Part shown: positions 1 to 64,000 of the stretch, in pieces | Layout: every line of letters starts with the position of its first letter | How positions within the stretch are numbered: the stretch's first letter is position 1 | Assembly: GCA_964623775.1 (NCBI GenBank) | Contig: CAZUVH010000003.1 | Location: 79,400 to 143,399 of the forward strand | Origin: an uncultured Candidatus Saccharibacteria bacterium | GTDB lineage: Bacteria > Patescibacteriota > Minisyncoccia > Phycocordibacterales > UBA2100 | DNA length: 64,000 nt | Reading direction: 5' to 3' | The notes under the pieces: generated by a model | Databases searched by the model: none | What the model was told of the DNA's origin: nothing | Seen by the model: the letters and a program-made list of their open reading frames with translations, nothing else | Position numbers and translations under genes: made by a program

Positions 1-631
1 GAAAGCCGCGCTTTCGTTCAGGAACTATCAGCTCTCATGCGAGGCGTTCTCGCGCGGCGAGATCCAGATGGTCGAGTCCAACGGCGGCCTCATGCGTTGC
101 GGCTGGGTCCCGCTCCGGTATCACCGGCGCACGCCGCTTCTGGTGAAATACGCCAGATGGCAGTCGTGCATCACGCACATGCACCCGCTCTCGCAGGCGG
201 CATGTATTGCGTACTCAGTGCTCGTATCGCAGGTTCTCGACGGACTCCCGGTACCGGTGGCATGGGAAGCGACGAAGGAAGTCCTTCGTAAACCCGTCTA
301 TGCCAAGATCCCCGGGCTCGAGACGATCCTGAGTGTGAAGACCGAGAGACCGACGGACGCTGAGATCTGGCCGAACACCGGCGCCGCCGTACTTTCCTTC
401 CGAGTCGCGCTTTGGGCATCGCTCACAGCTACGGATTTTCGGGATGGAATTACAAAGTGCACCGTCGTCGGCGGCGACACTGATACCTACGCGGCCATCG
501 CGGGGGGAATTCTCGGAGCGCGTTTTGGCGTGCAGGGAATCCCTGAAGACTGGCTGAACGGGCTGCAGGGTCGCCAGGTTGTCGAGAGACTCGTTCGAAA
601 GGTCTACAAGATCACTCATCCTCTCTCCTAA
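1..631 (+). CDS. ADP-ribosylglycohydrolase family protein (C-terminal part; 5' end lies outside window)
   Basis: Frame continues open from the window edge. C-terminal motif TVVGGDTDTYAAIAGGILGARFGVQGIPEDW is typical of the DraG/ADP-ribosylglycohydrolase family. Confidence 0.7.
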   Translation, partial: KAALSFRNYQLSCEAFSRGEIQMVESNGGLMRCGWVPLRYHRRTPLLVKYARWQSCITHMHPLSQAACIAYSVLVSQVLDGLPVPVAWEATKEVLRKPVYAKIPGLETILSVKTERPTDAEIWPNTGAAVLSFRVALWASLTATDFRDGITKCTVVGGDTDTYAAIAGGILGARFGVQGIPEDWLNGLQGRQVVERLVRKVYKITHPLS

Positions 632-717
632 AAGTTGAGCTGCGGCCGCGTATCGCGCGCCGCAGCCAACATCTTTTCCATAAAGCGCCCAAAGGTTGGA
701 CGCTTTTAGAAAAGTCC

Positions 718-733
718 TGCCTGCCGGCAGGCA
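718..733. promoter_or_regulatory. perfect 16-bp palindrome TGCCTGCCGGCAGGCA about 38 bp upstream of nadE start
   Basis: Read directly. Exact reverse-complement symmetry. Function unknown; could be an operator or a hairpin. Confidence 0.3.
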
Positions 734-770
734 TGGTCTTTGATATATGAAGAGAATACAGGAGAAACAC

Positions 771-2648
771 ATGCCCAAGTCCAAACTCGACTTCAAAATG
801 GCTGTCGGACAGATCGACACGACCGATGAAATAGAAGCTCGTCTCTCGAAGATGGTCGCATGCATTGACCGGGCTCGTAAGGGCGGAGCCAAGATGATCG
901 TTTTTCCGGAGATGGCAACTGCAAAAAAGTATCTGTGGGGCGACGATTGGGAATACGACTCGTTTATTCGCGAGATTACCGATGCGAACGAAAAAATTCG
1001 CGAAGCGTCAAAAGGGATTATTTGTATTTGGGGCTCGGTCCGTGCGGACTGGGATCGCATTGGCGAGGATGGCAGAGTGCGTAAGTACAATGCCGTACTC
1101 ATCGCGCAGGATGGCCATTGGGTCACCAACGGCCGTTTGAACGGTTGGATGCCCAAGACGAATCTGCCCGAGTACCGATTCTTCGACGATAAACGGCACT
1201 TCTATCCGGCGGCGAAGCTTGCTGCTGAATTGGAAGAGACACTCTTCTCGTTCCTCCGTCCGTTCCCCGTCACGATCGATGGTGAAAAGCTCTCGATCGG
1301 TCTCACGGTCTGTGAAGACATCTGGGAAGACGAATACGACGTCAAGCCGGCTCAGTGGTACGGGAAGAAAGGCGTCGACCTGCTCATCTGCGTATCTCAG
1401 TCGCCGTGGACCGTCGACAAATGGAAGGCTCGCGACAAGATGCTCCAGAGGCGCGCGAAAGACGTGATGTGCCCGATCCTTTATGTGAATTCGGTCGGCT
1501 TGCAGAACAATGCTAAGAATCTCGTCTGGTTCGACGGCGGCTCATGCTTCATGGGCGCAGATGGAAAAATGAAGTGGACGGCACCAAGCAATCGTGAAGA
1601 TCTCTCGATCTTCTTCCCATCAGCCGTCATCCAGAAGCCCAATGTGCTCCGGCACGTGGAAGGTATCAAGGAAAAATACGACGCGACGATTGCAGCGATG
1701 ATCGAATTCTACAAAGGCTACAAGCGGGTGATCATCGGCCTCTCCGGCGGCATCGACTCGGCGGTAGCGCTCGCAATGCACGTGAAGGCGCTCGGCGCTG
1801 AGCGCGTGCTCGCGGTCAATATGCCCACGAAGTTCAACTCATGGACGACGAGGTCGCTCGCTGAAAAGTGCGCGAAAAATTTCGGCGTCGAGTACAGAGT
1901 CGTCTCGGTACAAGAGAAGTTCGAAGCTTCGCTGCGACAAGTGGCAGAAGCGGGCTATTCGAATCCGAGCGATTTCGATTGTCAAAACGAACAGGCACGG
2001 CTTCGGGGCAGTACGCTCGCATTTATTGCGGCCAACGAGGCCACAAAGCTCGGCGGTCGCACGGGATTTACCTGCAACGGCAATAAGACTGAGGTCGCGC
2101 TCAACTACTTCACACTCTACGGCGACGGCGCGGGATGCTCAGCATTCCTCGCTGGCTATTGGAAAGGTGAAGTGTACGAGCTTGCTCATCACATCAACGG
2201 ACTCGCTGGACGAGATATGATTCCGCGAGGAATTATCGACATCGTGCCGTCGGCTGAACTCTCCGCGACGCAGAACGTGGACGAAGGCAAAGGTGACCCG
2301 ATCTTCTATCCGTTTCACGACAAGCTTCTCAAAGCGTTTCTTGTGCCACGATGGGATCCGGAAGTCATTATCCGACTCGCGATCCAGGGTACGCTTGAGG
2401 AAAAGCTCGGATGTGCGTCGGGTACTATCAAGAAGTATTTCCCGTCGCGTCAGCATCTCATTGTGAGTATTGAGTGGGCATGGCGCGAGTTCGCATACGC
2501 TGGTAAGCGGCATATGCTGCCGCCTGCATTCGTTACGGATCGTCGAGAGTTCGGATTTGATTACCGTCAGACGATCGACAGCGCGCACTTTACAAAACGG
2601 TACCAAGATCTTCTCTTCCAGTATTTGTTCCAACAAGTACTGGCGTAG
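771..2648 (+). CDS. nadE: glutamine-dependent NAD+ synthetase (N-terminal nitrilase/CN-hydrolase domain fused to NAD synthetase domain)
   Basis: SGGIDS P-loop (GLSGGIDSAVALAMH) in the C-terminal half. N-terminal CN-hydrolase-like region. AGGAG sits 7 nt before the ATG at 771; the in-frame ATG at 747 is an alternative start. Confidence 0.9.
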   Translation: MPKSKLDFKMAVGQIDTTDEIEARLSKMVACIDRARKGGAKMIVFPEMATAKKYLWGDDWEYDSFIREITDANEKIREASKGIICIWGSVRADWDRIGEDGRVRKYNAVLIAQDGHWVTNGRLNGWMPKTNLPEYRFFDDKRHFYPAAKLAAELEETLFSFLRPFPVTIDGEKLSIGLTVCEDIWEDEYDVKPAQWYGKKGVDLLICVSQSPWTVDKWKARDKMLQRRAKDVMCPILYVNSVGLQNNAKNLVWFDGGSCFMGADGKMKWTAPSNREDLSIFFPSAVIQKPNVLRHVEGIKEKYDATIAAMIEFYKGYKRVIIGLSGGIDSAVALAMHVKALGAERVLAVNMPTKFNSWTTRSLAEKCAKNFGVEYRVVSVQEKFEASLRQVAEAGYSNPSDFDCQNEQARLRGSTLAFIAANEATKLGGRTGFTCNGNKTEVALNYFTLYGDGAGCSAFLAGYWKGEVYELAHHINGLAGRDMIPRGIIDIVPSAELSATQNVDEGKGDPIFYPFHDKLLKAFLVPRWDPEVIIRLAIQGTLEEKLGCASGTIKKYFPSRQHLIVSIEWAWREFAYAGKRHMLPPAFVTDRREFGFDYRQTIDSAHFTKRYQDLLFQYLFQQVLA

Positions 2649-2665
2649 TTCTCTTCAATCTTTGC

Positions 2666-2691
2666 GGAGTGGTGTATTCTCACACCACTCC
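2666..2691. promoter_or_regulatory. inverted repeat GGAGTGGTGT-ATTCTC-ACACCACTCC between nadE and pncB
   Basis: 10-bp arms with no following T-run. The core GTGTAT..ACAC loosely resembles the TAGTGTA..TACACTA sites. Could be an operator variant or an RNA hairpin. Confidence 0.3.
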
Positions 2692-2759
2692 GCATCTACA
2701 TAAGGCATCTAATACATTGGGTGTCTTTAAAGAATTGTTCTTTGAGAGGAGAAGAAAAA

Positions 2760-4126
2760 TGACCGACTTCGTAGGACGCGTATTGCGACCCGAGCGACCG
2801 GATTGGATCGTCAGATCCCTGCTCGACGTCGACTTCTATAAATTCACGATGGGATATTTTATCTGGAAATTCCATCGTGGCGTTAATGTGAAATTCCGGC
2901 TCATCAATCGCAACACCGCGCTTCCGCTCGCAAAACTGGTCGATGAGAACGAGTTGCGTCATCAGCTCGATCATGTACGGACGCTCAAGTTCGGACTGAC
3001 CAATCTTTCATACTTGAGAGGTATGAGAGTCTATGGCGACGTGATGTTCTCTGAAGATTACTATGCATTTCTTGAGAATATGCGCATGACGCCGTACGTG
3101 CTCGAGAGGGTTGGCGATCAATACGAGCTCACATTCGAGGGCCCATGGGAAGTCGTCACATTTTGGGAGACGATAGCGCTTGCGATCGTTTGCGAGCTCT
3201 TGTACCGCAAGCTCATGAGCACGATGACCAAGGCGGAGCTCTCCGCGCTCTATGGTGCAGCGTTTGATCACCTTTATGAGAAACTCGCGACGCTCAAGCT
3301 CCGGTCCGGCATCAGATTTGCCGATTTCAGCCAAAGGCGACGTCACAGCTTCCTTTGGCAGCAGTCCGCGATCGAAATGGCGCAGGAAGTCATGGAGTCT
3401 CAATTCACGGGTACAAGCAATACGTGGATGGCATTCAACCGGGACTTGGTGCCTATCGGTACTAACGCACACGAGCTGCCGATGGTCATGACTGCACTCG
3501 CACCGACGGATCGCGCAAAGAAAACGGCTCAATATCAAGTATTGCGAGAGTGGGGGAAGCTCTTCCCGCACAACGCATTGCGTATCGTGCTCCCCGATAC
3601 ATACGGCAGTGCGCAGTTCTGGCGCGATATGCCGGTAGATCTAGCACACGAGGTCGCGCATACATGGCGCGGTGAGCGTGAGGATTCGGGCGATCCCGTG
3701 AAAGGCGCTCGGGCGTACGTACATTGGCTTATGTCAAAAGGTGTGAGTCATAAAGACATCAAAGCCAACAAGATCGTGATTCCATCCGATGGCCTCGACG
3801 TTGATTCAATGTATCGAATCGATCATGAACTTGACGGTCTTATTGGGCATCCGTTCGGTTGGGGTACCAACTTCGCCAACGGATTCGCAGGATGTCATCC
3901 GCGCGGAGCCGACAGGGCGATTGTGGACGGAGTGGGACTCGACCTGACGTACGATCAGCTCTTCCGCGGCCACTCGATCGTGGTGAAGGTGGAGAGCGCC
4001 AACGGCTACGGAGCTGTGAAGCTTTCTAACAACATCAAGAAAGCGACTGGTCGGCCGGAAGACATCGCTCGCTACATCAAGATCTTCGGCAGCGAAGGTC
4101 AGGTGTCGCAAGACGTATCGGTCTGA
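2760..4126 (+). CDS. pncB: nicotinate phosphoribosyltransferase
   Basis: N-terminal LLDVDFYKFTM matches the PncB LLDTD.YK.TM signature. GAGGAG RBS before the ATG at 2760. About 455 aa. Confidence 0.85.
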
Positions 4127-4140
4127 TCTTTCTTCAAAAC

Positions 4141-4181
4141 AAAAGCCCCTGGCGAATTTTCGCCAGGGGCATTCTCTTTTT
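4141..4181. terminator. bidirectional rho-independent terminator between pncB and nadM
   Basis: GCCCCTGGCG-AATTTT-CGCCAGGGGC stem flanked by an A-run on one side and a T-run on the other. Confidence 0.7.
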
Positions 4182-4183
4182 CA

Positions 4184-5107
4184 TTACTTACGCTGATTGT
4201 CCCATCGCTCGATCAGGCGCTTGACGAGCGGCTGATGCCACGGGACGAACATCGATTCCAATTCGTCTCGCTCGAACCACCGTGCTCCTTTGGCGTCGTC
4301 GCCGGGAGTGAGGGCACCATCACGATGTTTTGTCACGAAAAGGGAAGAGTAGATCTTGTCCTTTGACTTGCGGTAACGCGGATCGTCGATACGGATTCTC
4401 TTGCCGAGCTGCGTGTAGTCGTCGCTCGTGACGATATCCGGCAATTCTTCACTGCGTTCGCGCCGCGCCGCGTCTTCGTCGTTCTCGTCCTTTTCCGCGT
4501 CGACGAAACCGCCCGGTAGCGAATAAAGACCATCAAACCAACGCTTGCTTATGCCCACGACGCGCTGGCTGAGATCATTCACAATCGCGATGTCTGCCGC
4601 AGAATATGCGACCGCCGGCCGTGTCTGCTCGTGATGAATGATAGCTTCACGTGCTGTCATGTTGGCGGAATGCATGATCGATTTACGCAGATCGGTGCCG
4701 CTAACGTCCGAGACTGGTTCGATGTACTGGACAGCGTATTTCCCAGACTCTTTGTAGGCATCTAGAAAGCTCTCGCGAGAGCCGATCATCGTGACCTGCC
4801 GACTCTCGCCGTATTTTGAGCCCACGAGCTCATCGAGCCAATTGCTCCAGCGGTTGTGTGAGAACGGATGATCGCGAAGTCGCTCGATCTCGATATTCAT
4901 ATCCGGAAATCTCTCTTCCACCATCAGTCTCCGCTCTTGGAAGGTGAGGGGATCGCGGTCGGTCCGTAGTCCTCCATGATCGCCAAGCACGATCATGAGT
5001 TCGTCGCACTGCTCTTGCGCACTGCGCACGAGATGTAGGTGGCCTGGATGGAGGTCCGGGACTTGGAATCTGGCGACGATTACGCCGAGCTTTGGACGGA
5101 CAGTCAT
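4184..5107 (-). CDS. nadM: bifunctional NMN adenylyltransferase / Nudix ADP-ribose pyrophosphatase
   Basis: N-terminal cytidylyltransferase H-x-G-H motif (HPGH). C-terminal Nudix box with GG, E and REExEE-like residues. GAGGAGAAG RBS before the ATG at 5107. Start trimmed from the ORF-track start at 5185. Confidence 0.85.
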   Translation of the reverse strand: MTVRPKLGVIVARFQVPDLHPGHLHLVRSAQEQCDELMIVLGDHGGLRTDRDPLTFQERRLMVEERFPDMNIEIERLRDHPFSHNRWSNWLDELVGSKYGESRQVTMIGSRESFLDAYKESGKYAVQYIEPVSDVSGTDLRKSIMHSANMTAREAIIHHEQTRPAVAYSAADIAIVNDLSQRVVGISKRWFDGLYSLPGGFVDAEKDENDEDAARRERSEELPDIVTSDDYTQLGKRIRIDDPRYRKSKDKIYSSLFVTKHRDGALTPGDDAKGARWFERDELESMFVPWHQPLVKRLIERWDNQRK

Positions 5108-5194
5108 GACACTTCTCCTCTGTATTCGTAAAGATCTTTCTGCGGGCTGCATAATGTCACATTTCGTTTTTTTCTCAACGCACACTGCTTCTAA

Positions 5195-5213
5195 TAGTGT
5201 AGTATATACACTA
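5195..5213. promoter_or_regulatory. 19-bp palindrome TAGTGTA-GTATA-TACACTA, candidate NrtR operator upstream of nadM
   Basis: Perfect 7-bp inverted arms. Shares the TAGTGTA/TACACTA arms with the site at 7041. Lies about 88 bp upstream of the nadM start in the nadM/membrane-protein divergent region. Confidence 0.55.
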
Positions 5214-5441
5214 AGTATAGCAAGTCAACCCCGTCAGAAATAGCCCGCCCCGCAGACCCTTCAGGCGCGCCAGCGCGGGCGCGATTTCTAACGCGGTCAA
5301 ACAAAAAGACCAGGGAGTTGCTATTCGTCGGGCTTGATCACGTAACAATTTTATAGGGTGTCAATATCGACAATTTCTTTTTTTCTCATTATAGTCTCGC
5401 CTGGACTAAAGAGTTGAAACTGATCGAAAGGAGATCAAATC

Positions 5442-6236
5442 GTGGAAACATTGTTTGCTGGCGGAATTCTCGGCTTTTTTGCCGGCCTTGTCCTCTTCCT
5501 CGGGTGGTGGGCGTGGCCGCTACTGCTCCTGATGTGCGCTTTCGGAGTCTGCTTTAGCGTGGGCTTTGGCGTGTTCCCGCAGCGCAAGATTATGGCGACC
5601 ATCTTCCTCGTGCCATCAATGCTGCTTTTCTACCATCTCGTCGGCTGGGGATTGGTCGAGTTCTTCCTCAATCACTGGCGGACTTTGCTCTGGGTTATCG
5701 GCGGCCATCTCTTGATCGGCGGCGCATGGTGCATATTCGGGCGCTGGAATTTGAAGCATATGCGATTCAGCGGCAAAGCGAAGAAGGCCTTCGAGGATTT
5801 CGTAAAATCGTGGAAGAGCAAGATTTGCGAAGCGGACGATCCGAATCACTGGACGTCTGAACTTTCGCGCCTCGGGTACGCACCACCCGCCGGCGAGGGC
5901 TCGGGAAAAGAGCGATATTCCCGTGTCTCGGAAGCTGCAAAAACCAATGCAAACGATAAGCGGACAGCAGCGATTGCATTGCTCGCCAACAATGAGCTCC
6001 CGAAGGAGCTGGAAGCTCAGTGGGATGAGAATGAGTACTCTCACATGCCTCGCGCTTCTGAGCACAAGCTGGAGATTGCGTACTGGATCTTCGCTTGGCC
6101 TATCGACATTCCCGTCTGGATCGTCACTGATCTGGCCTGGGACTTTATCGAGGGTGTGATCAGATGGTTTGGCGGTGTGTTCTCGTGGGTTGCCAGCTGG
6201 CACTACAGGGATATGGATCCTCGCTACATCAAGTAA
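5442..6236 (+). CDS. hypothetical integral membrane protein
   Basis: GTG start preceded by AAGGAG. Several hydrophobic helices. No recognisable family. Confidence 0.5.
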   Translation: METLFAGGILGFFAGLVLFLGWWAWPLLLLMCAFGVCFSVGFGVFPQRKIMATIFLVPSMLLFYHLVGWGLVEFFLNHWRTLLWVIGGHLLIGGAWCIFGRWNLKHMRFSGKAKKAFEDFVKSWKSKICEADDPNHWTSELSRLGYAPPAGEGSGKERYSRVSEAAKTNANDKRTAAIALLANNELPKELEAQWDENEYSHMPRASEHKLEIAYWIFAWPIDIPVWIVTDLAWDFIEGVIRWFGGVFSWVASWHYRDMDPRYIK

Positions 6237-6245
6237 GTTCTACAA

Positions 6246-6279
6246 AGACCTCCGCTTTCGCGGAGGTCTTTTCTTTTTA
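6246..6279. terminator. bidirectional terminator
   Basis: AGACCTCCGC-TTTC-GCGGAGGTCT followed by TTTTCTTTTT. Confidence 0.65.
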
Positions 6280-6282
6280 TAT

Positions 6283-6969
6283 TTAGAGCACCTCTATTTC
6301 AGAAACTTTGTTTGAGGCGAAGCTGTAGAGCTGCGCCGGGCGGAAGCGGCCGCCACTTTTCTTGTGGGGGAGCTTTTTCAAAATCTTGAGCTTGAGAATT
6401 TTCTTGCGGAAATTGCGTTTATCGAGGTCGGTAGAGGTAAGGCACTCATACGCTTTTTCGAGATCAGTGAGCGTGAATTCGTGTGGCATGAGCTTATTGA
6501 TGAGTGTCGTGTAGTGCACGCGCGATCGCAGACGCTGAAGTGCCAAGGCGAGGATCTCGTCGTGATCGTACGCGAGGTTCTTTGCAGATTTTACCGGTAC
6601 CCACTTTGCACCATGCGAATCGCTCTGCTCTTTTTCGTCGAGCTTTTCCCACGGCACGAGCGCGAGGTAGGCGACAGCAACGACGCGTCCGCGGGGATCG
6701 CGTTCGATATGACTAAACGTATAGAGTTGTTCGATATAGATTTTCTTCGCGTCGATCCCGCTTTTTTCCTCGAGATGTCGCACGGCTGCCTGCTCGGCAG
6801 TCTCGTGGGGGAGGAGGAGCCCGCCCGGCAATCCAGGGACATTTTTAAAATGGGGTGGGCGATCGACGTTGATGAGGCGGACGTGCAGTACGCCTTCCTT
6901 GATCGTAAAGAGGGCCGTGTCTGCGGCCAATACTGCAAAGCGCAGATGCGGACTCGGGTCTTTTGCCAT
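6283..6969 (-). CDS. nrtR: NrtR-type regulator (Nudix-related transcriptional regulator of NAD metabolism)
   Basis: N-terminal Nudix-like domain plus a basic C-terminal region with winged-helix character. It sits among its classical targets: nadM, pncB, nadE, pnuC and nadR. Confidence 0.8.
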   Translation of the reverse strand: MAKDPSPHLRFAVLAADTALFTIKEGVLHVRLINVDRPPHFKNVPGLPGGLLLPHETAEQAAVRHLEEKSGIDAKKIYIEQLYTFSHIERDPRGRVVAVAYLALVPWEKLDEKEQSDSHGAKWVPVKSAKNLAYDHDEILALALQRLRSRVHYTTLINKLMPHEFTLTDLEKAYECLTSTDLDKRNFRKKILKLKILKKLPHKKSGGRFRPAQLYSFASNKVSEIEVL

Positions 6970-7040
6970 AGATGATTAATGGTAGCACTTTTGCAGTAAT
7001 TGTCAATAGTACACTTATTCACACAGTACTTGCATTTATT

Positions 7041-7066
7041 TAGTGTATGAAATACACTAAGTGTAT
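7041..7066. promoter_or_regulatory. two overlapping palindromes sharing AGTGTAT/ATACACT half-sites; candidate NrtR operator at pnuC
   Basis: TAGTGTAT-GAA-ATACACTA (7041-7059) and ATACACT-A-AGTGTAT (7052-7066) were read directly. The array overlaps the annotated pnuC ATG and the nrtR/pnuC divergent promoter region. Confidence 0.55.
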
Positions 7067-7772
7067 GAAACACATTATCTCGCGGCTCGCAGGTAGCTGG
7101 GAAGCCCACAAAGAAGGGCTCCTCGTAGCTGGTGCGATGTTCGCGGTGACCGTCGTGTATGAGACGATAACCGCACATTTTGTAGCGGATTACTCGCTTA
7201 ATATGTATGAATTCGTCGGGACGTGGTCGGGGCTCGTATGTGTATGGCTTTCACGCACACGCAATATATTGTGCTGGCCCTGGGGGATCGTGAGCTGTAT
7301 TTCGCTTGGATTCTTTTTCGCACAGATCGGTCTGCCAGGGCAACAGTGGCTCAACTGGGTGTACTTTACGGCGGTGCAATTGTGGGCGTGGCCGTACTGG
7401 GCATTTGGAGGCGAGCACTACGATGAGCTGCCGGTCACGAGGCTCTCATGGCTCGAAAGATTTCTCACTCTCGCGATGATTGCCGCCGGCACGGCTGTCG
7501 TATTCGCGCTCATCGGATACTTCTCGCCGGGATCGTTCTATCCGGTCCTCGATTCGCTCGTGGTCGCCTCGAGTGTCGTTGCACAATTCCTGCTCGGCCG
7601 CAAAAAAATCGAAAGCTGGATTCTGTGGCTCGGGCCCGTCAACATGCTCTCCATTTTCCTCTTTTTCTCGGCCGGTGCGTACACCCTGACGGCGCTTTAC
7701 ATCGCATTCTTTATACACGCGGCATTTGCGATCCGATCATGGCAGGCGGTTGAGGTAAAAACCGCATCATAG
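7047..7772 (+). CDS. pnuC: nicotinamide riboside transporter PnuC
   Basis: About 7 TM helices with a Trp-rich pattern (WPWG, WAWPYW) typical of PnuC. NAD-regulon context. Alternative start at 7065 (MKHII). Confidence 0.75.
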   Translation: MKYTKCMKHIISRLAGSWEAHKEGLLVAGAMFAVTVVYETITAHFVADYSLNMYEFVGTWSGLVCVWLSRTRNILCWPWGIVSCISLGFFFAQIGLPGQQWLNWVYFTAVQLWAWPYWAFGGEHYDELPVTRLSWLERFLTLAMIAAGTAVVFALIGYFSPGSFYPVLDSLVVASSVVAQFLLGRKKIESWILWLGPVNMLSIFLFFSAGAYTLTALYIAFFIHAAFAIRSWQAVEVKTAS

Positions 7773-7774
7773 GT

Positions 7775-8758
7775 ATGTACGGGCGCGGACTCGTCGTCGG
7801 CAAATTCTACCCACCGCATCGCGGGCACAAATATTTGATCGATGCTGCGCTCTCGCAATGCGAAAGTGTCACCGTCCTCGTTCTTTCGGAAAGTAATCAG
7901 TCGATTTCAGGAGACCTGCGATCTGCGTGGCTCAAGACGATCCACCCGACGGCTGACATACGACATATCGCGGACACTCCGATCGGCGAAGATGATTCTG
8001 CGGGGTGGGCAAAATTTACGATCGATTACCTCGGGTATGTTCCCGACGCGGTCTTCACATCTGAAGAGTATGGGCATGCATATGCACTCTTCATGGGCAC
8101 GAAGCATGTACTCGTAGACAAGGATCGTCTCGTCGTGCCGATTTCCGGTACGAAAGTGCGCTCGAATCCTCTACGACATTTTGAATTTCTCGAGCCATGT
8201 GTACGGAAGTATTTTGTGAAGCGCATTGCCATCGTGGGTGCCGAATCCACAGGCACGACGACGCTCGCAAAAGATCTGGCAGCTCACTACAAGACTGTCT
8301 GGGCCCCTGAATTCGGTCGGATGTATTCCGAAGGGAAACTATTTGCCGACAAAAATGCCGCATGGCGCAGTGAAGAGTTTGAGATCATCGCCCGTGCGCA
8401 AAATGATCTTGAAGACGCGCTCGCCGAGTCGTGCAACGGGCTCCTCATCTGTGATACCGACGCCTTTGCGACCGGTATTTGGCATGAGCGCTACATGGGG
8501 CGACGTTCTCCACGGGTGGAGCAGATCGCTGAGGCACATGTGCACGATCTCTACATCGTGACCGGTGATGAGATTCCGTTTGAGCAAGATGGCACACGCG
8601 ATGGCGAGCATATCCGGCATTGGATGCACGAAAGATTTCTCGAACGGCTAAAAGAAGATCATAAACCCCACATTATTGTTCGCGGCAATCGCGAGGTGCG
8701 CCTACAAAAGGCGATCGAGGCGATTGCGACCCGCTCTATGCACGCGACCGCTTCATGA
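7775..8758 (+). CDS. nadR: NadR-like bifunctional NMN adenylyltransferase / ribosylnicotinamide kinase (no N-terminal HTH)
   Basis: GKFYPPHRGH nucleotidyltransferase motif at the N-terminus. Walker A (GAESTGTTT) in the C-terminal kinase domain. Confidence 0.8.
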   Translation: MYGRGLVVGKFYPPHRGHKYLIDAALSQCESVTVLVLSESNQSISGDLRSAWLKTIHPTADIRHIADTPIGEDDSAGWAKFTIDYLGYVPDAVFTSEEYGHAYALFMGTKHVLVDKDRLVVPISGTKVRSNPLRHFEFLEPCVRKYFVKRIAIVGAESTGTTTLAKDLAAHYKTVWAPEFGRMYSEGKLFADKNAAWRSEEFEIIARAQNDLEDALAESCNGLLICDTDAFATGIWHERYMGRRSPRVEQIAEAHVHDLYIVTGDEIPFEQDGTRDGEHIRHWMHERFLERLKEDHKPHIIVRGNREVRLQKAIEAIATRSMHATAS

Positions 8759-8969
8759 GAAGTACACTTGACTTATGTACAATACTCATGTTGTATTGAG
8801 AGGTTGTATTGAACTCTCCGTGACTTTCAACCAACGTGCCTAGTCGCCCCCTTACTCGAAGAGCCCTGTTTCATGATCTAGCTATCGAAATAGCTATGTC
8901 AGCACACAAAACTGCATCACACAAACGACACGCAAGAGCGAGAGCATTTTCTACTTACCGAGGCAGGTA

Positions 8970-9929
8970 ATGTTGACGTTATTTGATGTGGGGGCCCGTG
9001 CCCGTGCCCGTGCCCGTGCCCGTGCCCGTGATCCCATTTTCTTGGTCAAGTGGGTGGGCACAGCTCTGCGCGCGGCGAGCATGATGACACTCCTCATTGT
9101 CGTCTATGTAGTAGGCGCACCATTTTTTGCTGTCGCAGTACTCGCGCTCTTTCTGCTCGTTCTCACGCATATGACAGTAAGGCCTATATACGAAAGTATT
9201 AACCAGACCCTCGAATCTCATAAACTTTTTGTATCAAACGTGGCTCATGAGCTTCGCGGTCCGATGTCTGTGATGCAGCTCGACGCGGAAGCTGCGCTCC
9301 ACAATATCTCGCTTGCGCAACTCTCCGATGTTAAATCTAAAGAATTAATCGGAGCAATCAATTCTGACCTGAAAGGTCTCCATCAGATGGCCAACATCAT
9401 CAAGAATCTCTCAATCCTGACCTCCCAACAGTACGGAAGTGAACAACTTGAATTCACAGAAGTAAATCTCAGTGTGCTCCTCTCACGCCTGTGCGCATTC
9501 GTTGAGAAGGAATATGCATACGACAAATCCATTCATATCAAAGCAGAGAGCAAAACTCCGGTGTACATACTGGGTAATGAATCAGCGCTCGAGCAAATGA
9601 TCATGAATCTTTTGAAGAATGCCGTGCACTACAGCGCGGATGGCACAGGCATTGTCGCAACCACTCACCAGCATGAGAGAGGGGTGTCGCTCTCGATCAG
9701 GGATCACGGATTTGGAATATCTGAATACGATTTACCGCATATACTCGATCCCTTCTATAGAGCGCGGCATTCGCGTGCCGCGACAAATACGGAGAGCGGT
9801 AGCGGGCTTGGACTAGCGATCGTCGCTGCGCTTGCCAAGCAGCACAAGGCGACCGTGACCATCGCGAGCGTGCTCAAGAAGGGTACGACAGTAACGCTTA
9901 ATTTCCCCCTAATGGCGCAAACCGCATGA
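8970..9929 (+). CDS. membrane-anchored sensor histidine kinase
   Basis: H-box HELRGPM, N-box NLLKNAVHYS and G-box GSGLGLAIV are present. Hydrophobic N-terminal segment. True start is uncertain: 8970 or the MM codons near 9076. Confidence 0.8.
   Translation: MLTLFDVGARARARARARARDPIFLVKWVGTALRAASMMTLLIVVYVVGAPFFAVAVLALFLLVLTHMTVRPIYESINQTLESHKLFVSNVAHELRGPMSVMQLDAEAALHNISLAQLSDVKSKELIGAINSDLKGLHQMANIIKNLSILTSQQYGSEQLEFTEVNLSVLLSRLCAFVEKEYAYDKSIHIKAESKTPVYILGNESALEQMIMNLLKNAVHYSADGTGIVATTHQHERGVSLSIRDHGFGISEYDLPHILDPFYRARHSRAATNTESGSGLGLAIVAALAKQHKATVTIASVLKKGTTVTLNFPLMAQTA
8994..9030 (+). repeat. hexanucleotide tandem repeat (CCCGTG)x6 encoding (Ala-Arg)6
   Basis: Read directly. Six perfect units are in frame with the HK ORF if the 8970 start is used; otherwise they fall in its 5' leader. 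Confidence 0.9.
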
Positions 9930-9933
9930 TACT

Positions 9934-10560
9934 ATGATGATACAAATGAAAAACGAAAAGGGTGTTGAGGTAAACGTCGCGGACGAGATGTGGGCGACGG
10001 CGTGGACGTACATTCGTACCGTCGTAGATACGGCGCGTGAGCCTTTTTTAATACTCAACCGCGATCTTCGAGTGGTCGCAGCCAACAGCTGCTTCTTCCG
10101 GACATTCGAGGTCAGTGAAAAAGAGACAGAAGGAAAGCTCATCTACCAGCTCGGAGATGGTCAATGGGATATTCCAAAACTGAAGAAGTTACTCGAAGAG
10201 ATCATCCCCAAAGACTCTTTTTTCAAGGATTACGAGGTGGATCATGAATTTCCCTCGATCGGGCGCAAGATCATGGTCCTCAATGCACGACAACTCTTCT
10301 ACAAGTCCGAAGCGACCAATATCGAGCCCTTGCCTCCGCTCGTACTCCTTGCGATGGAAGACGTGACCGATCGTCGGATGATCGCCGAGAAACTCGCCGA
10401 ATACGCCCAAAGGATTGAATCAAGTATCGGTCTAAAGATGCAAAATTTGGACGCTCGGGTGGCTGAGCTGACACGATTACACCAAGTCATTATCGACAGG
10501 GATGCGCAGGTGACGGCACTGACCGCTGAAATCGTGGATCTAAAAAAGAAGCTCGCGTAA
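9934..10560 (+). CDS. PAS-domain protein with C-terminal coiled coil
   Basis: PAS-like core (LILNRDLRVVAANSCFFRTF...GK). Heptad-like C-terminus. Immediately downstream of the HK. Confidence 0.6.
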   Translation: MMIQMKNEKGVEVNVADEMWATAWTYIRTVVDTAREPFLILNRDLRVVAANSCFFRTFEVSEKETEGKLIYQLGDGQWDIPKLKKLLEEIIPKDSFFKDYEVDHEFPSIGRKIMVLNARQLFYKSEATNIEPLPPLVLLAMEDVTDRRMIAEKLAEYAQRIESSIGLKMQNLDARVAELTRLHQVIIDRDAQVTALTAEIVDLKKKLA

Positions 10561-10666
10561 CATTTTACGAGAGAGTGTGCTTCAGCGCGCGCGAAGATCG
10601 CGCCGGCGAACGACTCCGTATTGAATGCGGAATGAAAAAGCCGCCCTCATCATGAAGGCGGCGAGT

Positions 10667-11239
10667 CTATTTGCAGTCAACGTCTTGCACGACGAGCGGA
10701 CGCGACCGTGCCGCCGCGATCTGCCAGTTGTCGAAATACCGCTTTGCAAAGCGCGGATCATTCTTGACGAGGTTTACGTTCTCCGCGTTTTTCTCAGCAG
10801 ATTTCGTAAAGTTGAGACTCCCAAGGACTACGTGTTTGCGGTCAATGATGAACACTTTGTTGTGAGCGATCTTCACTTTGTAATCCACAAGGACCGGAAT
10901 TCCTTCTTTCACATTGCACGATCCGGCCGGATATCGCTCCGATTCGTTGGTCTTGTCGAGGATCACGCGCACAACTATTCCGTGCTTGTTGGCGTACGAC
11001 ACAGCGTCGATGAACTCTTCGCGTGTATATCCGTAGGCCTGTACCAAGAGCTCGGATTTTGCAAGCTTGATCGCGTCGACCACGAATTTCGTGCAGTCCT
11101 CTTGCGGCTCAAAACACTCGGATAATTCGCCCGTGATGGGCGACGCCGAATGCGTGTTTTTGCCGATATGAGGTATCCAGAGACCGACTGCTATGCCGAC
11201 TACAAAAGCGGCAATAACGGACAGTACTTTCGCTCTCAT
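10667..11239 (-). CDS. phospholipase D-family (Nuc-like) nuclease/phosphodiesterase, secreted or membrane-anchored
   Basis: Single HKD motif (HNKVFIIDRKHVVLGSLNFT). N-terminal signal/anchor helix. Confidence 0.7.
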   Translation of the reverse strand: MRAKVLSVIAAFVVGIAVGLWIPHIGKNTHSASPITGELSECFEPQEDCTKFVVDAIKLAKSELLVQAYGYTREEFIDAVSYANKHGIVVRVILDKTNESERYPAGSCNVKEGIPVLVDYKVKIAHNKVFIIDRKHVVLGSLNFTKSAEKNAENVNLVKNDPRFAKRYFDNWQIAAARSRPLVVQDVDCK

Positions 11240-11407
11240 GGGCGCGATTCCTGTGTTGATTTCCGATCGATACTATACAATCTTTTGTCAAAAAAAGCAA
11301 AGAAGAATATTGACCAGTTCACTTTATTATGTTATACAAATTGTCGGATTAAACAGGTCTTTGACTCAAAGATCACACCCAATACTGAGGAAATCAGGAG
11401 AGGTACG

Positions 11408-12739
11408 ATGCGCATATCGCAGCAACAAGGGGACTTGATGGCAAAAGCCATCCTCATCCTTATCGGTGCTGTTGTCCTCGCGGACATCGGCTCTCTCGCA
11501 TACGTTGTTGCTCACGGCCTGGTAGGAAAGCTTTGGAAGGTGGTTTGGAGCAATTTCGAGTTTCCTATCGTTCTCGGGATCCTTGCACTCATCGGTTTTT
11601 ACTGGAAGTTCAAGTATCCGGAAGACTTCACGTTTGGCGAGCTGGCGGTCTATATCGTCGCCTTGCCGATCGTTGCGTTTCCGTTTGCTGCCATATTCTA
11701 CTTCTTCGCGACAGATCTACACGACAGGGAGATTTGGAATGGCCGCGTACAAGTGGCCACGTACGAGGAGAAGTGGACAGAATTAGTCACGTATACCGAG
11801 CAGGAGTGCACAGGAAGCGGGAAAGACCAGGTGTGCACGACTGTCACCAAGACACGGCATGATTATCATCCACCAAAATGGTACATCACGACCAGCAACG
11901 ATGAGACCATCAGCGTCTCGTCGCACGAGTATAGGGCGAGTGCCGAACGTTTTGGTAGCGAGGTGTTTAAGCGTCTCTATCGCGCAAATCAGGTAAGCTT
12001 TGGCGACGGTAATATGTACTATGCGGAATGGAAAGGGCAATCGACAACGATTATCCCGACCGCAGTGGAGCATCCGTTCGTCAACTACCTGCGTGCCTCC
12101 AATTCCATCACCAAGATCAACGGTGTTGCCGCTTCGTACAAAGAGCTGCTGTTGCCATATCCTCGCGTGCATGGAGGACGTTATGGCTATATCGAGATCG
12201 ATCGCGTCCTTTCCTCTGGAGTGAGTATTCCGGAAGACTGGAGGCGGAAGGTGAGTGACGGCCTCAGTGTCGCGCTTACGACACTCGGCTCTCAAAAGCA
12301 GGTCAATATCCTTGTATATGTGACGAGCGCAGACATCAACTTCTTCTACGCGCTCAAGGAACACTGGACCGACGGTAAGAAAAACGACGTCATCGTCGTT
12401 GTTGGTTCGCGTGACGGCAGTTCGATCGATTGGGTACAGGTGCAAGCCTGGACCAAGATCGAATTGTTCAAGATGCAGCTCTCGGATTCCATCCGTGAGC
12501 TGAAGACTCTCAGCGGCAACGCAGAGAGGTTTGTGGAGACGATCGTCACGCATGTGGCACGGGCTCCCGACACGGGCGGTTTCCAGCGAATGCCGATGGC
12601 AGAGCTGGAATATCTGCTCGTGGAAATCAAGCTGCCGTGGTGGGCCTCGATCCTTGTGGTCGTGCTCAACATGGTGGTTGTCACTCCCATCATCTTTCTA
12701 CTCTTGAACAACTCGCTGCGCCGCCAAAGGAGGGCGTAA
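11408..12739 (+). CDS. hypothetical membrane protein (N-terminal 4 TM, soluble middle, C-terminal TM)
   Basis: GGAGAGG RBS before the ATG at 11408. The upstream part of the long ORF-track frame is probably not translated. No family recognised. Confidence 0.5.
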   Translation: MRISQQQGDLMAKAILILIGAVVLADIGSLAYVVAHGLVGKLWKVVWSNFEFPIVLGILALIGFYWKFKYPEDFTFGELAVYIVALPIVAFPFAAIFYFFATDLHDREIWNGRVQVATYEEKWTELVTYTEQECTGSGKDQVCTTVTKTRHDYHPPKWYITTSNDETISVSSHEYRASAERFGSEVFKRLYRANQVSFGDGNMYYAEWKGQSTTIIPTAVEHPFVNYLRASNSITKINGVAASYKELLLPYPRVHGGRYGYIEIDRVLSSGVSIPEDWRRKVSDGLSVALTTLGSQKQVNILVYVTSADINFFYALKEHWTDGKKNDVIVVVGSRDGSSIDWVQVQAWTKIELFKMQLSDSIRELKTLSGNAERFVETIVTHVARAPDTGGFQRMPMAELEYLLVEIKLPWWASILVVVLNMVVVTPIIFLLLNNSLRRQRRA

Positions 12740-12742
12740 GAC

Positions 12743-13312
12743 ATGACCTGGAAGACTGGAATTATCGCTGCTGTCGTCGCTGTGATTGTGGGCGTCGGCC
12801 TGTACTGTCTCTCGACGACCAACTCGTTCAAGACGCAGGAGCGCGCAATTGCTGCTGCCTACGATGCCAACAAGGCGACCCTCGACAAGGTCTCTCAGAC
12901 CATCGAAGGAAGCGGGCTCGCCGCCGACAAGTACGGCGACCTCGTGAAGGATGCGCTTAAGGTCGCGATGAGCGGCCGTTACGGGCCCGACGGCTCAAGG
13001 GCCGCAATGCAGTGGATCAAGGAGACGATGCCGAACATCGATCCGAGCATCTTCAACAAGCTGCAGCAGGTGATCGAGGCCAACTATGCTCAGTGGAGTG
13101 CCGCTCAGATCTCGCTTCGTGATCGCGTACGGGTGTATGAGACCGACGTTGACGTCGCTCCGAGTGGTTGGGTGGCCGGCGTCTTCGGCTATCCGCGTGC
13201 TGGCTTCGACATCGAGACCTACAAGACCATGATCGTGACGTCGGAAACGTCCGATGCGTTCCGGACGAAGACGATGAAGGGCGTTAAGGGCCTCATCGGT
13301 AAGCCGCAGTAA
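12743..13312 (+). CDS. hypothetical membrane-anchored protein (LemA-like topology, not confirmed)
   Basis: Start 4 nt after the upstream stop, so translationally coupled. N-terminal TM. Lacks the LemA QRRxDLIPNLV motif. Confidence 0.5.
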   Translation: MTWKTGIIAAVVAVIVGVGLYCLSTTNSFKTQERAIAAAYDANKATLDKVSQTIEGSGLAADKYGDLVKDALKVAMSGRYGPDGSRAAMQWIKETMPNIDPSIFNKLQQVIEANYAQWSAAQISLRDRVRVYETDVDVAPSGWVAGVFGYPRAGFDIETYKTMIVTSETSDAFRTKTMKGVKGLIGKPQ

Positions 13313-13338
13313 ATAGAGCGGCTTATCTACAAAAAAAA

Positions 13339-13376
13339 GCGCCTCGCGACAGTTGTCGCGAGGCGTTCTCTTTTTT
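13339..13376. terminator. bidirectional terminator
   Basis: GCGCCTCGCGAC-AGTT-GTCGCGAGGCG with an A-run upstream and a T-run downstream. Confidence 0.7.
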
Positions 13377-13389
13377 GGTGGTAGAGATT

Positions 13390-14841
13390 TCAGCTGACGC
13401 GGAAATTTTTGAACTGCCAGGGATCTGACTGATCGGTGTCTTCGGGGAAAAGGCCGTCGCGACCTTTGAGCGGATTCCAGTCGGTGTACTCACCATACAT
13501 GCGGCCCATGTAGGGCGTGATGAGTTCCATCATGCGTTCGTGATCGAGATCCTCGGCCTCGACGATACCTGCGCGCGGATTTTCGATCGCCCATACCATT
13601 GCACCCATGATTCCAGCGGTCACTTGGAGGCCCGTGGCATTTTGATACGGCGCAAGCTTGCGCGCCTCTTCGATCGTGAGCTGCGATCCATACCAATACG
13701 CATTTTTCTCGTGACCCATGAGGAGGACACCGAGCTCATCCATACCTGAGACGATCTCATCGAGCAGGATCTTCTGCTCACCCTGCAACTGTCGGTCTTT
13801 GCCAAAGGCCTCGTCGAGTGAGAGCACGGCCGCATCGCATGGTCGGTATGCGTAGTGCACGGTCGGACGATAGAGAAGGTGATCGTTTTCTTTGTATGTC
13901 AGATATTCCGAGATCGAGATAGATTCGTTGTGCGTGACGAGGCGGCCATGGAAATTTTTCTGAGCAGGAGTCCAGGTGCGTACTTTGATGTCGGCGCCCG
14001 GCTTCTCAATATATATAGGTGAGTCGCGATGCTCGAAGTGACGTTTTGCATCTGTGGGGAAGTGACGCTCATGCGTGCCCCAGCCAAGCTCCGAAGGCTG
14101 TGTCACGCCCTCGGAGTGAAATCCATAAACAGACCACGTGTTTTCAAATCGGCCGATTTTCTTCGGCGTGCCGGCGACCTGTGTATCGTATTCGGCGATG
14201 TGGATGGTCTTGATACTGAGGTCACGTGCAAGCCTGGCCCACTCCCATTGATTGGAGGGCTTGCCGCGATCCCAACCCATGTCGCGCACGAGGTTCATGA
14301 TCGCGGCCTTGAGGAAATGAGAAACGATCCCCGGATTTGCGCCGTGCGCGACCACTGCGGTTGGTCCTTGATTCCCGTTTTTTAGCTGAAGAGCGCTCTC
14401 GCGTAATCCGAAATTTGAGCGCTGGGTGAAGGTGAGGGTGGGGTCTTCGTAGCCGCCCATCCAGGGCTCGATGCATGTATCGAGGTAGAGCGTGCCACGA
14501 TCCTGGCAGAATTTGATGAGTGCGATCGAGGAGACATCGACGGAGACATTGAGGAGAAATCCGCCTTCTCCCAAGAGTGGCTCCAATACAGTGCGGAAAT
14601 TCTGCGGGCCGAGCGGCTCCACCACATAATTCACACCCTCATTTCGCGCGATCGCTTCACCGCGATTGTCGCCGGTGACGATCGTGATATCGCGCGGAGA
14701 GATATCGAGATGACGTAAGATGAGCGGCAAGACACCCTGACCGATAGAGCCGAAGCCCACGATGACGAGTTTGCCGGGGACCTTTGCGTGGACCTTGCCC
14801 TTTGAGGTCACATGATGCACGTGAATTTTTATTTCCGCCAT
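13390..14841 (-). CDS. hss: homospermidine synthase
   Basis: About 480 aa. N-terminal Rossmann GFGSIGQG. Overall resemblance to bacterial HSS, e.g. the IVGFGSIG..LPLI start. Confidence 0.8.
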   Translation of the reverse strand: MAEIKIHVHHVTSKGKVHAKVPGKLVIVGFGSIGQGVLPLILRHLDISPRDITIVTGDNRGEAIARNEGVNYVVEPLGPQNFRTVLEPLLGEGGFLLNVSVDVSSIALIKFCQDRGTLYLDTCIEPWMGGYEDPTLTFTQRSNFGLRESALQLKNGNQGPTAVVAHGANPGIVSHFLKAAIMNLVRDMGWDRGKPSNQWEWARLARDLSIKTIHIAEYDTQVAGTPKKIGRFENTWSVYGFHSEGVTQPSELGWGTHERHFPTDAKRHFEHRDSPIYIEKPGADIKVRTWTPAQKNFHGRLVTHNESISISEYLTYKENDHLLYRPTVHYAYRPCDAAVLSLDEAFGKDRQLQGEQKILLDEIVSGMDELGVLLMGHEKNAYWYGSQLTIEEARKLAPYQNATGLQVTAGIMGAMVWAIENPRAGIVEAEDLDHERMMELITPYMGRMYGEYTDWNPLKGRDGLFPEDTDQSDPWQFKNFRVS

Positions 14842-14946
14842 TTATATATAAGAGTAGCAGATGATCTATATTTTTTTTTAAAAAAGCGTCATAGAGTGGA
14901 TATCCGCGATTGACATTACGGTGCGCGGATTCGATGATTAATAGAA

Positions 14947-16188
14947 ATGGCATATACGAAACCGAATGTTCTTATCGCGGGTGCTTCCGGCGGCGTAGCC
15001 AACGCGCTTCTCCATCACTTCACTGTCGATCGTGATCTTTACGGTACGGTTGTCCTTTTGGATCGCAATAAGAAAGTTCTCGAGGACATGTACATCGATC
15101 ACGGGCGTTTATCGTACGAATTTGTAGAGATGGATCTCAAATTCCCTGAGGGCGAGGCAGAGTACATCAGTCTTCTCAAAGAAAAGAACATTCAGATCGT
15201 GGTAGACATCACCGACATGGACACCATGGGCTTCCTTGAGGCGACCGACAAGGCGGGTGTTACGTATTTCAATACGGGAATGAACGACGACAATGTCTAC
15301 TGCGCCGAGCTTGTGATCGGTCTTTCCGAGAAGCGGGAGCAGTACACCCATGCGCCGCATATCGTGTCGTGCGGCATGAATCCGGGTGTTGTAAACAACT
15401 GGGTAGAGCACGGCATCAAAAAATTCGGTCTTCCGGAGGAGATTGTCCATTTCGAATACGACACTTCGAAAATCTCAAAAGAGTGGCATCCGATGATGAC
15501 GTGGTCTATCCACGAATTCCTCGTCGAGAGTGTCTGGGATTCATCGGGCTACATGCTCGGGCGTGGCCGAGATAAAGTGCGCGAGCTCTTGCCCAACGCG
15601 CTCATGAATCGCGAGAATATGCGAGACATCCTCGAGCCGATCATGCACCTACAATCGTATCCGGAGGGCATGATCGTCATCCACGACGAGAACGTCAGCC
15701 TCTCCCAAAAATACGACATCCCCTCGAAATTCTTGTACGCGATCCACCCGAAGACGACGGAGAGACTCATTCGGCTTTACACGGAGAAAGGAACCGTCGC
15801 TGTCGAAGATCTTGAATTGGGGGACAATACCAATGAAGTCTTGGACGGCGCCGACAGCATCGGTGTCATGCTCCGGTATAAGGACAGGCGAGTGTACTAT
15901 TTCAACACGATCTCAAGCGTCGCGGTCATCGGGACGAATGCCACGTATACACAGGTGGTGATCGGTATCATGTCGGGGCTCCACGCGCTTCTCAATGATC
16001 CGCTGAAGCCGGGAGTGCATTTCCCGGAGGAGCTTTACCACACGAGTTATCGTCACTTTATGTTCGACAACATGCGCGTGCAGGAATTCGTATTCGACAA
16101 GCAAGAGAGTGGCCACCTCAAGCTCACGTCATTCGATCCCATGATAAAGACAAGTCGAAAGGGATATGTACACGATTACATCATCTAA
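14947..16188 (+). CDS. saccharopine dehydrogenase-family NAD(P)-binding protein (HSS/carboxyspermidine-dehydrogenase-like paralog)
   Basis: N-terminal VLIAGASGGVANAL Rossmann. Size and architecture fit the Sacchrp_dh family. Divergent from hss. Confidence 0.7.
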   Translation: MAYTKPNVLIAGASGGVANALLHHFTVDRDLYGTVVLLDRNKKVLEDMYIDHGRLSYEFVEMDLKFPEGEAEYISLLKEKNIQIVVDITDMDTMGFLEATDKAGVTYFNTGMNDDNVYCAELVIGLSEKREQYTHAPHIVSCGMNPGVVNNWVEHGIKKFGLPEEIVHFEYDTSKISKEWHPMMTWSIHEFLVESVWDSSGYMLGRGRDKVRELLPNALMNRENMRDILEPIMHLQSYPEGMIVIHDENVSLSQKYDIPSKFLYAIHPKTTERLIRLYTEKGTVAVEDLELGDNTNEVLDGADSIGVMLRYKDRRVYYFNTISSVAVIGTNATYTQVVIGIMSGLHALLNDPLKPGVHFPEELYHTSYRHFMFDNMRVQEFVFDKQESGHLKLTSFDPMIKTSRKGYVHDYII

Positions 16189-16225
16189 TGTCCGCTTGAT
16201 CATTTAAAATAAAACCATCATTACT

Positions 16226-16426
16226 ATGCAAACGGGAACAGTTATTCGGCTTACCGACAAAGGCTTTGGCTTTATCAAAGTCGAAGGTATGGAAAAAGAT
16301 CTCTTTTTCCATGCGAGCGAACTTTTGGAAATTCCGTTCAACACGCTCCGCGAAGGAGACGTGCTCTCATTTGAAGTCGCCGACACCCCAAAAGGTAAGA
16401 GCGCGGTCAAAATCAGTCGCGCCTAA
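16226..16426 (+). CDS. cold-shock protein (CspA family)
   Basis: 66 aa. RNP1-like motif KGFGFI and RNP2-like FFHAS. Confidence 0.9.
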   Translation: MQTGTVIRLTDKGFGFIKVEGMEKDLFFHASELLEIPFNTLREGDVLSFEVADTPKGKSAVKISRA

Positions 16427-16434
16427 AGAAAAAA

Positions 16435-16457
16435 GACGCCCTACACGGGCGTCTTTT
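16435..16457. terminator. terminator after csp
   Basis: GACGCCC-loop-GGGCGTC followed by TTTTAATCTCTTTTT. Confidence 0.6.
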
Positions 16458-16785
16458 AATCTCTTTTTGACAAACAGAACTCCGTTACGTCCAGGAGCAT
16501 GAGATCGTTGAGATTGCCAGCATCTTCAACAATCTCTTTAATGTGTTTCTTTTTTCGCGACGCTTCGTCCAAATCTGTAAACAAAAGCGGGACGAAGTGT
16601 TCCGTGCCGCAGCACACCGAAGGTACGTCATTAATGACCAGGTGGACGCGACGTCCGCGCGTGATACTGATTGCAAACTCACCTTGGCCGTGAATCGTTT
16701 TGCACTTTTCGCAAATGGCCTCGTACCTATCAGGTAGTGGTACTACAGCAATGATGCCGATTGGTTTGGCTCTACGTTTACTCAT
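16456..16785 (-). CDS. small Cys-containing protein, paralog 1 (C-x2-C ... CC pattern)
   Basis: AGGAGAG RBS before the start. Alignable to the adjacent ORF. Confidence 0.5.
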   Translation of the reverse strand: MSKRRAKPIGIIAVVPLPDRYEAICEKCKTIHGQGEFAISITRGRRVHLVINDVPSVCCGTEHFVPLLFTDLDEASRKKKHIKEIVEDAGNLNDLMLLDVTEFCLSKRD

Positions 16786-16794
16786 AAGGCTCTC

Positions 16795-17121
16795 CTAGTG
16801 TCTGGTCTGGATATGTGGGAGTAGCTGCAGCTCATAACTACCTGTGTGCCCGTCTCGCGACATCGTGTCCATGATTTCGCGCCGCGCCTTCTCCGCGCTC
16901 TTTTCGTCGTCAAAACCGAGTGGCACCGTGATCTCTCCGACGCAGCACCATGCGCTTACGTCGCTGAGAAAAATGTACTTTTCCGTATCGTCGATAAGTA
17001 TGATCGAATATGAGGTCCGATGCACTATTTTCTGACAATGTGGGCAGTGCGTTGTGATTTCTTCCTGGTCGGAATGTATGAGGCGGATTTTAACCGCGCG
17101 CTTCCTAAGGCCATCTCCCAT
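16795..17121 (-). CDS. small Cys-containing protein, paralog 2
   Basis: AAGGAGG lies 6 nt before the internal ATG at 17121, which is preferred over the ORF-track start at 17142. CPHC...CC arrangement like paralog 1. Confidence 0.5.
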   Translation of the reverse strand: MGDGLRKRAVKIRLIHSDQEEITTHCPHCQKIVHRTSYSIILIDDTEKYIFLSDVSAWCCVGEITVPLGFDDEKSAEKARREIMDTMSRDGHTGSYELQLLPHIQTRH

Positions 17122-17229
17122 TAGCGCCTCCTTGGAATCCATTTGTTCTTACATCTTTGTAGCACCGTTTCGCAACTTCGCAATAAATCCCAAGACACCT
17201 GGCCTCAGTATCGCTTCATTAAGAGTGGT

Positions 17230-17326
17230 GGTATAGTATTCGCCGGGATGGGATGTGCCCGGATGTACGGCACGTCACAATCTCCAGGCCGGATTCGCTC
17301 ACGCGAATCCGGCCAACTTTTTTAAA
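17230..17326 (+). ncRNA. candidate small RNA or attenuator leader ending in an intrinsic terminator, upstream of sbmA
   Basis: Extended -10-like TGGTATAGT near 17232. Structured region. Strong terminator GGCCGGATTCGC-TCAC-GCGAATCCGGCC plus TTTTTT at 17287-17325 with no + strand CDS upstream. Confidence 0.2.
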
Positions 17327-17400
17327 TGATTGCATAGAGCGCGCAGAGCATCTACACTCGGTGGCAGTTCATACTCCCACAACAAAAGAAGGGCAGTACG

Positions 17401-18393
17401 ATGTTCAAGGCATTCTTTGCTTCGCCTAAATGGGCCATATGGGCATACGGCGGAGGAGTCTTTCTTCTCGCCTCGCTCTACACGCAGGTGCAGATAACAG
17501 TGATGATCAATGAGTGGTATAAGGATTTCTACAACATCCTCCAAAAACCACTTGATCATTCGATCGATGAATTCTGGGCGAGCATCTGGTATTTCTTTGT
17601 GCTGGCGATGCCATATGTGGCACTTGCCACGCTAACCGGATACTTCACGCGTCTGTATGCATTTCGTTGGCGGCAGGCGATCACATTCGATTACCTCCCG
17701 CGTTGGCGGAATGTAAAACATGAGATAGAGGGCGCGAGCCAACGTATCCAAGAAGATGCAGCGCGCTTCGGGAAGATCGTCGAATCGCTCGGACTACAGG
17801 TCGTGCGTGCGATCATGACACTCATCGCGTTTGTCCCAGTTCTCAGTACGCTCTCGCGGAACATACGCATCGAGTGGGTCGAGAACAACATCGGACACAT
17901 CGATTCGTCACTTGTATGGGTCGCTCTTGCCGTCTCGCTCGGCAGTATGGGTGTATCGTGGATCGTCGGCGGGAAGTTGCCCGGTCTGGAATACAACAAT
18001 CAGCGTGTCGAGGCGGCATTCCGTAAAGAGCTTGTATATGGTGAGGACGACAAGGAAAATCGTGCCTCAATGGCAGTACTTGTGGAGCTCTTTACCGGTA
18101 TCAAGATCAATTATCATCGACTGTTCCTTCATTACGGCTATTTCGACATGTGGGTCAATCTGTACGACCAATGCATGACGATCGTTCCGTATGTTATTGC
18201 GGCGCCAAATCTCTTTACTGGTGCGATCTCCCTCGGCGTCCTGATGCAGGTGTCCAACGCGTTTTCCCGGGTGCACAATAGCTTTACGATCTTCACTCAC
18301 AATTGGACTACGATCACTGAGCTGCGCAGCATCTTCAAGCGGCTAAACGAGTTCGAAAGAAATCTCGACCGGCATACGGCGCGAGCAAACTGA
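17401..18393 (+). CDS. sbmA: SbmA/BacA-family peptide transporter
   Basis: Multiple blocks match E. coli SbmA: WY..FYN.LQ, FRWR, HEIEGASQRIQEDAARF, AIMTLIAFVPVL, KLPGLEYNNQRVEAAFRKELVYGEDD. Confidence 0.85.
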   Translation: MFKAFFASPKWAIWAYGGGVFLLASLYTQVQITVMINEWYKDFYNILQKPLDHSIDEFWASIWYFFVLAMPYVALATLTGYFTRLYAFRWRQAITFDYLPRWRNVKHEIEGASQRIQEDAARFGKIVESLGLQVVRAIMTLIAFVPVLSTLSRNIRIEWVENNIGHIDSSLVWVALAVSLGSMGVSWIVGGKLPGLEYNNQRVEAAFRKELVYGEDDKENRASMAVLVELFTGIKINYHRLFLHYGYFDMWVNLYDQCMTIVPYVIAAPNLFTGAISLGVLMQVSNAFSRVHNSFTIFTHNWTTITELRSIFKRLNEFERNLDRHTARAN

Positions 18394-18408
18394 TTCGTGC
18401 CAGTAACA

Positions 18409-18436
18409 CACCCCGACACGCGTCGGGGTGTTTTTT
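18409..18436 (+). terminator. rho-independent terminator after sbmA
   Basis: CACCCCGAC-ACGC-GTCGGGGTG followed by TTTTTTG. Confidence 0.7.
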
Positions 18437-18499
18437 GACATTCTGGAAAAATGTTGTAGTATGTCCCTAGAACAGGGTTGTCTTGAAAAGGAGAAAGTA

Positions 18500-19336
18500 A
18501 TGCTCAAATTGAGCCAGCCGACTGCAGATCTCTTCGTGCCCAGCGGGATACCGCTTGGTGCGGCACTGAGTCGCACGACGTGCCTCGGGGTCGGGGCACA
18601 TCCGGATGATCTTGAATTCTGGATGTACTATCCGATCCTGAAGTCTTACGGCGATGCGAGTCGGTGGTTTACCGGCGTCACGGTGACGAATGGAGCGGGC
18701 TCTGTGCGCAGTGGCGCGTTCAAAGACTTCACTGACGATCAAATGATCGCAGAGAGGCGAAAAGAGCAATGTGCGGCTGCGCGGATCGGGAAATACAAAG
18801 CGATGCTGCAGCTCGATCACCCATCCAGCGCCGTGAAGGATCGTACCGACATGAGTGTCGTGGATGATCTCGAAGCAATACTGCGTGCAACCACGCCGCG
18901 CGACCTTTATACGCACGACATTTTCGACAGGCATGACACGCATCGCGGCGTCCTCTTCAAAGTTATCGAAGCGTGTCGTCGCCTTCCCATGGAGGCGCGG
19001 CCAAAGAGATTGATAGGCTGCGAAGGGTGGGGTTCTCTCGACTGGCTCGTCAAAGGCGACAAGCTCATCATGGACATCAGTGGCAGTGAGGATCTTGCTC
19101 ACGACCTGATCAGTCAATTTCCAAGCCAGGCTGGCAAGGATTATGTGACCGCGGTGGAAGGGCGGCGGCGCGCAAATGCGACGCTTCTCGACGGCCACGT
19201 GCTCGATACGGCGACCAGTGTGATCTTTGGACTAGACATGACTGATCTCATCAATGAGAAGGATCTCCATCCGTATAAGCTCGGGGAGCGATACATGCGA
19301 GCATTCTACGAAGAGAAAATGAATCAGTTAGCGTAG
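18500..19336 (+). CDS. PIG-L/LmbE-family N-acetylglucosaminyl deacetylase
   Basis: GAHPDDLEF (AHPDDE-like metal-binding motif) near the N-terminus. AAGGAG RBS before the ATG at 18500. Confidence 0.65.
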   Translation: MLKLSQPTADLFVPSGIPLGAALSRTTCLGVGAHPDDLEFWMYYPILKSYGDASRWFTGVTVTNGAGSVRSGAFKDFTDDQMIAERRKEQCAAARIGKYKAMLQLDHPSSAVKDRTDMSVVDDLEAILRATTPRDLYTHDIFDRHDTHRGVLFKVIEACRRLPMEARPKRLIGCEGWGSLDWLVKGDKLIMDISGSEDLAHDLISQFPSQAGKDYVTAVEGRRRANATLLDGHVLDTATSVIFGLDMTDLINEKDLHPYKLGERYMRAFYEEKMNQLA

Positions 19337-19375
19337 TAAAAAAAGCGCGTGCAGCTCACTGCACGCGCATTTCAT
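19337..19375. terminator. bidirectional terminator between the PIG-L gene and nagB
   Basis: GCGCGTGCAG-CTCA-CTGCACGCGC flanked by an A-run and a T-run. Confidence 0.65.
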
Positions 19376-20100
19376 TTGCCTACCGCGGCCTTATCGGCGA
19401 TCACGAGAGTATCGGGATGCTGGCGCAGATAGGAGGCGGGGAATTGGGCGCTGATCTCACCGCTTATGAGCCGCTCGAGCTGCGGCGCTTTGTGAGCGCC
19501 GTTGACCAGCATGATGATCTTCTTCGCTCCCAAGATGTCTTCCATACCGAGCGTCATGCCGTACGAGACCGCGGGCGAGTCTTTGAGCATCGGATGATGA
19601 CGCGTACTTTCCGCTAGATTGGCGACGTGCGGCCTCGGCTCCAGTTTTCCTGCAGGTTCGTTCATACCAATGTGACCATTGGCACCAAGCCCCAGTACAC
19701 AGATATCGATCACACCGAGATTATCAAGCGTATTTTTTATGCGCGTACACTCCGATATCGGATTGGCAGGATTACTTTCAAAACTTAGATAGTGCTTGTC
19801 GGGGATATCGAGCGGCCATATCACGTGTTTGTTGAGATACGTCTCGCACGTACCCGGATCGTCAATCGGGATTCCGCCCCATTCGTCGAGCTTCACGGCG
19901 ATCATTTTGTTGGTCCTGAATTCTCCCGCGCGATATTTTTCGGCAAGCATTTCATACATACGTGTCGGCGTCCCTCCTGTTGCAAATGCGATGACAATAT
20001 GTGGTTTCTCGGCGATGGCGTCCGCGATTATGCGACACGCCTCTGCACTCATTGCTTCGTAGTCATCAGTTATGGTCATCCGAAAGCCAGGTGTACTCAT
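19372..20100 (-). CDS. nagB: glucosamine-6-phosphate deaminase
   Basis: NagB/6-phosphogluconolactonase fold motifs (FATGGTP, GLGANGHIGMNEP). Confidence 0.85.
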   Translation of the reverse strand: MSTPGFRMTITDDYEAMSAEACRIIADAIAEKPHIVIAFATGGTPTRMYEMLAEKYRAGEFRTNKMIAVKLDEWGGIPIDDPGTCETYLNKHVIWPLDIPDKHYLSFESNPANPISECTRIKNTLDNLGVIDICVLGLGANGHIGMNEPAGKLEPRPHVANLAESTRHHPMLKDSPAVSYGMTLGMEDILGAKKIIMLVNGAHKAPQLERLISGEISAQFPASYLRQHPDTLVIADKAAVGK

Positions 20101-20135
20101 GGTGTAATGATACCCCCTGCGTTACAATTTAAAAG

Positions 20136-20672
20136 ATGACACAACTGCCCATAACCATAGGAATCGTCATTGCGCTCCTCGCCCTTTTTCTCATTTTCAT
20201 TACCGCACTCAAATACGCGATCCACAACAATTTCATGCGCACGCGCGTGATCATGACCGCCTTCTTTCTTTTTATTGTATGCACGCTTAGTTTCTCTTTC
20301 TGGCCATACGCCGCCGCCACGTTTCCATACAGTATTCCCGCATTTATCGTCGGTCTGACACTTGGGTATCTAATAGGCGTGCGGACTGCGCAGCAGAAGC
20401 TCCGTGCACATGGAGTCGAGCACTATATGGAGCACTTCGCGCACATTCACTCGCATGATTTTAAGAATTTGACGTGGTGGAGTGTAGTCAACTTCTACTC
20501 GGTCATGGGTGGACTCATTCTCATCAATTTCGTCGGCTTCAGCACCGTATTTCACAGCGGCTCAGAAACATGGGCGATCACGACGAGCGTCGTAGGGGCG
20601 CTTCTCTTGGGAAGTATTGTTCCGTATCTCGCGCACTTGTGGTCCGTCAAAGCAACGAACCGCGCCAATTGA
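20136..20672 (+). CDS. hypothetical membrane protein
   Basis: Hydrophobic helices. 3' end overlaps convergent cyoE by about 26 nt. Confidence 0.45.
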   Translation: MTQLPITIGIVIALLALFLIFITALKYAIHNNFMRTRVIMTAFFLFIVCTLSFSFWPYAAATFPYSIPAFIVGLTLGYLIGVRTAQQKLRAHGVEHYMEHFAHIHSHDFKNLTWWSVVNFYSVMGGLILINFVGFSTVFHSGSETWAITTSVVGALLLGSIVPYLAHLWSVKATNRAN

Positions 20673-21507
20673 TGATGAGGAGGATCGCGACTGAGAAGAT
20701 AACGAAGAGCGAGTAGAAGAACATCCTGCGAGCCCACTTTTTTTCATCCGAAGCCCAAAAGCCCCAAAGCGCATAGACGAGCCAGAGAAGCGACATGATC
20801 GTCATGACGATGCCGTAGAGATATCCGGTCAATCCTATTTGCGTCGGCACCGGCGAGAGTACCGCGAACGCGCATGCAAACATCACGATCTGCAGCTTCG
20901 TCTGATAGGTGCCTATTCTCGCCGGCATTATAGGAATTTTGGCAGCGCGATACTCATCCAGTCGGTAGATAGCGATTGCGAAAAAATGCACCATTTGCCA
21001 GAAAAAAAGTATCGCAAAAAGCGCGAGCGCCCCTTTGTCGAGTACGCCGGTCACTGCCGCGTATCCAGCGACTGGTGGCATCGCTCCGGCCACTGCGCCG
21101 ATATGGGTCGAGAATACCGTAACTCTCTTCGAGTAGCTGTACGCATAGACGTATGTAAAGAATCCAAGGAATGCGACAGCGATCGTGAGCACATTCGTGT
21201 GTGCATAGAGCGCGAGTACGCCAAGGATGAGGAGTGAGGATGCGAATTTGAGTGCGCTCGTCGGAGGGATCACTGCCTTAACAAGTTCACGATCTTTCGT
21301 ACGTGCCATAAGGCCGTCGATATCGCGGTCGATGTAATTGTTGTAGACACACGCCGAAGCGACGACGAGTGACATGCCGATCGTGACCGAGAGAAATGTG
21401 GCGATATCTATGGAGCCGCGAGACGCGACGAAAAATCCTGCGACCACCAGCAAGACATTGCCGTAAATCATGCCCGGCTTCGTGAGGTTGTAGTAGAGCT
21501 TGATCAT
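20647..21507 (-). CDS. cyoE: protoheme IX farnesyltransferase (heme O synthase)
   Basis: UbiA-family motif NNYIDRDIDGLMARTKDR. GGAGG RBS. Last gene of the cyo operon. Confidence 0.9.
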   Translation of the reverse strand: MIKLYYNLTKPGMIYGNVLLVVAGFFVASRGSIDIATFLSVTIGMSLVVASACVYNNYIDRDIDGLMARTKDRELVKAVIPPTSALKFASSLLILGVLALYAHTNVLTIAVAFLGFFTYVYAYSYSKRVTVFSTHIGAVAGAMPPVAGYAAVTGVLDKGALALFAILFFWQMVHFFAIAIYRLDEYRAAKIPIMPARIGTYQTKLQIVMFACAFAVLSPVPTQIGLTGYLYGIVMTIMSLLWLVYALWGFWASDEKKWARRMFFYSLFVIFSVAILLIINWRGSLL

Positions 21508-21508
21508 G

Positions 21509-21895
21509 CTAGGCCTCCGTCTGCGGCGTAACTATGCCGTCCTCAAAAGGTTCTGGCATATTACCATGCTGCAGATTTTGCATGATCCAGAGAGTTCCCG
21601 CGACAAGGATGGTGACGACAACGAGCGCAAAGGCGAGCGCCGTCTGATTCCAGTGCCCCTTTGATTTACCTCCATGGAGGAAAAAGAATATCTGCACGAA
21701 GAGCTGGACGAGCGCGCATACAAGAAGTGAGCTGTAGAGGACCGTCTGCGAGAAAAGCGTATGTGACCAGACGGTATGCGCGTACACGAGCGCAAATGCG
21801 GCAAGAGTCAGCAAGATCGAAAGCGCAAAACCGACCACATAGGACGAAACGGTTGCTTCTCGTGCGGTTTGTTCGTGTGGGTTATGAGTACTCAT
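21509..21895 (-). CDS. cyoD: cytochrome o ubiquinol oxidase subunit IV
   Basis: About 128 aa with 3 TM. The ATG overlaps the cyoC stop (ATGA). The longer ORF-track frame to 22120 is rejected because it overlaps cyoC. Confidence 0.8.
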   Translation of the reverse strand: MSTHNPHEQTAREATVSSYVVGFALSILLTLAAFALVYAHTVWSHTLFSQTVLYSSLLVCALVQLFVQIFFFLHGGKSKGHWNQTALAFALVVVTILVAGTLWIMQNLQHGNMPEPFEDGIVTPQTEA

Positions 21896-22461
21896 ATCGT
21901 GGGCCACAAAAAGACGAAGGTGAAGATGAATATCCAGATGATGTCGAGGAAGTGCCAAAAGAGGCTCATACACATGAGTTTTGTCAGTGTGCTTTCCGTA
22001 AATCCGCGCAGGTATACGTGGGCGGTGCACACGAGCATCCAGATCGAACCCAGGAATACATGGAAGCCGTGCGTGCCGACGAGCGCGAAGAACGACGAGA
22101 GAAATGCGCTCTCTCGCCAACTATGGCCCTCTGTTAGAAAGGTGTTGAATTCGTTGAGCTCCATTCCCAAAAATGCGAGGCCCAGTAAGAGCGTGATTGC
22201 GAGGCCAGCGATCGTAAGATTTCGCTTTTTCGCGTATGCCGCGAGCACGGCAAGTCCTACGGTGAAGCTCGAGGTGAGGAGAAGCAGTGTTTCGACAAAG
22301 ACATAGGGGAGCGAAAAAAGTTCTTGGGGTAAGGGAGAACCGAACGTAGCCGTATGCAAGACGGCATACGCGGCAAAAAGTCCTGCAAAGAGGACACAGT
22401 CGCTCATGAGGTAGATCCAAAAGCCGAATACGACGCGGTCAGTGTTTTGCTGATGGATCAT
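21892..22461 (-). CDS. cyoC: cytochrome o ubiquinol oxidase subunit III
   Basis: Heme-copper oxidase subunit III family by sequence pattern and operon position. Confidence 0.9.
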
Positions 22462-24401
22462 AGATATTTTTTCTCGAGAGCGGCAACCTCGTGCGCCGGT
22501 ATAGTGTATTCGACCTCCTCTTCAAATGAGCGGACGATCAGTGTGATCGGGATCAGGATAAAGCCGAGTATTGCGAGCCACCAGATGTGCCATACGATCC
22601 CAAAACCCAAGGCAAAACTGCATGCTCCGATAATGAGACCGATTGATGTATTTTTCGGCATATGGATATCCTCGAACACCTCCGGTGTTTTGAGGGAGCC
22701 TTCTTTAATCATGAGGTACGCATCTCGTCCATGCACGTGCGGGATCGTTGCGAAGTTGTACGTGGGGACAGGCGTGTGCGTAGACCATTCGAGCGTGCGG
22801 CCGTTCCACGGATCGTGTGTCATGTTGTGCTTACGTTGGATCACGCTCACTATTACCTGTATTACCTGCAGTAAGAGCGCAACCGCGATGACACATGCAC
22901 CGATTCCAGCGAGCACCAGGAGGGAGTACCACTCGCTCGATTGCTCAATATTGTAGAGGCGGCGCGTCATACCCATGATGCCGAGTGCGTAGAGCGGTAT
23001 AAACGCGAGTATGAAGCCGACGATCCAAGTCCAGAATGCCCATGTGCCGAGAGTCTCGTTGAGCGTGAATCCCATCACCTTGGGGAACCAGTACGTAAAT
23101 CCCGCAAAAAAGCCAAAGAGCACCCCGCCGATGATCACGTTGTGGAAGTGCGCCACGAGGAAGAGGCTGTTGTGCACCTGGAAGTCGATCCCCGGTATCG
23201 CGAGCAAGACGCCCGTCATCCCGCCGAGCGTGAAAGTAAATACGAATCCCATAAACCACAGCATCGGCGTTGTGAAGATGATTCGGCCGCGGAACATTGT
23301 GAAGAGCCAGTTGAAAATTTTGACACCGGTCGGGATCGCGATCGCCATCGTCGCGATACCAAAAAAGGCATTTACATTAGCGCCGGCGCCCATTGTAAAG
23401 AAGTGGTGCGCCCATACGATGTACGACAAAAAGGTGATGACGACCGTCGCCGCGACCATCGATGTGTAGCCAAACAATTTTTTTTGCGAGAAGACGGGCA
23501 CGATCTCCGAGAAAATGCCGAATGCGGGCAAAATGAGGATGTATACCTCGGGGTGTCCCCAGGCCCAAATGAGATTCACATACATCATCGCGTTGCCGCC
23601 CAGATCGGTGGTGAAAAAATGCATGCCAAGCGTGCGATCGAGCGAGAGCATGGCGAGCGTGACGGTGAGAATAGGGAAGGTAAAGAGGACGAGAATCATA
23701 CTCGCGAGCGACGTCCAGCAGAAAATCGGCATGCGCATCATCGTCATGCCGGGAGCGCGCATCTTGATGATCGTCACGATGAAATTTACGGCCGATATAA
23801 GCGAGCCCGCGCCCGCGATCTGTATCGCCCATATATAATAATCGACGCCGACACCTGGCGAGAATTCCAGTTCGGAAAGCGGCGGATACGCGAGCCACCC
23901 CGTGGCGGCAAATTCACCAGCAACGAGGGAGAAATTGAGCAACATTGCCCCGGCGACAGTAAGCCAGAGGCTCATCGCGTTGAGGAGGGGGAACGCCACA
24001 TCGCGCGCGCCGATTTGGAGCGGCACGATGAAATTGATAAAGCCAAACACGAACGGCATCGCGACGAAAAGGATCATAATGACGCCGTGCGCGGTGAATA
24101 TCTGTGCGAAGTGATCGGGCGAGAGGAATCCCACACTGTCGCCGACCGAGAGGGCTTGCTGGGCGCGCATCATAAGTGCGTCGATCGCGCCGCGCGTGAT
24201 CATGACGATCGCGAGTACGATATACATGACACCGATTTTCTTTGGATCAAGCGACGTCAGCCACTCCCGCCAGAGCCATGTCCATCGCCTGAAATATGTG
24301 AGGAGCAAGACGACGGCGAGCATGCCTAAGACGACGGAAAGTTGCCCGAATGTCTCGATGGGGCCGTGAATGAAATCCTCGATGGTAAGTATTCCCAGCA
24401 T
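22458..24401 (-). CDS. cyoB: cytochrome o ubiquinol oxidase subunit I
   Basis: Heme-copper oxidase subunit I signatures ([14 protein letters not shown] and the His ligands). 647 aa. Confidence 0.95.
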
Positions 24402-24403
24402 GG

Positions 24404-25291
24404 TTACATTTTATGCATGTCAGCCCCGGGCTGATCGGCCTCGGGCTGAAATTTCGCTATGATCGTATTAAACATTTCGCGGTCCACTGCTCCATAATAG
24501 ATGACCTTGGCGACCGATGGTGCCGCAAGCGCGGGATACGTATCTGTATTCAATAGATAGGGAGATTGTCGCACTTCCTCTGTCCAGCGATCGAAATCTT
24601 CCTGCGAGAGGGCGTGAGCCTTGAACCGCATTCGAGAAAAACCGTCGCCGCTGTAATTGGCCCCCGTGCCGTCGAAGATGCCGATTTCATCGGCGACGAG
24701 ATGGAGTTTCGTCTGCATGCCTGTCATAGCGTAGATTTGTCCGCCGAGCTGAGGGATCCAAAATGAATTCATCGGAGCATCGGCAGTGATCGAAAAGGCG
24801 AGTTGCCGGTCGACCGGAAACCTGGCCTCGTTTACCGAAGCGATGCCGTACTCGGGATAGATAAAAAGCCATTTCCAATCCAATGCCACAGCCTGAATTT
24901 TCACGGGCTGACCTTCCATCGAGAGGGGTTTATGCGGATCAAGCTCGTGCGTGCTGATCCATGTAAGCGCGCCGAGCACGAGTATGATCTCAAAGGGAAT
25001 TGCCCACCAGATGAGCTCGTCCACTTTTGCGTGCTCCCAATTGGGCATGTAGACGGCTTTGGTATTACTCGCTCGGTAGCGCCATGCGAAAAAAGCGGCG
25101 AGGATGAATACCGGTATTGCGACGACGAGCATGAGAAGTGTCGCGTATATAAGAAGGCTGCCTTCTTGTGCCGCAATCAGTCCTTTGGTCTCAAGGAGCG
25201 CAAGCGTCTTGCCGGAAAGCAGGTACCAAAAGATTCCCGCGATACCGAAGGAGACGAAAAGCGAAAGAGTTATTTTGTAATATGTCTTCAT
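24404..25291 (-). CDS. cyoA: cytochrome o ubiquinol oxidase subunit II
   Basis: Subunit II fold without a CuA site. Lipoprotein-like N-terminus. Start uncertain between 25291 and 25306. Confidence 0.85.
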
Positions 25292-25359
25292 GGTTGAAGT
25301 ACACAATCACTATAGCAGTATTAAAAAGAGAGAGCCGACCAAAATGGTCGGCTCTGTGT

Positions 25360-25887
25360 TTATTCCACAACGTCATCGGTGGGCTTATCGCTGCGTCGTA
25401 AATGAAAGCGCTCAATCAGATTTCCTCCGGCATCGCGCGCTTTTCCGGCTGCAGCACCCGCTCGCTCTTTCACGTCTTGAATGGCTGCGGGAGCTCGCTC
25501 TTTGGCCGCGTTGATATTTTCACCGATCTTTTCTTTCGCCGCGTCATACTTCTGACCGGCCTTCTCCTTGGCGGCTGTCGCCCGATCAGCGAGGTCGTCC
25601 TTGATGTCGCCAGCCTTTTCGCGCACGCTGCCCGCGGCATCCTTCATGACTGCCTTCGTCTCTGCACCGATCTCCTTCGCTTTTTCGACGCCGCCCCTGA
25701 AAGGAGCGGCGATCATGTGAGTTGCGGTTCGCATGATCGTGCCGCCGTAAAAATAGGTGAGACCGCCGAACACGAGCGCGGCGATTGTGGTGAGTGCAAT
25801 GTACCGAAGCCACCTGACGCCTTCATTCGCGAATGCCCGCGCACTCTCTTGCTTCACTTGCTGCCAGAAACTCTTTTCCTCGTTCAT
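25360..25887 (-). CDS. membrane-anchored protein with repeated KEKAG/AAKE amphipathic repeats (YtxH/LEA-like)
   Basis: GGGAGAA RBS before the ATG at 25887. One TM, then a low-complexity repeat region. Confidence 0.5.
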   Translation of the reverse strand: MNEEKSFWQQVKQESARAFANEGVRWLRYIALTTIAALVFGGLTYFYGGTIMRTATHMIAAPFRGGVEKAKEIGAETKAVMKDAAGSVREKAGDIKDDLADRATAAKEKAGQKYDAAKEKIGENINAAKERAPAAIQDVKERAGAAAGKARDAGGNLIERFHLRRSDKPTDDVVE

Positions 25888-25986
25888 TGCGATTCTCCCG
25901 TTGTGAAATCTGGTCGAGATAATGACAGAAATCCATTCGTAAGTCAAATCTACGGGTCTGAAATTTAGCATGTATACTGGACTCGC

Positions 25987-26373
25987 ATGAACCCAGCGAA
26001 GAAAGTAATCATTATCGAAGATGACGAGAGGCTCGTAACGGTGCTCAAAGATCTTCTCGAAAAGGCGGGTCTGACCGTCCTCCAAGCGCTCGATGGAAAA
26101 AGCGGCCTCGATATGACACTCAAGGAGCGACCGGATCTAATTCTTCTCGATCTGCAATTACCTGTCTTGAGCGGAATGGATTATCTGAAAGCATTGCGAG
26201 AAGACGCGTGGGGTAAGAATGCGGTCGTTGTCGCATTTACAAACGTGCAGACAGAAGAATCGCTCACTGCGGCGCGAGCGCTCGGCGTGAAGGAATACAT
26301 AATGAAATCAAATTGGAGTGTCAAAGAGGCGCTCGATCGCGCACTCACGTTTATTGATACCAAACTCGCTTAG
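25987..26373 (+). CDS. stand-alone response-regulator receiver domain (CheY-like)
   Basis: Acidic pocket (IEDDE), phospho-acceptor in LILLDLQLP, and T/K positions. No output domain. Confidence 0.8.
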   Translation: MNPAKKVIIIEDDERLVTVLKDLLEKAGLTVLQALDGKSGLDMTLKERPDLILLDLQLPVLSGMDYLKALREDAWGKNAVVVAFTNVQTEESLTAARALGVKEYIMKSNWSVKEALDRALTFIDTKLA

Positions 26374-26444
26374 CCCCGCTTCTTCATAGACAAAAACGGG
26401 TAGGCTTGGTAAGGTGCTTCGCGGAAAATGCATGAAAAAAGGAG

Positions 26445-27008
26445 ATGGTGGTGAAAGCGACTGAACAAGAGTTCCAACAAGCGAGAAAAACCTGGGCGCT
26501 TGCTACGATCACGTATGAGGATTTCGTGGTGGCGGCGACAGTGGCCACCAGGCAAGTGGTCAACAAAAAAGTAGCAATGGAATGTCGTAGGCTGCTGAAA
26601 GGGCTTGTGCCAGCTGGGCTCTACGAACACTGGAAGAGTAAGGAAGGTGCTGCGAAGTTTTATGTAGTTGATCACGTGAACTTCGAGGTTAATGTTCACT
26701 ATCCAACGGTCTCGTATGCCTCATTGTACGGTGAACTGGCTGGTGAGTTCGATTCGAGGCACCTTCATCATAAGGAGCATCCGGAAGTCCAAGCCTTCGA
26801 AAAGGAAGACTATGGATTTTTGACGCCGATTGACCGTTTAGATGATCCGGAATATCCATATCGCGGTCCGCGCTTTCGTCTTGTGGAAAAACTTTCGCCC
26901 AAAGAAATAGCTGTTCTGCTCGATTACGTCGGTGAGCTGTCTGCTATAAAGCGCACTGACAAATTCCTACTGCGCGTGGGTAAAGCGATCAAAAGACCGT
27001 TGGTCTAA
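26445..27008 (+). CDS. hypothetical protein
   Basis: AAGGAG RBS. No family recognised. Confidence 0.4.
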   Translation: MVVKATEQEFQQARKTWALATITYEDFVVAATVATRQVVNKKVAMECRRLLKGLVPAGLYEHWKSKEGAAKFYVVDHVNFEVNVHYPTVSYASLYGELAGEFDSRHLHHKEHPEVQAFEKEDYGFLTPIDRLDDPEYPYRGPRFRLVEKLSPKEIAVLLDYVGELSAIKRTDKFLLRVGKAIKRPLV

Positions 27009-27018
27009 AAAGAACTCT

Positions 27019-27047
27019 AAACCCCGGACTTCCGGGGTTATTTTTTA
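27019..27047 (+). terminator. rho-independent terminator
   Basis: AACCCCGGA-CTT-CCGGGGTT followed by ATTTTTT. Confidence 0.7.
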
Positions 27048-27068
27048 AAAAAGTGGTAGCATAAGCGG

Positions 27069-27320
27069 ATGGAACAAAGAAAAGAATTTGGACTACGTAG
27101 ACCTCTAGAAGCTCAGATGCCAAAAAATGAGGCGCGTACTTTCGAGGAGAATCTCCCGAGGTATCAGAAGTTGGCCGAGACTGACGTCACAATGGAATCG
27201 CTACTGTTGCGTCGCAAAGAAATGTTGCTTTTTCAAGAGAGGGGGGAGGATCGTAAAGAACTGGAGCGCAACGAAGCGGAGATTGTCGAGTACTACAATT
27301 CGTCGCGCAATAACGGCTAA
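27069..27320 (+). CDS. hypothetical small charged/coiled-coil protein
   Basis: ORF only. Confidence 0.35.
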   Translation: MEQRKEFGLRRPLEAQMPKNEARTFEENLPRYQKLAETDVTMESLLLRRKEMLLFQERGEDRKELERNEAEIVEYYNSSRNNG

Positions 27321-27707
27321 CTATTTTTCTTTTGGCGCCTTTTCGCCAAAGAAGCACGCTTCGATGTTGTTGCCATCGAAGTCGTGGACGAATGCTGCGT
27401 AATAGTCGTCACTGTAGTCGGTGCGGAATCCGGGTCCGCCGTTATCGCTCGCGTCCTCGCTGAGTGCTGTCGCGTGGAATTCCTCGACCGCTTTTTTGCT
27501 TTTGCCCAAGATCGCTACGTGGATCGGAGACATCTCGCTCTTTTGCACGATCCAAATGCTCGTATGTCCGCCCTCCATAAAGCCAGTTGAATCTTCTAAC
27601 TCGTACTTTGCCTTATACCCAAGTGGCGTCAGGATCGCTGCATACAATCTCTTCGCTTTTGCATGATCCTTCACTGGAATACTTACGTGTTCGATCATAT
27701 GTATCAA
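27321..27707 (-). CDS. VOC/glyoxalase-family protein
   Basis: βαβββ module pattern with a conserved His/Glu arrangement. Confidence 0.65.
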   Translation of the reverse strand: MIHMIEHVSIPVKDHAKAKRLYAAILTPLGYKAKYELEDSTGFMEGGHTSIWIVQKSEMSPIHVAILGKSKKAVEEFHATALSEDASDNGGPGFRTDYSDDYYAAFVHDFDGNNIEACFFGEKAPKEK

Positions 27708-27754
27708 TATACTGTATCGCCCATTATGAAATAATGAAGATAGATTTGCAGTTA

Positions 27755-27771
27755 ATACCCCCAGGGGGTAT
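27755..27771. promoter_or_regulatory. CsoR-type operator: perfect palindrome ATACCCCCAGGGGGTAT overlapping a TATAAT -10
   Basis: Read directly. A GC-rich palindrome of the TACCC..GGGTA type is characteristic of CsoR-family operators. It sits 10 bp upstream of the csoR-like ATG. Confidence 0.65.
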
Positions 27772-27780
27772 AATGCAAAA

Positions 27781-28053
27781 ATGAAATCGGAAATTAAAAA
27801 GAAGGTGATACGCCGTCTGCAGATCGCTCAAGGCCAAATGAGGGGTCTCATGCAAATGGTAGAAGAAGAAAAATATTGCGTCGACATCATTACGCAATCA
27901 AGCGCAATAAAGGAGGCGCTTTCTGGTGTGGAGCACCTCATGCTTGAAAACCACCTCGCTACCCACGTGCTTCAGCAAATGAAAGGAGGAAATGAAAAAA
28001 AGGCCGTCGGCGAGATTCTCAAGGTGTATAAACTTTCACGAAGAAAAAAATAG
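27781..28053 (+). CDS. csoR: CsoR/RcnR-family metal-sensing transcriptional repressor
   Basis: 90 aa, all α-helical. RLxIAQGQMRGLMQMVEEEKYCVDIITQ motif with Cys, then H..H. Heads the copper-gene cluster. Confidence 0.75.
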   Translation: MKSEIKKKVIRRLQIAQGQMRGLMQMVEEEKYCVDIITQSSAIKEALSGVEHLMLENHLATHVLQQMKGGNEKKAVGEILKVYKLSRRKK

Positions 28054-28054
28054 T

Positions 28055-28807
28055 ATGAATTGGAAAATTGCAACTTCCGTGTTGGGGGTCCTCGCGGTGA
28101 TCGGGACTTTTGGCTATGCGAACATAAGAACTCAGGATACGAACGTGTCCGCCAAATTCGCGGATCCGGGCGAGGAACAGCTCACCGTATCGCCGCAAGA
28201 GGCGCGGAGTTCTGTTTTGATTGATCGTGCGGTCTTCGCGACAGGTGGATTTGTTGTCGTGCGCGGGAGCGATGGCAAACGGCTCGGCCAGATCATCGAA
28301 ATAAGTACGTACCTTGAGGCGGGCATATATGAAAACATCACTATCAGCCTCGGCGAGTTTTACACCTATAAACAAGGTGACCAGTTGATCGCGATGATCT
28401 ATCAGGACGATGGTGACACTCTGTTTTCCGAACTTGACCAGCTCTCAAGCAGCGATACGGCCGTTTTCGTGAAAACTGGAGAAACGGTGCCCGCTGCCAC
28501 ATTCGATGAACAGGTCGCCTCACATAGTGGTACAGGAATGGAAACGGTCCGTTATACGAAGGGCGGATTTCAACCGACAAGACTCATCGTGCCGGTGGGC
28601 ACAATGGTGGAGTTCATAAATCAAAGCGACAAGCAAATGTGGGTCGCGTCCAGCAAACACCCTTCACATGAGCTTCTGCCGACGTTTGATCAATTTAAGG
28701 GAGTTGGCGCGGGCGAAAACTACATGTATACGTTCGACAAAAAAGGTACATGGTCGTATCACGACCACATCAATCCTGCACTCGAAGGAGCAATTATCGT
28801 CGAGTGA
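28055..28807 (+). CDS. secreted cupredoxin-like domain protein
   Basis: Signal anchor. C-terminal about 100 aa has a cupredoxin-like pattern (VGTMVEF.NQSD..H....H......GxxYxYTFxxxGTWxYHDHxNP) without Cys. Confidence 0.55.
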   Translation: MNWKIATSVLGVLAVIGTFGYANIRTQDTNVSAKFADPGEEQLTVSPQEARSSVLIDRAVFATGGFVVVRGSDGKRLGQIIEISTYLEAGIYENITISLGEFYTYKQGDQLIAMIYQDDGDTLFSELDQLSSSDTAVFVKTGETVPAATFDEQVASHSGTGMETVRYTKGGFQPTRLIVPVGTMVEFINQSDKQMWVASSKHPSHELLPTFDQFKGVGAGENYMYTFDKKGTWSYHDHINPALEGAIIVE

Positions 28808-28830
28808 TTACCAAGTATTTAGAAAAATCT

Positions 28831-29046
28831 ATGCATAATGCAGAAAAAAGAATCAGTCTCTTTTCAAGGCCCGTGTGGATCATTATCTCTGCAATCGGTA
28901 TTGTCGGACTCGTGTTCTTGCTCACCGAACACACATCACATGTCTTGATCGCGCTGCCGTATTTGGTCCTTCTCGCGTGCCCTCTGCTGCACATCTTTAT
29001 GCACAAAGGGCATAGTGGACATAGTCACGACAAATCAAAATCTTAA
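28831..29046 (+). CDS. DUF2933-family small membrane protein (His-rich C-terminus)
   Basis: LLACPLLHIFMHKGHSGHSH matches the DUF2933 pattern common in metal-resistance loci. Confidence 0.6.
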   Translation: MHNAEKRISLFSRPVWIIISAIGIVGLVFLLTEHTSHVLIALPYLVLLACPLLHIFMHKGHSGHSHDKSKS

Positions 29047-29278
29047 CGTATGAACGTACGTATCACACGTAAACACGATGCGACCAGGTTTCTATTAGGG
29101 GCAACTGTCTCCATCTGCTCCTTTTTTGGTGGGGTTTTCGTTGATGGGCATGCGGAAGCCGGTCATGTTCAGACTCCTTTTATAATGCATTTGTCCGGAG
29201 AGCACGATGAGTTATTGGATAATCGGCCGACTCAGCGAAAAAAGGAATTGCCAGCGGTTGCCTCAAATATGTAATGCT

Positions 29279-31561
29279 ATGAACAACAGTCATCACAATC
29301 ATCATCATAACCATCGCGGTATGCACGACAGATGCACCAGCGGGTGCTGTGACGCTCACAGGCGTCATCGCGACCACAAAACAAATCAAGGCATGGGCGG
29401 TGATACCGTTTACACCTGTCCGATGCATCCGGAGGTTATCGGGCAGAAAGAGGGCAAGTGCCCTGGCTGTGGTATGGATCTGATACCGGTCTTCGCAAAT
29501 ACTGTCGCGAGCGAACATACAGGACATGATTTTGAAAAAATGAGCCATATGGATCACGAAGCTGCGATGACAAATCCACAGATGGCAAAGAAGATGGAGG
29601 CCGATATGCGCAGAAGATTTTGGATCTCTTTTGTCCTCTCAATCCCGATATTTCTCTATTCTCCCGTGGGGATCAACTTCTTCGGTCTCAATCTCCCGGC
29701 GCCTATCCCTGTGAGCTGGATTCTTTTCATCCTCACGACCCCAATCGTATTTTGGACAGGTTCCATCTTCATTACGGGCACATACTACTCACTTAAAGCT
29801 CGCACACTCAACATGGCAGTCTTGATCGCCACCGGTGTGCTTGCGGCGTATTTATTCAGCGTGTTACTTACACTGATACAGCCGGAAAGCGAAACATTCT
29901 ATGAGGCTGCCGCGCTCCTCGTCACCTTCGTACTCTTCGGTCACTGGATGGAGATGAAGTCGCGTCGTGGCACGTCGGACGCGCTGCGAGCGCTTTTTGA
30001 TCTTGTCCCCCCGAAGGCTATTGTAATTCGGAATGGCAAAGAAATGAGTATTCCGAGCGCGGAAGTAATTCAGGGCGACACCGTTGTGCTTCGTCCCGGC
30101 GACAAGGTACCTGTCGACGGCGAAGTCATTGAGGGCGAGACATCGATCGACGAATCGCTCGTGACGGGCGAATCCATCCCTATTGTTAAAAAGTCTGGTG
30201 ACAAAATAACGGGCGGTTCAGTCAATCTGACAGGCTCGGTAAAATTTAAAGCGATGCAGGTTGGCTCGGAAACAGTACTCGCACAGATCATCAAGATGGT
30301 GGAGACCGCGCAAAACTCCAAAGCGCCAGGCCAACGCATCGCCGATCTATGGGCAGGGCGACTCGTCCTCGTTGCGCTTGGTTCAGGCACAGCGGCGTTC
30401 ATCGGCTGGTACTTCTTCGGTGATGCCGGTCTTTTGACTGCACTCACCTTTGCCGTTTCGACCGTTGTCATTGCCTGTCCGGATGCCTTGGGACTTGCCA
30501 CGCCGACCGCCGTCGCCGTTGGTACCGGCCTTGGTGCGAAGCACAACATTCTCATCAAGGATGCAGCGACACTCGAGAACACTTCAAGGCTCACAGCCAT
30601 CGTGCTCGATAAGACGGGTACCTTGACCGAGGGGAAGCCGAAAGTCACCGAAGTTGTTTCCACCAATTCCTACACTAAAGAGGATGTACTTGCGTACGCT
30701 GCCGCCGTAGAGCGAAGTTCAAATCACCCCATCAGTCTTGCCATTATCGAAGAGGCACAAAAGCGAAATGTGTCGATTGAGAAGAAAGTGGAAAAGTTTG
30801 AATCAATTGGCGGCCATGGTGTGCGCGCCGTTGCGGACGGTAAAGTAATTATTGCCGGAACCGAACGTCTGATGAATCAAAATAATATTGACCTTGCGCC
30901 ACTCAAAAAAGAGATCAATCGGCTACTCGACACGGGAAACACCATAAGCATCGTGGCTATAGAGGGCAAGATCGCGGGCGCTATCGGCGTAGCCGACACT
31001 GTGCGCGAGAGTACGAAGAAAACGATCCAGAAGCTCAAGGAAATGGGACTCGAGGTCGCCATGATTACCGGTGATCACGAGCAGGTAGCCAAAGCCATAT
31101 CCGCCGATCTTGGTATCGACCGCTATTTCGCCCAGGTGCTTCCCGAAGAGAAAGCAAAGTATGTCAAAAAACTTCAAGACGAAGGCAAGTTTGTAGCAAT
31201 GGTCGGCGATGGCATCAACGATGCGCCCGCACTCGCGCAATCGGACATCGGCATCGCTATAGGCGCGGGCACCGATGTCGCTATTGAAACCGGCAATATC
31301 GTCCTGATGAAATCAGACCCATATGACATCGTAGCGGCGCTACGACTCTCAAAAGCAACGGTCACGAAAATGAAGCAAAATCTCTTTTGGGCTGCAATTT
31401 ACAACGTGCTTGCGATTCCCGTCGCGGCTGGTGTCTTTTACACCTCGCTCGGCTGGTCCTTGCGACCCGAGATCGCTGCACTCCTCATGTCCGCGTCATC
31501 AATCATCGTCGCCACGAACGCCGTATTATTAAAACGAGTTGAGCCAAGGCTAAAAGAATAA
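29279..31561 (+). CDS. copA: copper-translocating P1B-type ATPase with His-rich N-terminus and CPxCGM metal-binding motif; TM6 motif is CPD rather than CPC
   Basis: DKTGTLT, TGES-like and GDGINDAP motifs. N-terminal HHNHHHNH plus YTCPMHPE..CPGCGM. TM6 reads IACPDALGLATP. Confidence 0.9.
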   Translation: MNNSHHNHHHNHRGMHDRCTSGCCDAHRRHRDHKTNQGMGGDTVYTCPMHPEVIGQKEGKCPGCGMDLIPVFANTVASEHTGHDFEKMSHMDHEAAMTNPQMAKKMEADMRRRFWISFVLSIPIFLYSPVGINFFGLNLPAPIPVSWILFILTTPIVFWTGSIFITGTYYSLKARTLNMAVLIATGVLAAYLFSVLLTLIQPESETFYEAAALLVTFVLFGHWMEMKSRRGTSDALRALFDLVPPKAIVIRNGKEMSIPSAEVIQGDTVVLRPGDKVPVDGEVIEGETSIDESLVTGESIPIVKKSGDKITGGSVNLTGSVKFKAMQVGSETVLAQIIKMVETAQNSKAPGQRIADLWAGRLVLVALGSGTAAFIGWYFFGDAGLLTALTFAVSTVVIACPDALGLATPTAVAVGTGLGAKHNILIKDAATLENTSRLTAIVLDKTGTLTEGKPKVTEVVSTNSYTKEDVLAYAAAVERSSNHPISLAIIEEAQKRNVSIEKKVEKFESIGGHGVRAVADGKVIIAGTERLMNQNNIDLAPLKKEINRLLDTGNTISIVAIEGKIAGAIGVADTVRESTKKTIQKLKEMGLEVAMITGDHEQVAKAISADLGIDRYFAQVLPEEKAKYVKKLQDEGKFVAMVGDGINDAPALAQSDIGIAIGAGTDVAIETGNIVLMKSDPYDIVAALRLSKATVTKMKQNLFWAAIYNVLAIPVAAGVFYTSLGWSLRPEIAALLMSASSIIVATNAVLLKRVEPRLKE

Positions 31562-31564
31562 ACT

Positions 31565-32212
31565 ATGTGTTTTTCAGCAGCAGCAAGTTTCGCAGCAGGA
31601 GGAGCGCTCAGCGTGGCGGGAGGCTTGACAATTGCACAGGTGAAAAAGAAGACCGAGCTACCATTTGCCAGTATTCCGCTCTTGTTCGGCATCCAGCAGG
31701 TCATTGAAGGAGCAGTGTGGGTTTCTTTTGGTTCCCCAATAGTGAATACCGTGGCCACATACGCATACTCGATGTTTTCTCATGTGCTGTGGCCGGTCTT
31801 AGTCCCAGTCTCTGTTTTTCTGATGGAGACAGAACCAATTCGGAAAAAGATTCTCTCCTTGTTCTCATTTCTTGGTCTGGCAGTTGGTGGTTACCTGCTT
31901 TATTTCATCATTGCAGATCCTGTTACTGCTCATATCGTCAACAACAGTATTGCCTACCATTCTCCGCATTTGTACGCGTATCTCATCATGGCACTTTATC
32001 TCGTGGCGACATGCGGCAGTTGTTTTGTATCAAGTCACAGAATCATAAATCTGTTCGGTGTCGTTCTTCTCGTATCTTTCGCCGTCGCAGCGTGGTTCTA
32101 TACTGAAACATTTTTCTCGGTTTGGTGCTTCTTTGCTGCTATTCTCAGCATCATTGTGTACTGGTACTTCAAAAGAAAACCTGCTGCAGAAAAGCTGGTC
32201 GAAGCAGGCTGA
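31565..32212 (+). CDS. hypothetical membrane protein
   Basis: 6 or so TM helices. Directly follows copA. Confidence 0.45.
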   Translation: MCFSAAASFAAGGALSVAGGLTIAQVKKKTELPFASIPLLFGIQQVIEGAVWVSFGSPIVNTVATYAYSMFSHVLWPVLVPVSVFLMETEPIRKKILSLFSFLGLAVGGYLLYFIIADPVTAHIVNNSIAYHSPHLYAYLIMALYLVATCGSCFVSSHRIINLFGVVLLVSFAVAAWFYTETFFSVWCFFAAILSIIVYWYFKRKPAAEKLVEAG

Positions 32213-32244
32213 TTATTAACTTAGGTGTATTAACTCAAAAAACC

Positions 32245-32496
32245 ATGAACACATTTCGCGCAATTAAAATCGGATTGGCGTGGATAACGAGTACGTATGT
32301 CTTGTGCTACATCATTCTGGGCTTAATACCGGCTTCGCGACCATCGCTCTTGCCGTACATTCTGCATCTCAACGTCGGGCCGGTTGAGAATATCTTCACG
32401 CTTGGGAACTTTGTCGTCGGTCTCGTTCTCTGGAATGTTATCGTAGGAGCTGGTATTTGGTGGGTTGGGTTTCTTGGTAAATATATTAAAAACTAA
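32245..32496 (+). CDS. small hypothetical membrane protein
   Basis: Internal ATG of the ORF-track frame. 2 TM. Confidence 0.35.
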   Translation: MNTFRAIKIGLAWITSTYVLCYIILGLIPASRPSLLPYILHLNVGPVENIFTLGNFVVGLVLWNVIVGAGIWWVGFLGKYIKN

Positions 32497-32506
32497 TCAC
32501 AGAAAT

Positions 32507-32725
32507 ATGAAATTCTCAAAAGTAATGCACGTTAGTAGTGTTGTTGCCGGATTCGCCGGAGTCATCTCGTTCCTTATTGCAGTCTTCGGGAACGCTGAGA
32601 GCGTATTCGGTATTACGAAGGCCGACACTCTTGCATGTGCAGCCATTCTTATACTCATCGCCATTTGGACGCAGATAGCGACCATCCATCACATGATGCT
32701 TGAGAAAAGAAGCGAGCTTATGTAG
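32507..32725 (+). CDS. small hypothetical membrane protein
   Basis: Internal ATG. 2 TM. Confidence 0.35.
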   Translation: MKFSKVMHVSSVVAGFAGVISFLIAVFGNAESVFGITKADTLACAAILILIAIWTQIATIHHMMLEKRSELM

Positions 32726-32763
32726 CTTTTTTTCGCTACAGCACGTTTGTGCACAGATAAACC

Positions 32764-32794
32764 AAAGCCCGCCGCGCGAGACGCGACGGGCTTT
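32764..32794. terminator. hairpin AAAGCCCG-(15 nt)-CGGGCTTT between convergent genes
   Basis: 8-bp GC-rich stem. T-rich flank on the minus-strand side. Confidence 0.5.
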
Positions 32795-32813
32795 GCAGGC
32801 GAGGTCTCACGCT

Positions 32814-32942
32814 TTATTTCTTTGAAATGTGCTGCCAGAGCCAGACACCGAGTAGGCAGAGGTCGATGAAGATGACCACCGCAAAGAGTAAGTGCCAAAT
32901 GCTCCCGCCGCCCATCATTCCATATCCATATTGTCCCATCAT
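32814..32942 (-). CDS. candidate 42-aa membrane micro-protein (MMGQYGYGMMGGGSIWHLLFAVVIFIDLCLLGVWLWQHISKK)
   Basis: Translated by hand. Below the ORF-track size cutoff. Followed on its strand by the 32764-32794 hairpin plus TTTGGTTTAT. Confidence 0.3.
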   Translation of the reverse strand: MMGQYGYGMMGGGSIWHLLFAVVIFIDLCLLGVWLWQHISKK

Positions 32943-33076
32943 AGAAATAGTGTGTTTGATTTGTAATTGACCGCACTTCCAGTATACGACTCTTTTGGGG
33001 TTAAAGAAGCGTCGGATGTTTTTCTGTGTAGTTTTTTGATTCTTGCGTTTGAGGAAGAGAGGAGTAGAGTGAGTGT

Positions 33077-33445
33077 ATGTTTAGTTCTAGAGTGCTCACC
33101 TCATTTCTTCTAGCAATCATGGTGATCATGGCGGTTTTCGGTGTGCCCTTTGCTCTCAGCAATATGCATCATGATGTCGGGTGTCCGTATATGCCAGGCA
33201 CGGATGCGATGTGTCCCGTAGGTTTTCTAGCGCATCTCGGTCATTGGCAGACAGCATTTCTCGGAGTGATCATTAATACCTTTGCGTTCTACATTCTCGC
33301 ACTTGCATTTTTCGGTATTACAGCGTTTGCGCGCCCGCCCGATAGACACTACATACGACTTAGGTCATACGATCGTAGAACGCCACGATCTACTTTGCTC
33401 CAGATACTTTTTGCACGAGGACTCATTCACTCCAAGGCTTTTTAA
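33077..33445 (+). CDS. hypothetical membrane protein with Cys/His/Met cluster (HHDVGCPYMPG..MCPVGFLAHLGHW)
   Basis: ORF and hydrophobicity. Potential metal ligands. Copper-island context. Confidence 0.4.
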   Translation: MFSSRVLTSFLLAIMVIMAVFGVPFALSNMHHDVGCPYMPGTDAMCPVGFLAHLGHWQTAFLGVIINTFAFYILALAFFGITAFARPPDRHYIRLRSYDRRTPRSTLLQILFARGLIHSKAF

Positions 33446-33492
33446 TGCATAGTTTTTGTGCGCGCATTTTTCATGCGCGCCTTTAATCATGT

Positions 33493-34233
33493 TTGTTTCT
33501 CTTAACTATGGAATCAACATCTCAGCAGAAAAATAACTTCTTAACAGTACCTGTCGCGATCGTGATTGCGGGGGTGATCATTGCGATTAGCCTCTTTGTA
33601 GGTATTCGTAGCCGGACGCCAGTAGCTGCAAACCCGCAAGTACCGCAGGCTCCCGCTGGCAATCTCGAAGCGATGGCCCCGATCACTAAAGGAGATCACA
33701 TCCGAGGCAACGCGAATGCACCCATCACGATCGTCGAGTATTCGGATTTCGAGTGCCCTTTTTGTAAGCGCTTCCACGACACGATGAAGCAGGTCATGAG
33801 CGAATTTGGCGCAAGTGACAAGGTCGCATGGGTATACCGCCAGTTTCCGCTCGACGCGCTTCACTCGAAGGCGCGCAAGGAGGCCGTCGCTTCGGAGTGC
33901 GCGGCAGAGCTCGGCGGCAACGACGCATTCTGGAAATTCACCGACCGCTTCTTCGAGCTGACACCATCGAACAATCAAACCGACATTGATACGGTGCTTC
34001 CGCAAATCGCACGTGAAATCGGACTCAATGAGCAGAAATTCTCATCGTGTCTCGGCAGCGGAAAATATGATGCGCATGTGGAAGCCGACGTACAAAATGC
34101 TGGCGCAACGGGCGGCAACGGCACGCCGTGGAGCATTATTGTCGGGAAGAGCGGTAAGAAATATCCAATCAACGGTGCTCAGCCATACGATGCGATAAAA
34201 CAGCTTATCGAAGTTGCTCTGAAGGATAGATAG
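33493..34233 (+). CDS. DsbA-family thiol:disulfide oxidoreductase (membrane-anchored)
   Basis: CPFC active site in a thioredoxin-fold context (EYSDFECPFCKRFH). Confidence 0.75.
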   Translation: MFLLTMESTSQQKNNFLTVPVAIVIAGVIIAISLFVGIRSRTPVAANPQVPQAPAGNLEAMAPITKGDHIRGNANAPITIVEYSDFECPFCKRFHDTMKQVMSEFGASDKVAWVYRQFPLDALHSKARKEAVASECAAELGGNDAFWKFTDRFFELTPSNNQTDIDTVLPQIAREIGLNEQKFSSCLGSGKYDAHVEADVQNAGATGGNGTPWSIIVGKSGKKYPINGAQPYDAIKQLIEVALKDR

Positions 34234-34239
34234 TCGCCC

Positions 34240-34782
34240 ATGAATGCCGCGCGTATCGTCTTCCGAAATTGGAGCCATGCTCTGCTCGCAGGAGCGACCA
34301 GTCTTGCCGTGTTCATGGTCGCCACGTGGTTTCCAAATCTCCGACTAATTATGTCCATCTGGTCGGATTCCTCGGCGACACTTGCGGACAAGATCACGCT
34401 ACCGATCCGACTACTTGAGTCCATTACCACGAATTTCACTGTCCTTTCCGCTTCGTACACAATCGCGATTGCCATTTTGGCCGGCGTCAATGTTGCTTTC
34501 ATCGCTTACATCGTGAGGCGGCAAAAGGAGCGGCTCTCGGCGGCCGGGATGACAGTTGGAATCCTCGGGATTTTTTCTGGCGCGACGGGACTGGGGTGCG
34601 CCGCGTGCGGCTCTCTCATCATATCCTCGCTTCTTGCGACTACGGGCGGCGCGAGCGCCCTCGTACTCTTGCCTTTGCGCGGTGGAGAATTCGGCATTCT
34701 TGGCGTAGGGCTCCTCTTCGCTGCGACATACTCACTCGCAAAACACATTACCAAGCCCGCTTCATGTGAAGTCACCGTGTAG
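34240..34782 (+). CDS. hypothetical membrane protein with intramembrane GCAACGS motif
   Basis: 4 TM. A C-x2-C lies inside a predicted helix. Possible redox partner of the DsbA-like protein; speculative. Confidence 0.45.
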   Translation: MNAARIVFRNWSHALLAGATSLAVFMVATWFPNLRLIMSIWSDSSATLADKITLPIRLLESITTNFTVLSASYTIAIAILAGVNVAFIAYIVRRQKERLSAAGMTVGILGIFSGATGLGCAACGSLIISSLLATTGGASALVLLPLRGGEFGILGVGLLFAATYSLAKHITKPASCEVTV

Positions 34783-34867
34783 TCGTATGAACGACACATC
34801 ACTGCGTGTCTCTCGGACGGCTGCAGCGACGCCGCTGATCACGTAAGCCATTAATTACTCATCACCT

Positions 34868-35290
34868 ATGAAAAAAATCAAAACATCACACATTCTTATG
34901 GGATTCGCAACTATAATATTTGCTGGTCTTGTCCTCAATACATACGTCCAGTCAGGACGTACCGACATTATCGCGAAAAATGGGATGCATTGGCATCCGC
35001 AACTGTCAATGTATGTAAAAGGGGAAAAGATCGAAATTCCACAAAACATCGGCATCGGCCCAGTACATAATCCTATTCATACACATGACGACCTCCCGGC
35101 ATTGCATCTCGAATTTGGGGGTGTTGTACAGCAGAAGGACGTCATGCTCGGAAAGTTCTTCGACGCATGGGGCAAAGACATGCGCTCGTTTGGTTCCAGT
35201 ATGCGTATGACGGTCAATGGCAAGGAAAGTACTGAGTACGAAAATTACATGATGCGCGATGGTGATAAAATCGAGCTACGGTATGACTAA
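34868..35290 (+). CDS. hypothetical exported protein
   Basis: N-terminal anchor. HTHDD motif. No family recognised. Confidence 0.4.
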   Translation: MKKIKTSHILMGFATIIFAGLVLNTYVQSGRTDIIAKNGMHWHPQLSMYVKGEKIEIPQNIGIGPVHNPIHTHDDLPALHLEFGGVVQQKDVMLGKFFDAWGKDMRSFGSSMRMTVNGKESTEYENYMMRDGDKIELRYD

Positions 35291-36821
35291 GAAACAAATT
35301 GCCATCGTCGGCGGGGTGCTCGTGCTCGCGACTATCGCCGCGGCGGTACTGCTCGGATCGACCTCGGCGCAGCGAGCGCCGCAGGTAAAGGCGAATGAAA
35401 TCGTCGAACTAAAAAACGGCGACACGTACATGCTCACTGCGAGCTATATAACGAAAGAGATCGGCGGACGAGAGCAAAAGATGCTTGCATACAACGGCAT
35501 GATTCCTGGCCCAACGATCCGTGTGCAGCAGGGCGCGGAAATCACGGTCGACTTCAAGAACGAGACCGATATGCCCGCACTCCTCCACTCTCATGGTGTG
35601 CGCATGGACTATCGTTTCGACGGTGCGCAGACCTCGCAAGAGGAAATCGAGCCAGGCCAGTCGTTCAGTTACACGCTGAAATTCCCCGATGCCGGTGTGT
35701 ACTGGTATCATCCGCACGCCAATGAAGTGTACGGACAGCCGCTCGGGCTCTATGGCGCGTACGTCGTCATGCCGACCGATGAGGATTACTTCCCACCTGT
35801 AAACCGCGAAGAAGTCGTTTTTCTCTCCGATCTCCTGATGGATGGCGGAAGGATCGCGATAGACAAGAGGGGGGACGACTTCTCTCTCATGGGCCACTTC
35901 GGCAATCTCATGCTCGTGAATGGGCAAGAGAATTATGTGCTTCGTGCAAAAAAAGGTGAGGTTGTACGTCTGTATGTCATCAATGCGGCAAATGTGCGAC
36001 CGTTCAACTTTGCGATCAAGGGAATGAAGATGAAATTGATCGGCGGCGACAGTGGCGCGTACGAGAAAGCGACATGGCAAGAGAGCGTACTCCTCTCTCC
36101 GTCGGAGCGTGCAATCGTCGATGTCATGTTTACGATACCAACGACGATAATCAACGACACTCCGGCAGGTCTCACCGCGCTCGGGTCTGTCGTAATCGAT
36201 CCTGGCCAGGCGGGGACTTCGTACGCCTCACAGTTTGGTCAGCTGCAGGACAGTCGTGTCGTGAAAGACAGCATTGATACGTTTCGCCCGTATTTCAATA
36301 GGGCGCCCGACAGACGCATCGCGCTTACGCTCGATATGGGAATGGGCGGCGGACCTGGCACGCACATGATGCCAAATGGTACCGCGATGAGTAATACCGG
36401 AATGGCTATGGGTGTGCCTACGGGTGGCATTGAGTGGGAGGATGATATGGCGATGATGAATTCGATGTCGAACACCCAGATGGTGCAATGGCACATTGTC
36501 GATCAGGACACCGGCAAGAAAGACATGGATATAGATTGGACTTTCAGCAAAGGCGCGCCCGTTAAAATCCGCATCTTTAATGATCCACAATCGATGCATC
36601 CGATGCAGCACCCGATCCACTTCCACGGGCAGCGCTTCTTGGTGGTCGCGCGGGACGGAGTAGCGCAGACGAATCTCGGATGGAAGGACACGGTGCTCGT
36701 AAAAGCGGGGGAGACTGTCGATATTGTGCTCGATACGACCAATCCAGGAATCTGGATGGCGCACTGCCATATCGCCGAGCACCTCGCGGCGGGCATGATG
36801 TTTGCGTTCAAGGTGCAGTAA
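35283..36821 (+). CDS. multicopper oxidase (CueO/laccase-like) with Met-rich insert
   Basis: Four Cu-ligand motifs: HSHGV, WYHPHA, HPIHFHG, HCHIAEHLAAGM. Met-rich segment MGMGGGPGTHMMPNGTAMSNTGMAMG. Tat/Sec-type N-terminus. Confidence 0.9.
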   Translation: MTKKQIAIVGGVLVLATIAAAVLLGSTSAQRAPQVKANEIVELKNGDTYMLTASYITKEIGGREQKMLAYNGMIPGPTIRVQQGAEITVDFKNETDMPALLHSHGVRMDYRFDGAQTSQEEIEPGQSFSYTLKFPDAGVYWYHPHANEVYGQPLGLYGAYVVMPTDEDYFPPVNREEVVFLSDLLMDGGRIAIDKRGDDFSLMGHFGNLMLVNGQENYVLRAKKGEVVRLYVINAANVRPFNFAIKGMKMKLIGGDSGAYEKATWQESVLLSPSERAIVDVMFTIPTTIINDTPAGLTALGSVVIDPGQAGTSYASQFGQLQDSRVVKDSIDTFRPYFNRAPDRRIALTLDMGMGGGPGTHMMPNGTAMSNTGMAMGVPTGGIEWEDDMAMMNSMSNTQMVQWHIVDQDTGKKDMDIDWTFSKGAPVKIRIFNDPQSMHPMQHPIHFHGQRFLVVARDGVAQTNLGWKDTVLVKAGETVDIVLDTTNPGIWMAHCHIAEHLAAGMMFAFKVQ

Positions 36822-36823
36822 TT

Positions 36824-37628
36824 TCAAATAGGAAAGGGTCCGTCGATTCTCACTTCGTTACCTTCCTTATCGAAATAGTGGATGCGAATGCCTTTTTCTC
36901 CGATCGTTATGAACGAGCACGGCTCTGATGTCCACGAGCCGGAGTTGAAATAGTGCACGCCGTTTTGAGAGCGATGCTCGGCATGATGCGTGTGACCGCA
37001 AAATATATACTGCATTTTGATTTCGGCGGCATACTCCATTGCGCCACTCGCCACAAAGTCGAGTGCGCGGATGTAGCGTTTGGAGCGACTCTTGAGAACT
37101 GCGCACAGGCTGCGACCAAACGTCCCGGATTTTTGAATCAGGTGGTACATGCGCGCGGCAAAGGCACTGAGTTTGCGGTATTTGTGAAAGAAAATATCAA
37201 ATTGATCGCCGTGGATCGCGTGGAATCGCTTGCCGGCGTATTCCCATGAATATTCCTCGGCTACCTGCGCCCCGAGGAAATAGGCGAATACTCTGCCCAG
37301 ATCGTCGTCATGGTTGCCGGTGATCCATATATTATTACAGCCATCTTTTGCGCGATCATTTACATCCTCAAGGAGCGTGAGATGTTCGCGTGGGATGCGG
37401 TGTGGGCGCACGTGCGTCTCGCCCAAGCGTCGGCCTGCCTTGGAATCACGTCCCCGTTGCAGATTTGAATCGTCAAAAAAGTCGCCATTGGCGATGATTT
37501 GCTGAGCCTCAAACCGGCCCAGTGCCACGCGCAATGCGTGCGCATGGAAGAGGGGGGACCCCACGTGCGTATCACTAAAAATGATCGTATGGACGCGCTC
37601 TCGCGGGCTTTCGTGTGACATATACATC
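36824..37628 (-). CDS. calcineurin-like metallophosphoesterase (LpxH-like motif set)
   Basis: DTHVG, GDFFD, GNHD, HGD and GHTH motifs. AGGAGG RBS before ATGTATATG at 37628. Confidence 0.75.
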
Positions 37629-37823
37629 CTCCTGATTTCGGCGTTGGTACCACGGTACCATGAGTCACCTCCCCAGGGAACGGCCGAATGAGGAACTTCA
37701 TTGACACCCCCCACGGGGAGTTGTAAGGTTCGAGCAGAGTGTTTCTTTGACACCCAATTTCACTGAAATCCCTGATCGGAGGGGCAGCCCTTCTTTCGGA
37801 CACTTCCCACACAGGAGCCAGAC

Positions 37824-38480
37824 ATGAGCACAGAGACAACCCCGGTTGTCCGGCTCGGGCAAGTCCGAGCCACGCGGGATCACGACTACCTGCAATTCTT
37901 CTACGCCCTTCTTGCCGTCCTCGCAGTCATGTGCGGACTCGGATGGGGGTGGCAGTCCACCACGTACCTGCAGTACGCGCACAATGCAATCGGCCTTCCG
38001 TTCAGCGTGACATTCGTCGCGCTGCTCACGTACGGCCTTCTCAGTGGTCTTGTGCAGTGCTGGAAGGTCTCGCGTGCTATCAACAAGGTCAAGCATTGCG
38101 CAAGTATCGAGGAACTTCATACGTTCTTCGGTTTCGAGCCCAACTCAAAGGTATCGACCGATTATCTGACCGACGTCGTCGCTGATGATCTTGAGCGCCG
38201 TGTAGACGGTGTTGAATACGTCAAGCGGCTTTCAGTCATGGTCGGATTTTTTGGTACCGTCGTCGGGATCATGATCGTCGTCGGCTCCCTCGAAGGTGTT
38301 CGCTCGGCAGACGATGTCTTTAAGGCACTTCCAGGAATCGCACATGGTCTCAAGATCGCTTTCGGTACGACACTCGTCGGCATTATCGTCGGCGTGATCG
38401 TCGGACAGATGGCGCGCCTTGTGCGTAACGCTGCGATGATGCTGAAGGCTCGCTTGCTTCGCGTGTTGCAGCAGACATGA
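37824..38480 (+). CDS. MotA/TolQ/ExbB-family proton-channel protein
   Basis: 3 TM. Family signature across TM2-TM3: FFGTVVGIM, then 16 aa, then ALPGIAHGLKIAFGTTLVGIIVGVIV. Compare ExbB LFGTVWGIM...VAPGIAEALLATAIGL. AGGAG RBS. Confidence 0.7.
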   Translation: MSTETTPVVRLGQVRATRDHDYLQFFYALLAVLAVMCGLGWGWQSTTYLQYAHNAIGLPFSVTFVALLTYGLLSGLVQCWKVSRAINKVKHCASIEELHTFFGFEPNSKVSTDYLTDVVADDLERRVDGVEYVKRLSVMVGFFGTVVGIMIVVGSLEGVRSADDVFKALPGIAHGLKIAFGTTLVGIIVGVIVGQMARLVRNAAMMLKARLLRVLQQT

Positions 38481-38490
38481 GGGGAAACCG

Positions 38491-39138
38491 ATGAAACGTC
38501 GTAGCTTATTCGGTAGCCAAGCCGACGAGTCAGAGCAGATCGTAGCCAACGATTCGCTCATGAATGCGTTCGGCGCGATCCTCGTGCTCATGATCATTAC
38601 TCTGAGCCTGGTCAACACATCGGGCAAACATGCGGTCAGGGCCTCGGATCCCAGCGGCAACGTGAAATTCGAGATCTACTGGCCCAATGAGCACAACACC
38701 GACGTCGATCTGTGGGCACAAGGTCCGCAGGGCGACCCTGTCGGGTATTCCAACAAAGGCGGAGTGATTCTCAACTTGCTTCGCGACGACCTCGGCAAGA
38801 CGGATCCAAACGATCCGATCAACTACGAGGTGACGATGTCGCGCGGCATCTACTCCGGCAAGCACTGCGCCACCGCGCATCTCTATTCGAATCGCTCCGG
38901 CGTACTACCGATGCATGTGACGGCGACCGTCAAGGTCTCCAAAAGCATCGGCAAATCGGAAAAGGGGGATGAGAAAACCATCCTCTCCACGCAGCTCGAC
39001 CTCACGGAGATCGGTCAGGAACGAAATCTCTTTTGCTTCTGGCTCGACGATAGGGGAGAATTGGTGACAGAGGGAGAGAACAAGCCGTTCACTTCCGATT
39101 TCATCAAGCTTCGTCCGATGACGAGCTCGGCATATTAG
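38491..39138 (+). CDS. ExbD/TolR-like anchored protein with a novel about 170-aa periplasmic domain
   Basis: Short cytoplasmic N-terminus, then a single TM carrying an Asp/Asn (NDSLMNAFGAILVLMIITLSLV) like the ExbD/TolR/MotB plug helix. No OmpA-like or ExbD C-domain motifs were seen. Confidence 0.45.
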   Translation: MKRRSLFGSQADESEQIVANDSLMNAFGAILVLMIITLSLVNTSGKHAVRASDPSGNVKFEIYWPNEHNTDVDLWAQGPQGDPVGYSNKGGVILNLLRDDLGKTDPNDPINYEVTMSRGIYSGKHCATAHLYSNRSGVLPMHVTATVKVSKSIGKSEKGDEKTILSTQLDLTEIGQERNLFCFWLDDRGELVTEGENKPFTSDFIKLRPMTSSAY

Positions 39139-39147
39139 GAGGACCGC

Positions 39148-39783
39148 ATGAACATCTTCCAAAAGATGTGGGCGACATCTGTTGATTTCGTCGGCTCTAT
39201 GCCGTCGAAATTCAATGACCTGCTCGCCATACTGAAGGTCCCCACGATCTTTCTCGGGGGATTTACGGTCAGTGCGCTGATCATTGCGCTCTGTGCAGCG
39301 CTCTTCCTGCTCGCGTTCTATGCGATACAGCGAAAAGGGCTCACGGCGAAATTCATCACCGTCTTCGTACTCCTCTTTGCTGTCCCTGGATTTTTTGTGG
39401 CCATGGTCGAACAGCTCTCTCGTCCGAAAGAGCTTTCGATGCAGTGGCTGCAGCAGCAGGGTGAAAAAGGGATTTCGGTAGATTCGGTGAAAGTCTCTCC
39501 GCCGAGGCGAATCTATATCATGATGGAGCAAGGAGGCGAATCGCGCCTCTACTACATTCCATGGTCTAAGAAAGCTGAGGAGTCGCTCAAAAAGGCGATT
39601 GAGAAACGCAAAGGCCGCGAAGGTAAGGGCGGCGGCGATCTGCGCTTACGCTTCGAGCGATCGCTCGAGGATGAGCCGCAGTTCTACGAAACTCCGTGGC
39701 CCGCCCCGCCTCCCAAGGACGGAGACGGCGACAGGGAGCAGTCACCTCCGCATCGTCCGCTCATTATCGAACGCGACGCGTGA
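39148..39783 (+). CDS. hypothetical membrane protein with Pro-rich acidic C-terminal tail
   Basis: 2-3 TM. C-terminus reads ETPWPAPPPKDGDGDREQSPPHRP. Confidence 0.45.
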   Translation: MNIFQKMWATSVDFVGSMPSKFNDLLAILKVPTIFLGGFTVSALIIALCAALFLLAFYAIQRKGLTAKFITVFVLLFAVPGFFVAMVEQLSRPKELSMQWLQQQGEKGISVDSVKVSPPRRIYIMMEQGGESRLYYIPWSKKAEESLKKAIEKRKGREGKGGGDLRLRFERSLEDEPQFYETPWPAPPPKDGDGDREQSPPHRPLIIERDA

Positions 39784-39896
39784 CTACAAGAGCCATCAGG
39801 AACTTCCTGGTGGCTCTTTTTCTTTGATGTACAGAAGCTTGACGCTATAAAGTATCTAACGTACGGTAATTCCAGGAAAAAGTGAAAGGACATCTC

Positions 39897-40910
39897 ATGT
39901 TTGCGCGATTCGTACTATCCATTGTCTGTACGTTCGCTCTCGCCGCTCCCGCCTTTTCGCAGGTCGCTGAAATGGCTCGCATCGATGCCGGGAGCAAGCA
40001 ATACCTCTTACGGGTGCTCGTAGAATCTCGGGGAAGCATGGGATCAGCTGAGCTTATCAAGACGCCCGAAGGTAAGATTCGCATCCTGACCAATCATCAT
40101 GTCGTTGGTGATGCCAAGGAAGTTTTGGTCCAGTTCCCGAACGAGTTTTGGCAAAAAGTCCCCGTGCTTGGGACCGACTCGCGCGCTGACCTCGCTCTTT
40201 TGGGGACGCCGACGAACCTGCCGCCGTACGCCAAGCCGATCGCGTTTGCCAAGACGCCTGCAAAGGTCGGTGATCAGATATTCGCCATCGGCTATCCGCT
40301 TGGCTCATACAACATCGCGTACGGATTAGTGACGTCTCTGACGACACCTGCCATTCCTGGTCTTCGTGGTATGAGGACTCATCAAGCACCATTGACACAG
40401 GGCAACTCGGGCGGCGCACTCGTGCGCCTCGATGATCGAAGTGATCCGGAGCTCGTGGGTATCAATACCGCCATTAGTGGAGGAGACGGCAACATGAGCT
40501 ACTTTATACCTGCCGCGGTGGCGCAGAACCTTCTGCGTAAGTTGGAGAATGGCGCAGTCGTCCACGCAGTTATGGGCGTCGGTCTTGCCGATGCCACAAA
40601 CGTGAGCCCGACTGCATACACACAGATCACCAACCGACCCTACCCGCCTCCACGCAAGGGAATTATTATCTCCGCGGTCGGAAATGGCTCAAGTGCCGAT
40701 CGCGCCGGCGTAAAGGTCGGGGACATGATTGTTAAGTGTGAGGCAATGAACAGCGGCGTATGGAAGCAGTTGCCCACCGGCAACTCTGCGGAGTTCTCCG
40801 ACGAAGTGTTCTTCAACATCGAGCCCGGCACGCGCGGTCGCCTCACCGTGCTGCGCGGGGACAGAGAGCTCACGCTCGATATCGAATTTGCTGCCGCATC
40901 GCCTTCATAA
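39897..40910 (+). CDS. HtrA/DegP-family periplasmic serine protease with PDZ domain
   Basis: Catalytic triad context: TNHHVV (His), DLALL (Asp), GNSGGAL (Ser). Signal peptide. The ATG at 39897 is preferred over the GTG at 39882. Confidence 0.8.
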   Translation: MFARFVLSIVCTFALAAPAFSQVAEMARIDAGSKQYLLRVLVESRGSMGSAELIKTPEGKIRILTNHHVVGDAKEVLVQFPNEFWQKVPVLGTDSRADLALLGTPTNLPPYAKPIAFAKTPAKVGDQIFAIGYPLGSYNIAYGLVTSLTTPAIPGLRGMRTHQAPLTQGNSGGALVRLDDRSDPELVGINTAISGGDGNMSYFIPAAVAQNLLRKLENGAVVHAVMGVGLADATNVSPTAYTQITNRPYPPPRKGIIISAVGNGSSADRAGVKVGDMIVKCEAMNSGVWKQLPTGNSAEFSDEVFFNIEPGTRGRLTVLRGDRELTLDIEFAAASPS

Positions 40911-40926
40911 CGGCACAGAAAAATTC

Positions 40927-40961
40927 ACCCCGACCTGATCAGGTCGGGGTGATCTTTTTTG
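40927..40961 (+). terminator. strong rho-independent terminator after the protease gene
   Basis: CACCCCGACCTGATCAGGTCGGGGTG followed by ATCTTTTTTG. Confidence 0.8.
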
Positions 40962-41292
40962 AAAGAGCTGTTATGTCCAAAGTGCAGCGTATGCCTGGAG
41001 TCCTCCGAGATAGCCAATGCTGAATGCAATGAGTGCTATCACTGTGAGTAAGAACGCGTCAAAAAATCTAAAACCATATAATTCTGTTACGAGTTCATTT
41101 TTTTGACTGCCAGCATCTCGGTATTTGTACGTCTGCATTCGCTTTCTCCGACAGTTGCCGCATCTCTGCCGCCATTGTGCCGGTGAAGTATGTGGAGAGT
41201 ATGAACCTAAATCGGAGATTACATCGCGAGTTGCATCTCGATGCTAGGCACTTGTCCACATGGTATAAAGACGGGAGCAAAAGGAGTCAGCG

Positions 41293-41601
41293 ATGAAGTA
41301 TTCAAAATGCACCGGCAAAGAACCGGAGTGCCCCGTCGTGAAAGTGGAGAATCCGGATGGAAGCAGTAGCCGTTCTTGTGCTCGCTGCGGACTCTCGTAC
41401 AAAAGAATACGGTGCACCGCGTGTGCCGGAGTTTCAGGTCGTTTCAAGCCTCTCTGTCATGAATGTCACGGTGTCGGCTATATCGAGATAAAGATCTTGC
41501 CGACAAACTGCAACGCCGAGCAGCCGAATTGCCCGGTCTTCTTCGATCCAAGTGTCGGCGGTTGGGAATGCAAGCGCTGCGGTGCGAGCGGTCCCTGTTG
41601 A
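41293..41601 (+). CDS. small Cys-rich protein with DnaJ-type CxxCxGxG zinc-finger repeats
   Basis: CTACAGVSG and CHECHGVG repeats plus further CxxC pairs. Confidence 0.5.
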   Translation: MKYSKCTGKEPECPVVKVENPDGSSSRSCARCGLSYKRIRCTACAGVSGRFKPLCHECHGVGYIEIKILPTNCNAEQPNCPVFFDPSVGGWECKRCGASGPC

Positions 41602-41619
41602 ATACAGATCGACCATGTA

Positions 41620-41650
41620 AAAATCCCGCCATCCAAGAGCGGGATTTTAT
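41620..41650. terminator. bidirectional terminator
   Basis: AAAATCCCGC-(loop)-GCGGGATTTT. Confidence 0.6.
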
Positions 41651-41663
41651 CATTGCATGGTTG

Positions 41664-41912
41664 TCAGTGGAGCTTGGGACCGCTGTCTTTGCGAAAGACG
41701 GCCAGTTTGAGCTTTTCTACATCGCCGCGCGCGTCTTTGACGGCAACAATCGCAACGGTAAAACCGAGCGCCTCAATCTCTTTGATCAACGATCCAATCT
41801 CTTTCTGGAGAGCATCCGACGGCTTTTCCAAATTCACCTCAAATTTCTTCGTGAGTCTTCGCGCGAGCTCGTGCACACGCTCGGGAACATTTCCAAACAA
41901 TTGTTCACTCAT
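41664..41912 (-). CDS. small hypothetical protein (82 aa)
   Basis: GGAG RBS 6 nt upstream. Terminator downstream. Confidence 0.45.
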   Translation of the reverse strand: MSEQLFGNVPERVHELARRLTKKFEVNLEKPSDALQKEIGSLIKEIEALGFTVAIVAVKDARGDVEKLKLAVFRKDSGPKLH

Positions 41913-42024
41913 TACGATCTCCGTTGTGCTGTTTCAACGATAGCATAAAACAGGTAGTTGAATACAGAGGAGTTCCGATGTATGGTTTTGCCAGAAGAGA
42001 TACACTCAAGAAAGCGAGGAAACG

Positions 42025-42657
42025 ATGGCTCGAGTGTGGACTTTCATCCTCATTGTCAGTGCGTTTATGCTCCAATCCTCCCATGCGCAGCAGGGAGTAC
42101 AGCCTTCCGGGCTGGCACAGCAGTATGCGCAGCAAAAGCAGGCTCCAAGGCCGGCACGAAAGACGCCGCAGTCGCTCGATGACTGGTTTACGGTGCTCGA
42201 AATCGCACCTGATCAAGAGAGCGCCAAGCTCGCCGAGCAGAATATCTTGCGGATGTGGCTCGACACGAATAGTCCGACAACCGGCATCCTGATGTCTCGC
42301 GTGCAAGAAATGCTCAACCCCAAGCACGGCGGAGCGTATAGCGATGAAGTATTCAAGGTATTGGACGCTATCGTCAATACGAATCCCGAATATTTTCAGG
42401 CACGAGCACTTCGAGCACAACTGTATTTCCAGAAGGGCGATATCGGCGAAGCGCTGATCGATATGCGATTCGTGCTGACCCGCGAGCCGAGGCACTTCCC
42501 GGTGCTTACCGGGCTCGGCGTGATCCTGCAGCAAGTGGGTGAAGATAGAAAGGCGCTCGAAATATACCGCCGTGTCATGAAGATCAATCCGCACATGGAA
42601 AAAGTCCCCGATCTCATCAAACAATTGGAGATCCCGGTCGAAGGGCGCGATATCTGA
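42025..42657 (+). CDS. secreted TPR-repeat protein
   Basis: Signal peptide, then TPR-like helical repeats. Confidence 0.6.
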   Translation: MARVWTFILIVSAFMLQSSHAQQGVQPSGLAQQYAQQKQAPRPARKTPQSLDDWFTVLEIAPDQESAKLAEQNILRMWLDTNSPTTGILMSRVQEMLNPKHGGAYSDEVFKVLDAIVNTNPEYFQARALRAQLYFQKGDIGEALIDMRFVLTREPRHFPVLTGLGVILQQVGEDRKALEIYRRVMKINPHMEKVPDLIKQLEIPVEGRDI

Positions 42658-42669
42658 TACTTTTGTTCA

Positions 42670-42708
42670 AAAACCCCTCACACGATCGCGTGTGAGGGGT
42701 TATTTTTG
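42670..42708. terminator. bidirectional terminator between the TPR gene and ctpA
   Basis: ACCCCTCACACG-ATCG-CGTGTGAGGGGT followed by TATTTTTG. Confidence 0.7.
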
Positions 42709-42718
42709 TGCAATAAAA

Positions 42719-44032
42719 TCATTGAGTGCGAAGAAGTCGAAGGGCTTCTTGCAGTGCCTTGTCGTCGGCAGCGTTCGGCGGGACGTACGCCTGCGAGCCG
42801 CTCTGTTCTTCGTCGCCAGTTTTGAGATGGCCTTTCAAGGACGCTTCGCCCTTGCTGCTCGTTTTGCCCTTTAGCTCCTCGGGCTCGTCTTGCAGTACTT
42901 CGACGTCGGGCACGATGCCTTTTGCCTGAATCGTCTTTCCCGACGGGGTGTAGTACCGCGCGGTCGTCAGACGCAAGGCGCCATTTTCACCGCGAAGTCC
43001 GAGCGGTATGATCGTTTGTACCGATCCTTTACCAAATGAACGCGAGCCGACAATGGTCGCGCGCCTATGATCCTGCAGCGCTCCGGCGACGATCTCTGAT
43101 GCGGAGGCTGAGCCGCCGTTGATGAGGACCATGATCGGCTTTCCTTTGGTGAGGTCGCCTATGACGGGCGAATGTCGCATGGAGCCGCGATCGGCTTGCG
43201 CGCGGCCGACATCGTTGGGATTCCGACCACGGGTCGAAACGATCTCGCCGCGCTCGAGGAACGCATCGGACACGGTGACCGCCTCGTCGAGGAGTCCACC
43301 GGGATTGTTGCGCAGATCGATGATGTAGCCCTTGAGCTTTTTCCCGATCAGTGCCGACTGCTTACTGATCTCTTTCTTGAGACCTTCCGTCGTCTGTTCG
43401 TTGAACACCGTGATACGGATATACGCGACATCATCTTCGACACGTCCTCTTACCGAGCGGACTGTCACGACGGCTCGCGTGAGCGACATGTCGACCGGAT
43501 CTCCCTGTCCCTTGCGCACGACCTTCAATTTGATAGCCGTATTCGGTGGACCGCGCATCTTTTCGACAGCCTGATTGAGGCTCATGCCTTTCACATCGAC
43601 GTCGTCGATCTGAATGATGAGATCATTGGCCATAATGCCGGCTTTCGAGGCGGGCGTATCGTCGATAGGGGTGATCACCTTGATCACGCCATCCTCCATC
43701 GTGACTTCGATGCCGAGGCCGCCGAATTCGCCGCGAGTCGATTGCTGCATGTCGGAGAAATCTCGCGCGCTCATATAGCTTGAGTGCGGATCGAGACCAC
43801 TGAGCATGCCCCTGATCGCATCTTCGATCAGCTTGGTGTCATCGGGCTTCTCGACGTAGCTGTTGCGGATCTGCTCGAATACGTCGCCGAGCAGATTGAG
43901 CTTCCGGTAGACTTCGGAACTTTCCGGACTGGCAATTGCTTGTGGGAAACCCCACCTGTGTTCGATTGAAATGCCGAAAAGTGCGATCGAACAGGTAGCG
44001 CCGAAAAGTAGACCAGCGACTGTCTTACGCAT
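42719..44032 (-). CDS. ctpA: carboxyl-terminal processing protease (S41 family, PDZ domain)
   Basis: S41 Ser/Lys dyad context (GGSASASE...K). PDZ segment. N-terminal signal anchor. Confidence 0.85.
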   Translation of the reverse strand: MRKTVAGLLFGATCSIALFGISIEHRWGFPQAIASPESSEVYRKLNLLGDVFEQIRNSYVEKPDDTKLIEDAIRGMLSGLDPHSSYMSARDFSDMQQSTRGEFGGLGIEVTMEDGVIKVITPIDDTPASKAGIMANDLIIQIDDVDVKGMSLNQAVEKMRGPPNTAIKLKVVRKGQGDPVDMSLTRAVVTVRSVRGRVEDDVAYIRITVFNEQTTEGLKKEISKQSALIGKKLKGYIIDLRNNPGGLLDEAVTVSDAFLERGEIVSTRGRNPNDVGRAQADRGSMRHSPVIGDLTKGKPIMVLINGGSASASEIVAGALQDHRRATIVGSRSFGKGSVQTIIPLGLRGENGALRLTTARYYTPSGKTIQAKGIVPDVEVLQDEPEELKGKTSSKGEASLKGHLKTGDEEQSGSQAYVPPNAADDKALQEALRLLRTQ

Positions 44033-44151
44033 GCGACCCTCCTTGGGCCTCGTGTGTTGCCACTATTGGCTGAGTAGACAATATCAGAGGCGCTTGTACT
44101 CGTAAACCTGCCGTGTCACAGGCTGTTGTCGGTTCAAGAGCGTCCTATTTT

Positions 44152-45195
44152 TTAAAAAACCGGCTCGGTCTTTTTCTTTTTGAATACGTACTTCTCAAGT
44201 GACAATGCATCGTACCCGTGGAAGAGGAGAGAGATCGCAACACCAAAGAGGATGCCGTGCGGCCAGATCAACTCTTTGAAATAGATGAGTGACAATGTGA
44301 GCCAGAACGCGAGGAAAATGAGAGTCCAGCGGATTGCAATGCCGAGGACGAGTAGAACACCGCACAAGAATTCAATAATGAGCGCTCCCAAGACCACAAA
44401 GAGCGGGTCGAAAGGAAAGTATCGTGTGAGATCGTACTGCGTGACGACATCGAGTGCGAGCTGGCTGTGTAGGTATTTTGCGTACACCGAAGCGTAGAGG
44501 ACGCCCCACCCGAGGCTGATGCGGAGGATCGGAAAGGCATACGGGCGCAGTCGCATCGTCAGCTTACTGATCGCCCTGCCTACCTCGATACCCTTGTGTG
44601 AATCCACTGACCAGAGGCCACCGCCGAGAATTGTGATGAGCGCTGCCGCGCCGAAAAAATCTGTATATGTCAGGATGTAGGTGCCGAAAGTCGCGAGCGC
44701 AAGCGCGTAGAGCGCGAGCATACCGAGTCCGACGACACGAGTCGCAATGCCGAGCACCGCCAGGATGCCCAGCAGCCCGATCACAATCTGCACGAGAGAC
44801 GCAGCCTCACCAAAAGCCTTTGAGAGGAAAAGCTCAGATCCGTACAAATTACCGCTGATTGCAAATGCAATGAAGCACAAGCCGACGGTGATACGCACAA
44901 TCGGGAGAGCATATTTTTTGAGCTTAAAAAGGAACGGATCGAGCTGTCGCTCAAAAAGGTGAAAAGCGGAAGCCGCGAGTGCCGTACTGAATATGACGAA
45001 CGTAAGAATCCCCCAAAACATAAAAGTGAATTCGTTGCCATGGTATGCGCTAAACGGATTCGGAGATGGCATGGCCATTGCTACCTCGACGGTGGCAGGG
45101 TCGAGCACATAGACTTCGTGCGCCGAGGTAATTACGGGTATCAGCGCAGCGAAAAACGTTGCGATGGAGATGGGAGCATGACGAAAGATCCGCAT
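44152..45195 (-). CDS. hypothetical polytopic membrane protein (DoxX-like?)
   Basis: About 10 TM. Weak DoxX-like character. Confidence 0.5.
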   Translation of the reverse strand: MRIFRHAPISIATFFAALIPVITSAHEVYVLDPATVEVAMAMPSPNPFSAYHGNEFTFMFWGILTFVIFSTALAASAFHLFERQLDPFLFKLKKYALPIVRITVGLCFIAFAISGNLYGSELFLSKAFGEAASLVQIVIGLLGILAVLGIATRVVGLGMLALYALALATFGTYILTYTDFFGAAALITILGGGLWSVDSHKGIEVGRAISKLTMRLRPYAFPILRISLGWGVLYASVYAKYLHSQLALDVVTQYDLTRYFPFDPLFVVLGALIIEFLCGVLLVLGIAIRWTLIFLAFWLTLSLIYFKELIWPHGILFGVAISLLFHGYDALSLEKYVFKKKKTEPVF

Positions 45196-45263
45196 ACCAT
45201 GAATGTATCACTGCAATAAAAAAAATATACGGCAGTCGGTGGACATTTCTGTCCGACCGACGT

Positions 45264-45665
45264 TCACCCCATTGGTACAGGCTGCAGCATGCCGACACGA
45301 TTTCCTTCAGTATCTTTGATCATAACGAATGTACCGATACCGGGGATGTCCATGGGCTCGCCGTCCACCATGCCGCCACCCGCCTTCACCTTCTCCATGT
45401 GTTCTTTGATGTTGTCGACCGAGATGACGACGTGCGTAGATGTCCCGCCACCCTGACCTTTTTCATACAAGCCCCCGTTGATCCTGCCGGCCTCTTTAAT
45501 CATCCCTTTATCGTCGGTCACATCAGTCTGCACAAGCATGTAATTGCCCATCTCGGCACCAAATTTTTGCGCATTCCATCCAAAAGTCTTTGAATAAAAA
45601 TCAGCCGCACGATCTCTGTCTTCGTATGGCATTTCGAAATGCACGACCGGATTCATGTTGCTCAT
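45264..45665 (-). CDS. VOC/glyoxalase/bleomycin-resistance family protein
   Basis: Paired βαβββ modules. Conserved H/E metal-site positions. Confidence 0.7.
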   Translation of the reverse strand: MSNMNPVVHFEMPYEDRDRAADFYSKTFGWNAQKFGAEMGNYMLVQTDVTDDKGMIKEAGRINGGLYEKGQGGGTSTHVVISVDNIKEHMEKVKAGGGMVDGEPMDIPGIGTFVMIKDTEGNRVGMLQPVPMG

Positions 45666-45794
45666 ATCAATAAAATGTACACTTTTTGAATTGGGTAATG
45701 ATGAAGATTATATCGCGCCATCTTCAAAAAATATTTGCAATACATACCAAATATGGTATAATGTAATAAGTATCCACAACGAGGAATTCTCCTA

Positions 45795-46211
45795 ATGATC
45801 ATCAAGCCCGTGAAGCCCGCTTCGGGTCTCGCCATTCGCAACGCATTTCAATATGCGACACTCGGCATGCTGGGGGACAAGCGTTATACCAAGAGCCACG
45901 AAGAGCCGCGCGGACAAATGATTTACGACTTCTCGAGCAAGAGAAAGGCAAAGGAAAAAAAGCCGCTCATAACACCTGACACAGGAGATTCGGTACGCAT
46001 CAGTAATGCAGCCGGTAAGACCGTCCGCATTTCACTCGTACCGCTTCGCGACAACAAGCTGTACAAGCAATTCCAAATTCTTGCCGTGGGTGTCTCGCGG
46101 GAATTCGAGTACACAAAGCTCGAAGCGTTCGGGAGCGAGCTCGATGAACTGATCGCGCTCATGAACAAACGTTTGTCGATGTGGGGAAAAGACTCAAGCG
46201 AAGCCGCCTAG
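45795..46211 (+). CDS. hypothetical protein
   Basis: Extended -10 TGGTATAAT upstream. No family recognised. Confidence 0.4.
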   Translation: MIIKPVKPASGLAIRNAFQYATLGMLGDKRYTKSHEEPRGQMIYDFSSKRKAKEKKPLITPDTGDSVRISNAAGKTVRISLVPLRDNKLYKQFQILAVGVSREFEYTKLEAFGSELDELIALMNKRLSMWGKDSSEAA

Positions 46212-46220
46212 TTCTTTCAA

Positions 46221-46251
46221 GACCGCTCAGCAATGGGCGGTCTTTTCTTTT
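46221..46251 (+). terminator. terminator GACCGC-loop-GCGGTC plus TTTTCTTTT; a second hairpin at about 46263-46285 serves the convergent gene
   Basis: Read directly. Confidence 0.55.
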
Positions 46252-46300
46252 GCAAAGAAAAAGTCCCGCATCGCAGATGCGGGACGTGATTGAGGCTGGT

Positions 46301-46783
46301 TCAGAGAAAGGAGTATGCCTTTGTCTGCCGCCGTTCACCAGTGGGGATTTCTTTCTGATGTTTCCGAATGAACTCGCACTTGATGTTTTCGTGTGCCAGA
46401 CGTAACTCGGCCTCGGAGCGTTTTGGTCCAGTAAGCGCGCTGGCGATGACTGCAAACGCCTGCGCTTCCAGAGCTGCACCGTGTCCGGTCAGGCGAGTAT
46501 CGTCTCCCTTCTGCTGCGCTATTTCGACCACCTTGCAGTCATTTGCTGCAAAACGTTCGAATGCGACGATAAAAGCTGATGCCGACAGGTCGCTGAGATT
46601 GTTTACGAATCGCACGAAATTGACCGCGGCTTCAGTGCCGATATCCTTCTTGATGCCGCTGTAGAACATCTCGAGCAGTGGTGAGTTGAGGTCGCTTTGC
46701 GTCGGACCGCGGCCAGCGTAGTAGCCGCTGTCCATGACGAAGCGTCCCTTGGTCCAATCATGCACTTTGCGAAGATTAAGCAT
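46301..46783 (-). CDS. hypothetical protein
   Basis: ORF with a downstream hairpin. No family recognised. Confidence 0.4.
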   Translation of the reverse strand: MLNLRKVHDWTKGRFVMDSGYYAGRGPTQSDLNSPLLEMFYSGIKKDIGTEAAVNFVRFVNNLSDLSASAFIVAFERFAANDCKVVEIAQQKGDDTRLTGHGAALEAQAFAVIASALTGPKRSEAELRLAHENIKCEFIRKHQKEIPTGERRQTKAYSFL

Positions 46784-47024
46784 TTCTTGATCCTTTCTGT
46801 CGGAGGCCGAGATTACTTAGTGAACGAGGAAATATATGCCAGATGCGATCACGATTGCGACCGCCGCGACGAAGTAGGGGAAGTTGATCGCTCGTTGCGT
46901 ATCATTTGCCCCGAAGAGTTGGTAGAACCGTTTGAACCGGTCCATCACTGATCTCCCTGGTTGTCTAAAATTATTTAATCATAAAACAAGGGAAAGTCAA
47001 ACGCCCCTCGTAAGGGGCGTTTTC

Positions 47025-47843
47025 CTAATCACCGTAGGCCTTTTTAAGGAGATCGGTGATCGGATTCTCTGTCCAGGCGGATGTCACGAAATTGTGGTGG
47101 AGGAATGTGCCCTCGACTTTTATAACCACGATCATGCCCGGGAGGAGGCGCTGAGGGGGCTCTCGCTCGATCGGCACCTTTTCTTCTCGAAGAGCATTCT
47201 CAAATTCTCGTACACGTCGCTGCGTCGTCTCGGTGTGCGCAGTCACAAAATATCCTTGTCGACGCTTTGCGACACGAATCGCATATTCGAAAAAGATTTC
47301 CTGCGATCCGTAATGCGCATCGAGTAGCACGACACCGTCCAATACCGCATGGCTGTGCGAAATCACCATCTTTGTCGGCCAGTGACCGGCGCTGTACCCG
47401 ATGAGCACGATTCGCGCATCCGCAAATTTTTTTGGCGACGTGTTGAGCGTCTTTGCAAATACAACGGAGGCATCGTTCAAGAATTTCTTGAATGCGCCCT
47501 TGTCTGCAAACGGCACGCCGTGTTTCTTTTTGATCGGATACGGCATAAGGGGTGCGACCACGACCGCGTTCACCTGAGCGTCGGCGATCTGCTGCGCTAT
47601 GCGCTGTCTCTCGAGCATCGCCTCGAATGATTCGAATGGACGAAGACCGTGGAAATAGACGACAACAGTGATTCTTTTTTCCAAATCGAGATCGCGCGAA
47701 ATACCGAAAAAGACATCCGCACCCTTTGGCGCACTCTGCAGGGGTTGTATCAATGTGATCGGTGGGTCGGTCTCTTCCGCTCTTGCATTGGTCATCGCGA
47801 TCACGAATGCGAACGCGAATACAATCGATCGCACTATTCGCAT
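47025..47843 (-). CDS. secreted alpha/beta-hydrolase-like protein (GYSAG nucleophile-elbow-like)
   Basis: Signal peptide. GYSAGH motif. Last gene of the HK operon. Hairpin GCCCCTCGTAAGGGGC after the stop. Confidence 0.5.
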   Translation of the reverse strand: MRIVRSIVFAFAFVIAMTNARAEETDPPITLIQPLQSAPKGADVFFGISRDLDLEKRITVVVYFHGLRPFESFEAMLERQRIAQQIADAQVNAVVVAPLMPYPIKKKHGVPFADKGAFKKFLNDASVVFAKTLNTSPKKFADARIVLIGYSAGHWPTKMVISHSHAVLDGVVLLDAHYGSQEIFFEYAIRVAKRRQGYFVTAHTETTQRRVREFENALREEKVPIEREPPQRLLPGMIVVIKVEGTFLHHNFVTSAWTENPITDLLKKAYGD

Positions 47844-47918
47844 GAGAGATCTCCTTTCTCTCTCTACACTATTGCAACGATCACAGAGAGTGCAAGTCCA
47901 CGTAGCACCCTAATGTGA

Positions 47919-49940
47919 TCACTCTTCTCTCTTGAGTGGGAGGTGAATAGTAATAGTGGTGCCCGTGTGGGCGGTACTCTTGGCGCTGACGGTTCCGCCA
48001 TGCGATTCGATGATGCGCTTGGTGATCGCGAGGCCGAGCCCGCTGCCGCGGACATCCTCGCGCGGCTTTTGTGCGCGGTAGAAACGCTCAAAGATGTGAT
48101 CGATATCGCTCTCAGGTATCCCAATGCCGGTATCACTGATCGAAAGCGTCGCGCGCGTGCCATCTTTCTCAAGTGAGAACGTAATCGCCTTCTCGCCCTG
48201 CGGGCGCATGTATTTTACGGCGTTACTCGCGATATTCATGATCGCTTCGCGGATCTGCTGAGCATCTCCGCTGATGACAACGTGTGGGGTGATCGAGCTG
48301 TGTACACGTATGTCGCGCGAGGTCGCTATGACGGAGATCTCTTCCGCAATTTCTTCGAAAACATGGCTCAGATCGAATGGAGTGTGCGAGGTAGGGGCCC
48401 CGTGCTCAAGCTTGGCAAGTTTGAGGAGATCGTACGTAAATGCGGAGAGACTCGCGAGCGATTTTTCAAACGTGCGGATTTCTACATCGTCTGGCATTGC
48501 CCGTTTGAGTCGCTCAATCTTTGTCTGGAAAATGGCGAGCGGCGTCTGCAGATTGTGCGAGATATCAACCATCATTTGCTTCTGATTTTCTTGGGCGAGG
48601 CGTAGCTCTTGTGTCCGCATCGTGACTTTGTCTTCCAAATCGGCGGCGTGCCTCCTCACCTCGTCGTAGAGTCGTGCTCGCTCGAATGCGATCGCAGCCT
48701 GGTTGGAAAATGTATCGATGAGGCGCCGGTCGACTGCCGTGTACGGATCACCGGAGCGCTTGTCTCCGAGTACCACTTCACCCGACTGGCGTATTGAAAT
48801 TGATTGAGGGTGGAAGACCTCTTCGAGGATTTCCCTGGTCCTGTATTCCATGGCACCGAATTCGACATTGCGATGAAGCGCTTCGCTGAGCGCATGGAGC
48901 GTCTTGCCGTAATCGTACTCATCTTTAAAAAAGATCTTACTCGTCACTTTTCTGAAATACCGCTCAATGAAGGGGACACCGAAAATGCCAAGCACGGTCG
49001 TCACCCCGGCGCTGAAGAAAATGGAGCGTGGGCTCGTGCCGAAAATAAATCCGACGACCATGACGAGGCTGATATAGACACTGATAATGAGCGCGAGGAG
49101 CGCCGTATATATCAACCCGCGCTGAATGATGACGCGTATATCCATCAATTCGTGCCGAATGATCGCGTAGGCAGCTGCCGCGAAAAATACAATCGAGCTC
49201 ATTGGACCTACCAGGTTGAATGTTGAATTGCCTGCGAGTGCGGGAAGTAAGACGTCACTCATAAGTGTGCATGCGATAAAAATCCCCAAGCCAAGCATCA
49301 GATACTTTAACTGTAAGCGCGTTTTCTTATCGGCGTGTATATAGCTGAGAATTAAGAGCGCTGAGCTCCAAATGATGTAGATTCCAAGACCGAGACCGTA
49401 CCATATCAAAAGCGGGCCAATCACGGGACTGATGTTTCCATCCGGTTCGATAACCATATTTTGAACCAGTAGACCGGAGGGAATGATGAAAAGTGCAGCC
49501 ACGACAAAAGGAATATATATGTACCACTGCATCATGCGCGTTTTTTCTTTACGTGCGGGGAAGGTTTGCGCAAACAAAAATAATCCGAGCACAAGAATGA
49601 GCCCTCCGTAATGGATGCATTTATCGAAGAGAAAATTCCCTGTGATGCTGAGGAGTGCGATCCCTGCAACAAAGAGTGTCGCCCCGCTTGTTAGGACAAA
49701 GAAGGATCGATTGATCGAATTGCGCGGACTTTTATAGAGGACATACCCCCCAACAGCAGCGATGCCGAGAGCCAGCAAAAGTAGGCCGTAATTATTGGCG
49801 GCAGTAGAGACGGTAAGCATGAATGCACTGATAATAACAAATGACCCGATCGAAATCTCGATCGGGTCACTTTCATGCGAGTGACAGGATTTTACGCGCT
49901 TTTTTCGCAAGCACGTTTTCAATTTGCTCAAGCTGTACAA
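47919..49940 (-). CDS. sensor histidine kinase with large polytopic N-terminal membrane domain
   Basis: H-box HNLQTPLAIF. HATPase N/G boxes (NAVKYM, GLGLAI). More than 6 TM helices at the N-terminus. The start may lie downstream of 49940. Confidence 0.85.
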   Translation of the reverse strand: MYSLSKLKTCLRKKRVKSCHSHESDPIEISIGSFVIISAFMLTVSTAANNYGLLLLALGIAAVGGYVLYKSPRNSINRSFFVLTSGATLFVAGIALLSITGNFLFDKCIHYGGLILVLGLFLFAQTFPARKEKTRMMQWYIYIPFVVAALFIIPSGLLVQNMVIEPDGNISPVIGPLLIWYGLGLGIYIIWSSALLILSYIHADKKTRLQLKYLMLGLGIFIACTLMSDVLLPALAGNSTFNLVGPMSSIVFFAAAAYAIIRHELMDIRVIIQRGLIYTALLALIISVYISLVMVVGFIFGTSPRSIFFSAGVTTVLGIFGVPFIERYFRKVTSKIFFKDEYDYGKTLHALSEALHRNVEFGAMEYRTREILEEVFHPQSISIRQSGEVVLGDKRSGDPYTAVDRRLIDTFSNQAAIAFERARLYDEVRRHAADLEDKVTMRTQELRLAQENQKQMMVDISHNLQTPLAIFQTKIERLKRAMPDDVEIRTFEKSLASLSAFTYDLLKLAKLEHGAPTSHTPFDLSHVFEEIAEEISVIATSRDIRVHSSITPHVVISGDAQQIREAIMNIASNAVKYMRPQGEKAITFSLEKDGTRATLSISDTGIGIPESDIDHIFERFYRAQKPREDVRGSGLGLAITKRIIESHGGTVSAKSTAHTGTTITIHLPLKREE

Positions 49941-50445
49941 GATACGGTCTCATGTCGCCGCGAGCATAATACTCCCTACAGGATTCATCGACCGCGATGA
50001 TATCGAGAGCGTAATCGATGTCCCAAAAAGCGATACCTAGGCGCATTACGTGACGATGGACATCGTTATTATGCTCCACCAATCCGTACAACTTCCCTTT
50101 AGAAAGTGCATACACGGTAGCGGCGTATATCGCCAGCGCCCCAGCTTGCGGTGAGATTGATGCCCATCGACCGTACTGCATCCCATTATCGGTCGTGAGT
50201 CCCAAAGGAAACGATTGTTTTTCCAATCGGTATATTCGCTCCAATGCGAGCTTTCCGTCGGCGCCAGGCCACTCGACACCTATGCACGCGACGACAGTGC
50301 AATCTTTCTCGACGACAGCGTATACGTCGGCAATTGGCGGCACTGTGTTGTATGTCGACATATACACTTTATCGACGAACGACCTCACGGCCGCCTTGTC
50401 AGGAGGGGATTCCGCGTAACGTGCAGTAAAACGTTTACTACTCAT
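49873..50445 (-). CDS. hypothetical protein co-transcribed with the ThiF-like enzyme (possible acyltransferase fold; unassigned)
   Basis: ORF. Overlaps the thiF-like stop by 8 nt with the 50445 start. Alternative start at 50517. Confidence 0.45.
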   Translation of the reverse strand: MSSKRFTARYAESPPDKAAVRSFVDKVYMSTYNTVPPIADVYAVVEKDCTVVACIGVEWPGADGKLALERIYRLEKQSFPLGLTTDNGMQYGRWASISPQAGALAIYAATVYALSKGKLYGLVEHNNDVHRHVMRLGIAFWDIDYALDIIAVDESCREYYARGDMRPYLVQLEQIENVLAKKARKILSLA

Positions 50446-51433
50446 GAGCGCACTCTTTTCTCTCCACCGCCTTCGCACAATGGAAGCCTGCATCAAAATA
50501 AAGATACCCGGGTGCACGAACGGGCCTCACTAGATTACGAACGATGGGGGACGCCCGCAAAAGATGAAAAAGCACATGATCGGCCAGAAAGCCGCTCGCC
50601 ATCGGTGGATTCGTACTCACGATCGTTGCACGGTTTTCCTCGAACAATCTCTTTTTTGCCACCTCGACATTGCTGTATGCAGCCGTGTCGGTCGTGTATT
50701 CGGGTAATTCAGGCACAAGACCTGTCAGCACCTTGCGCATGACCAGGTGCACCTCCTGGGGCGATGCCGTTCGCGACTGAATTCGTTCCTGAAGATTTCT
50801 TGCTTCCGGGTATGTGAGGTTTAAAAGTTGTTCCATCGTGTATCCGTCCGGCTCGAAGCAGAAGAGCCGCGTGCCAAATCCCACGGTGTTGCAATTAAGG
50901 ACGGTTATACCGAATGCGCGTGCTTTTTGATGTAGCAGAATCCGTGCACCGACCGCCCAGAATTCGATCTCATCGCAGACGATATCGCATCCTTGCAGAA
51001 AGGACGCGGCCGTGCGTTCGTTAATACCTTGTGGATATACAACGAGCGTCGTGTCATCGCTAACGGCGCGCACCATTTTTGCTGTCTCGAATGCTTTCGA
51101 TTTTCCAACAGTGTTGCGACCGGCGGCATATTGTCGATTGATATTCGACACGTCGAATTCTTCGCAGTCGGCGATACGCACTTCACCAACACCGAGGCGC
51201 ACGAATATAGAGGCGAGGAGTCCGCCCATGCCGCCGCAGCCAGCAATGCCGACGACAGCACCGCGCAACATCTCTTGTTCCTCTCGTGTGATCCACCCAA
51301 TATTGCGATCAGTGCGCTCCGCGTAGTAATCTCGGTCAGCCCTCCGTGGCAGCAGACGATAGACCGTATCGCGGTCGACTTTCCTGGGAAGAATTTTGCA
51401 TTCAACGACTGGAAGCCCATGACCTTGCATCAT
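50438..51433 (-). CDS. ThiF/MoeB/HesA-family E1-like adenylyltransferase
   Basis: Rossmann GIAGCGGMGG about 60 aa from the N-terminus. E1-like nucleotide-binding core. AGGAG RBS. Confidence 0.8.
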   Translation of the reverse strand: MMQGHGLPVVECKILPRKVDRDTVYRLLPRRADRDYYAERTDRNIGWITREEQEMLRGAVVGIAGCGGMGGLLASIFVRLGVGEVRIADCEEFDVSNINRQYAAGRNTVGKSKAFETAKMVRAVSDDTTLVVYPQGINERTAASFLQGCDIVCDEIEFWAVGARILLHQKARAFGITVLNCNTVGFGTRLFCFEPDGYTMEQLLNLTYPEARNLQERIQSRTASPQEVHLVMRKVLTGLVPELPEYTTDTAAYSNVEVAKKRLFEENRATIVSTNPPMASGFLADHVLFHLLRASPIVRNLVRPVRAPGYLYFDAGFHCAKAVERKECAHE

Positions 51434-51554
51434 TTGATTTCTCCTGTATAGGTTATGTAAAGAACGACTACTCTCACAATCGTAAATGCACGTCGATTGT
51501 CGATAGGTGAAATAAAAATAAATATCTGCTGAAAATCGGATAAATTATTTATGA

Positions 51555-51590
51555 GATAAAAATAAAGCGCCCCGCAAAACGGGGCGCTTT
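51555..51590 (-). terminator. terminator after the methyltransferase gene, followed by about 130 bp of AT-rich promoter region
   Basis: GCGCCCCG-CAAAA-CGGGGCGC with TTTATTTTTATC on the minus strand. Confidence 0.7.
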
Positions 51591-51592
51591 GA

Positions 51593-52300
51593 TCACATTT
51601 TTTTGGCAACTACTGTCAGTGCATACGGCTCGTGCACAAATTTCTCCATAAAGGCACGCAGTGCGGGATTATTGGTTGCTTTGATTATGGCATCGATCTC
51701 TTCTCTCGTGCACTTTGATGCTGATAGGCTCGCCACGCAAAATCCGCTTTTTGTCATGAGTTCGCAAACAGTCTCCTGCTGCTCGGGGTAAAGAATGAAT
51801 TCTTCTCCCAAGAGCGAGAGAGAAAGCCGCTCAGGAGTCTCCGGCTTCGCATACCAACACGTAAATACGACGGTGCCGCCGATGCGAAGGATGCGATATT
51901 TCTCGGCGAGTACCTGCAGCTTCTCCTTTCGAGGCACATAATCGATCGAAAAATACGAGACGACTGCATCGAAGGATTGCCCCAGGAAGGGGAGATGGAG
52001 CATTGATGCGTTGCGTACATCGAGTCCGCGGCTACAGGCACGTGCGACATACGCGCGCGAGATATCCACACCCACCGTATCCGCACCCCGAGAATTCATT
52101 ATGGTCATGAGCCTTCCTGAGCCGCATCCGACATCAAGTATGCGCTTTCCCTGTATCGACCCCATCGAGTCCTCGAGTGACTCGACCATATGTGGGTACG
52201 CGATCCGCGTGTTGAACAAATCTGTCTCCGTATCGTACCGTTCGCCCGCGCGATTGTACGAACGCCGCACTCTTTTGAGAATCGTTCCAATGGTCTCCAC
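51593..52300 (-). CDS. class I SAM-dependent methyltransferase
   Basis: Motif I ILDVGCGSGRL. A GTG start at 52300 preceded by GGAGGAGG is preferred over the TTG at 52324. Confidence 0.8.
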   Translation of the reverse strand: METIGTILKRVRRSYNRAGERYDTETDLFNTRIAYPHMVESLEDSMGSIQGKRILDVGCGSGRLMTIMNSRGADTVGVDISRAYVARACSRGLDVRNASMLHLPFLGQSFDAVVSYFSIDYVPRKEKLQVLAEKYRILRIGGTVVFTCWYAKPETPERLSLSLLGEEFILYPEQQETVCELMTKSGFCVASLSASKCTREEIDAIIKATNNPALRAFMEKFVHEPYALTVVAKKM

Positions 52301-52404
52301 GAGACACCTCCTCCGTTTTTGCAATGATCAACTACTTATAAAAGAATCGCACGAAAAAGATCAAATATTGCTCAATTAAAAATAATATCGGGATAGACAA
52401 ACGT

Positions 52405-53073
52405 TCAAACCCCGATCTTGTAGCCTCTTCCGGGTACAGTCTGTATCAGCCTGTTTTTGCCGATATCCCCGATTTTTTTGCGTAAGCTCAAAATATGAGA
52501 CTCGATGGTGTTGGAGAAAATATCGACACTCATATCCCACACATGCTCAAGTATCATTCCTCGCGAAAGTACGGTGCCTTCGTTTTTCATGAGGTAACGA
52601 AGCAGCATAAATTCTTTTCGTGTCAGGTTTAGTTCCTGATTTTTCCGAGTGACAATGCATCGCTTCGTATCGAGCGTCAGGTCACCGGATTGCAATACCT
52701 CTTCCTCGATCCCCTGGGGTCTGCGCAAAAGTGCCCGCACTCGGGCAAATAATTCGACGAGTGCAAACGGTTTCGTCAGGTAGTCATCGGCCCCGGCATT
52801 GAGCAGATCGGCTTTCTGCACCGTGTCCGCTTTTACGGAGAGTATGAGAATGGGAGTTGTTTTACCACTCGATCGGATCTCGCGGCATACCTCAAGACCA
52901 CCCTTTTTGGGGAGGACATTGTCCAGAATAATGAGGTCATAGTCGTTGATCTGGGCTTGGTAGAGCCCTTTTTCACCATCTTCGACGACATCCACGGCAA
53001 AATACTCCGCCTCGAGGGAATCCCTCAGGAAGTCGGAAATGTGCTTTTCATCCTCTACGATCAGTATACGCAT
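52405..53073 (-). CDS. OmpR-family two-component response regulator
   Basis: Receiver domain (LIVEDE...DLIILD) plus a C-terminal winged-helix DNA-binding domain. Confidence 0.9.
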   Translation of the reverse strand: MRILIVEDEKHISDFLRDSLEAEYFAVDVVEDGEKGLYQAQINDYDLIILDNVLPKKGGLEVCREIRSSGKTTPILILSVKADTVQKADLLNAGADDYLTKPFALVELFARVRALLRRPQGIEEEVLQSGDLTLDTKRCIVTRKNQELNLTRKEFMLLRYLMKNEGTVLSRGMILEHVWDMSVDIFSNTIESHILSLRKKIGDIGKNRLIQTVPGRGYKIGV

Positions 53074-53144
53074 ACCCCTTTATATATCCTTTATCTTCAC
53101 TTTATCAAAATTTGAATGCAAATAAGGTATTTTCCTAGAACGAC

Positions 53145-53522
53145 ATGAACAATACCAAAAAGGTCCTGATCGTCGAGCACGACATTGCGTTTCGGAATAT
53201 TCTGAAAGGTAATTTGAGTCAATTGGGATTTATGGTGCACGATGAAGAAAATTGCGACACAGGTCTCACCACTGCATTGCGCGAACATCCGGATCTTATC
53301 ACGCTCGATGTGGATATGCCTGGAAAAAGCGGGATCACATTGCTCAAAAATCTGCGGAGCGACGAGTGGGGAAAAGGGGTCCACGTAATTCTTCTCGCAG
53401 GAGCGGACGAGATCAAATTTCTCGCCGAGTCACTTGGGAATGCGACATATGAGTATGTCACGAAAAACGAGCAGGCAATTCAAGCAATCGTAGATACCGT
53501 AAAAAGGAAACTCCTCAACTAA
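53145..53522 (+). CDS. stand-alone response-regulator receiver domain (paralog of the 25987 gene)
   Basis: LIVEHD, DLITLDVDMPGKSG. Shares an SDEWGKG / EDAWGKN segment with the 25987 protein. Confidence 0.8.
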   Translation: MNNTKKVLIVEHDIAFRNILKGNLSQLGFMVHDEENCDTGLTTALREHPDLITLDVDMPGKSGITLLKNLRSDEWGKGVHVILLAGADEIKFLAESLGNATYEYVTKNEQAIQAIVDTVKRKLLN

Positions 53523-53589
53523 AAATTGCTGAGACTAATTTAAAAAAGCCGCCTCTCAAGGGCGGCTTTTGAAGTTTGAAAATGCAACG

Positions 53590-53808
53590 CTATTCGGCGT
53601 AAATGCGGGATTCACCCTCGTCGCCGTAACTGAAATCGAAATAAATCATGTCGATACCACCGACCATCTCGACACCTGTGCCGACCAGGATGGCGTACTT
53701 TGCACAAACTGAAGAGTTGAGCAGGGTCTTGCGGGCGAGCTTGAGACTCTCTGGTGGGAGGTCGACCCTTGACTCGATCACGAGGTCAAACTCATCTGCG
53801 TCACTCAT
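53590..53808 (-). CDS. small hypothetical protein (72 aa)
   Basis: GGAGGAA RBS before the ATG at 53808. Confidence 0.35.
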   Translation of the reverse strand: MSDADEFDLVIESRVDLPPESLKLARKTLLNSSVCAKYAILVGTGVEMVGGIDMIYFDFSYGDEGESRIYAE

Positions 53809-53944
53809 TGGATTCCTCCGTACATTGCTATTGTTTTGTACCAGTAAACATAATACAACTTTAAAAACTAAAGTCAAGTTGTCAGTATATTCTTTTTACT
53901 GTTTAGTAGCGAACAGATAAGTCCTTTGAAAAGAAAGGTACGAC

Positions 53945-55156
53945 ATGCTCGACCTCAAAAAATCGTATGCCCGCTCGCTGCAGCCGGGCGTGCTGCATTT
54001 TGCGGCGCACAGCCATCATCTGCGCCCCGATATTACCCGGGACGCGACGATGCAATGCTGGGACGACGCAGCGCGAATGCTCGACAGGAAGTGGGGGTAC
54101 ATTTTTGGTACGGTAATCCCCGAGGCGCAGAAGAATGTAGCAGAGCTTCTTGGTGTCGGTAGGCCGGAAAACATCGCGTTTGCCGGCAATACGCACGAAT
54201 TCGTGGCGCGCATCTTGAGCGCGTTTAATCCGACGAGAGAGAAGCCGCTGCGTGTCCTTACGACCGACAGCGAATTCAACAGCTTCACCCGCCAAATGGC
54301 GCGGACAGCTGAAAATCCTCATGTGCATGTGACAAAGGTTCCTGTGAGTCCGCGCCACACGTTTGCACAACGCCTCATGACGCTCACGAATACCGTGAAT
54401 TTCGATCTCATCTTCTTCAGTCAGGTGTTTTACAACTCCGGCTTTCGAATACCGGATGATGAGATGGAGATTATCGTCGACGGGATCTCACAGTCGATAT
54501 TGTCTTCCAATGCGGTGATCGTGATCGACGGCTACCATGGCTTTTGCGCGGTGCCGACATCGCTGAAGGCGATCGAGGATCGTGTCTTCTATCTCGCGGG
54601 CGGATACAAATACGCTCAGTGGGGTGAAGGTGCATGCTTTCTGTATGTGCCTCCGGCCTGTACGCTCAGGCCGGAAAATACCGGATGGTTTGCGAGTTTC
54701 GGCACTCTCGAGAAGGGGTCGCAGTCGTCGAATCTCGTATCCTACAGCGACGATGCGTTCCGATTCTGGGGCGCGACATTCGATCCGGCAGGCTTGTACC
54801 GTCTGAATGCGGTCTGCGACTGGATGCGCGAGAAAAAGATTACCGCGCAAGAGCGTTGGTATCACGTGCTCACCCTGCAATCGCACTTTCTCCAGTCTGG
54901 AGTGAAATCTAGATATTTTGAGCTATCAAAACTCGTCACGCCACTACCGCGGGCGCAGCGCGGGAATTTTCTGAGCTTCGACCAAGGGGATGAGGGGAGC
55001 GCTTCTACACTCGTCGAGAAGCTCGCAGTGCGCGGAGTGATCGTGGATTCTCGCGGGCCTCTGATTCGCATTGGCTTCGGCATCTATCACGACCTCAGTG
55101 ATGTTGATCAGCTCATCAAAACCATCGAATCGTTGGAGGCAGAGTATGTACGCTAA
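53945..55156 (+). CDS. kynU: kynureninase (PLP-dependent, aminotransferase class V fold)
   Basis: GGYKYAQWGEGA matches the kynureninase PLP-lysine block (C)TYKYLNGGPG. WFASFG resembles WFGH. C-terminal RGVIVDSRGPLIRIGF resembles RGVIGDYREPRIMRFGF. Confidence 0.75.
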   Translation: MLDLKKSYARSLQPGVLHFAAHSHHLRPDITRDATMQCWDDAARMLDRKWGYIFGTVIPEAQKNVAELLGVGRPENIAFAGNTHEFVARILSAFNPTREKPLRVLTTDSEFNSFTRQMARTAENPHVHVTKVPVSPRHTFAQRLMTLTNTVNFDLIFFSQVFYNSGFRIPDDEMEIIVDGISQSILSSNAVIVIDGYHGFCAVPTSLKAIEDRVFYLAGGYKYAQWGEGACFLYVPPACTLRPENTGWFASFGTLEKGSQSSNLVSYSDDAFRFWGATFDPAGLYRLNAVCDWMREKKITAQERWYHVLTLQSHFLQSGVKSRYFELSKLVTPLPRAQRGNFLSFDQGDEGSASTLVEKLAVRGVIVDSRGPLIRIGFGIYHDLSDVDQLIKTIESLEAEYVR

Positions 55157-56234
55157 TGCGGTGACACCGCTCGGGTTTCTCTCGATCAATCCGCGGCTAA
55201 AAGTGGAGGGAGTCGGGCGAGTTTCCAGACTCGCGCGACAATTGCCGAGTCTTATCGCTGCGGGAAGCGATGTATTGCGCAAGGAGCTTATTGCGCTGCC
55301 GTTTCTTGCGAACGTACCTGCAGTAGATGCGGGGCGGCTGCGTGCGCTCATGCGAGATTATCATTATCTCCAGAGCGCATACGTGCACGCCGAGCCAGGA
55401 GTCACGAAGATTCCAGCCACACTTGCTGTGCCATCGTTCTTGGTCGCGCAAGTGCTCGGGCAAAAACCGATACTCTCGTATGCTTCGGTTGTCTTGGAAA
55501 ACTGGGAGTTTGAGTGCGAAGGCATCACAAACCTCGGTATCCGACCGATCGTCACTTTTACGGGGACTGAAGACGAAAAAGGCTTCATCCTCGCGCATGT
55601 GCGCATCGAAGAGAAGGCGGGCGACGCGCTCCATACGCTTCCGTTGTTGTTCGACGATGTGCGACAGCGACGTGAAGACGAGGTGCGTGAAAGGCTCATG
55701 CACATGGCGCAGACGATAGCTGCTGCTCGCGTGCTCTTTAGGGCTATTACCAAGCTCTGCGATCCGCGCGTGTACTTCGATCGTATACGGCCGTGGATGT
55801 ACGGATTCAAGGGTGTCGTCTACGAAGGCGTGCCCGAGTATCAGAATCTTCCGCAATCGTTTATCGGAGCGAGTGGAGCGCAGAGCTCCGTCTTGCCGGC
55901 ACTCGACGCGGCACTCGGTATTTGCCACGACAGTAGTTATTGCTCGGCCTATGTCGAGAAATTGCGACTGTACATGCCGCCTGGTCACAGACGTTTTATC
56001 GAAGGGTCGGAGAATGCACCTTCCTTGCGGAAATTTGTGCTCGAATCAGGTAGTGCTGATTTGAGACATGCGTACAATGCCGCAGTCGAAAGTCTGCGCG
56101 CATTTCGTGTCGCTCACACTGGGTTTGCGACTCGCTATATCGGAATGTATGGCAAGGTACGTGGCACGGGAGATACGCATTACCAGGAACTTTTCGAGCA
56201 GTACGAAAAGGACACTGAAGCAGCATTGCTCTAG
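55146..56234 (+). CDS. indoleamine 2,3-dioxygenase (IDO) homolog
   Basis: Blocks align to eukaryotic IDO: VYEGV....GASGAQSS (GGSAGQSS), LRLYMPPGHRRFI (MRRYMPPAHRNFL), SLRKFVLESGSADLRHAYNAAVESL ([25 protein letters not shown]). GGAGG RBS. Confidence 0.8.
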   Translation: MYANAVTPLGFLSINPRLKVEGVGRVSRLARQLPSLIAAGSDVLRKELIALPFLANVPAVDAGRLRALMRDYHYLQSAYVHAEPGVTKIPATLAVPSFLVAQVLGQKPILSYASVVLENWEFECEGITNLGIRPIVTFTGTEDEKGFILAHVRIEEKAGDALHTLPLLFDDVRQRREDEVRERLMHMAQTIAAARVLFRAITKLCDPRVYFDRIRPWMYGFKGVVYEGVPEYQNLPQSFIGASGAQSSVLPALDAALGICHDSSYCSAYVEKLRLYMPPGHRRFIEGSENAPSLRKFVLESGSADLRHAYNAAVESLRAFRVAHTGFATRYIGMYGKVRGTGDTHYQELFEQYEKDTEAALL

Positions 56235-56239
56235 ATCAA

Positions 56240-56278
56240 AAAATAAACCACCCTGGTGTCAGGGTGGTTTTCTTTTTT
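56240..56278. terminator. bidirectional terminator
   Basis: AAACCACCCT-GGTGTC-AGGGTGGTTT followed by TCTTTTTT. Confidence 0.7.
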
Positions 56279-56292
56279 ACCTTCTCGATTGC

Positions 56293-56790
56293 TCAAGACT
56301 TGTCGTTATTTTCGGGAGTGATGTGCTCCGATGAGTCGAGATTGGGGCCCACATGAAAGGCGCGACCAAATCCTTCGACATACCTTCCATGCATCGGCGT
56401 AAGGCGGAAAAGTGTGAAGTCCGCAAGCGATCTGATCTCGGGGAATCTACTACCAAATTTCTTCTCAAAGAGTCCCATTACCTTGATCCACACCGCGCAC
56501 TCTCGCGGTACATCTGTGACATCACAACGACATGTGTAGCGCCTGCGCGCAAAAACGTTGGGCGAATTACTTTCGTCGTCGATAAACATAATGCTCGCTT
56601 TTTGGGTCGCGAGTAGATCGCGTGTGTGAGCCGAGAGGGAGCTCGTGTAGATATAATACGAACCCTCATGCTTCACGAATGGAGCGTAGCTTGATGTCGG
56701 CCATTCGTCTTCGCCAACAGTCGCGAGCTCAAGAGTCTTTCTTGTCGCGACGAATGCCGCTGCGCGTTGCTCTGGTGTCTTCTTCATCAC
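56293..56790 (-). CDS. pyridoxamine 5'-phosphate oxidase-like FMN-binding split-barrel protein
   Basis: PNPOx-like N-terminal pattern and size. Family-level call only. Confidence 0.6.
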   Translation of the reverse strand: MMKKTPEQRAAAFVATRKTLELATVGEDEWPTSSYAPFVKHEGSYYIYTSSLSAHTRDLLATQKASIMFIDDESNSPNVFARRRYTCRCDVTDVPRECAVWIKVMGLFEKKFGSRFPEIRSLADFTLFRLTPMHGRYVEGFGRAFHVGPNLDSSEHITPENNDKS

Positions 56791-56880
56791 ATACTCCTGT
56801 TTTTGCTGATGAAACTATAGCGCAATTCGTTGTCCGCACAATACAAAAAGCAGCTCCGAAAATTCGGAGCTGCTGTGAGG

Positions 56881-57078
56881 TCAATGTGCCTCGATGGTTT
56901 TGTCCAAGTGCTCGACGGTCTTGTCGCCACAAAGGGTCGCCTCGAAGGTCTTGATCTGGTCGAACCAGAGCGTAATCGACACCTGTCGGCATCCGTTGGG
57001 TGTCTCCTTCACCTTTGTCTGCGCGGTGAAGGGAGTGACAATTATAACTAGAGCTAGAATTGCGACGATGGCCGTCAT
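56881..57078 (-). CDS. small secreted hypothetical protein
   Basis: Internal ATG with a signal-peptide-like N-terminus (MTAIVAILALVIIVTPFTAQ). Confidence 0.35.
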   Translation of the reverse strand: MTAIVAILALVIIVTPFTAQTKVKETPNGCRQVSITLWFDQIKTFEATLCGDKTVEHLDKTIEAH

Positions 57079-57202
57079 CGATCTCTCCTTGAGTCTGCCT
57101 TTGAAGCTTGTATCACGCAGTGCATGTATTGTCGAGAAAGGAGTTTTCCACAAAACGATAATTATTTATTGACAAACGATAAATCGTTGCTAAGATGGAA
57201 AA

Positions 57203-57664
57203 ATGAAACAAGGATCAACAGTGTTCTTGAAGGCGGTAATTTATTTAATAGGCCTCGTCGTTGCGGGCATCTGCGTAATCATTGGAGGGGTAAGTATTTC
57301 GGGAAATGCTGGGGTATACCTTCCTGTTTTGATGGTTCTTCTTTTGACCGCGATTCCTTTTTCCTTCGGACTCTACCAGGGGCTGCTTCTCCTCACGTAT
57401 ATAGAAAAAGGGAAGTCATTCTCGGATTCCTCTGTAAGGGCGATACAGAATATTAAATACTCCGCCTTCGCAGTGAGCGCGCTCTACGCTGCTGCAATGC
57501 CATTCATTATTTACGCTGCGGAAAAAGATGACGCGCCGGGCGCTGTGGCGATCGGATTGGTCATCTGCTTCGCATTTCTCGTGACGGGAGTATTTGCGGC
57601 AGTTCTTCAGAAACTCCTCGAAAATGGTATGGAGATAAAATCGGAAAACGAGCTCACGATCTAA
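57203..57664 (+). CDS. DUF2975-family membrane protein
   Basis: 4 TM. Immediately precedes a YozG-type XRE regulator, the classic pairing. Confidence 0.6.
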   Translation: MKQGSTVFLKAVIYLIGLVVAGICVIIGGVSISGNAGVYLPVLMVLLLTAIPFSFGLYQGLLLLTYIEKGKSFSDSSVRAIQNIKYSAFAVSALYAAAMPFIIYAAEKDDAPGAVAIGLVICFAFLVTGVFAAVLQKLLENGMEIKSENELTI

Positions 57665-57668
57665 ATGT

Positions 57669-57872
57669 ATGGCAATCAATATCAACATAGACGTGATGCT
57701 TGCCAAGCGGAAGATGAGCGTGACCGAGCTCACGGAGAAAGTGGGCATCACAATGGCGAACATCTCTATCCTCAAGAACGGAAAAGCGCGAGCGATCCGA
57801 TTCTCCACCCTTGAGGCGATCTGCAAGGCCCTGGATTGTCAGCCCGGCGACTTAATAGAATTTAAAAAGTGA
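57669..57872 (+). CDS. XRE-family HTH transcriptional regulator (YozG-like)
   Basis: 67 aa. HTH core MSVTELTEKVGITMANISILKNGK. Confidence 0.8.
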   Translation: MAININIDVMLAKRKMSVTELTEKVGITMANISILKNGKARAIRFSTLEAICKALDCQPGDLIEFKK

Positions 57873-57873
57873 C

Positions 57874-58461
57874 GTGTACAAATCCAAGAGGCGACACCTC
57901 TTGGACAAAACATACAAAATGCATATGAATCGCAATCTAAAAAACGTCGCACTTGTCATTATCATCACTGGCGTTTTTATCGTGGTCCGCTTTGTCGCCA
58001 CCACGATCCATTATGGCTGCCATCGCGAAATGCTCGTCAATGTAGACGGGGGGGACGATTGCCCGCCACCGTTTTGGGCAGTGGGTCAGCTCGGCTTCTA
58101 CGCAACCGGTGGCTCATTCAATCCGCTCTGGAACCGCGATACGAGTACGGTACGTAAAGTAAGCTGGATTATCGAGAATTCGGATTTCAAAATTTCCGAG
58201 CAGAAGATCGCGGCCGACGTCACGACCTACGACGGTAAGACCACGCGCTACGATCTCGGCACTGCGCGCGGATGTACCAGTGACACTAAGAGCAGACTGG
58301 AGAGCGGCGCGATCGTGATCGGTCGCGTGACATGCACCTTTGCAGAATCCGATACCACATTCGTCGCCTCCGGCCCACACGGAAACTTCCGTATCGAGCG
58401 TTACGACGTGTCAGCCAAAGATGGCAGTATCGCGACGACTACGTTAGTACAAATTAAATAA
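57874..58461 (+). CDS. hypothetical membrane-anchored protein
   Basis: ORF only. Confidence 0.4.
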   Translation: MYKSKRRHLLDKTYKMHMNRNLKNVALVIIITGVFIVVRFVATTIHYGCHREMLVNVDGGDDCPPPFWAVGQLGFYATGGSFNPLWNRDTSTVRKVSWIIENSDFKISEQKIAADVTTYDGKTTRYDLGTARGCTSDTKSRLESGAIVIGRVTCTFAESDTTFVASGPHGNFRIERYDVSAKDGSIATTTLVQIK

Positions 58462-58466
58462 CCACT

Positions 58467-58790
58467 ATGACAACAAATCCTTTCTACAACGCAATTCTCG
58501 CGATCGCATACATCGTCGTCTTGGTGACGGGCATCAATTTCTTCGCGACGAGCATGGAAGGTGTCGTGCAAGAAACGATCTTGCTACCGATGGGTGCCCT
58601 TGGGATCCTCGTACTCTCCGTGGCACTCATGGGCTACCTCTTCTTCTACCAGCCGCTTCTCCTGATCCTCGACGGCAAGCGTGAAGAGGGGACCAAGCTC
58701 TTCCTCAAGACCGTTGGCGCATTCGCCATAGCCACAGCCCTCGTTATCCTCACCGCCCTCTTCGTTGGTGGACTGATCTCGGGTCTCTGA
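58467..58790 (+). CDS. hypothetical membrane protein
   Basis: 3 TM helices. Confidence 0.4.
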   Translation: MTTNPFYNAILAIAYIVVLVTGINFFATSMEGVVQETILLPMGALGILVLSVALMGYLFFYQPLLLILDGKREEGTKLFLKTVGAFAIATALVILTALFVGGLISGL

Positions 58791-58838
58791 CGTTGTATTA
58801 CAAAAATTGAGGCCGGCGCTCTAGGTGAGCGTCGGCCT

Positions 58839-59339
58839 TTATCGTTTGTTGGGTACAAGATCTGCAAGAACCTCGTCCCATGATTGCACTCGTCGCACAT
58901 GCGGCAAATGCTTTGAGTACCGCTGCACCTCTCGCTCCTGGGGATTGAAGAGGTAGCGATGCGGCACGATCCCGTCGAGATGGCCAAGCACCTCAAGCTT
59001 GTCGTCGATGAAGTGCGTGATCTGCAATTCCTTGCAAATCCCCGCCTTTTCGTGACGTTCCAGGCAGAAGTGGATGCTGCCCCGAGAGACACGTGTCAGA
59101 TCGTAGAATTGATGATGATCGAGCCAGCGCAGACTTTTGGCCTGCACCTTCGGTCCGCATTTCGACACCACGTACACTCGACTTTGGAAGCGATTCTCCA
59201 CCAGTGCACGAATGACCGTAAAGGCATTCGGCGACTGGGTTGTGCGGAGGTAGTTGTCGCTAAAGAACGATGTGTCCGTATTGTCGTTGGCCCGATCGAT
59301 GATGACACCACCGATGTCGATACCAAGTACTTCCGTCAA
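58839..59339 (-). CDS. HAD-superfamily phosphatase/5'-nucleotidase-like protein
   Basis: N-terminal DIGGV (DxDx[TV]) motif. C-terminal FIDD. TTG start preceded by AAGGAG. Confidence 0.5.
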   Translation of the reverse strand: MTEVLGIDIGGVIIDRANDNTDTSFFSDNYLRTTQSPNAFTVIRALVENRFQSRVYVVSKCGPKVQAKSLRWLDHHQFYDLTRVSRGSIHFCLERHEKAGICKELQITHFIDDKLEVLGHLDGIVPHRYLFNPQEREVQRYSKHLPHVRRVQSWDEVLADLVPNKR

Positions 59340-59531
59340 TGAATTTCTCCTTTTGTTTGCGGTTGCACTGCCGATTTTTTATCACGTTTTTATATATTCG
59401 TCAATGACCCGCGATCTTGCACGGCACGGCCGCTTTGAGTCCAAAAGAAAACCGCCCTTTAAAGAGGACGGTTCGGAACTGGCGAAATCGGGAAATCTGT
59501 AGATAATGTGCGGCAGCAATAGGAGGATCCT

Positions 59532-59693
59532 ATGCGTGAGAAGGCGCTCCCCAAGAGTATTACCGATCTTCTGGCTACGAAGCCGTGGGATCATGAGATC
59601 AAGGAGTCGCAAGAGGAGATGGATCTCAATATCAAGCGTGCGAAGAAGAGGCTCTCCGAGCCGCGCTTTCGCAGCGATCCCTCCGAGCTCTAA
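59532..59693 (+). CDS. candidate 53-aa charged protein (MREKALPKSITDLL...)
   Basis: Below the ORF-track cutoff. Perfect AGGAGG sits 5 nt before the ATG. Confidence 0.35.
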   Translation: MREKALPKSITDLLATKPWDHEIKESQEEMDLNIKRAKKRLSEPRFRSDPSEL

Positions 59694-59763
59694 AGTTTTT
59701 TACCAAAATCGCCTGCTCATGCAGGCGATTTTCTTACGATGCAATAAAATTCGCTCCTCGATA

Positions 59764-60135
59764 CTACATCCCGACCAGCACTTTGAAGCCGCCGTAAGAG
59801 AAACGCTTCATATCGAAGGGCATTTTCATCTGATCTTCGGTGTATTTCTTTGCAAAGTACGCCATAACCTTTTTATTCACGCTGTCGCGGTGTGCACGCG
59901 ATTTGAAAGTGATAAAAGAAAACCACACCGCCTCGCCCGGCTTCACTTTCGCCATTTTGGGGAAGGTAAAGGTGACCCACTCGGGCTTTGCGTCATCAAT
60001 GATGCACTCTTTATAATCGAGTGCGCCAAATTTCGTCCACACCTTGAGCGCCTCGCTGGCCATCTTTTTATACTCAGCTGTCTTCTTTTTTGGGATCGGA
60101 ATCACGAATCCGTCGACATATGCCCCTTTTTTCAT
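59764..60135 (-). CDS. DUF1428-family protein
   Basis: N-terminal AYVDGFVIPIPKKK is typical of DUF1428. Confidence 0.65.
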   Translation of the reverse strand: MKKGAYVDGFVIPIPKKKTAEYKKMASEALKVWTKFGALDYKECIIDDAKPEWVTFTFPKMAKVKPGEAVWFSFITFKSRAHRDSVNKKVMAYFAKKYTEDQMKMPFDMKRFSYGGFKVLVGM

Positions 60136-60204
60136 ATTTTGAATGAATTATTTTTATATCGCTATTCTAAAGCAACCATTATTGCATAAACTATGAAGAC
60201 GAAG

Positions 60205-60236
60205 TAAAAGCCGCAGCGATCGCTGCGGCTTTTGAT
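60205..60236. terminator. hairpin terminator
   Basis: AAAGCCGCAGCG-ATCG-CTGCGGCTTT. Confidence 0.6.
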
Positions 60237-60457
60237 TAGTGGGAAATGACAGGCTTCTCGGACCTATAGAGAGTCACCTCTGCACTCGCGGTGATCTCAC
60301 CTGTTTCCTTACTGATCTTCAGACCGAGTTCCCGAATGACGATAAATCCCAACTTTTCGATCTCGGCCTGAATCACATTCGCTTCGGCCATCCTGTCCTC
60401 CTGCGGAGGCTCAGCAATACATTTCTGAAGCTTTTCTTGGAGTTGGACCGCAAGCAT
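60236..60457 (-). CDS. candidate small protein (about 73 aa), the C-terminal part of the ORF-track frame
   Basis: The 5' half of the frame overlaps the upstream gene and is rejected. Terminator follows the stop. Confidence 0.3.
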   Translation of the reverse strand: MLAVQLQEKLQKCIAEPPQEDRMAEANVIQAEIEKLGFIVIRELGLKISKETGEITASAEVTLYRSEKPVISH

Positions 60458-60629
60458 TTTTGCGCGCTCGTCCGTACTCTTCTGAATACCCACGGAATCC
60501 TCCCGGGTGTTGGTGCCACTCTGAAGATACCACTTTGGATTCAAAAAGAAAACCCGCCATGGTCCAGAGGACGATGGCGGGAAGTTTTTTGCTCGTTCGC
60601 ACGGGAAAGATCTTTGTTGACGCTGCGAG

Positions 60630-62057
60630 CTACGGAGCCTTTTCAATGCGGAGATTCGGAAAGATTGCCTTGCCGAGCGCCACCATGCTCTCGTCTTCCT
60701 CAGACTTCGGCTGATACGTGCCGGAATTGCCGGAGAGCCTGATGATGCCGTCGGCATCTTTCCAGCACTCTCCCGCCCAAACCACGTACTGTTGCGTCTT
60801 GTCGACCTCGCAATCCCCGTAAGGCGACCACAGGTATCCGGACATGAGTACGTGTTTTGAAAGCACCCAGTCCACCAATTTTGATCCTACGGTGATACGC
60901 GCAATGATCACTCGCACGGTCGGATTATTGCCAGGCGAGAGAGGTGGGGAACGCACGACCACCATATTGTATTTGTTGCGCGATCCTGCTTGTGTGCGAA
61001 GCATGTCATAGATATCGCGCTCGCTCACCGTCGCTATTTCGTGGTACGTAGATGCGCCCAGGATCTTTCGTATGAGCCATATAACCGGTCGCGAGAAGAG
61101 CAGATTCTTCTTGAGTATTGTGGAAATGCTCGGATTTTTTTGCGGAAATGGCCGCAATGCCCGTGCAAAATATTCATCCACATTCACACGATCGACAAGT
61201 CCTTCGAAAAGCGCATGTGGCCCCCACAACTGCCGCAGTGCCTGACCAGCGGCAGGAGCCGCTGTGACCCGGATACGGATATCCTTGCAATAGGGCCGAT
61301 TATGCGGAAGGGCAGGAGCGATCTGTTCTCTCTTATACGGCACGCGGGATCTGAACTTCGGTATCGCATCGACGATCCGTGACACCACAGGCAGTTTTTT
61401 GAAATGTCGCCACGGTGCCGTGAATCCCGCGAATATGACGTGGCGCATGTAGTCTTCCATGCTGTAGCGCGTGGTGCGTATCACTTCAAATTGCACAGGC
61501 GTGCCCTTGTAGCAGAGGCCATGTGCGAGAAGCGTTGTCATCAGTTGGTGAGGGAATGTGATCGAGGCGAGCCGTTTTCCGCCGGAGGTGAAACCGGCAG
61601 CGCTCATGACACGCATGGTGCCATTGACGCACGTTCGGAATTTCCTGCCCTGGAATTTTTGCATTCCCTTGCGCAAGCCCACAATCGCTTCAGCTGGCGG
61701 GTCTACCAATCGGATCCAAATACCTGATTGCACGATCGATCCTGAATCGCGCGTGATGTCTGCTATCTCCGCAGCTTTTCGCCACACGGAATACGCCGCG
61801 AATTTCTGATATCCGTCGCAATCGGTTTTTGGGACGACGAGGGCCGTGTTGGGCTTTCCAAACACAAGGAATGTTTCTGCACAACCGCTGAACACATCTT
61901 CGACGCGAGCAGTTGTGTATTCGCCAATCTCGCGCTCGCGCACATCGGCATCGATCACCCGTCTGACTACGGATCCAAAAAGCAGCTCGGGGCGGTACTC
62001 GAACCGTCGCGCATAAGCACCCTCGGTCTGAGAGCTCTTCAGGCTCAGCATTTGCAT
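60630..62057 (-). CDS. hypothetical 475-aa protein downstream of the ECF sigma/anti-sigma pair
   Basis: Long ORF with coherent composition. No family recognised. Confidence 0.6.
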   Translation of the reverse strand: MQMLSLKSSQTEGAYARRFEYRPELLFGSVVRRVIDADVREREIGEYTTARVEDVFSGCAETFLVFGKPNTALVVPKTDCDGYQKFAAYSVWRKAAEIADITRDSGSIVQSGIWIRLVDPPAEAIVGLRKGMQKFQGRKFRTCVNGTMRVMSAAGFTSGGKRLASITFPHQLMTTLLAHGLCYKGTPVQFEVIRTTRYSMEDYMRHVIFAGFTAPWRHFKKLPVVSRIVDAIPKFRSRVPYKREQIAPALPHNRPYCKDIRIRVTAAPAAGQALRQLWGPHALFEGLVDRVNVDEYFARALRPFPQKNPSISTILKKNLLFSRPVIWLIRKILGASTYHEIATVSERDIYDMLRTQAGSRNKYNMVVVRSPPLSPGNNPTVRVIIARITVGSKLVDWVLSKHVLMSGYLWSPYGDCEVDKTQQYVVWAGECWKDADGIIRLSGNSGTYQPKSEEDESMVALGKAIFPNLRIEKAP

Positions 62058-62200
62058 CTTGTTCCTCTTCAGTTCTTACCTTATTTTGTCCTAGCCTATA
62101 ATGCAACAAATTAAACAAAAGTCAATTTTACGTATAGGTAGCACCTGGCAGCGAAAGAGCCCGGGAAGAACCCGGGCCCGTGCGGTTAGCGGACCAGTGT

Positions 62201-63631
62201 CTACATGACGGGCGGTGGGGGCGCGTCGAGGAGTTCGGATACGAGTGGGATGAGAATCATCTTGGGGTAGTACTGTTCGCCGGCCGGAGCTTTGGTCACC
62301 GGGAACATGAGCGCCGGGACGTAGAGCTCCTGCGACTCGTTGCCTTTGTAATTGTAGGTGTGCATGAGCACTTTTTGTGGAGTGCCGACCTCGATCTCCA
62401 CTTTGTTGATCGTGATGCCGTCACTCGGCTGTGGCTGCCACGCATGTATGCCGCCCTTCCCGAGTATCGCAAGAATCTTGTCGCTGCTCGCTTCCAATGT
62501 GTACGTGGAGCTCGTGAATGTCTGTGAATTGAGACCGTTGACCGACATCACACGCTTGTCGATGACGCTCACACCTACCTGGAGGCCATGCGGGTATCCG
62601 CCGTCTTCGTAGACCGCTGAGCCGGCGATCTTGAGCGGGAAGGTGACGGTGACCTGCTCAGGCGCGGGCATGCTTGCGGCGTCTTCGGCCGTGATGCCTA
62701 TGGGAGCGTCGTACTTTTGCACGATCGGGTCGCCGAAATTCGCGCGACTGATGTTGTGATCGGAGAGGAACGATTCTGCGATCTGGATAATTTCATCATC
62801 CGAAGGCATTTGGCTCATTGGGACCTGGCGCGGCGGACCGTCTTTGTAATTGAGGCTCGGCCACTCGGTGTAATTTGGATTGATGCTGATCGTGCCCTCG
62901 TCAAAACTTACGTTGATGGAATATCCGTATGGCTTGTCTTCCACAAGCTCGAAGCTGCGCACGCGTGCGCTTGAGTATGCGCCGAGGTCAACGAGGCCAA
63001 AGTTGAATTTGCGTAGCTGCGATGCGATCTGTCCGCTGCTCTTTTGATTCTTCACGCGGTTGTAGACGTCGCCTGCACCCGAGAGGTCGAGCGGCTCGCC
63101 CTTGTAGACGTAGCTGTATATCGTGATCGGTCCTGGCGGGAGCATCATTTTCATATCAGCCGTGCCGCCGCCCATGCCGGCAGGGGCTGTAGCGTAATTG
63201 CCGGTGGCGCTATCTTCAGCCACCATCGGCATCGAGCTCGAGCGCGTCTCAGGTGATCCGCCCAGGCCTGGCTGTTGCGCCGTGAGCGTGCCGTAGGCTC
63301 CGGAGCCAAGGCGTTGAATCTCCTGATTCATGGCAAATATCTGACCGCCGCTTTGGCCTTGCGAGGCTGTGTAGATGAAGGGGAGTGCGAGCAGCACCGC
63401 GAGCACCGGCACTACGTATCGCAGATCAAAGAGGTATCGCGAGAGCGGCGACGGGGTAGGAGCGCCGAGAAGCCGCGCTCGGAGACTCTGCACGAATGCT
63501 TCATCGATACGGGAGTCCGGCTTTTTGGCCACAAATTCCGCTATGAGCGTGCGTATCTCGCTCTCGTGCGCCGCGAATCCAGGGTCGAGCTGCAGGAGTT
63601 CTTGTACGATTTCTTCGATGTTGTTTTTCAT
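62201..63631 (-). CDS. anti-sigma factor (N-terminal cytoplasmic domain, single TM, large extracytoplasmic domain)
   Basis: Start 6 nt after the sigma-factor stop. Topology is about 60-aa N-domain, TM (VVPVLAVLLALPFIY), then a 380-aa external domain. Confidence 0.65.
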   Translation of the reverse strand: MKNNIEEIVQELLQLDPGFAAHESEIRTLIAEFVAKKPDSRIDEAFVQSLRARLLGAPTPSPLSRYLFDLRYVVPVLAVLLALPFIYTASQGQSGGQIFAMNQEIQRLGSGAYGTLTAQQPGLGGSPETRSSSMPMVAEDSATGNYATAPAGMGGGTADMKMMLPPGPITIYSYVYKGEPLDLSGAGDVYNRVKNQKSSGQIASQLRKFNFGLVDLGAYSSARVRSFELVEDKPYGYSINVSFDEGTISINPNYTEWPSLNYKDGPPRQVPMSQMPSDDEIIQIAESFLSDHNISRANFGDPIVQKYDAPIGITAEDAASMPAPEQVTVTFPLKIAGSAVYEDGGYPHGLQVGVSVIDKRVMSVNGLNSQTFTSSTYTLEASSDKILAILGKGGIHAWQPQPSDGITINKVEIEVGTPQKVLMHTYNYKGNESQELYVPALMFPVTKAPAGEQYYPKMILIPLVSELLDAPPPPVM

Positions 63632-63636
63632 AGTAA

Positions 63637-64000
63637 TTAATTGATCGTTATTAATAAGAGCGCAAAGACCCCTGCCGGCACCATCTCACGCAGTTGCGCG
63701 ATCGCGCGAGAGTAAATCATTTTGCTATTTCCTTCCGACTTTCCCACGATCTCTGCAATTTCTTTGTATGAAAGTCCTTGCCAGAGTCTCAGTATGAGAA
63801 TGTCGCGCTTTGTGGAATCAAGCTTGCTGAGATGTTTTTGCACTTCGAGGAGTGCACGCTTGACATCGGCATCGCGCACAAGATCGTCGTCGGTCGTGAG
63901 ATCCCATATGTCGTCAATATCTTGCGTGGGTCTTGACCTGCGATAGTGATCGATAACGGCGTTGTGCGCGATACCGTAGAGCCATGAGCGAAACGAGCGG
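63637..64000 (-). CDS. ECF (sigma-70 family) RNA polymerase sigma factor, 3' portion; 5' end outside window
   Basis: Hand translation runs off the window edge. Region 2 reads SFRSWLYGIAHNAVIDHYRR. Region 4 HTH reads LWQGLSYKEIAEIVGKSEGNSKMIYSRA. Confidence 0.85.
   Translation of the reverse strand, partial: RSFRSWLYGIAHNAVIDHYRRSRPTQDIDDIWDLTTDDDLVRDADVKRALLEVQKHLSKLDSTKRDILILRLWQGLSYKEIAEIVGKSEGNSKMIYSRAIAQLREMVPAGVFALLLITIN

What the first reader, a model, noticed from the sequence alone, without database searches (positions are those of the whole stretch)
1..8758. Compact NAD salvage/recycling regulon under an NrtR regulator
Six NAD-related genes lie within 9 kb with an NrtR-type regulator in the middle. 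They are an ADP-ribosylglycohydrolase, glutamine-dependent NadE, PncB, a NadM-Nudix fusion, PnuC and a NadR-like NMNAT/NR kinase lacking the HTH domain. Both nucleoside (PnuC to NadR) and base (PncB) salvage routes are present. So is an ADP-ribose-recycling Nudix. No nicotinamidase (PncA) was seen.
Basis: partly seen in the sequence, partly recalled or inferred. Interest (0 to 1): 0.5.

Follow-up and report, generated by a model that had tools for sequence, protein, structure and literature searches.

The report
NrtR-controlled NAD salvage cluster, CPR bacterium
This is a real but fairly ordinary gene cluster for recycling the cofactor NAD, switched by a known type of regulator (NrtR), in an uncultured ultra-small (CPR) bacterium; the one unexpected extra is a conserved folded RNA element in front of two of its genes.

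Summary
All six NAD genes and the NrtR regulator are there (Pfam/NCBIfam). A seventh gene, an orphan membrane protein, sits among them. The genome is a Parcubacteria-type CPR bacterium.

The regulon reading is supported. I found a 21-bp palindrome, TTAGTGTA-N5-TACACTAA, with the GT-N7-AC core typical of NrtR operators. It sits on the nadM-Nudix promoter and in the nrtR/pnuC divergent region. A third copy lies 387 bp left of the window, in front of the ADP-ribosylglycohydrolase gene, on a contig identical to the window. Across 330 kb of related CPR loci it gives 24 hits, against about 0.05 expected.

The same layout (nrtR<>pnuC-nadR, nadM, pncB) was published for Hahella in 2008, so this is a new member of a known kind.

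Two things were not expected:
- nadE and pncB are each preceded by a conserved structured RNA element. There are 14 copies in 6 genomes, with compensatory changes and no Rfam match. Its conserved GUUCUUU tail is predicted to pair with the ribosome-binding site.
- The NadR-like protein has Thr in place of the Walker-A lysine (GAESTGTTT). About 40% of family representatives share this, so its nicotinamide-riboside kinase activity is unproven.

No pncA, nadV, nadK or nadD was detected in the 64 kb.

The parts
1..631 (+). 3' two-thirds of an ADP-ribosylglycohydrolase (ARH, DraG-like) gene. The full gene is 327 aa and starts 352 nt left of the window.
   Evidence: PF03747, E = 7e-35. Full gene, promoter and NrtR operator seen on L019, which is 100% identical to window 1-2657.
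639..745 (+). nadE leader copy of the conserved RNA element. Hairpin A is 639-666, hairpin B0/B is 675-718, and the third stem carries a CCTGCC/GGCAGG insertion up to about 741.
   Evidence: Covariance-model hit at 675-718, E = 2e-4 over 399 kb; this copy was not in the training set. Fold -58.8 kcal/mol, z = -5.4.
771..2648 (+). Glutamine-dependent NAD synthetase NadE (625 aa). The catalytic strings FPE, VCED and SGGIDS are visible in the sequence.
   Evidence: CN_hydrolase plus NAD_synthase; TIGR00552 above its cut-off. An exact 625-aa product is on record.
2649..2758 (+). pncB leader copy of the RNA element. Hairpin A is 2663-2694, B0/B plus tail is 2694-2747, the anti-SD tail GUUCUUU is 2737-2743, and the SD sequence GAGAGGAG is 2744-2751.
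   Evidence: Fold -47.9 kcal/mol, z = -8.4. Model hit of 54.6 bits. Covariation.
2759..4126 (+). Nicotinate phosphoribosyltransferase PncB (455 aa).
   Evidence: NAPRTase_N plus NAPRTase; PRK05321 scores 334 bits. A 455-aa product identical to it is on record.
4145..4170 (.). Bidirectional intrinsic terminator between the convergent pncB and nadM-Nudix genes.
   Evidence: 11-bp stem with 9 GC pairs and T-runs on both strands.
4184..5107 (-). Bifunctional NadM-Nudix (307 aa). N-terminal NMN adenylyltransferase with HPGH and SGTDLR motifs. C-terminal Nudix domain with RERSEE, but non-canonical box spacing.
   Evidence: The 307-aa gene call is on L017.
5194..5214 (.). NrtR operator ATAGTGTAGTATATACACTAA. 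It overlaps the -10 hexamer of the nadM-Nudix promoter (-35 TTGACT at 5228-5223, -10 TATACT at 5206-5201, minus strand).
5442..6236 (+). Orphan membrane protein (264 aa) with its own promoter-like site, ribosome-binding site and terminator (6244-6271). Function unknown. It sits in a variable slot of the cluster.
   Evidence: No Pfam or NCBIfam hit. Only itself found among 5.8 billion proteins. Relatives carry other genes in this slot.
6283..6969 (-). NrtR-family transcriptional regulator (228 aa).
   Evidence: NrtR_WHD 9e-21, NUDIX 2e-12, NF050029 5e-42. PDB matches 5bs6 and 3gz5. More than 100 CPR protein clusters share 63-86% identity with it.
6997..7017 (.). Degenerate operator (minus strand TAAGTGTACTATTGACAATTA) overlapping the -35 hexamer of the nrtR promoter (TTGACA-16-TACCAT, 7006-6979). 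Probable autoregulation.
   Evidence: The same variant sits upstream of nrtR in L012, L001, L016 and L002.
7040..7078 (.). Perfect NrtR operator TTAGTGTATGAAATACACTAA (7040-7060) and an abutting degenerate copy (7058-7078). Together they cover both candidate pnuC start codons.
7047..7772 (+). Nicotinamide riboside transporter PnuC. The start codon is ATG 7047 or ATG 7065.
   Evidence: PF04973 4e-36; TIGR01528 above its cut-off.
7775..8758 (+). NadR-like protein without the HTH domain. NMN adenylyltransferase domain with HRGH and SGTKVR motifs, plus an AAA_28 kinase-like domain whose Walker A reads GAESTGTTT (Lys replaced by Thr). It starts 2 nt after pnuC ends.

Best explanation
**What it is.** The region is the NAD salvage and recycling locus of a Parcubacteria-type CPR bacterium. 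It runs as an NrtR regulon.

**Transcriptional control.** NrtR (6283-6969) binds as a dimer to 21-bp palindromes, TTAGTGTA-N5-TACACTAA. These lie on or just downstream of the promoters of three units:
- ARH-nadE-pncB. Its operator lies 387-407 bp left of the window and faces a divergent prs gene.
- nadM-Nudix.
- The divergent pair nrtR and pnuC-nadR.

Binding represses all three units. By analogy with characterised NrtRs, ADP-ribose released when NAD is consumed lifts the repression.

**Inferred pathway.**
- PnuC imports nicotinamide riboside. The NadR-like and/or NadM enzymes convert it to NMN and then NAD.
- PncB uses PRPP from Prs to turn nicotinate into NaMN. NaMN is adenylylated and then amidated by glutamine-dependent NadE.
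- ARH frees ADP-ribose from modified targets. The Nudix half of NadM splits it into AMP and ribose-5-phosphate, which feeds Prs.

**A second layer inside the left operon.** nadE and pncB are each preceded by a conserved structured RNA. It consists of a GC-rich hairpin, a long irregular hairpin with a conserved C.A mismatch or bulged A, and a GUUCUUU tail. The tail is predicted to pair with the Shine-Dalgarno sequence. This most likely tunes translation or read-through of each cistron.

**Shown:**
- Domain identities and catalytic motifs.
- Operator sequences and their positions.
- Conservation of the synteny.
- Covariation in the RNA element and its restriction to these leaders.

**Inferred:**
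- Enzyme activities.
- Repression, and ADP-ribose as the effector.
- Co-transcription of ARH, nadE and pncB.
- What the RNA element senses, if anything.
For: **Gene identities.**

**Operators.**
- Two perfect 19-bp core matches lie in the 64-kb window, both in this cluster.
- A third lies on L019, which is identical to the window over 2,657 bp.
- Across 330 kb of window plus related loci there are 24 sites with at most 2 mismatches. Markov simulations gave about 0.05 per run (1 hit in 20 runs).
- Nearly all of these sites are next to nrtR, nadM-Nudix, pncB, pnuC, NAD kinase or NAMPT genes.
- The motif matches the published NrtR rule of a 21-bp palindrome with a GT-N7-AC core, and sits at promoters as published (PMC2330246).
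- The sites overlap the predicted -10 of nadM-Nudix and the -35 of nrtR.

**Regulator.** Its Nudix box, R-H-L-E-E-K, parallels the inactive box RQUxEK of M. smegmatis NrtR (PMC6800001).

**Synteny.**

**Co-transcription.** No promoter-like site was found upstream of nadE or pncB.

**RNA element.**
- 92.7% of cells are paired, 6 pairs show changes on both sides, and 0 of 500 shuffles reach the observed score.
- RNAalifold predicts the same helices independently.
- The covariance model finds only ARH, nadE and pncB leaders in 399 kb. Two of those copies were not in its training set.
- The SD sequence is paired with the tail in the minimum-energy fold of 12 of 12 copies.
Against: - No experiment exists for this lineage.
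- The best solved-structure match of the regulator is the arabinose-responsive AraR (5bs6, 4e-27), ahead of Shewanella NrtR (3gz5, 1e-20).
- The regulator scores 144 bits against a cut-off of 400 for the NCBIfam NrtR equivalog.
- nadE and pncB have no operator of their own, and hairpins lie between the cistrons.
- The NadR-like kinase domain lacks the Walker-A lysine that is treated as essential in characterised NadRs (PMC7221760).
- The Nudix box of NadM-Nudix has extra residues between the G and the RE.
- No NaMN-specific adenylyltransferase (NadD) was seen in the window.
- The RNA element rests on 14 copies from 6 related genomes. Its two hairpins also look like intrinsic terminators.
Confidence: 0.8

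Rival explanations
1. The intercistronic RNA elements are only tandem intrinsic terminators or mRNA-stability and processing hairpins. They set fixed expression ratios within the operon and respond to no signal.
For: In relatives, hairpin A is GC-rich and followed by AUUUUUAU. Hairpin B has an A-tract, a GC stem and a U-tract, like a bidirectional terminator. An ordinary terminator in this genome (6244-6271) uses a similar GCGGAGG stem.
Against: Terminators are rarely conserved in sequence across genomes whose proteins are only 40-75% identical. Here about 35 nt are conserved, including a C.A mismatch or bulged A, UAGARA and AGUUCUUU, with compensatory changes. The element occurs only before ARH, nadE and pncB, not at other gene junctions of the same operons or elsewhere in the 64 kb. 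In the window itself, the two A hairpins lack a proper T-run and were not called terminators. There is no room for a promoter downstream of them.
Confidence: 0.4
2. Only part of the cluster is under NrtR. nadE and pncB would be expressed constitutively or through another regulator, and their position next to the regulon would be simple co-localisation.
For: No NrtR palindrome with up to 4 mismatches lies in 632-770 or 2649-2758. Hairpins separate the cistrons.
Against: No promoter-like site lies upstream of either gene. In L002 and L004, nadM-pncB-nadE form one co-directional string behind NrtR sites. In L026 and L027, an NrtR site heads the string that ends in ARH-nadE-pncB.
Confidence: 0.15
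3. The NadR-like protein with GAESTGTTT is not a nicotinamide riboside kinase. Its second domain would be inactive or would do something else, so the PnuC route would need another kinase or would serve another substrate.
For: The Walker-A lysine is replaced by Thr here and in all four CPR orthologues. Solved NadRs all have GK[ST], and the lysine is described as essentially conserved (PMC7221760).
Against: The Thr/Ser variant is itself conserved: 65 of the best 150 family representatives carry it. The rest of the domain is well conserved, including the Walker B DTD. The tight pnuC-nadR pairing is kept in these genomes.
Confidence: 0.3
4. The regulator is an NrtR-family protein that senses something other than ADP-ribose, as Bacteroides AraR senses arabinose.
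For: Its best PDB match is AraR 5bs6. It is below the NCBIfam NrtR equivalog cut-off.
Against: Every conserved neighbour and every gene preceded by an operator is an NAD or ADP-ribose gene. Pfam scores NrtR_WHD at 74 bits against 39 for AraR_C. No sugar-utilisation genes are nearby.
Confidence: 0.08

Closest known systems
NrtR regulon of Hahella chejuensis, written nrtR<#>pnuC-nadR-#nadM-pncB (Rodionov et al. 2008, PMC2330246, Table 1)
   Same: A divergent nrtR and pnuC-nadR pair sharing an operator. A separate operator before nadM. pncB in the same cluster. Three salvage routes under one Nudix-related repressor.
   Different: A different phylum (CPR rather than Gammaproteobacteria). Here pncB is paired with nadE and ARH in a convergent operon, prs is adjacent, an orphan membrane gene is inserted, and conserved RNA elements sit between the cistrons.
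Synechocystis Slr1690 and Shewanella SO1979 NrtR, validated by gel shift with ADP-ribose as anti-repressor (PMC2330246)
   Same: The same two-domain regulator. A 21-bp palindrome with a GT-N7-AC core at promoters of nadM, nadE and prs-type genes.
   Different: The operator half-site sequence TTAGTGTA is specific to this lineage. Nothing has been tested experimentally here.
Streptomyces nrtR-draG locus and Streptococcus nadR-pnuC-nrtR operon (PMC2330246)
   Same: Linkage of nrtR to an ADP-ribosylglycohydrolase gene and to pnuC-nadR.
   Different: Here both linkages occur in one locus.
Mycobacterium smegmatis NrtR (PMC6800001)
   Same: A degenerate Nudix box with the same two substitutions (RE becomes R-Q/H, EE becomes E-K). 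That protein has no ADP-ribose hydrolase activity. It is also autoregulated.
   Different: A different operator (GTTTTCGA-N7-TCGAAAAC). It controls de novo nadABC rather than salvage.
Bacteroides thetaiotaomicron AraR (PDB 5bs6; PMC4666351)
   Same: The best solved-structure match, and the same fold family.
   Different: AraR controls arabinose utilisation. Here the genomic context and operators are all NAD-related.
NAD+ riboswitches class I (nadA motif) and class II (pnuC motif); pyr-operon attenuators of Bacillus (these comparisons are from my own knowledge)
   Same: A cis-acting structured RNA directly upstream of NAD biosynthesis genes. Like the pyr attenuators, it is repeated before successive cistrons of one operon.
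   Different: No Rfam family matches, even at E up to 1. The architecture differs: a terminator-like hairpin comes first, then a long irregular hairpin, then an anti-SD tail. No ligand or binding protein is known.

Membership tests
NrtR family of Nudix-related transcriptional regulators | N-terminal Nudix-like domain fused to a C-terminal NrtR-type winged helix | tested here: met
   PF00293 2e-12 (residues 36-141) and PF21906 9e-21 (residues 159-217). PDB 3gz5 matches over residues 10-218.
NrtR family of Nudix-related transcriptional regulators | 21-bp palindromic operators with a GT-N7-AC core at promoters of NAD genes and of nrtR itself | tested here: met
   TTAGTGTA-N5-TACACTAA at 5194-5214, 7040-7060 and L019 8823-8843. 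24 sites in related loci against about 0.05 expected. The rule is quoted from PMC2330246.
NrtR family of Nudix-related transcriptional regulators | ADP-ribose releases the protein from DNA | not testable with these tools
   Inferred only from characterised members (PMC2330246, PMC6800001).
NrtR family of Nudix-related transcriptional regulators | Score above the NCBIfam equivalog cut-off (NF050029) | tested here: not met
   144 bits against a cut-off of 400. That model is narrow, whereas the Pfam family cut-offs are passed.
Bifunctional NadM-Nudix (NMN adenylyltransferase / ADP-ribose pyrophosphatase) | N-terminal nucleotidyltransferase with HxGH and SxTxxR motifs | tested here: met
   HPGH and SGTDLR are present. 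PRK05379 4e-17. PDB 2qjo 8e-8.
Bifunctional NadM-Nudix (NMN adenylyltransferase / ADP-ribose pyrophosphatase) | C-terminal Nudix domain with a canonical box, Gx5Ex7REUxEExGU | tested here: inconclusive
   The RExxEE core is kept (RERSEE), but there are extra residues between the G and the RE, and the final GU is replaced by PD. CPR orthologues share the altered spacing. A profile of orthologues matches both domains of 2qjt at 2e-21.
NadR family (NMN adenylyltransferase plus ribosylnicotinamide kinase) | NMN adenylyltransferase domain with HxGH | tested here: met
   HRGH and SGTKVR are present. TIGR01526 5e-61, PDB 9x6f 2.5e-43.
NadR family (NMN adenylyltransferase plus ribosylnicotinamide kinase) | Kinase domain with Walker A GxxxxGK[ST] | tested here: not met
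   It reads GAESTGTTT, with Thr at the lysine position. The same holds in 4 of 4 CPR orthologues and in 65 of 150 family representatives. The Walker B DTD is present.
NadR family (NMN adenylyltransferase plus ribosylnicotinamide kinase) | N-terminal HTH domain (enterobacterial type only) | tested here: not met
The match starts at position 66 of the 411-position PRK08099 model.
PnuC nicotinamide riboside transporters | Passes the curated family model | tested here: met
   TIGR01528 scores 63.9 bits against a cut-off of 42.45. PF04973 4e-36.
Glutamine-dependent NAD synthetase | CN-hydrolase domain fused to an NAD-synthase ATP-pyrophosphatase domain | tested here: met
   PF00795 2e-14 and PF02540 1e-35. 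TIGR00552 scores 101 bits against a cut-off of 64. VCED and SGGIDS are visible in the sequence.
Known NAD-related riboswitch classes or any other Rfam family (for the RNA element) | Match to an Rfam covariance model | tested here: not met
   No hit at gathering thresholds in the window. No relevant hit at E up to 1 in 1-9000.

The most novel reading that the evidence does not exclude
The conserved element in front of ARH, nadE and pncB is a previously undescribed, signal-responsive cis-regulatory RNA. It would be either a riboswitch for an NAD-pathway metabolite or the target of an RNA-binding regulator. It would switch between two states. In one, an extended hairpin (U-tract paired with UAGARA) leaves the GUUCUUU tail free to sequester the ribosome-binding site. 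In the other, UAGARA pairs with UUCU and frees that site. This would give CPR bacteria a second, post-transcriptional layer of NAD control on top of NrtR.
Probability: 0.3. Interest if true: 0.7.

Novelty: new member of a known kind. Interest (0 to 1): 0.42.

Why it matters
CPR/Patescibacteria are thought to depend on hosts for cofactors, so how they obtain NAD is central to their biology.

- **A conserved regulon.** This locus shows that one lineage carries three entry routes for NAD precursors plus ADP-ribose recycling. All run under a highly conserved NrtR with a clear operator that is shared across the several CPR lineages sampled here. Few transcription factor regulons can be read this plainly from CPR metagenomes. 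I found no paper in the library that mentions NrtR together with CPR taxa.
- **The RNA element.** If it responds to a signal, it would be a new regulatory RNA class tied to NAD metabolism.
- **The Thr-type Walker A.** It marks a large, uncharacterised branch of the NadR family.

The regulon itself is textbook NrtR biology.

Tried and rejected
- **Phage origin.** Megablast of 1-8758 against 50,697 phage records found nothing, so I dropped this idea.
- **Kynurenine-pathway link.** ORF 53945-55156 hit KYNU_C weakly. NCBIfam shows a generic class-V aminotransferase (30 bits against a cut-off of 246), so I rejected it.
- **pncA, nadV and nadK in the window.** Neither Pfam on all likely genes of 125 aa or more nor tblastn with CPR and model-organism queries found anything.
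- **More operators in the window.** Two hits with 4 mismatches (27000 and 29856) lie inside or at the ends of unrelated genes. I treated them as chance.
- **Orphan membrane protein.** It has no homologue other than itself and no similarity to the genes that occupy the same slot in relatives.
- **A relocated lysine compensating for the Thr-type Walker A.** A column-by-column comparison of the Lys and Thr classes found none.
- **More copies of the RNA element.**
  - A metagenome scan with NadE returned only relatives at about 30% identity, without the element.
  - A pattern scan of viral contigs found nothing.
- **A promoter inside the RNA element.** I considered a sigma-70 promoter with TATAAA as the -10. 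I rejected it because no -35 is conserved and because transcription starting there would break helix B, which covaries.
- **A DNA operator reading of hairpin B.** Its loop varies from 3 to about 40 nt, which a dimeric DNA-binding protein could not span.


Full report
**Observation.**
- The ADP-ribosylglycohydrolase (ARH) gene runs off the left end of the window (1-631; PF03747, 7e-35).
- nadE is 771-2648 (CN_hydrolase plus NAD_synthase).
- pncB is 2759-4126.
- nadM-Nudix is 4184-5107 on the minus strand.
- nrtR is 6283-6969 on the minus strand (NrtR_WHD 9e-21, NUDIX 2e-12).
- pnuC is 7047 or 7065 to 7772.
- The NadR-like gene, 7775-8758, starts 2 nt after pnuC ends. Its product matches positions 66-400 of the 411-position NadR model, so it has no HTH domain.

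Gene calls on identical public contigs fix the starts: NadE 625 aa, PncB 455 aa and NadM-Nudix 307 aa. It encodes a 264-aa membrane protein with its own promoter-like site, ribosome-binding site and terminator. It has no family hit and no homologue other than itself.

**Organism.**
The NrtR protein has more than 100 relatives at 63-86% identity. The few that carry names are Kaiserbacteria, Campbellbacteria, Pacebacteria, Liptonbacteria, Minisyncoccia and Paceibacterota. The nearest species-representative genome is a Kaiserbacteria MAG. There is no phage match, and the window holds no tRNA or Rfam family. The window therefore comes from an uncultured Parcubacteria-type CPR bacterium.

**The regulator and its operators.**
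- Two perfect copies of TAGTGTA-N5-TACACTA occur in the 64 kb, and both lie in this cluster.
- Site 5194-5214 overlaps the -10 hexamer of a TTGACT-16-TATACT promoter that reads into nadM-Nudix.
- Site 7040-7060 lies between nrtR and pnuC. A degenerate copy abuts it at 7058-7078.
- Another degenerate copy, at 6997-7017, overlaps the -35 of the nrtR promoter. The same variant (AAGTGTAC-N3-TTGACAAT) sits upstream of nrtR in four other genomes.
- A Logan contig, L019, is 100% identical to window 1-2657 and extends 9.2 kb further left. It carries the full ARH gene and a divergent PRPP synthetase gene.
- L019 also carries a third operator, TTAGTGTAATATGTACACTAG. It lies 27 nt downstream of a TTGACA-17-TATAGT promoter and 35 nt upstream of the ARH start.
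- Across 330 kb of window plus related loci there are 24 sites with at most 2 mismatches. Markov simulations gave about 0.05 per run.
- These sites sit next to nrtR, nadM-Nudix, pncB, pnuC, NAD kinase and NAMPT genes.

This matches the published description of NrtR operators: 21-bp palindromes with a GT-N7-AC core that overlap promoters or lie between promoter and start codon (PMC2330246). The regulator's Nudix box, R-H-L-E-E-K, carries the same two substitutions as the catalytically dead box of M. smegmatis NrtR (PMC6800001).

**How it most likely works.**
NrtR represses three units: ARH-nadE-pncB, nadM-Nudix, and nrtR with pnuC-nadR. ADP-ribose, the product of NAD consumption, relieves the repression. 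That step is inferred from characterised family members.

The gene set gives two entry routes and a recycling loop:
- A nucleoside route: PnuC, then the NadR-like enzyme and/or NadM.
- A base route: PncB with PRPP from Prs, then adenylylation, then NadE.
- An ADP-ribose loop: ARH releases ADP-ribose, the Nudix half of NadM hydrolyses it, and the ribose-5-phosphate returns to Prs.

Co-transcription of ARH, nadE and pncB is also inferred. No promoter-like site precedes nadE or pncB. In relatives, an NrtR site heads the whole co-directional string (L026 at 3809 and L027 at 71; L002 and L004).

No NadD, PncA, NadV or NadK was found in the window. NaMN adenylylation would therefore fall to NadM, to the NadR-like enzyme, or to a gene elsewhere in the genome.

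**Comparison with what is known.**
The 2008 NrtR paper lists Hahella chejuensis as nrtR<#>pnuC-nadR-#nadM-pncB. It also describes nrtR-draG in Streptomyces, nadR-pnuC-nrtR in streptococci and prs-nadV in Shewanella. Every linkage seen here therefore has a precedent. What is new is the lineage and the operator sequence. I found no paper that combines NrtR, PnuC or PncB with CPR taxa.

Points against simple membership:
- The regulator's best solved-structure match is the arabinose sensor AraR.
- It falls below the narrow NCBIfam equivalog cut-off.

Context and Pfam both favour NrtR proper.

**Unexpected feature 1: an RNA element before nadE and pncB.**
The 110-nt spacer between nadE and pncB folds at -47.9 kcal/mol, with z = -8.4. 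The nadE leader folds at -58.8 kcal/mol, with z = -5.4.

The same element precedes several genes in relatives:
- nadE and pncB in L012.
- pncB in L001.
- ARH, nadE and pncB in each of L026, L027 and L029.

Its parts, in order, are:
- A GC-rich hairpin A, usually GCGGAG...CUCCGC.
- The linker AUUUUUAUAA.
- Hairpin B, AARRCRCC...GGAYGYYUU, with a conserved C.A mismatch or bulged A and a tip that varies from 3 to about 40 nt.
- An extension of B in which the U-tract pairs with UAGARA.
- The tail AGUUCUUU.

Evidence that it is a structured, gene-specific RNA:
- On a 12-sequence alignment, 92.7% of cells pair, six pairs change on both sides, and no shuffle in 500 reaches the observed covariation.
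- RNAalifold predicts the same helices independently, with 9 of 22 pairs compensatory.
- A covariance model searched over 399 kb finds only these leaders at E below 1e-3. That includes two copies that were not used to build it.
- No Rfam family matches.
- G.U pairs place the element on the sense strand.

In all 12 copies folded, the minimum-energy structure pairs the GUUCUUU tail with the Shine-Dalgarno sequence. An alternative AGAA:UUCU helix that would free the Shine-Dalgarno sequence costs 3.5-9 kcal/mol more. Column 61 covaries with both possible partners.

I read the element as a cis-acting control of translation or read-through of each cistron. Whether it senses anything is open. The main rival is that it is a pair of terminator or stability hairpins. 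Its sequence conservation and its restriction to these genes argue against that, but the sample is small: 14 copies from 6 related genomes.

**Unexpected feature 2: the Walker A of the NadR-like protein.**
It reads GAESTGTTT. The solved NadRs have GK[ST], and the lysine is described as essentially conserved (PMC7221760).
- All four CPR orthologues share the Thr.
- Among the best 150 representatives of the family, 81 have Lys, 59 Thr and 6 Ser.
- I found no relocated lysine.
- Named members of one Thr-type cluster come from Chloroflexota MAGs.

The variant is therefore under selection, but its kinase activity is untested.

**Verdict.**
The finding is real and correctly interpreted. As a regulon it is a new member of a well-known kind, so it is of modest interest. 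The RNA element and the Thr-type NadR branch are the parts worth following up.

Noticed in passing
window 20647-25306 (- strand): A cytochrome o-type quinol oxidase operon in a CPR genome: UbiA/CyoE-like prenyltransferase, COX4_pro, COX1 and a subunit II with a COX_ARM motif. Such genes have been reported in some Parcubacteria MAGs (PMC12577380).
   Followed up: partly
window 27992-36821: A copper-handling neighbourhood: a DUF7282/cupredoxin protein, a heavy-metal P-type ATPase (29207-31561), a DsbA-like thioredoxin (33493-34233) and a multicopper oxidase (35259-36821).
   Followed up: no
window 8994-9030: A perfect hexanucleotide repeat, (GCCCGT) x 6.2, inside the N-terminus of the histidine-kinase ORF 8970-9929, where it encodes (Ala-Arg)n. 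It could vary in length by slippage, or the true start codon may lie downstream.
   Followed up: no
L002 10799-12199; L004 10795-11619: In other Paceibacteria and Nomurabacteria, an NAD kinase gene sits between nrtR and nadM-Nudix and is preceded by an NrtR-type site. In L002 it is fused to a GNAT acetyltransferase domain.
   Followed up: partly
L008 16373-17203 (- strand): A 276-aa protein with nicotinamidase-like strings (LLVIDPQNDF, WPPHC, SSHCV) lies downstream of three NrtR-type sites. It has no Pfam hit at E up to 1e-3, so calling it PncA rests on motifs recalled from memory.
   Followed up: partly
L026 1-4797; L027 227-4636; L029 76-4564; L012 9310-13017; L008 12821-16376: A recurring module (a PP2C phosphatase, a kinase-like protein of about 579 aa and two unannotated proteins) sits in the same NrtR-headed operons as ARH-nadE-pncB. 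It is absent from this window. From memory it resembles vWA/PP2C/kinase triads. I did not test this.
   Followed up: no
L012 3748-4662 and 4832-5791: Two tandem NadM-Nudix paralogues. The copy nearer to pncB, which lies about 100 bp downstream of a perfect operator (4716-4736), has its HxGH motif degenerated to KRGW.
   Followed up: no
protein P0127 and its cluster: A 434-aa Thr-type NadR-like protein whose cluster members are named ADP-ribosylation/crystallin J1 in Chloroflexota MAGs. This suggests a NadR-ARH fusion, which would echo the ARH linkage seen here.
   Followed up: no
L005 and L007: MAGs labelled 'uncultured Gammaproteobacteria' carry CPR-type nrtR loci (44-46% identity) with CPR-type operators next to nrtR, and in L007 pnuC-nadR. 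These may be mis-binned contigs or cases of gene transfer.
   Followed up: no
window 56293-56790 (- strand); 17401-18393; 13390-16188: A HutZ/HugZ-like haem oxygenase, an SbmA/BacA-family transporter and two adjacent saccharopine-dehydrogenase-like genes. These are unusual metabolic content for a reduced genome.
   Followed up: no

Follow-up and report, generated by a model that had tools for sequence, protein, structure and literature searches.

An inverted repeat upstream of a nadM-like gene, in the 64-kb stretch of DNA analysed here (the window), raises the question of whether it is bound by a protein and, if so, by which one. The repeat belongs to an NAD locus. On the plus strand, nadE (ORF 747-2648, probable start 772) is followed by a pncB-type nicotinate phosphoribosyltransferase gene (2669-4126); the label nadV was rejected for this 485-aa NAPRTase-family gene, which NCBIfam assigns to PncB (1e-99). 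The nadM-like gene, coding for an NMN adenylyltransferase with a Nudix domain, is located on the minus strand (4184-5107). Its start is probably ATG 5107, with GAGGAG just before it, and an alternative upstream ATG at 5152 would lead to a 322-aa form. Next to it are a plus-strand gene for a 264-aa membrane protein of no assigned function (5442-6236) and, on the minus strand, nrtR (6283-6969), whose 228-aa product contains a NUDIX and an NrtR_WHD domain. A 204-aa gene is found between nadM and nrtR in the related locus L046, and no homology was found between it and the 264-aa gene of the window. The pnuC gene (7065-7772, plus strand) lies in an ORF open from 7047, and the alignment with loci L046 and L056 favours ATG 7065 as its start over the first ATG of the ORF, at 7047. 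It is followed on the same strand by a nadR-like gene (7775-8758), with NMN adenylyltransferase and ribosylnicotinamide kinase domains and no HTH domain, the match of its product to the NadR model beginning only at profile position 66. Together, pnuC and the nadR-like gene (7065-8758) form a putative NrtR-controlled operon. The earlier note on this DNA had assigned the genes around the sites in the same way (nadM-like, Nudix-family regulator and PnuC), and it was right in substance.

The repeat, hereafter site 1, is located at 5195-5213 in the nadM promoter region (TAGTGTAGTATATACACTA, that is TAGTGTA-GTATA-TACACTA), 88 nt upstream of the nadM ATG. Its 7-nt arms are 100% complementary and its 5-nt spacer, GTATA, is non-symmetric, so that site 1 is not the perfect 19-bp palindrome that the earlier note had described. 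The second site which that note had placed in the nrtR/pnuC divergent region, with the same arms, was found at 7041-7059 (TAGTGTATGAAATACACTA). This site 2 is the core of a perfect 21-bp palindrome with 9-nt arms at 7040-7060, TTAGTGTAT-GAA-ATACACTAA; it lies 5-24 nt 5' of the pnuC ATG 7065, abutting the start codon, and is conserved in L046. In the 19-mer of either site, positions 5-6 are GT and positions 14-15 are AC. Two weaker sites, which the earlier note had missed, are present in the same divergent region. Site 2b (7059-7077, AAGTGTATGAAACACATTA) overlaps the pnuC start codon and repeats site 2 in tandem over 18 nt (direct repeat 7042-7059 / 7060-7077, 89% identity), and the site at 6998-7016, AAGTGTACTATTGACAATT on the minus strand, is a candidate site of nrtR autoregulation.

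We then quantified these sites against the rest of the window. The pattern TAGTGTA-N(3-7)-TACACTA has two exact sites in the window and none in 100 dinucleotide-preserving shuffles. A 21-bp matrix was trained only on the sites of 11 related loci (L001-L011), the weakest training site having 14.1 bits. With this matrix from other genomes, site 2 scored 28.6 bits, site 1, taken as a 21-mer (5194-5214), 28.4 bits, the site at 6998-7016 19.2 bits and site 2b 15.1 bits. These four NAD-locus sites are the top four of the whole 64 kb, and the fifth-ranked score is 11.0 bits, under the training minimum; within the 64-kb window, the matrix singles out the NAD locus alone. Upstream of nadE-pncB, no site was found at 3 mismatches or fewer or at 12 bits or more, so that neither gene is predicted as a target in this locus and the regulon would be partial. 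Another candidate, GGGTGTCAATATCGACAAT (about 5350-5375, in the promoter of the 264-aa membrane protein gene), was rejected as an operator: its GT-N8-AC core is one base off, and it is absent from the top list of the matrix.

The sites were compared with predicted promoters, whose positions are consensus matches only. The predicted nadM promoter (5201-5228, minus strand) consists of a -35 hexamer TTGACT (5228-5223), 16 nt and a -10 hexamer TATACT (5206-5201), with 10 of 12 consensus matches in the promoter scan. Its -10 hexamer falls within site 1, being made up of the operator spacer and the first base of one arm. Locus L001 exhibits the same layout (TTGACA-16-TAAACT). In L046, a -35-like TTGACA stands upstream of a weaker promoter-proximal operator with the spacer TATAA, at 17 nt from TATATA and 19 nt from TATAAT, a looser match to the layout of the window. 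The predicted nrtR promoter, on the minus strand, is TTGACA (7006-7001)-16-TACCAT (6984-6979) with an upstream TG, and its -35 hexamer is within the site at 6998-7016. For pnuC, a candidate promoter below the threshold of the scanner, TTGCAT (7030)-17-TACACT (7053-7058), would place the transcription start, if read so, near ATG 7065.

The protein encoded by nrtR was then considered. It exhibits an N-terminal Nudix domain (Pfam PF00293, 1.7e-12, 48 bits for a cut-off of 21.1) and a C-terminal winged helix (NrtR_WHD, PF21906, 9.3e-21, 74.2 bits for a cut-off of 27). Against the NCBIfam equivalog NF050029, 'ADPR responsive transcriptional repressor', it scored 144.1 bits and did not reach the cut-off of 400; judged by these model scores, it is a member of the family but falls outside the curated equivalog. 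Its closest relatives come from Patescibacteria/CPR genome bins, the best one being from a Candidatus Kaiserbacteria bin with 62% identity, and the host of the window itself looks like a member of this candidate phyla radiation. Among relatives of solved structure, BtAraR is the best match (4e-27), followed by SoNrtR (1.1e-20), both in full-length alignments. The Nudix box reads G-x5-E-x7-R-H-L-x-E-K-x-G-I, with the glutamate of RE changed to His (RH) and the second glutamate of EE to Lys (EK). The Nudix domain thus appears catalytically degenerate, which fits the non-catalytic NrtRs. The recognition helix DKRNFRK (residues 183-189) is identical to D178-K184 of BtAraR, and it is nearly invariant in 22 NrtR-family proteins found beside the motif. 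In the Nudix pocket, K69 and R93 align with K76 and R98 of SoNrtR, which contact ADP-ribose; the NAD-linked relatives have both residues as well, whereas the two loci with sugar operons, L010 and L011, have lost them. At the position of SoNrtR Arg41 the window protein has Val35, and the effector could therefore differ from ADP-ribose.

The loci L001-L011 had been recovered via the NrtR protein alone and, with the window, amount to 188.5 kb. They contain 20 sites at 2 mismatches or fewer, for 0.45 expected, and G5, T6, A14 and C15 are invariant in these 20 sites, which were themselves chosen at 2 mismatches or fewer. Such sites are located upstream of nadM in L001, L002, L003 and L004, of NAD kinase in L002 and L004, of pnuC in L007, of a NAPRTase-family gene in L008 and of nrtR in L005 and L009; in L001 and L003, nrtR is preceded by weaker sites with 3 mismatches. 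When the nadM upstream regions of the window, L046 and L001 were aligned, the operator was the sole conserved block. The form AGTGTA-N4-TTGACAAT, seen in the window at 6998-7016, recurs in relatives with the operator again overlapping the -35 element: in L001 and L026 it precedes nrtR, and in L002, L004 and L008 it precedes nadM, NAD kinase or pncB-type genes. In L002, L004 and L056 a second operator stands exactly 38 bp downstream.

In the converse search, metagenome contigs were scanned for the bare 14-base pattern, which gave at least 120 stretches with an exact match (623 kb). Among the matches listed, 12 of 120 stretches (about 10%) code for an NrtR-family protein, for a chance expectation of roughly 0.2 such genes in 120 random 5-kb pieces, an estimate that assumes about one gene per 3 Mb. 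In 11 of these 12, again among the matches listed, the site lies between genes, near nrtR or near one of the following genes or operons: pnuC-nadR, nadM, nadA, nadD-like and a tryptophan dioxygenase operon. In two further stretches among the matches listed, nadE or a NAPRTase gene directly follows the site.

We compared this system with those already described. Published NrtR motifs exhibit a 21-bp palindromic symmetry with a GT-N7-AC core (Rodionov et al. 2008, PMC2330246). The regulons of that study resemble the window in the Nudix and winged-helix domains of the regulator, in its degenerate Nudix box, in a GT-N7-AC palindrome of about 21 bp and in sites, some of them tandem, located in the divergent nrtR/pnuC-nadR region and 5' of nadM; Hahella chejuensis is already listed there with a site between divergent nrtR and pnuC-nadR plus one before nadM, which is the arrangement of the window (PMC2330246). 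The window differs in its host lineage, in its arms, which are the specific variant TTAGTGTA/TACACTAA, and in nadE-pncB being devoid of a site, while NAD kinase, a target in the relatives of the window, is absent from the 2008 regulon table as we read it (PMC2330246). SoNrtR (Shewanella oneidensis SO1979; PDB 3GZ5 / 3GZ6 / 3GZ8) has the same fold and domain order as the window NrtR. It represses an NAD salvage operon through tandem sites and is freed from DNA by ADP-ribose. Its contacts with this ligand through Lys76 and Arg98 are conserved here, whereas its Arg41 and Asn43 correspond to Val35 and Arg37 and its recognition helix is GKSFRRR instead of DKRNFRK. Enterobacterial NadR and the NAD+ riboswitches likewise act on pnuC and on genes of NAD salvage or biosynthesis; however, enterobacterial NadR has an N-terminal HTH and an 18-bp box, TGTTTA-N6-TAAACA, whereas the nadR-like protein of the window is devoid of HTH and the motif is different.

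A further comparison is with BtAraR (Bacteroides thetaiotaomicron BT0354; Chang et al. 2015, PMC4666351; PDB 5BS6 / 5DD4 group). In its crystal structure with DNA, Lys179, Arg180, Asn181 and Lys184 define GTGT, and Arg180 intercalates (PMC4666351). The identical DKRNFRK helix and the wing arginine are kept in the window NrtR, and the validated BtAraR sites, AGAGTGTATTTGATACACCAA and AAAGTGTAAAAAAGACACTTA, share with the window sites a core AGTGTA-N5-(T/G)ACAC; tandem sites are found in both. By its base pattern, the window operator is an AraR-type variant of the NrtR motif. BtAraR, however, senses L-arabinose and controls sugar utilisation, whereas the window NrtR sits among NAD genes. The nucleotide pocket of BtAraR is filled by Leu67, Gly89 and Phe36, where the window NrtR has Lys69, Arg93 and Arg37; the AraR wing Lys204 is Phe in the window protein, and the spacing of the tandem sites is 18 bp in the window versus 24 bp in Bacteroides. 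The window NrtR thus seems AraR-like on DNA but does not seem to be an AraR. BtAraR covers 25 bp and the centres of sites 2 and 2b are 18 bp apart, so that simultaneous occupancy of both may fail.

Five independent lines agree: the family signature with its GT-N7-AC core, the specificity of the matrix, the phylogenetic footprint, the metagenome converse test, with its co-occurrence among the matches listed, and the structural rationale given by the helix identity with BtAraR. On these grounds, site 1 and its three companion sites are very probably operators of the NrtR encoded at 6283-6969 on the minus strand, and the earlier reading of site 1 as an operator of the local Nudix-family regulator is well supported at the level of sequence. 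An NrtR dimer would read the two GTGT half-sites of TTAGTGTA-N5-TACACTAA through the DKRNFRK helix of its winged-helix domain and would repress nadM, pnuC-nadR and nrtR. As the sites overlie core promoter elements, bound NrtR would block RNA polymerase; at pnuC, sites 2 and 2b would let it span the stretch just 5' of the start codon and across it. We regard repression by such promoter occlusion as likely. An NAD-derived nucleotide would then bind the degenerate Nudix domain, NrtR would leave the DNA and NAD salvage would be switched on. As for the identity of this effector, we lean slightly towards ADP-ribose.

Other explanations of the repeats were weighed. The spacer and one arm overlap the -10-like TATACT and TACACT, so that some of the conservation could be a promoter signal, and two matches might arise by chance or from AT-rich promoter sequence. 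The most conserved arm positions are nevertheless G and C, which are not promoter consensus, and with no match in the 100 shuffles, 20 sites instead of 0.45 in the related loci and the result of the matrix scan, the chance explanation is effectively refuted. Inverted repeats may also act as RNA hairpins, for instance by hiding the pnuC start codon or making the nadM leader more stable, rather than as protein-bound DNA. Site 1 folds with -6.1 to -7.0 kcal/mol and site 2 with its flanks with -10.4 kcal/mol, with z-scores of -2 to -4, and sites 2 and 2b overlap both candidate pnuC start codons. However, the stems are weak and AT-rich, compensatory changes are absent, and it is the arm sequence that is kept across genomes in which NrtR is only 35-62% identical, while the spacer varies. 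The motif is also found at -35 and -10 elements and 5' of predicted transcription starts, where it would be left untranscribed. A cmscan search of positions 1-12000 against Rfam (E<=1) showed nothing at 5100-5450 or 6970-7080 and no NAD riboswitch, and a generic hairpin would not predict the co-occurrence with NrtR genes seen among the metagenome matches listed. We therefore consider hairpins very improbable. Equally improbable, in our view, is that the sites belong to a transcription factor encoded elsewhere and lie near nrtR by coincidence. Such a factor could be encoded beyond the 64 kb of the genome in view, but the motif accompanies NrtR-family genes in the 11 protein-recovered loci and, among the matches listed, in 12 of the 120 pattern-recovered loci from unrelated samples, and the window NrtR shares its recognition helix with BtAraR, which was crystallised on this GTGT half-site; NadR is a poor candidate for this role, given the lack of HTH in the nadR-like protein and the different enterobacterial box.

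The remaining alternative is a variant of the operator reading and is not exclusive with it: the sites would be NrtR operators, but the ligand would be other than ADP-ribose, such as NAD or a sugar phosphate, or the protein would act in part as an activator. The closest solved relative is indeed the sugar sensor BtAraR, Arg41 of SoNrtR is replaced by Val35, the cut-off of the NCBIfam equivalog is missed, and a passage of PMC4666351 reports that C. glutamicum NdnR answers to NAD. On the other hand, K69 and R93, which correspond to the contacts with the phosphate and ribose of ADP-ribose in SoNrtR, are retained here and replaced in the sugar-linked relatives, and the regulon consists of NAD salvage genes; sites placed over -10 and -35 hexamers argue for repression and against an activator. 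We consider this variant rather unlikely, although clearly less so than the hairpins or an external factor.

With the sites read as NrtR operators, the locus is an ordinary further case of a known regulatory system, and current understanding is not overturned. What appears new is the host lineage, the inclusion of NAD kinase among the targets predicted in the relatives, and an AraR-type DNA code apparently paired with an ADP-ribose-type pocket. In the literature library searched, no paper was found that links NrtR with Patescibacteria or CPR. To our knowledge, transcriptional regulation in this group is almost unstudied, since few of its members are cultured; here the regulator, the operator, the target promoters and a structure-based rationale for recognition can all be named from sequence, and the locus offers a small system tractable in vitro, with a 228-aa protein and 21-bp duplexes.

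More tentatively, and with slightly more doubt than belief, we propose that these proteins form a branch of NrtR that crosses phyla (Patescibacteria/CPR and Bacteroidales bins, unclassified metagenome contigs), in which the DKRNFRK/TTAGTGTA-N5-TACACTAA code would be fixed while the Nudix pocket would switch between ADP-ribose-like nucleotides and sugars. In salvage-dependent CPR, NrtR might then act as master switch for the supply of NAD(P), its targets being pnuC-nadR, nadM and pncB-type genes, joined in relatives by NAD kinase, with the -10 hexamer built into the operator spacer. If true, such a fixed code across phyla would run counter to the generalisation, made in a passage of PMC4666351, that the DNA-contact residues and motifs of NrtR are not conserved between lineages. 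At the level of the organisms, the routes from NAD precursors would be apparently regulated even in reduced genomes, through nicotinamide riboside uptake (PnuC, NadR), NadM and, in relatives, NAD kinase, and the NrtR field would gain a lineage and an example of DNA specificity that is kept while effector specificity changes.

The candidate NrtR operator (TAGTGTA-N5-TACACTA) in the start region of the gene pnuC is involved in an 18-nt tandem duplication, AGTGTATGAAATACACTA / AGTGTATGAAACACATTA (7042-7077, 89% identity). The operator was copied along with an ATG AAA, so that pnuC has one start codon at 7047 and a second, in the same frame, at 7065. The candidate -10 element of pnuC ends 6 nt ahead of ATG 7065 (7053-7067), and for nrtR the corresponding distance, from the end of the predicted -10 element to the ATG, is 9 nt (6969-6984). 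No Shine-Dalgarno sequence was found before either start, whereas nadM has one. Because of these short distances and of the missing Shine-Dalgarno sequences, the nrtR and pnuC transcripts may have little or no 5' leader.

For nadM, the public gene calls differ in the start, with a protein of 307 aa (ATG 5107) versus 322 aa (ATG 5152). The Shine-Dalgarno sequence, GAGGAG ahead of ATG 5107, together with the alignment of homologues, favours ATG 5107 over ATG 5152. Directly 5' of the nadM -35 hexamer, a G+C-rich imperfect hairpin is present (5230-5296), with folding energies of -37.8 kcal/mol (z -3.2) on the minus strand and -25.5 kcal/mol on the plus strand. This hairpin is followed by no T-run and gave no Rfam family match.

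Between nadM and nrtR, the plus strand holds a gene for a 264-aa protein (5442-6236), with a predicted promoter of its own, TCGACA-17-TATAGT (5367-5395); no NrtR operator was found for this gene. The first 100 residues of the protein hold four hydrophobic segments, Pfam and NCBIfam searches returned no match, and the protein formed a singleton cluster. In the comparison locus L046, the equivalent position between nadM and nrtR is occupied by a 204-aa ORF, which is not homologous to the 264-aa protein. The latter could be a precursor transporter. In the interval that separates this gene from the convergent nrtR, a 12-bp G+C-rich stem, AAAGACCTCCGC-TTTC-GCGGAGGTCTTT (6244-6271), with A/T runs on either side, looks like a bidirectional intrinsic terminator.

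The nadE-pncB genes of the window are without an NrtR site. A perfect 14-bp palindrome, GCCTGCCGGCAGGC (719-732), is located about 40 nt 5' of the probable nadE start, ATG 772, which AGGAGA precedes; a different regulator of nadE-pncB might bind there. The palindrome is 3' of a terminator-like hairpin, itself 3' of an ORF (68-631, plus strand) that lies immediately 5' of nadE and resembles DraG-type ADP-ribosylglycohydrolases (profile match, 2.3e-17). The match covers positions 121-279 of the 287 of the profile, corresponding to the C-terminal part of these enzymes, and the ORF probably extends past the left end of the window. DraG-type enzymes release free ADP-ribose, which is the usual NrtR effector. 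A linkage of nrtR and draG has been reported in Streptomyces (PMC2330246).

In two Patescibacteria relatives, the NrtR operator motif was found immediately 5' of a NAD kinase gene (L002, motif 6740-6758, gene 6813-8213; L004, motif 6756-6774, gene 6795-7619), the L002 kinase being fused with a GNAT acetyltransferase domain. On our reading of the 2008 regulon table, NAD kinase is absent from its NrtR targets (PMC2330246). Protein genes without Pfam match were also found, either immediately after perfect motif sites or co-operonic with nrtR, in the NrtR-search loci L001 (651-1835, minus strand) and L005 (6750-7685 and 7729-8892, plus strand) and in the comparison locus L128 (4412-5626, plus strand). 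L001_394 and L005_387 share 42% identity (3e-75), and L128_404 and L005_311 are weakly related; no homologue of these proteins was found within the window. They may correspond to nrtX-nrtY, targets that are uncharacterised in Rodionov 2008 (PMC2330246).

Regulators that serve other pathways were found to share both the operator and the DKRNFRK recognition helix with the window NrtR. In two Bacteroidales bins (sites at 5781-5799 in L010 and 5741-5759 in L011), the regulator is the first gene of operons for a sugar transporter and a GH94 phosphorylase, and in an unclassified metagenome contig (L039, site at 323-341), the operon codes for a tryptophan 2,3-dioxygenase and an aldehyde dehydrogenase. 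The Nudix pockets of these three regulators are unlike that of the window NrtR.

Follow-up and report, generated by a model that had tools for sequence, protein, structure and literature searches.

NrtR operators are 21-bp palindromes that carry a GT-N7-AC core and overlap promoters, and tandem sites of this kind have been validated by EMSA (PMC2330246). The tandem NrtR sites of Shewanella prs-nadV give two EMSA complexes, and the architecture that we describe here, nrtR<#>pnuC-nadR, is also listed for Hahella chejuensis. In Bacteroides, araM has two 21-bp AraR sites that are 3 bp or 42 nt apart, and residues Lys179, Arg180, Asn181 and Lys184 of BtAraR define a GTGT half-site (PMC4666351). The mycobacterial and streptococcal NrtR represses its own gene via a palindrome in the nrtR control region (PMC6800001 and work cited there).

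We analyzed a stretch of 64,000 nucleotides (hereafter the window) from the genome of an uncultivated Patescibacteria (CPR) bacterium, in which an array of short half-sites lies at the start of pnuC. The array is very probably the pnuC-proximal part of an NrtR operator cluster in the divergent nrtR<>pnuC-nadR control region. As read from sequence, this is an ordinary kind of gene switch, NrtR being a known repressor of NAD-vitamin salvage genes; its sole unusual feature is a second, overlapping copy of the predicted operator.

Two overlapping predicted operators at the start of pnuC

The array is framed by the following genes.

6283-6969, minus strand: nrtR, a Nudix-related transcriptional regulator (Pfam NrtR_WHD, PF21906, 9e-21; NUDIX, PF00293, 2e-12)
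7065-7772, plus strand: pnuC, nicotinamide riboside transporter, 235 amino acids from the revised start (Pfam NMN_transporter, PF04973, E = 4e-36)
7775-8758, plus strand: nadR-like gene, NMN adenylyltransferase and ribosylnicotinamide kinase (Pfam AAA_28 and CTP_transf_like), no HTH domain

The nadR-like gene starts 2 nt past the pnuC stop codon and is predicted to be co-transcribed with pnuC; the pair recurs in L093 and L098-L102. Between nrtR and pnuC, the exact word AGTGTAT occurs at 7042-7048 (plus strand), 7052-7058 (minus strand, thus ATACACT on the plus strand) and 7060-7066 (plus strand), with GAA (7049-7051) and A (7059) as spacers, just as the original prediction had described. The 11-mer AGTGTATGAAA is directly repeated, as had also been noted (7042-7052 and 7060-7070), and belongs to a longer 18-nt direct repeat (7042-7059 and 7060-7077) with 16 of 18 bases identical. 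Each copy holds one ATG, at 7047 and at 7065; the longest pnuC reading frame opens at 7047, so the array does sit on the annotated start codon. What had been taken for a triple half-site device is, by our reading, two full predicted operators with centres 18 bp apart, one of them conserved and the other lineage-specific.

7040-7060, unstranded: site 1, main predicted NrtR operator, TTAGTGTAT-GAA-ATACACTAA, a perfect 21-bp 9+3+9 palindrome
7058-7078, unstranded: site 2, secondary degenerate predicted NrtR operator, TAAGTGTAT-GAA-ACACATTAT

Both sites have the GT-N7-AC core, formed by G7045 T7046-N7-A7054 C7055 in site 1 and by G7063 T7064-N7-A7072 C7073 in site 2. Site 2 is completed by a degenerate fourth half-site, ACACATT (7070-7076), and its 17-mer has 2 mismatches; it overlies the 7065 start codon and overlaps site 1 by 3 bp. 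The two overlapping palindromes of the original prediction fare differently. The one spaced by GAA is site 1, while the one spaced by A (ATACACT-A-AGTGTAT, the 'second palindrome') is everted; it is the junction of two adjacent operators and not an NrtR-type binding unit. The fourth half-site had gone unmentioned, as had two further operators, at 6997-7017 and 5194-5214.

The sites were scored with a weight matrix of 25 nt, built from 17 sites of orthologous loci only, with the window left out. Site 1 reaches 35.2 bits and ranks first among the 63,976 positions of the 64-kb window, followed by a site at nadM (31.5 bits), site 2 (21.8 bits, rank 3) and a site at nrtR, site 0 (17.7 bits, rank 4); the next best position scores 5.9 bits. 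The core is present in all four. Upstream of pncB, the matrix scan finds no NrtR site, the best score there (5.2 bits) being at chance level.

Close orthologs came from a metagenome scan and exact-protein look-ups. A search of genome contigs with the NrtR alignment gave, among the matches listed, distant relatives only (at most 61% identity), and it was used for the survey of tandem spacing and not for footprinting. The closest NrtR homolog, P0003 (86%), is encoded by an nrtR that does not adjoin pnuC, and L091/L092 (NrtR 84%) are without an adjacent pnuC. Alignment of the orthologous loci, proposed earlier as a check on the array, upholds site 1, which has a counterpart at the same place, with 28.5-32.9 bits, in every orthologous pnuC locus recovered (L093, L082, L094, L095, L096 and L097); it does not uphold site 2, which is found in none of the six. 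The intergenic region, site 2 included, recurs unchanged in L098-L100, which come from three further samples of this species. Related CPR loci show the form TAGTGTA-N5-TACACTA again, 5' of nadM, of pnuC and of nrtR. In the window and in these relatives the sites sit in the promoter regions of pnuC-nadR, nadM-Nudix and nrtR, with the non-conserved site 2 as the exception.

Predicted operators at nrtR and nadM and their predicted regulator

The other members of the predicted cluster and regulon are as follows.

6997-7017, unstranded: site 0, predicted NrtR operator on the nrtR promoter, TAATTGTCA-ATA-GTACACTTA, semi-palindromic
6979-7006, minus strand: nrtR promoter, TTGACA (7006-7001), 16 nt, TG-TACCAT (6984-6979); 10/12 with extended TG in the promoter scan
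5194-5214, unstranded: predicted NrtR operator on the nadM-Nudix promoter, ATAGTGTAG-TAT-ATACACTAA, 31.5 bits, 8/9 arm positions matching

Site 0 (core G7002 T7003-N7-A7011 C7012) holds the nrtR -35 hexamer TTGACA in its left arm. It is kept wherever nrtR adjoins: its counterpart lies 42-43 bp from site 1 in L093, L095 and L096, and none is seen in L094 and L097, in which the adjoining gene is not nrtR. The same form, AAGTGTAcTATTGACAATA, occurs again 5' of nrtR in L081, L083-L087, L091/L092 and L002. Among the 15 distinct loci with an NrtR of at least 57% identity, 11 reach 12 bits 5' of nrtR, including loci that have no pnuC; the conserved site-0 operators of relatives score 12.8-21.5 bits. 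Since the nrtR ATG (6969) comes 9 nt after the -10 hexamer, the nrtR leader would be very short or absent, and the layout TTGACA-N16/17-TAnnnT-N6-11-ATG is seen in the nrtR of relatives as well. Autoregulation of nrtR would act mainly through site 0, by way of the arm that contains the -35 hexamer. The earlier suggestion that one array could serve both autoregulation and pnuC control is thus retained for pnuC (the sites match the operator definition, nrtR adjoins and the main copy is conserved), while autoregulation is better explained by the separate site 0.

At nadM (core G5199 T5200/A5208 C5209), it is the operator centre that carries a promoter element, the -10 hexamer TATACT (5206-5201, minus strand), 16 nt after TTGACT (5228-5223). 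This layout is repeated in L081, L084, L086, L091 and L001.

The nrtR product aligns over its full length with BtAraR (PDB code 5bs6, 4e-27) and with Shewanella NrtR (PDB code 3gz5, 1e-20), and the recognition helix reads DKRNFRK both in it and in BtAraR. From these likenesses we infer that the nrtR product reads these sites.

Probable promoter and start codon of pnuC

The following elements were assigned at the pnuC start.

7030-7035, plus strand: inferred pnuC -35 hexamer TTGCAT; CTTGCA is invariant in six aligned loci
7053-7058, plus strand: inferred pnuC -10 hexamer TACACT, the right arm of site 1, 17 nt after TTGCAT
7065-7067, plus strand: likely pnuC start codon, 6 nt after the -10 hexamer
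7047-7049, plus strand: upstream in-frame ATG; it falls inside the operator (left arm and spacer), 5' of the inferred -10 hexamer

CTTGCA is kept even in L094 and L097, which show no other relatedness in their upstream sequence, and the spacing of 16-17 nt between TTGCAT and the -10 hexamer is conserved in 7 loci. The two hexamers are weak (7/12 versus consensus), and a generic consensus promoter scan makes no call for the pnuC promoter; the -35 hexamer goes uncalled because only TTG matches TTGACA. For pnuC, a -10 hexamer at the centre of the operator, the arrangement seen at nadM, was considered and rejected, since the pnuC orthologs do not keep TAnnnT there.

The ATG lies exactly 6 nt after TACACT or TACATT in six of eight loci (the window, L093, L094, L095, L096 and L097), and 96 of 121 PnuC proteins (120 database matches and the window's reading frame) have called N-termini within -4 to +2 residues of the 7065 Met. 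Promoter-ATG geometry and N-terminal alignment together settle computationally, in favour of 7065, what the original prediction had left ambiguous between 7047 and 7065: pnuC most likely starts at 7065. The 7047 ATG is probably not used, and the public 241-amino-acid call (P0121) is probably 6 codons too long. As the ATG stands 6 nt past the -10 hexamer of a conserved promoter, the pnuC mRNA is probably leaderless, its 5' end falling on the 7065 ATG or no more than a base or two away from it. No Shine-Dalgarno sequence is seen upstream of either ATG. By itself this is no proof of a leaderless mRNA, since the leaders of about 25-30 nt in L082 and L101 are also without one. A strict pattern search of the window for leaderless layouts brought up just one further case; it demanded at least 4/6 matches at the -35 hexamer and so missed pnuC itself.

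Alternative explanations

It is possible, if somewhat unlikely, that only site 1 is functional. Site 2 and the 11-mer repeat would then have no regulatory effect and would be a by-product of the operator flank (…ACTAAGT) and the ATG-AAA start, along with a small number of substitutions, neutral or templated. Most of the third half-site does indeed consist of the extended flank of the operator (ACT-TAGTGTA...TACACTA-AGT) and the start codon ATG, which together fix 5 of its 7 bases in the orthologs (AGTnnATG), where the position reads AGTATATG, AGTAAATG, TGTAAATG or TAAGCATG. The full site-2 position, at +18, scores -25.7 to +2.2 bits in the six close orthologs, which is no site, and because of this absence site 2 may be dispensable or non-functional. 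Among the matches listed in our survey of about 100 related loci, tandem sites are common in the NrtR family; their minimum spacing elsewhere is 22 bp, and the 18-bp pair here, without a second example, is the shortest. Set against this, a score of at least 21.8 bits has a probability of 1.9e-8 per position, and still of 2e-5 to 9e-5 once conditioned on the flank in common with site 1 (ACTAAGT) and on ATG(AAA). Site 2 retains the GT-N7-AC core, and its score is not below that of any conserved site-0 operator. Protein constraint offers no explanation, since the residues encoded under site 2 (K-H-I) vary among orthologs, and L101/L102 have an independent second pnuC-side site, along with a site-0 equivalent. 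An 18-bp tandem duplication was rejected as the origin of the repeat: compared with L093, L095 and L096 the window carries no additional bases here, and no gap opens in the alignment of the coding sequence. If both sites are used, sites 1 and 2 might be held simultaneously by two NrtR dimers on different faces of the DNA (18-bp centres, about 1.7 helical turns), with the 7-bp junction ACTAAGT in common. They would form a single unbroken complex over about 39 bp (positions -25 to +14 at the leaderless promoter), tighter than any NrtR or AraR operator geometry described or seen and of recent origin via point substitutions in the first pnuC codons, not via duplication. We offer this arrangement tentatively and judge it unlikely. 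Both sites stand far above background, and their centres are 18 bp apart, less than the 22-bp minimum elsewhere among the matches listed; as the BtAraR dimer covers 25 bp (PMC4666351), two dimers might clash at this spacing.

There are three further readings. Translation of pnuC from 7047, with a promoter further upstream and the array as at most a roadblock in the 5' coding region, is improbable. The 7047 ATG opens the longest reading frame, which is the public gene call, the 7065 promoter is weak by consensus, and an in-frame ATG lies within the operator in L094 and L095 too. This makes three of seven loci, the ATG being missing in L093, L096, L097 and L082; the extension it would add, MKYTKC, is simply the operator translated; the N-termini of homologs gather around the 7065 Met; the conservation with L094 and L097 begins exactly at CTTGCA, so there is no conserved promoter further upstream; and 7047 has no Shine-Dalgarno sequence to set it apart from 7065. 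Riboswitches occur at pnuC genes elsewhere (Rfam pnuC motif), and the palindrome could be pictured as acting in the pnuC leader RNA, where a hairpin or riboswitch-like element would sequester the start codon in the manner of the NAD+-II (pnuC motif) riboswitch. The segment 7030-7110, if transcribed, folds to -24.7 kcal/mol (z = -2.9), with a 12-bp hairpin over the 7047 ATG. This reading was rejected on cmscan, folding and lack of covariation, and we give it hardly any probability: cmscan (E <= 10) finds no Rfam match above noise in 6850-7350 (snoRNA and miRNA noise far below gathering scores), the arms are conserved in sequence without compensatory changes, the same word stands in both orientations 5' of different genes, the half-degenerate form fused to TTGACA could not fold in this way, and the hairpin segment lies upstream of the predicted transcription start. 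Just as remote is a regulator other than NrtR, such as the downstream NadR-like protein or an unlinked factor. Enterobacterial NadR does repress pnuC, via TGTTTA-N6-TAAACA, and a nadR-like gene lies within the operon. The NadR-like protein, however, is without an HTH domain (Pfam finds AAA_28 and the cytidylyltransferase domain only), the spacing of the motif is an odd N7 and not N6, the motif co-occurs with nrtR in loci that have no pnuC-nadR (L081, L084, L086 and L091), and the GTGT half-site fits the recognition-helix residues that NrtR has in common with BtAraR.

Proposed regulation and its meaning

Our preferred reading remains an NrtR operator cluster; within it, NrtR binding, repression, the identity of the effector, the transcription start and the co-occupancy of sites 1 and 2 are what we infer from the DNA. 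NrtR, which joins a Nudix-like sensor domain to a winged-helix domain for DNA binding, would act as a dimer and bind 21-bp palindromes of the form TAGTGTA-N5-TACACTA. Site 1 would fill the spacer of the pnuC core promoter, its right arm being the -10 hexamer TACACT, so repressor bound there would exclude RNA polymerase; the 7047 ATG would then be merely part of the operator. Site 2, weaker and lineage-specific, would widen the occupied region to about -25 to +14 and might add a second dimer or a second binding register, giving tighter repression of pnuC-nadR. The operator centred on the nadM -10 hexamer, the fourth of the set, would control nadM. If it behaves like the characterised members of its family, NrtR would let go of the DNA on binding an NAD-derived ligand such as ADP-ribose, and the salvage genes would be derepressed.

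For annotation, the pnuC start probably moves from 7047 to 7065, and functions can be assigned to proteins publicly labelled 'NUDIX hydrolase' and '8-oxo-dGTP diphosphatase'. A reduced, host-dependent CPR bacterium would thus keep a classical NrtR regulon over an NAD salvage island (nadE, pncB, nadM, pnuC, nadR), and such retention fits the dependence of CPR bacteria on scavenged vitamins. The three predicted operator-promoter fusions differ in register: at nrtR an operator arm covers the -35 hexamer, and the -10 hexamer is covered by the operator centre at nadM and by an arm at pnuC. These fusions and the conserved gap of 6 nt between -10 hexamer and ATG provide rare, testable data on promoters and leaderless expression in Patescibacteria. 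Knowledge of how NrtR works is unchanged by these results.

Comparison with known systems

Within the library searched, our literature searches for NrtR and for leaderless mRNAs in Patescibacteria found nothing relevant. The closest likeness is to the NAD-regulon NrtR systems of Rodionov et al., with which the locus has in common the 21-bp palindrome, the GT-N7-AC core and the overlap with promoters, as well as divergent nrtR and pnuC-nadR, nadM in the regulon and a Nudix plus winged-helix regulator. It differs in its host, Patescibacteria/CPR being a lineage absent from the 2008 survey, in its lineage-specific consensus (ACTTAGTGTA-N5-TACACTAAGT) and in the fusion of the operator to the -10 hexamer of an apparently leaderless promoter.

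Shewanella prs-nadV and AraR at araM likewise place two adjacent palindromes for one dimeric NrtR-family repressor at one promoter, and BtAraR has the same recognition helix, DKRNFRK, and the same GTGT half-site as the locus described here. In the AraR case the centres are 24 bp apart, compared with 18 bp and a 3-bp overlap here; the second site here is not conserved even in close relatives, and the effector is presumably NAD-related and not arabinose. The mycobacterial NrtR motif is different (GTTTTCGA-N7-TCGAAAAC), and, unlike the mycobacterial and streptococcal cases, autoregulation here would run through a separate, -35-fused site and not through a site in common with the target operon.

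Enterobacterial NadR and the NAD+-II (pnuC motif) riboswitch act on the same target, pnuC, with the same logic, in which sufficient NAD turns nicotinamide riboside uptake off. Relative to the NadR operator (TGTTTA-N6-TAAACA, read by a protein with an N-terminal HTH), both sequence and spacing differ here, and the local NadR-like protein has no HTH. The NAD+ riboswitches (nadA motif and pnuC motif) have no covariance-model match in 6850-7350, and the predicted control of pnuC at this locus accords best with the NrtR operators of the NAD regulon.

Predicted overlapping operators in an NAD salvage island

The predicted NrtR operator array between nrtR and pnuC lies in an NAD salvage island of six genes (Pfam families in parentheses):

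747-2648, plus strand: nadE (CN_hydrolase and NAD_synthase)
2759-4126, plus strand: pncB (NAPRTase)
4184-5107, minus strand: nadM-Nudix (nucleotidyltransferase and NUDIX)
6283-6969, minus strand: nrtR (NrtR_WHD and NUDIX)
7047 or 7065-7772, plus strand: pnuC (NMN_transporter)
7775-8758, plus strand: NadR-type NMNAT/RNK gene lacking an HTH domain (nucleotidyltransferase and AAA_28)

The closest named homologs of NrtR and PnuC carry the source labels Paceibacteria, Parcubacteria, Kaiserbacteria, Campbellbacteria or Nomurabacteria, which places the host in the CPR/Patescibacteria. Within 7030-7080 (cTTGCATttatTTAGTGTATGAAATACACTAAGTGTATGAAACACATTATc), AGTGTAT occurs on the plus strand at 7042-7048 and 7060-7066 and on the minus strand at 7052-7058, and the 3-nt and 1-nt spacers originally noted between these half-sites are indeed present, as GAA and A. 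The description of the element as a triple half-site holds for the half-sites themselves, but what they compose is two full operator-like units overlapping by 3 bp. The repeat finder returned an 18-nt direct repeat (7042-7059 and 7060-7077, 16 of 18 bases identical), together with matching inverted repeats for the region. With two more bases at either end, the first unit is site 1, a perfect 21-bp palindrome TTAGTGTAT-GAA-ATACACTAA at 7040-7060. Site 2, TAAGTGTAT-GAA-ACACATTAT at 7058-7078, has a degenerate right arm and is still picked up at two mismatches by a 17-mer palindrome search, which also finds a further copy, AGTGTAGTATATACACT, 1.8 kb off at 5196-5212. The third half-site takes its AGT from the extended flank of site 1 and its ATG from the start codon; orthologs have AGTATATG, AGTAAATG, TGTAAATG or TAAGCATG at this position.

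Comparison was made with about 100 listed loci encoding NrtR relatives (L-numbers). TAGTGTA-N5-TACACTA, with 0-1 mismatch, recurs 5' of nadM-like genes, pnuC and nrtR in loci whose NrtR is at least 52% identical. From 17 sites of this type, all from relatives and none from the window, we built a symmetrised 25-nt weight matrix (consensus ACTTAGTGTA-N5-TACACTAAGT). Its scan of the window gave four sites:

7038-7062: site 1, pnuC side, 35.2 bits
5192-5216: nadM site, on the nadM-Nudix promoter, 31.5 bits
7056-7080: site 2, 21.8 bits
6995-7019: site 0, nrtR side, 17.7 bits

The best remaining score is 5.9 bits, a value expected at about 1.8 positions per 64 kb; the exact tail probability is 1.9e-8 for at least 21.8 bits and 1.7e-7 for at least 17.7 bits.

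Conservation and spacing of the two sites

Orthologs of pnuC with usable upstream DNA are found in L093, L082, L094, L095, L096, L097 and L101/L102. The proposed alignment of orthologous intergenic regions divides the array: site 1 is kept in the first six loci (28.5-32.9 bits), and site 2 is without counterpart in the same six, the position at +18 bp scoring only -25.7 to +2.2 bits. Site 2 is thus specific to the lineage of the window, and it is identical in three further samples of the same species (L098-L100). With ACTAAGT and ATG(AAA) held fixed, the probability of reaching at least 21.8 bits is 2e-5 to 9e-5; site 2 is therefore probably a genuine secondary operator of recent origin rather than noise. 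The direct repeat is not the scar of a duplication, as the window is no longer than L093, L095 and L096 here and no gap is needed to align the coding sequence.

In diverse lineages it is common for one control region to carry several NrtR-type sites (L101/L102, 1366-1474; L001, 4711-4800; L082, 1582-1672; and L009, L014, L052, L057, L065 and L080). Among the listed loci, start-to-start spacings of 22-23, about 33, 42-45 and 62-66 bp are favoured, with 14 pairs at 22-33 bp, and the 18-bp spacing occurs in the window only. The nrtR-pnuC intergenic region of L101/L102 holds three sites at spacings of 34 and 50 bp, namely two on the pnuC side and the equivalent of site 0; doubling of the pnuC operator therefore arose more than once.

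Promoters, start codon and mode of regulation

In the window, L095, L096, L093, L094 and L097, the blocks CTTGCA, AGTGTA, TACA and ATGAA are invariant, and the layout is TTGCAT (TTGCGT, TTGCAA), 16-17 nt, TACACT (TACATT), 6 nt, ATG. Since the sequence 5' of CTTGCA is unrelated in L094 and L097, the pnuC promoter is most simply read as TTGCAT/TACACT, with the right arm of site 1 as the -10 hexamer. The ATG at 7065 should lie at the expected transcription start. The regulon combines three distinct operator-promoter fusion geometries, with matching positions in related loci:

6979-7006: nrtR, operator arm as -35 hexamer (TTGACA)
5201-5228: nadM, operator centre as -10 hexamer (TATAnT)
7030-7058: pnuC, operator arm as -10 hexamer (TACACT)

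The nrtR layout in the window and relatives, TTGACA-N16/17-TAnnnT-N6-11-ATG, is of the same style as that of pnuC. At nadM (TTGACA-N16-TATAnT) a leader of about 80 nt, which includes a Shine-Dalgarno sequence, comes after the -10 hexamer. As the ATG stands 6-11 nt past the -10 hexamer at nrtR and pnuC, leaderless mRNAs are suggested for both genes in this CPR clade, and probably so for pnuC.

The choice between 7047 and 7065, which had been left ambiguous, is decided in favour of 7065 as the more probable start by the promoter-ATG layout, the ortholog ATGs and the PnuC N-termini. Translation from 7047 is possible but disfavoured: this ATG is found in only 3 of 7 loci and falls between the -35 and -10 hexamers. 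The extension it would add, MKYTKC, is translated operator, and relatives with the calls MYTKYM and MKYIKYM show a like artefact. Neither ATG has a Shine-Dalgarno sequence, and GGAG-type sequences are present at pncB, nadM and ORF 5442. In 96 of 121 PnuC proteins (120 database hits and the window ORF), the offset of the N-terminus from the 7065 Met is -4 to +2 residues. We conclude from this evidence that the predicted pnuC product starts at 7065 (235 aa).

Bound at site 1, NrtR would cover the pnuC promoter from about -25 to -5, and at site 2 from about -7 to +14; RNA polymerase should be blocked by either. Autoregulation of nrtR from the same array, as first proposed, fits less well than a separate site 0. 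The distance between this site and site 1 is 42-43 bp in the window, L093, L095 and L096; L094 and L097, which do not have nrtR as upstream neighbour, lack it. Most close relatives carry it as AAGTGTAcTATTGACAATA, 39-59 nt ahead of the start of nrtR, and it reaches at least 12 bits in 11 of 15 distinct loci (NrtR at least 57% identical). As it is conserved whether or not pnuC is adjacent, and its TTGACA is the nrtR -35 hexamer (TTGACA-16-TG-TACCAT, 10/12 in the promoter scan), autoregulation is best assigned to site 0.

That the repeats form an RNA element rather than a protein operator is unlikely: 6850-7350 gave no Rfam match, the arms keep their sequence and show no covariation, the motif is found in either orientation, and one form, joined to TTGACA, would be unable to make a hairpin. 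Regulation by the NadR-like protein is likewise unlikely, because it lacks an HTH domain and the motif differs.

Other features of the island

The nadE-pncB intergenic leader (2640-2765, plus strand) folds at -50.5 kcal/mol (z = -6.85; 0 of 200 shuffles as stable). It contains a perfect 13-bp hairpin at 2664-2695, GCGGAGTGGTGT-ATTCTC-ACACCACTCCGC, two more hairpins, and an outer stem pairing UUCUCUUC with the pncB Shine-Dalgarno GAGAGGAG. The matrix scan found no NrtR site in it, and its Rfam matches do not rise above noise; it may serve pncB as an uncharacterised cis-regulatory leader or act as a nadE terminator. The nadM-Nudix leader (about 5108-5187, minus strand), also without an Rfam match, shares the block ATGTGACATTATGCAGCCCG...GATCTTTAC with its nadM counterparts in L081 and L091, and a shorter TCTTT(A/G)(A/C)AAA block with L084, L086, L082 and L001.

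ORF 5442-6236 (plus strand, 264 aa), between nadM and nrtR, is a candidate membrane protein judging from its translation; Pfam assigns it to no family, tblastn found no match to it in any of the related loci, and other, unannotated genes occupy its place in relatives. A (GCCCGT)x6 tandem repeat (8994-9031, plus strand), coding for (Ala-Arg)n and on the opposite strand for (Gly-Thr)n, lies near the 5' end of ORF 8970-9929, a candidate histidine-kinase-like gene judging from its translation; the repeat may be a tract prone to slippage, or the ORF start could be mis-called. ORF 68-631 (plus strand), adjoining nadE, matches only the C-terminal part of ADP-ribosylglycohydrolase PF03747 (profile 122-287 of 287) and may be a truncated gene or have a mis-called start. 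An enzyme of this type would yield ADP-ribose, the known NrtR effector.

Comparison with known NrtR systems

The sensor domain of many NrtR proteins is non-catalytic. The Nudix box of the window NrtR (residues 50-72) reads G-x5-E-x7-R-H-L-E-E-K-S-G-I, where H65 and K69 stand in place of two of the glutamates that are catalytic in the canonical REUXEE; among 27 homologs, R64 and K69 do not vary. This sequence suggests a non-catalytic sensor.

Full-length alignment matched the window NrtR to BtAraR (5bs6, E = 4e-27) and Shewanella NrtR (3gz5, E = 1e-20). It shares its recognition helix, DKRNFRK, residue for residue with BtAraR, in whose DNA complex helix residues Lys179, Arg180, Asn181 and Lys184 and the wing jointly specify a GTGT motif (PMC4666351), which is contained in the window half-site AGTGTA. 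The BtAraR dimer spans 25 bp on DNA (PMC4666351), whereas sites 1 and 2 are 18 bp apart.

Published candidate NrtR sites form 21-bp palindromes in which a GT-N7-AC core is conserved (Rodionov et al. 2008, PMC2330246), and this core is present in all four window sites. Such sites overlie promoter elements or lie between promoter and start codon, ADP-ribose acts as anti-repressor, and two EMSA complexes confirmed the tandem sites at Shewanella prs-nadV (PMC2330246). The arrangement of operators in the element is textbook for NrtR, and a divergent nrtR/pnuC-nadR locus is already published, as in the Hahella chejuensis entry nrtR<#>pnuC-nadR-#nadM-pncB (PMC2330246). Our literature search found no paper joining NrtR with Patescibacteria. 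New here, relative to these systems, are the host clade, the lineage-specific consensus, the overlapping 18-bp pair, and the operator-promoter fusions with apparently leaderless genes.
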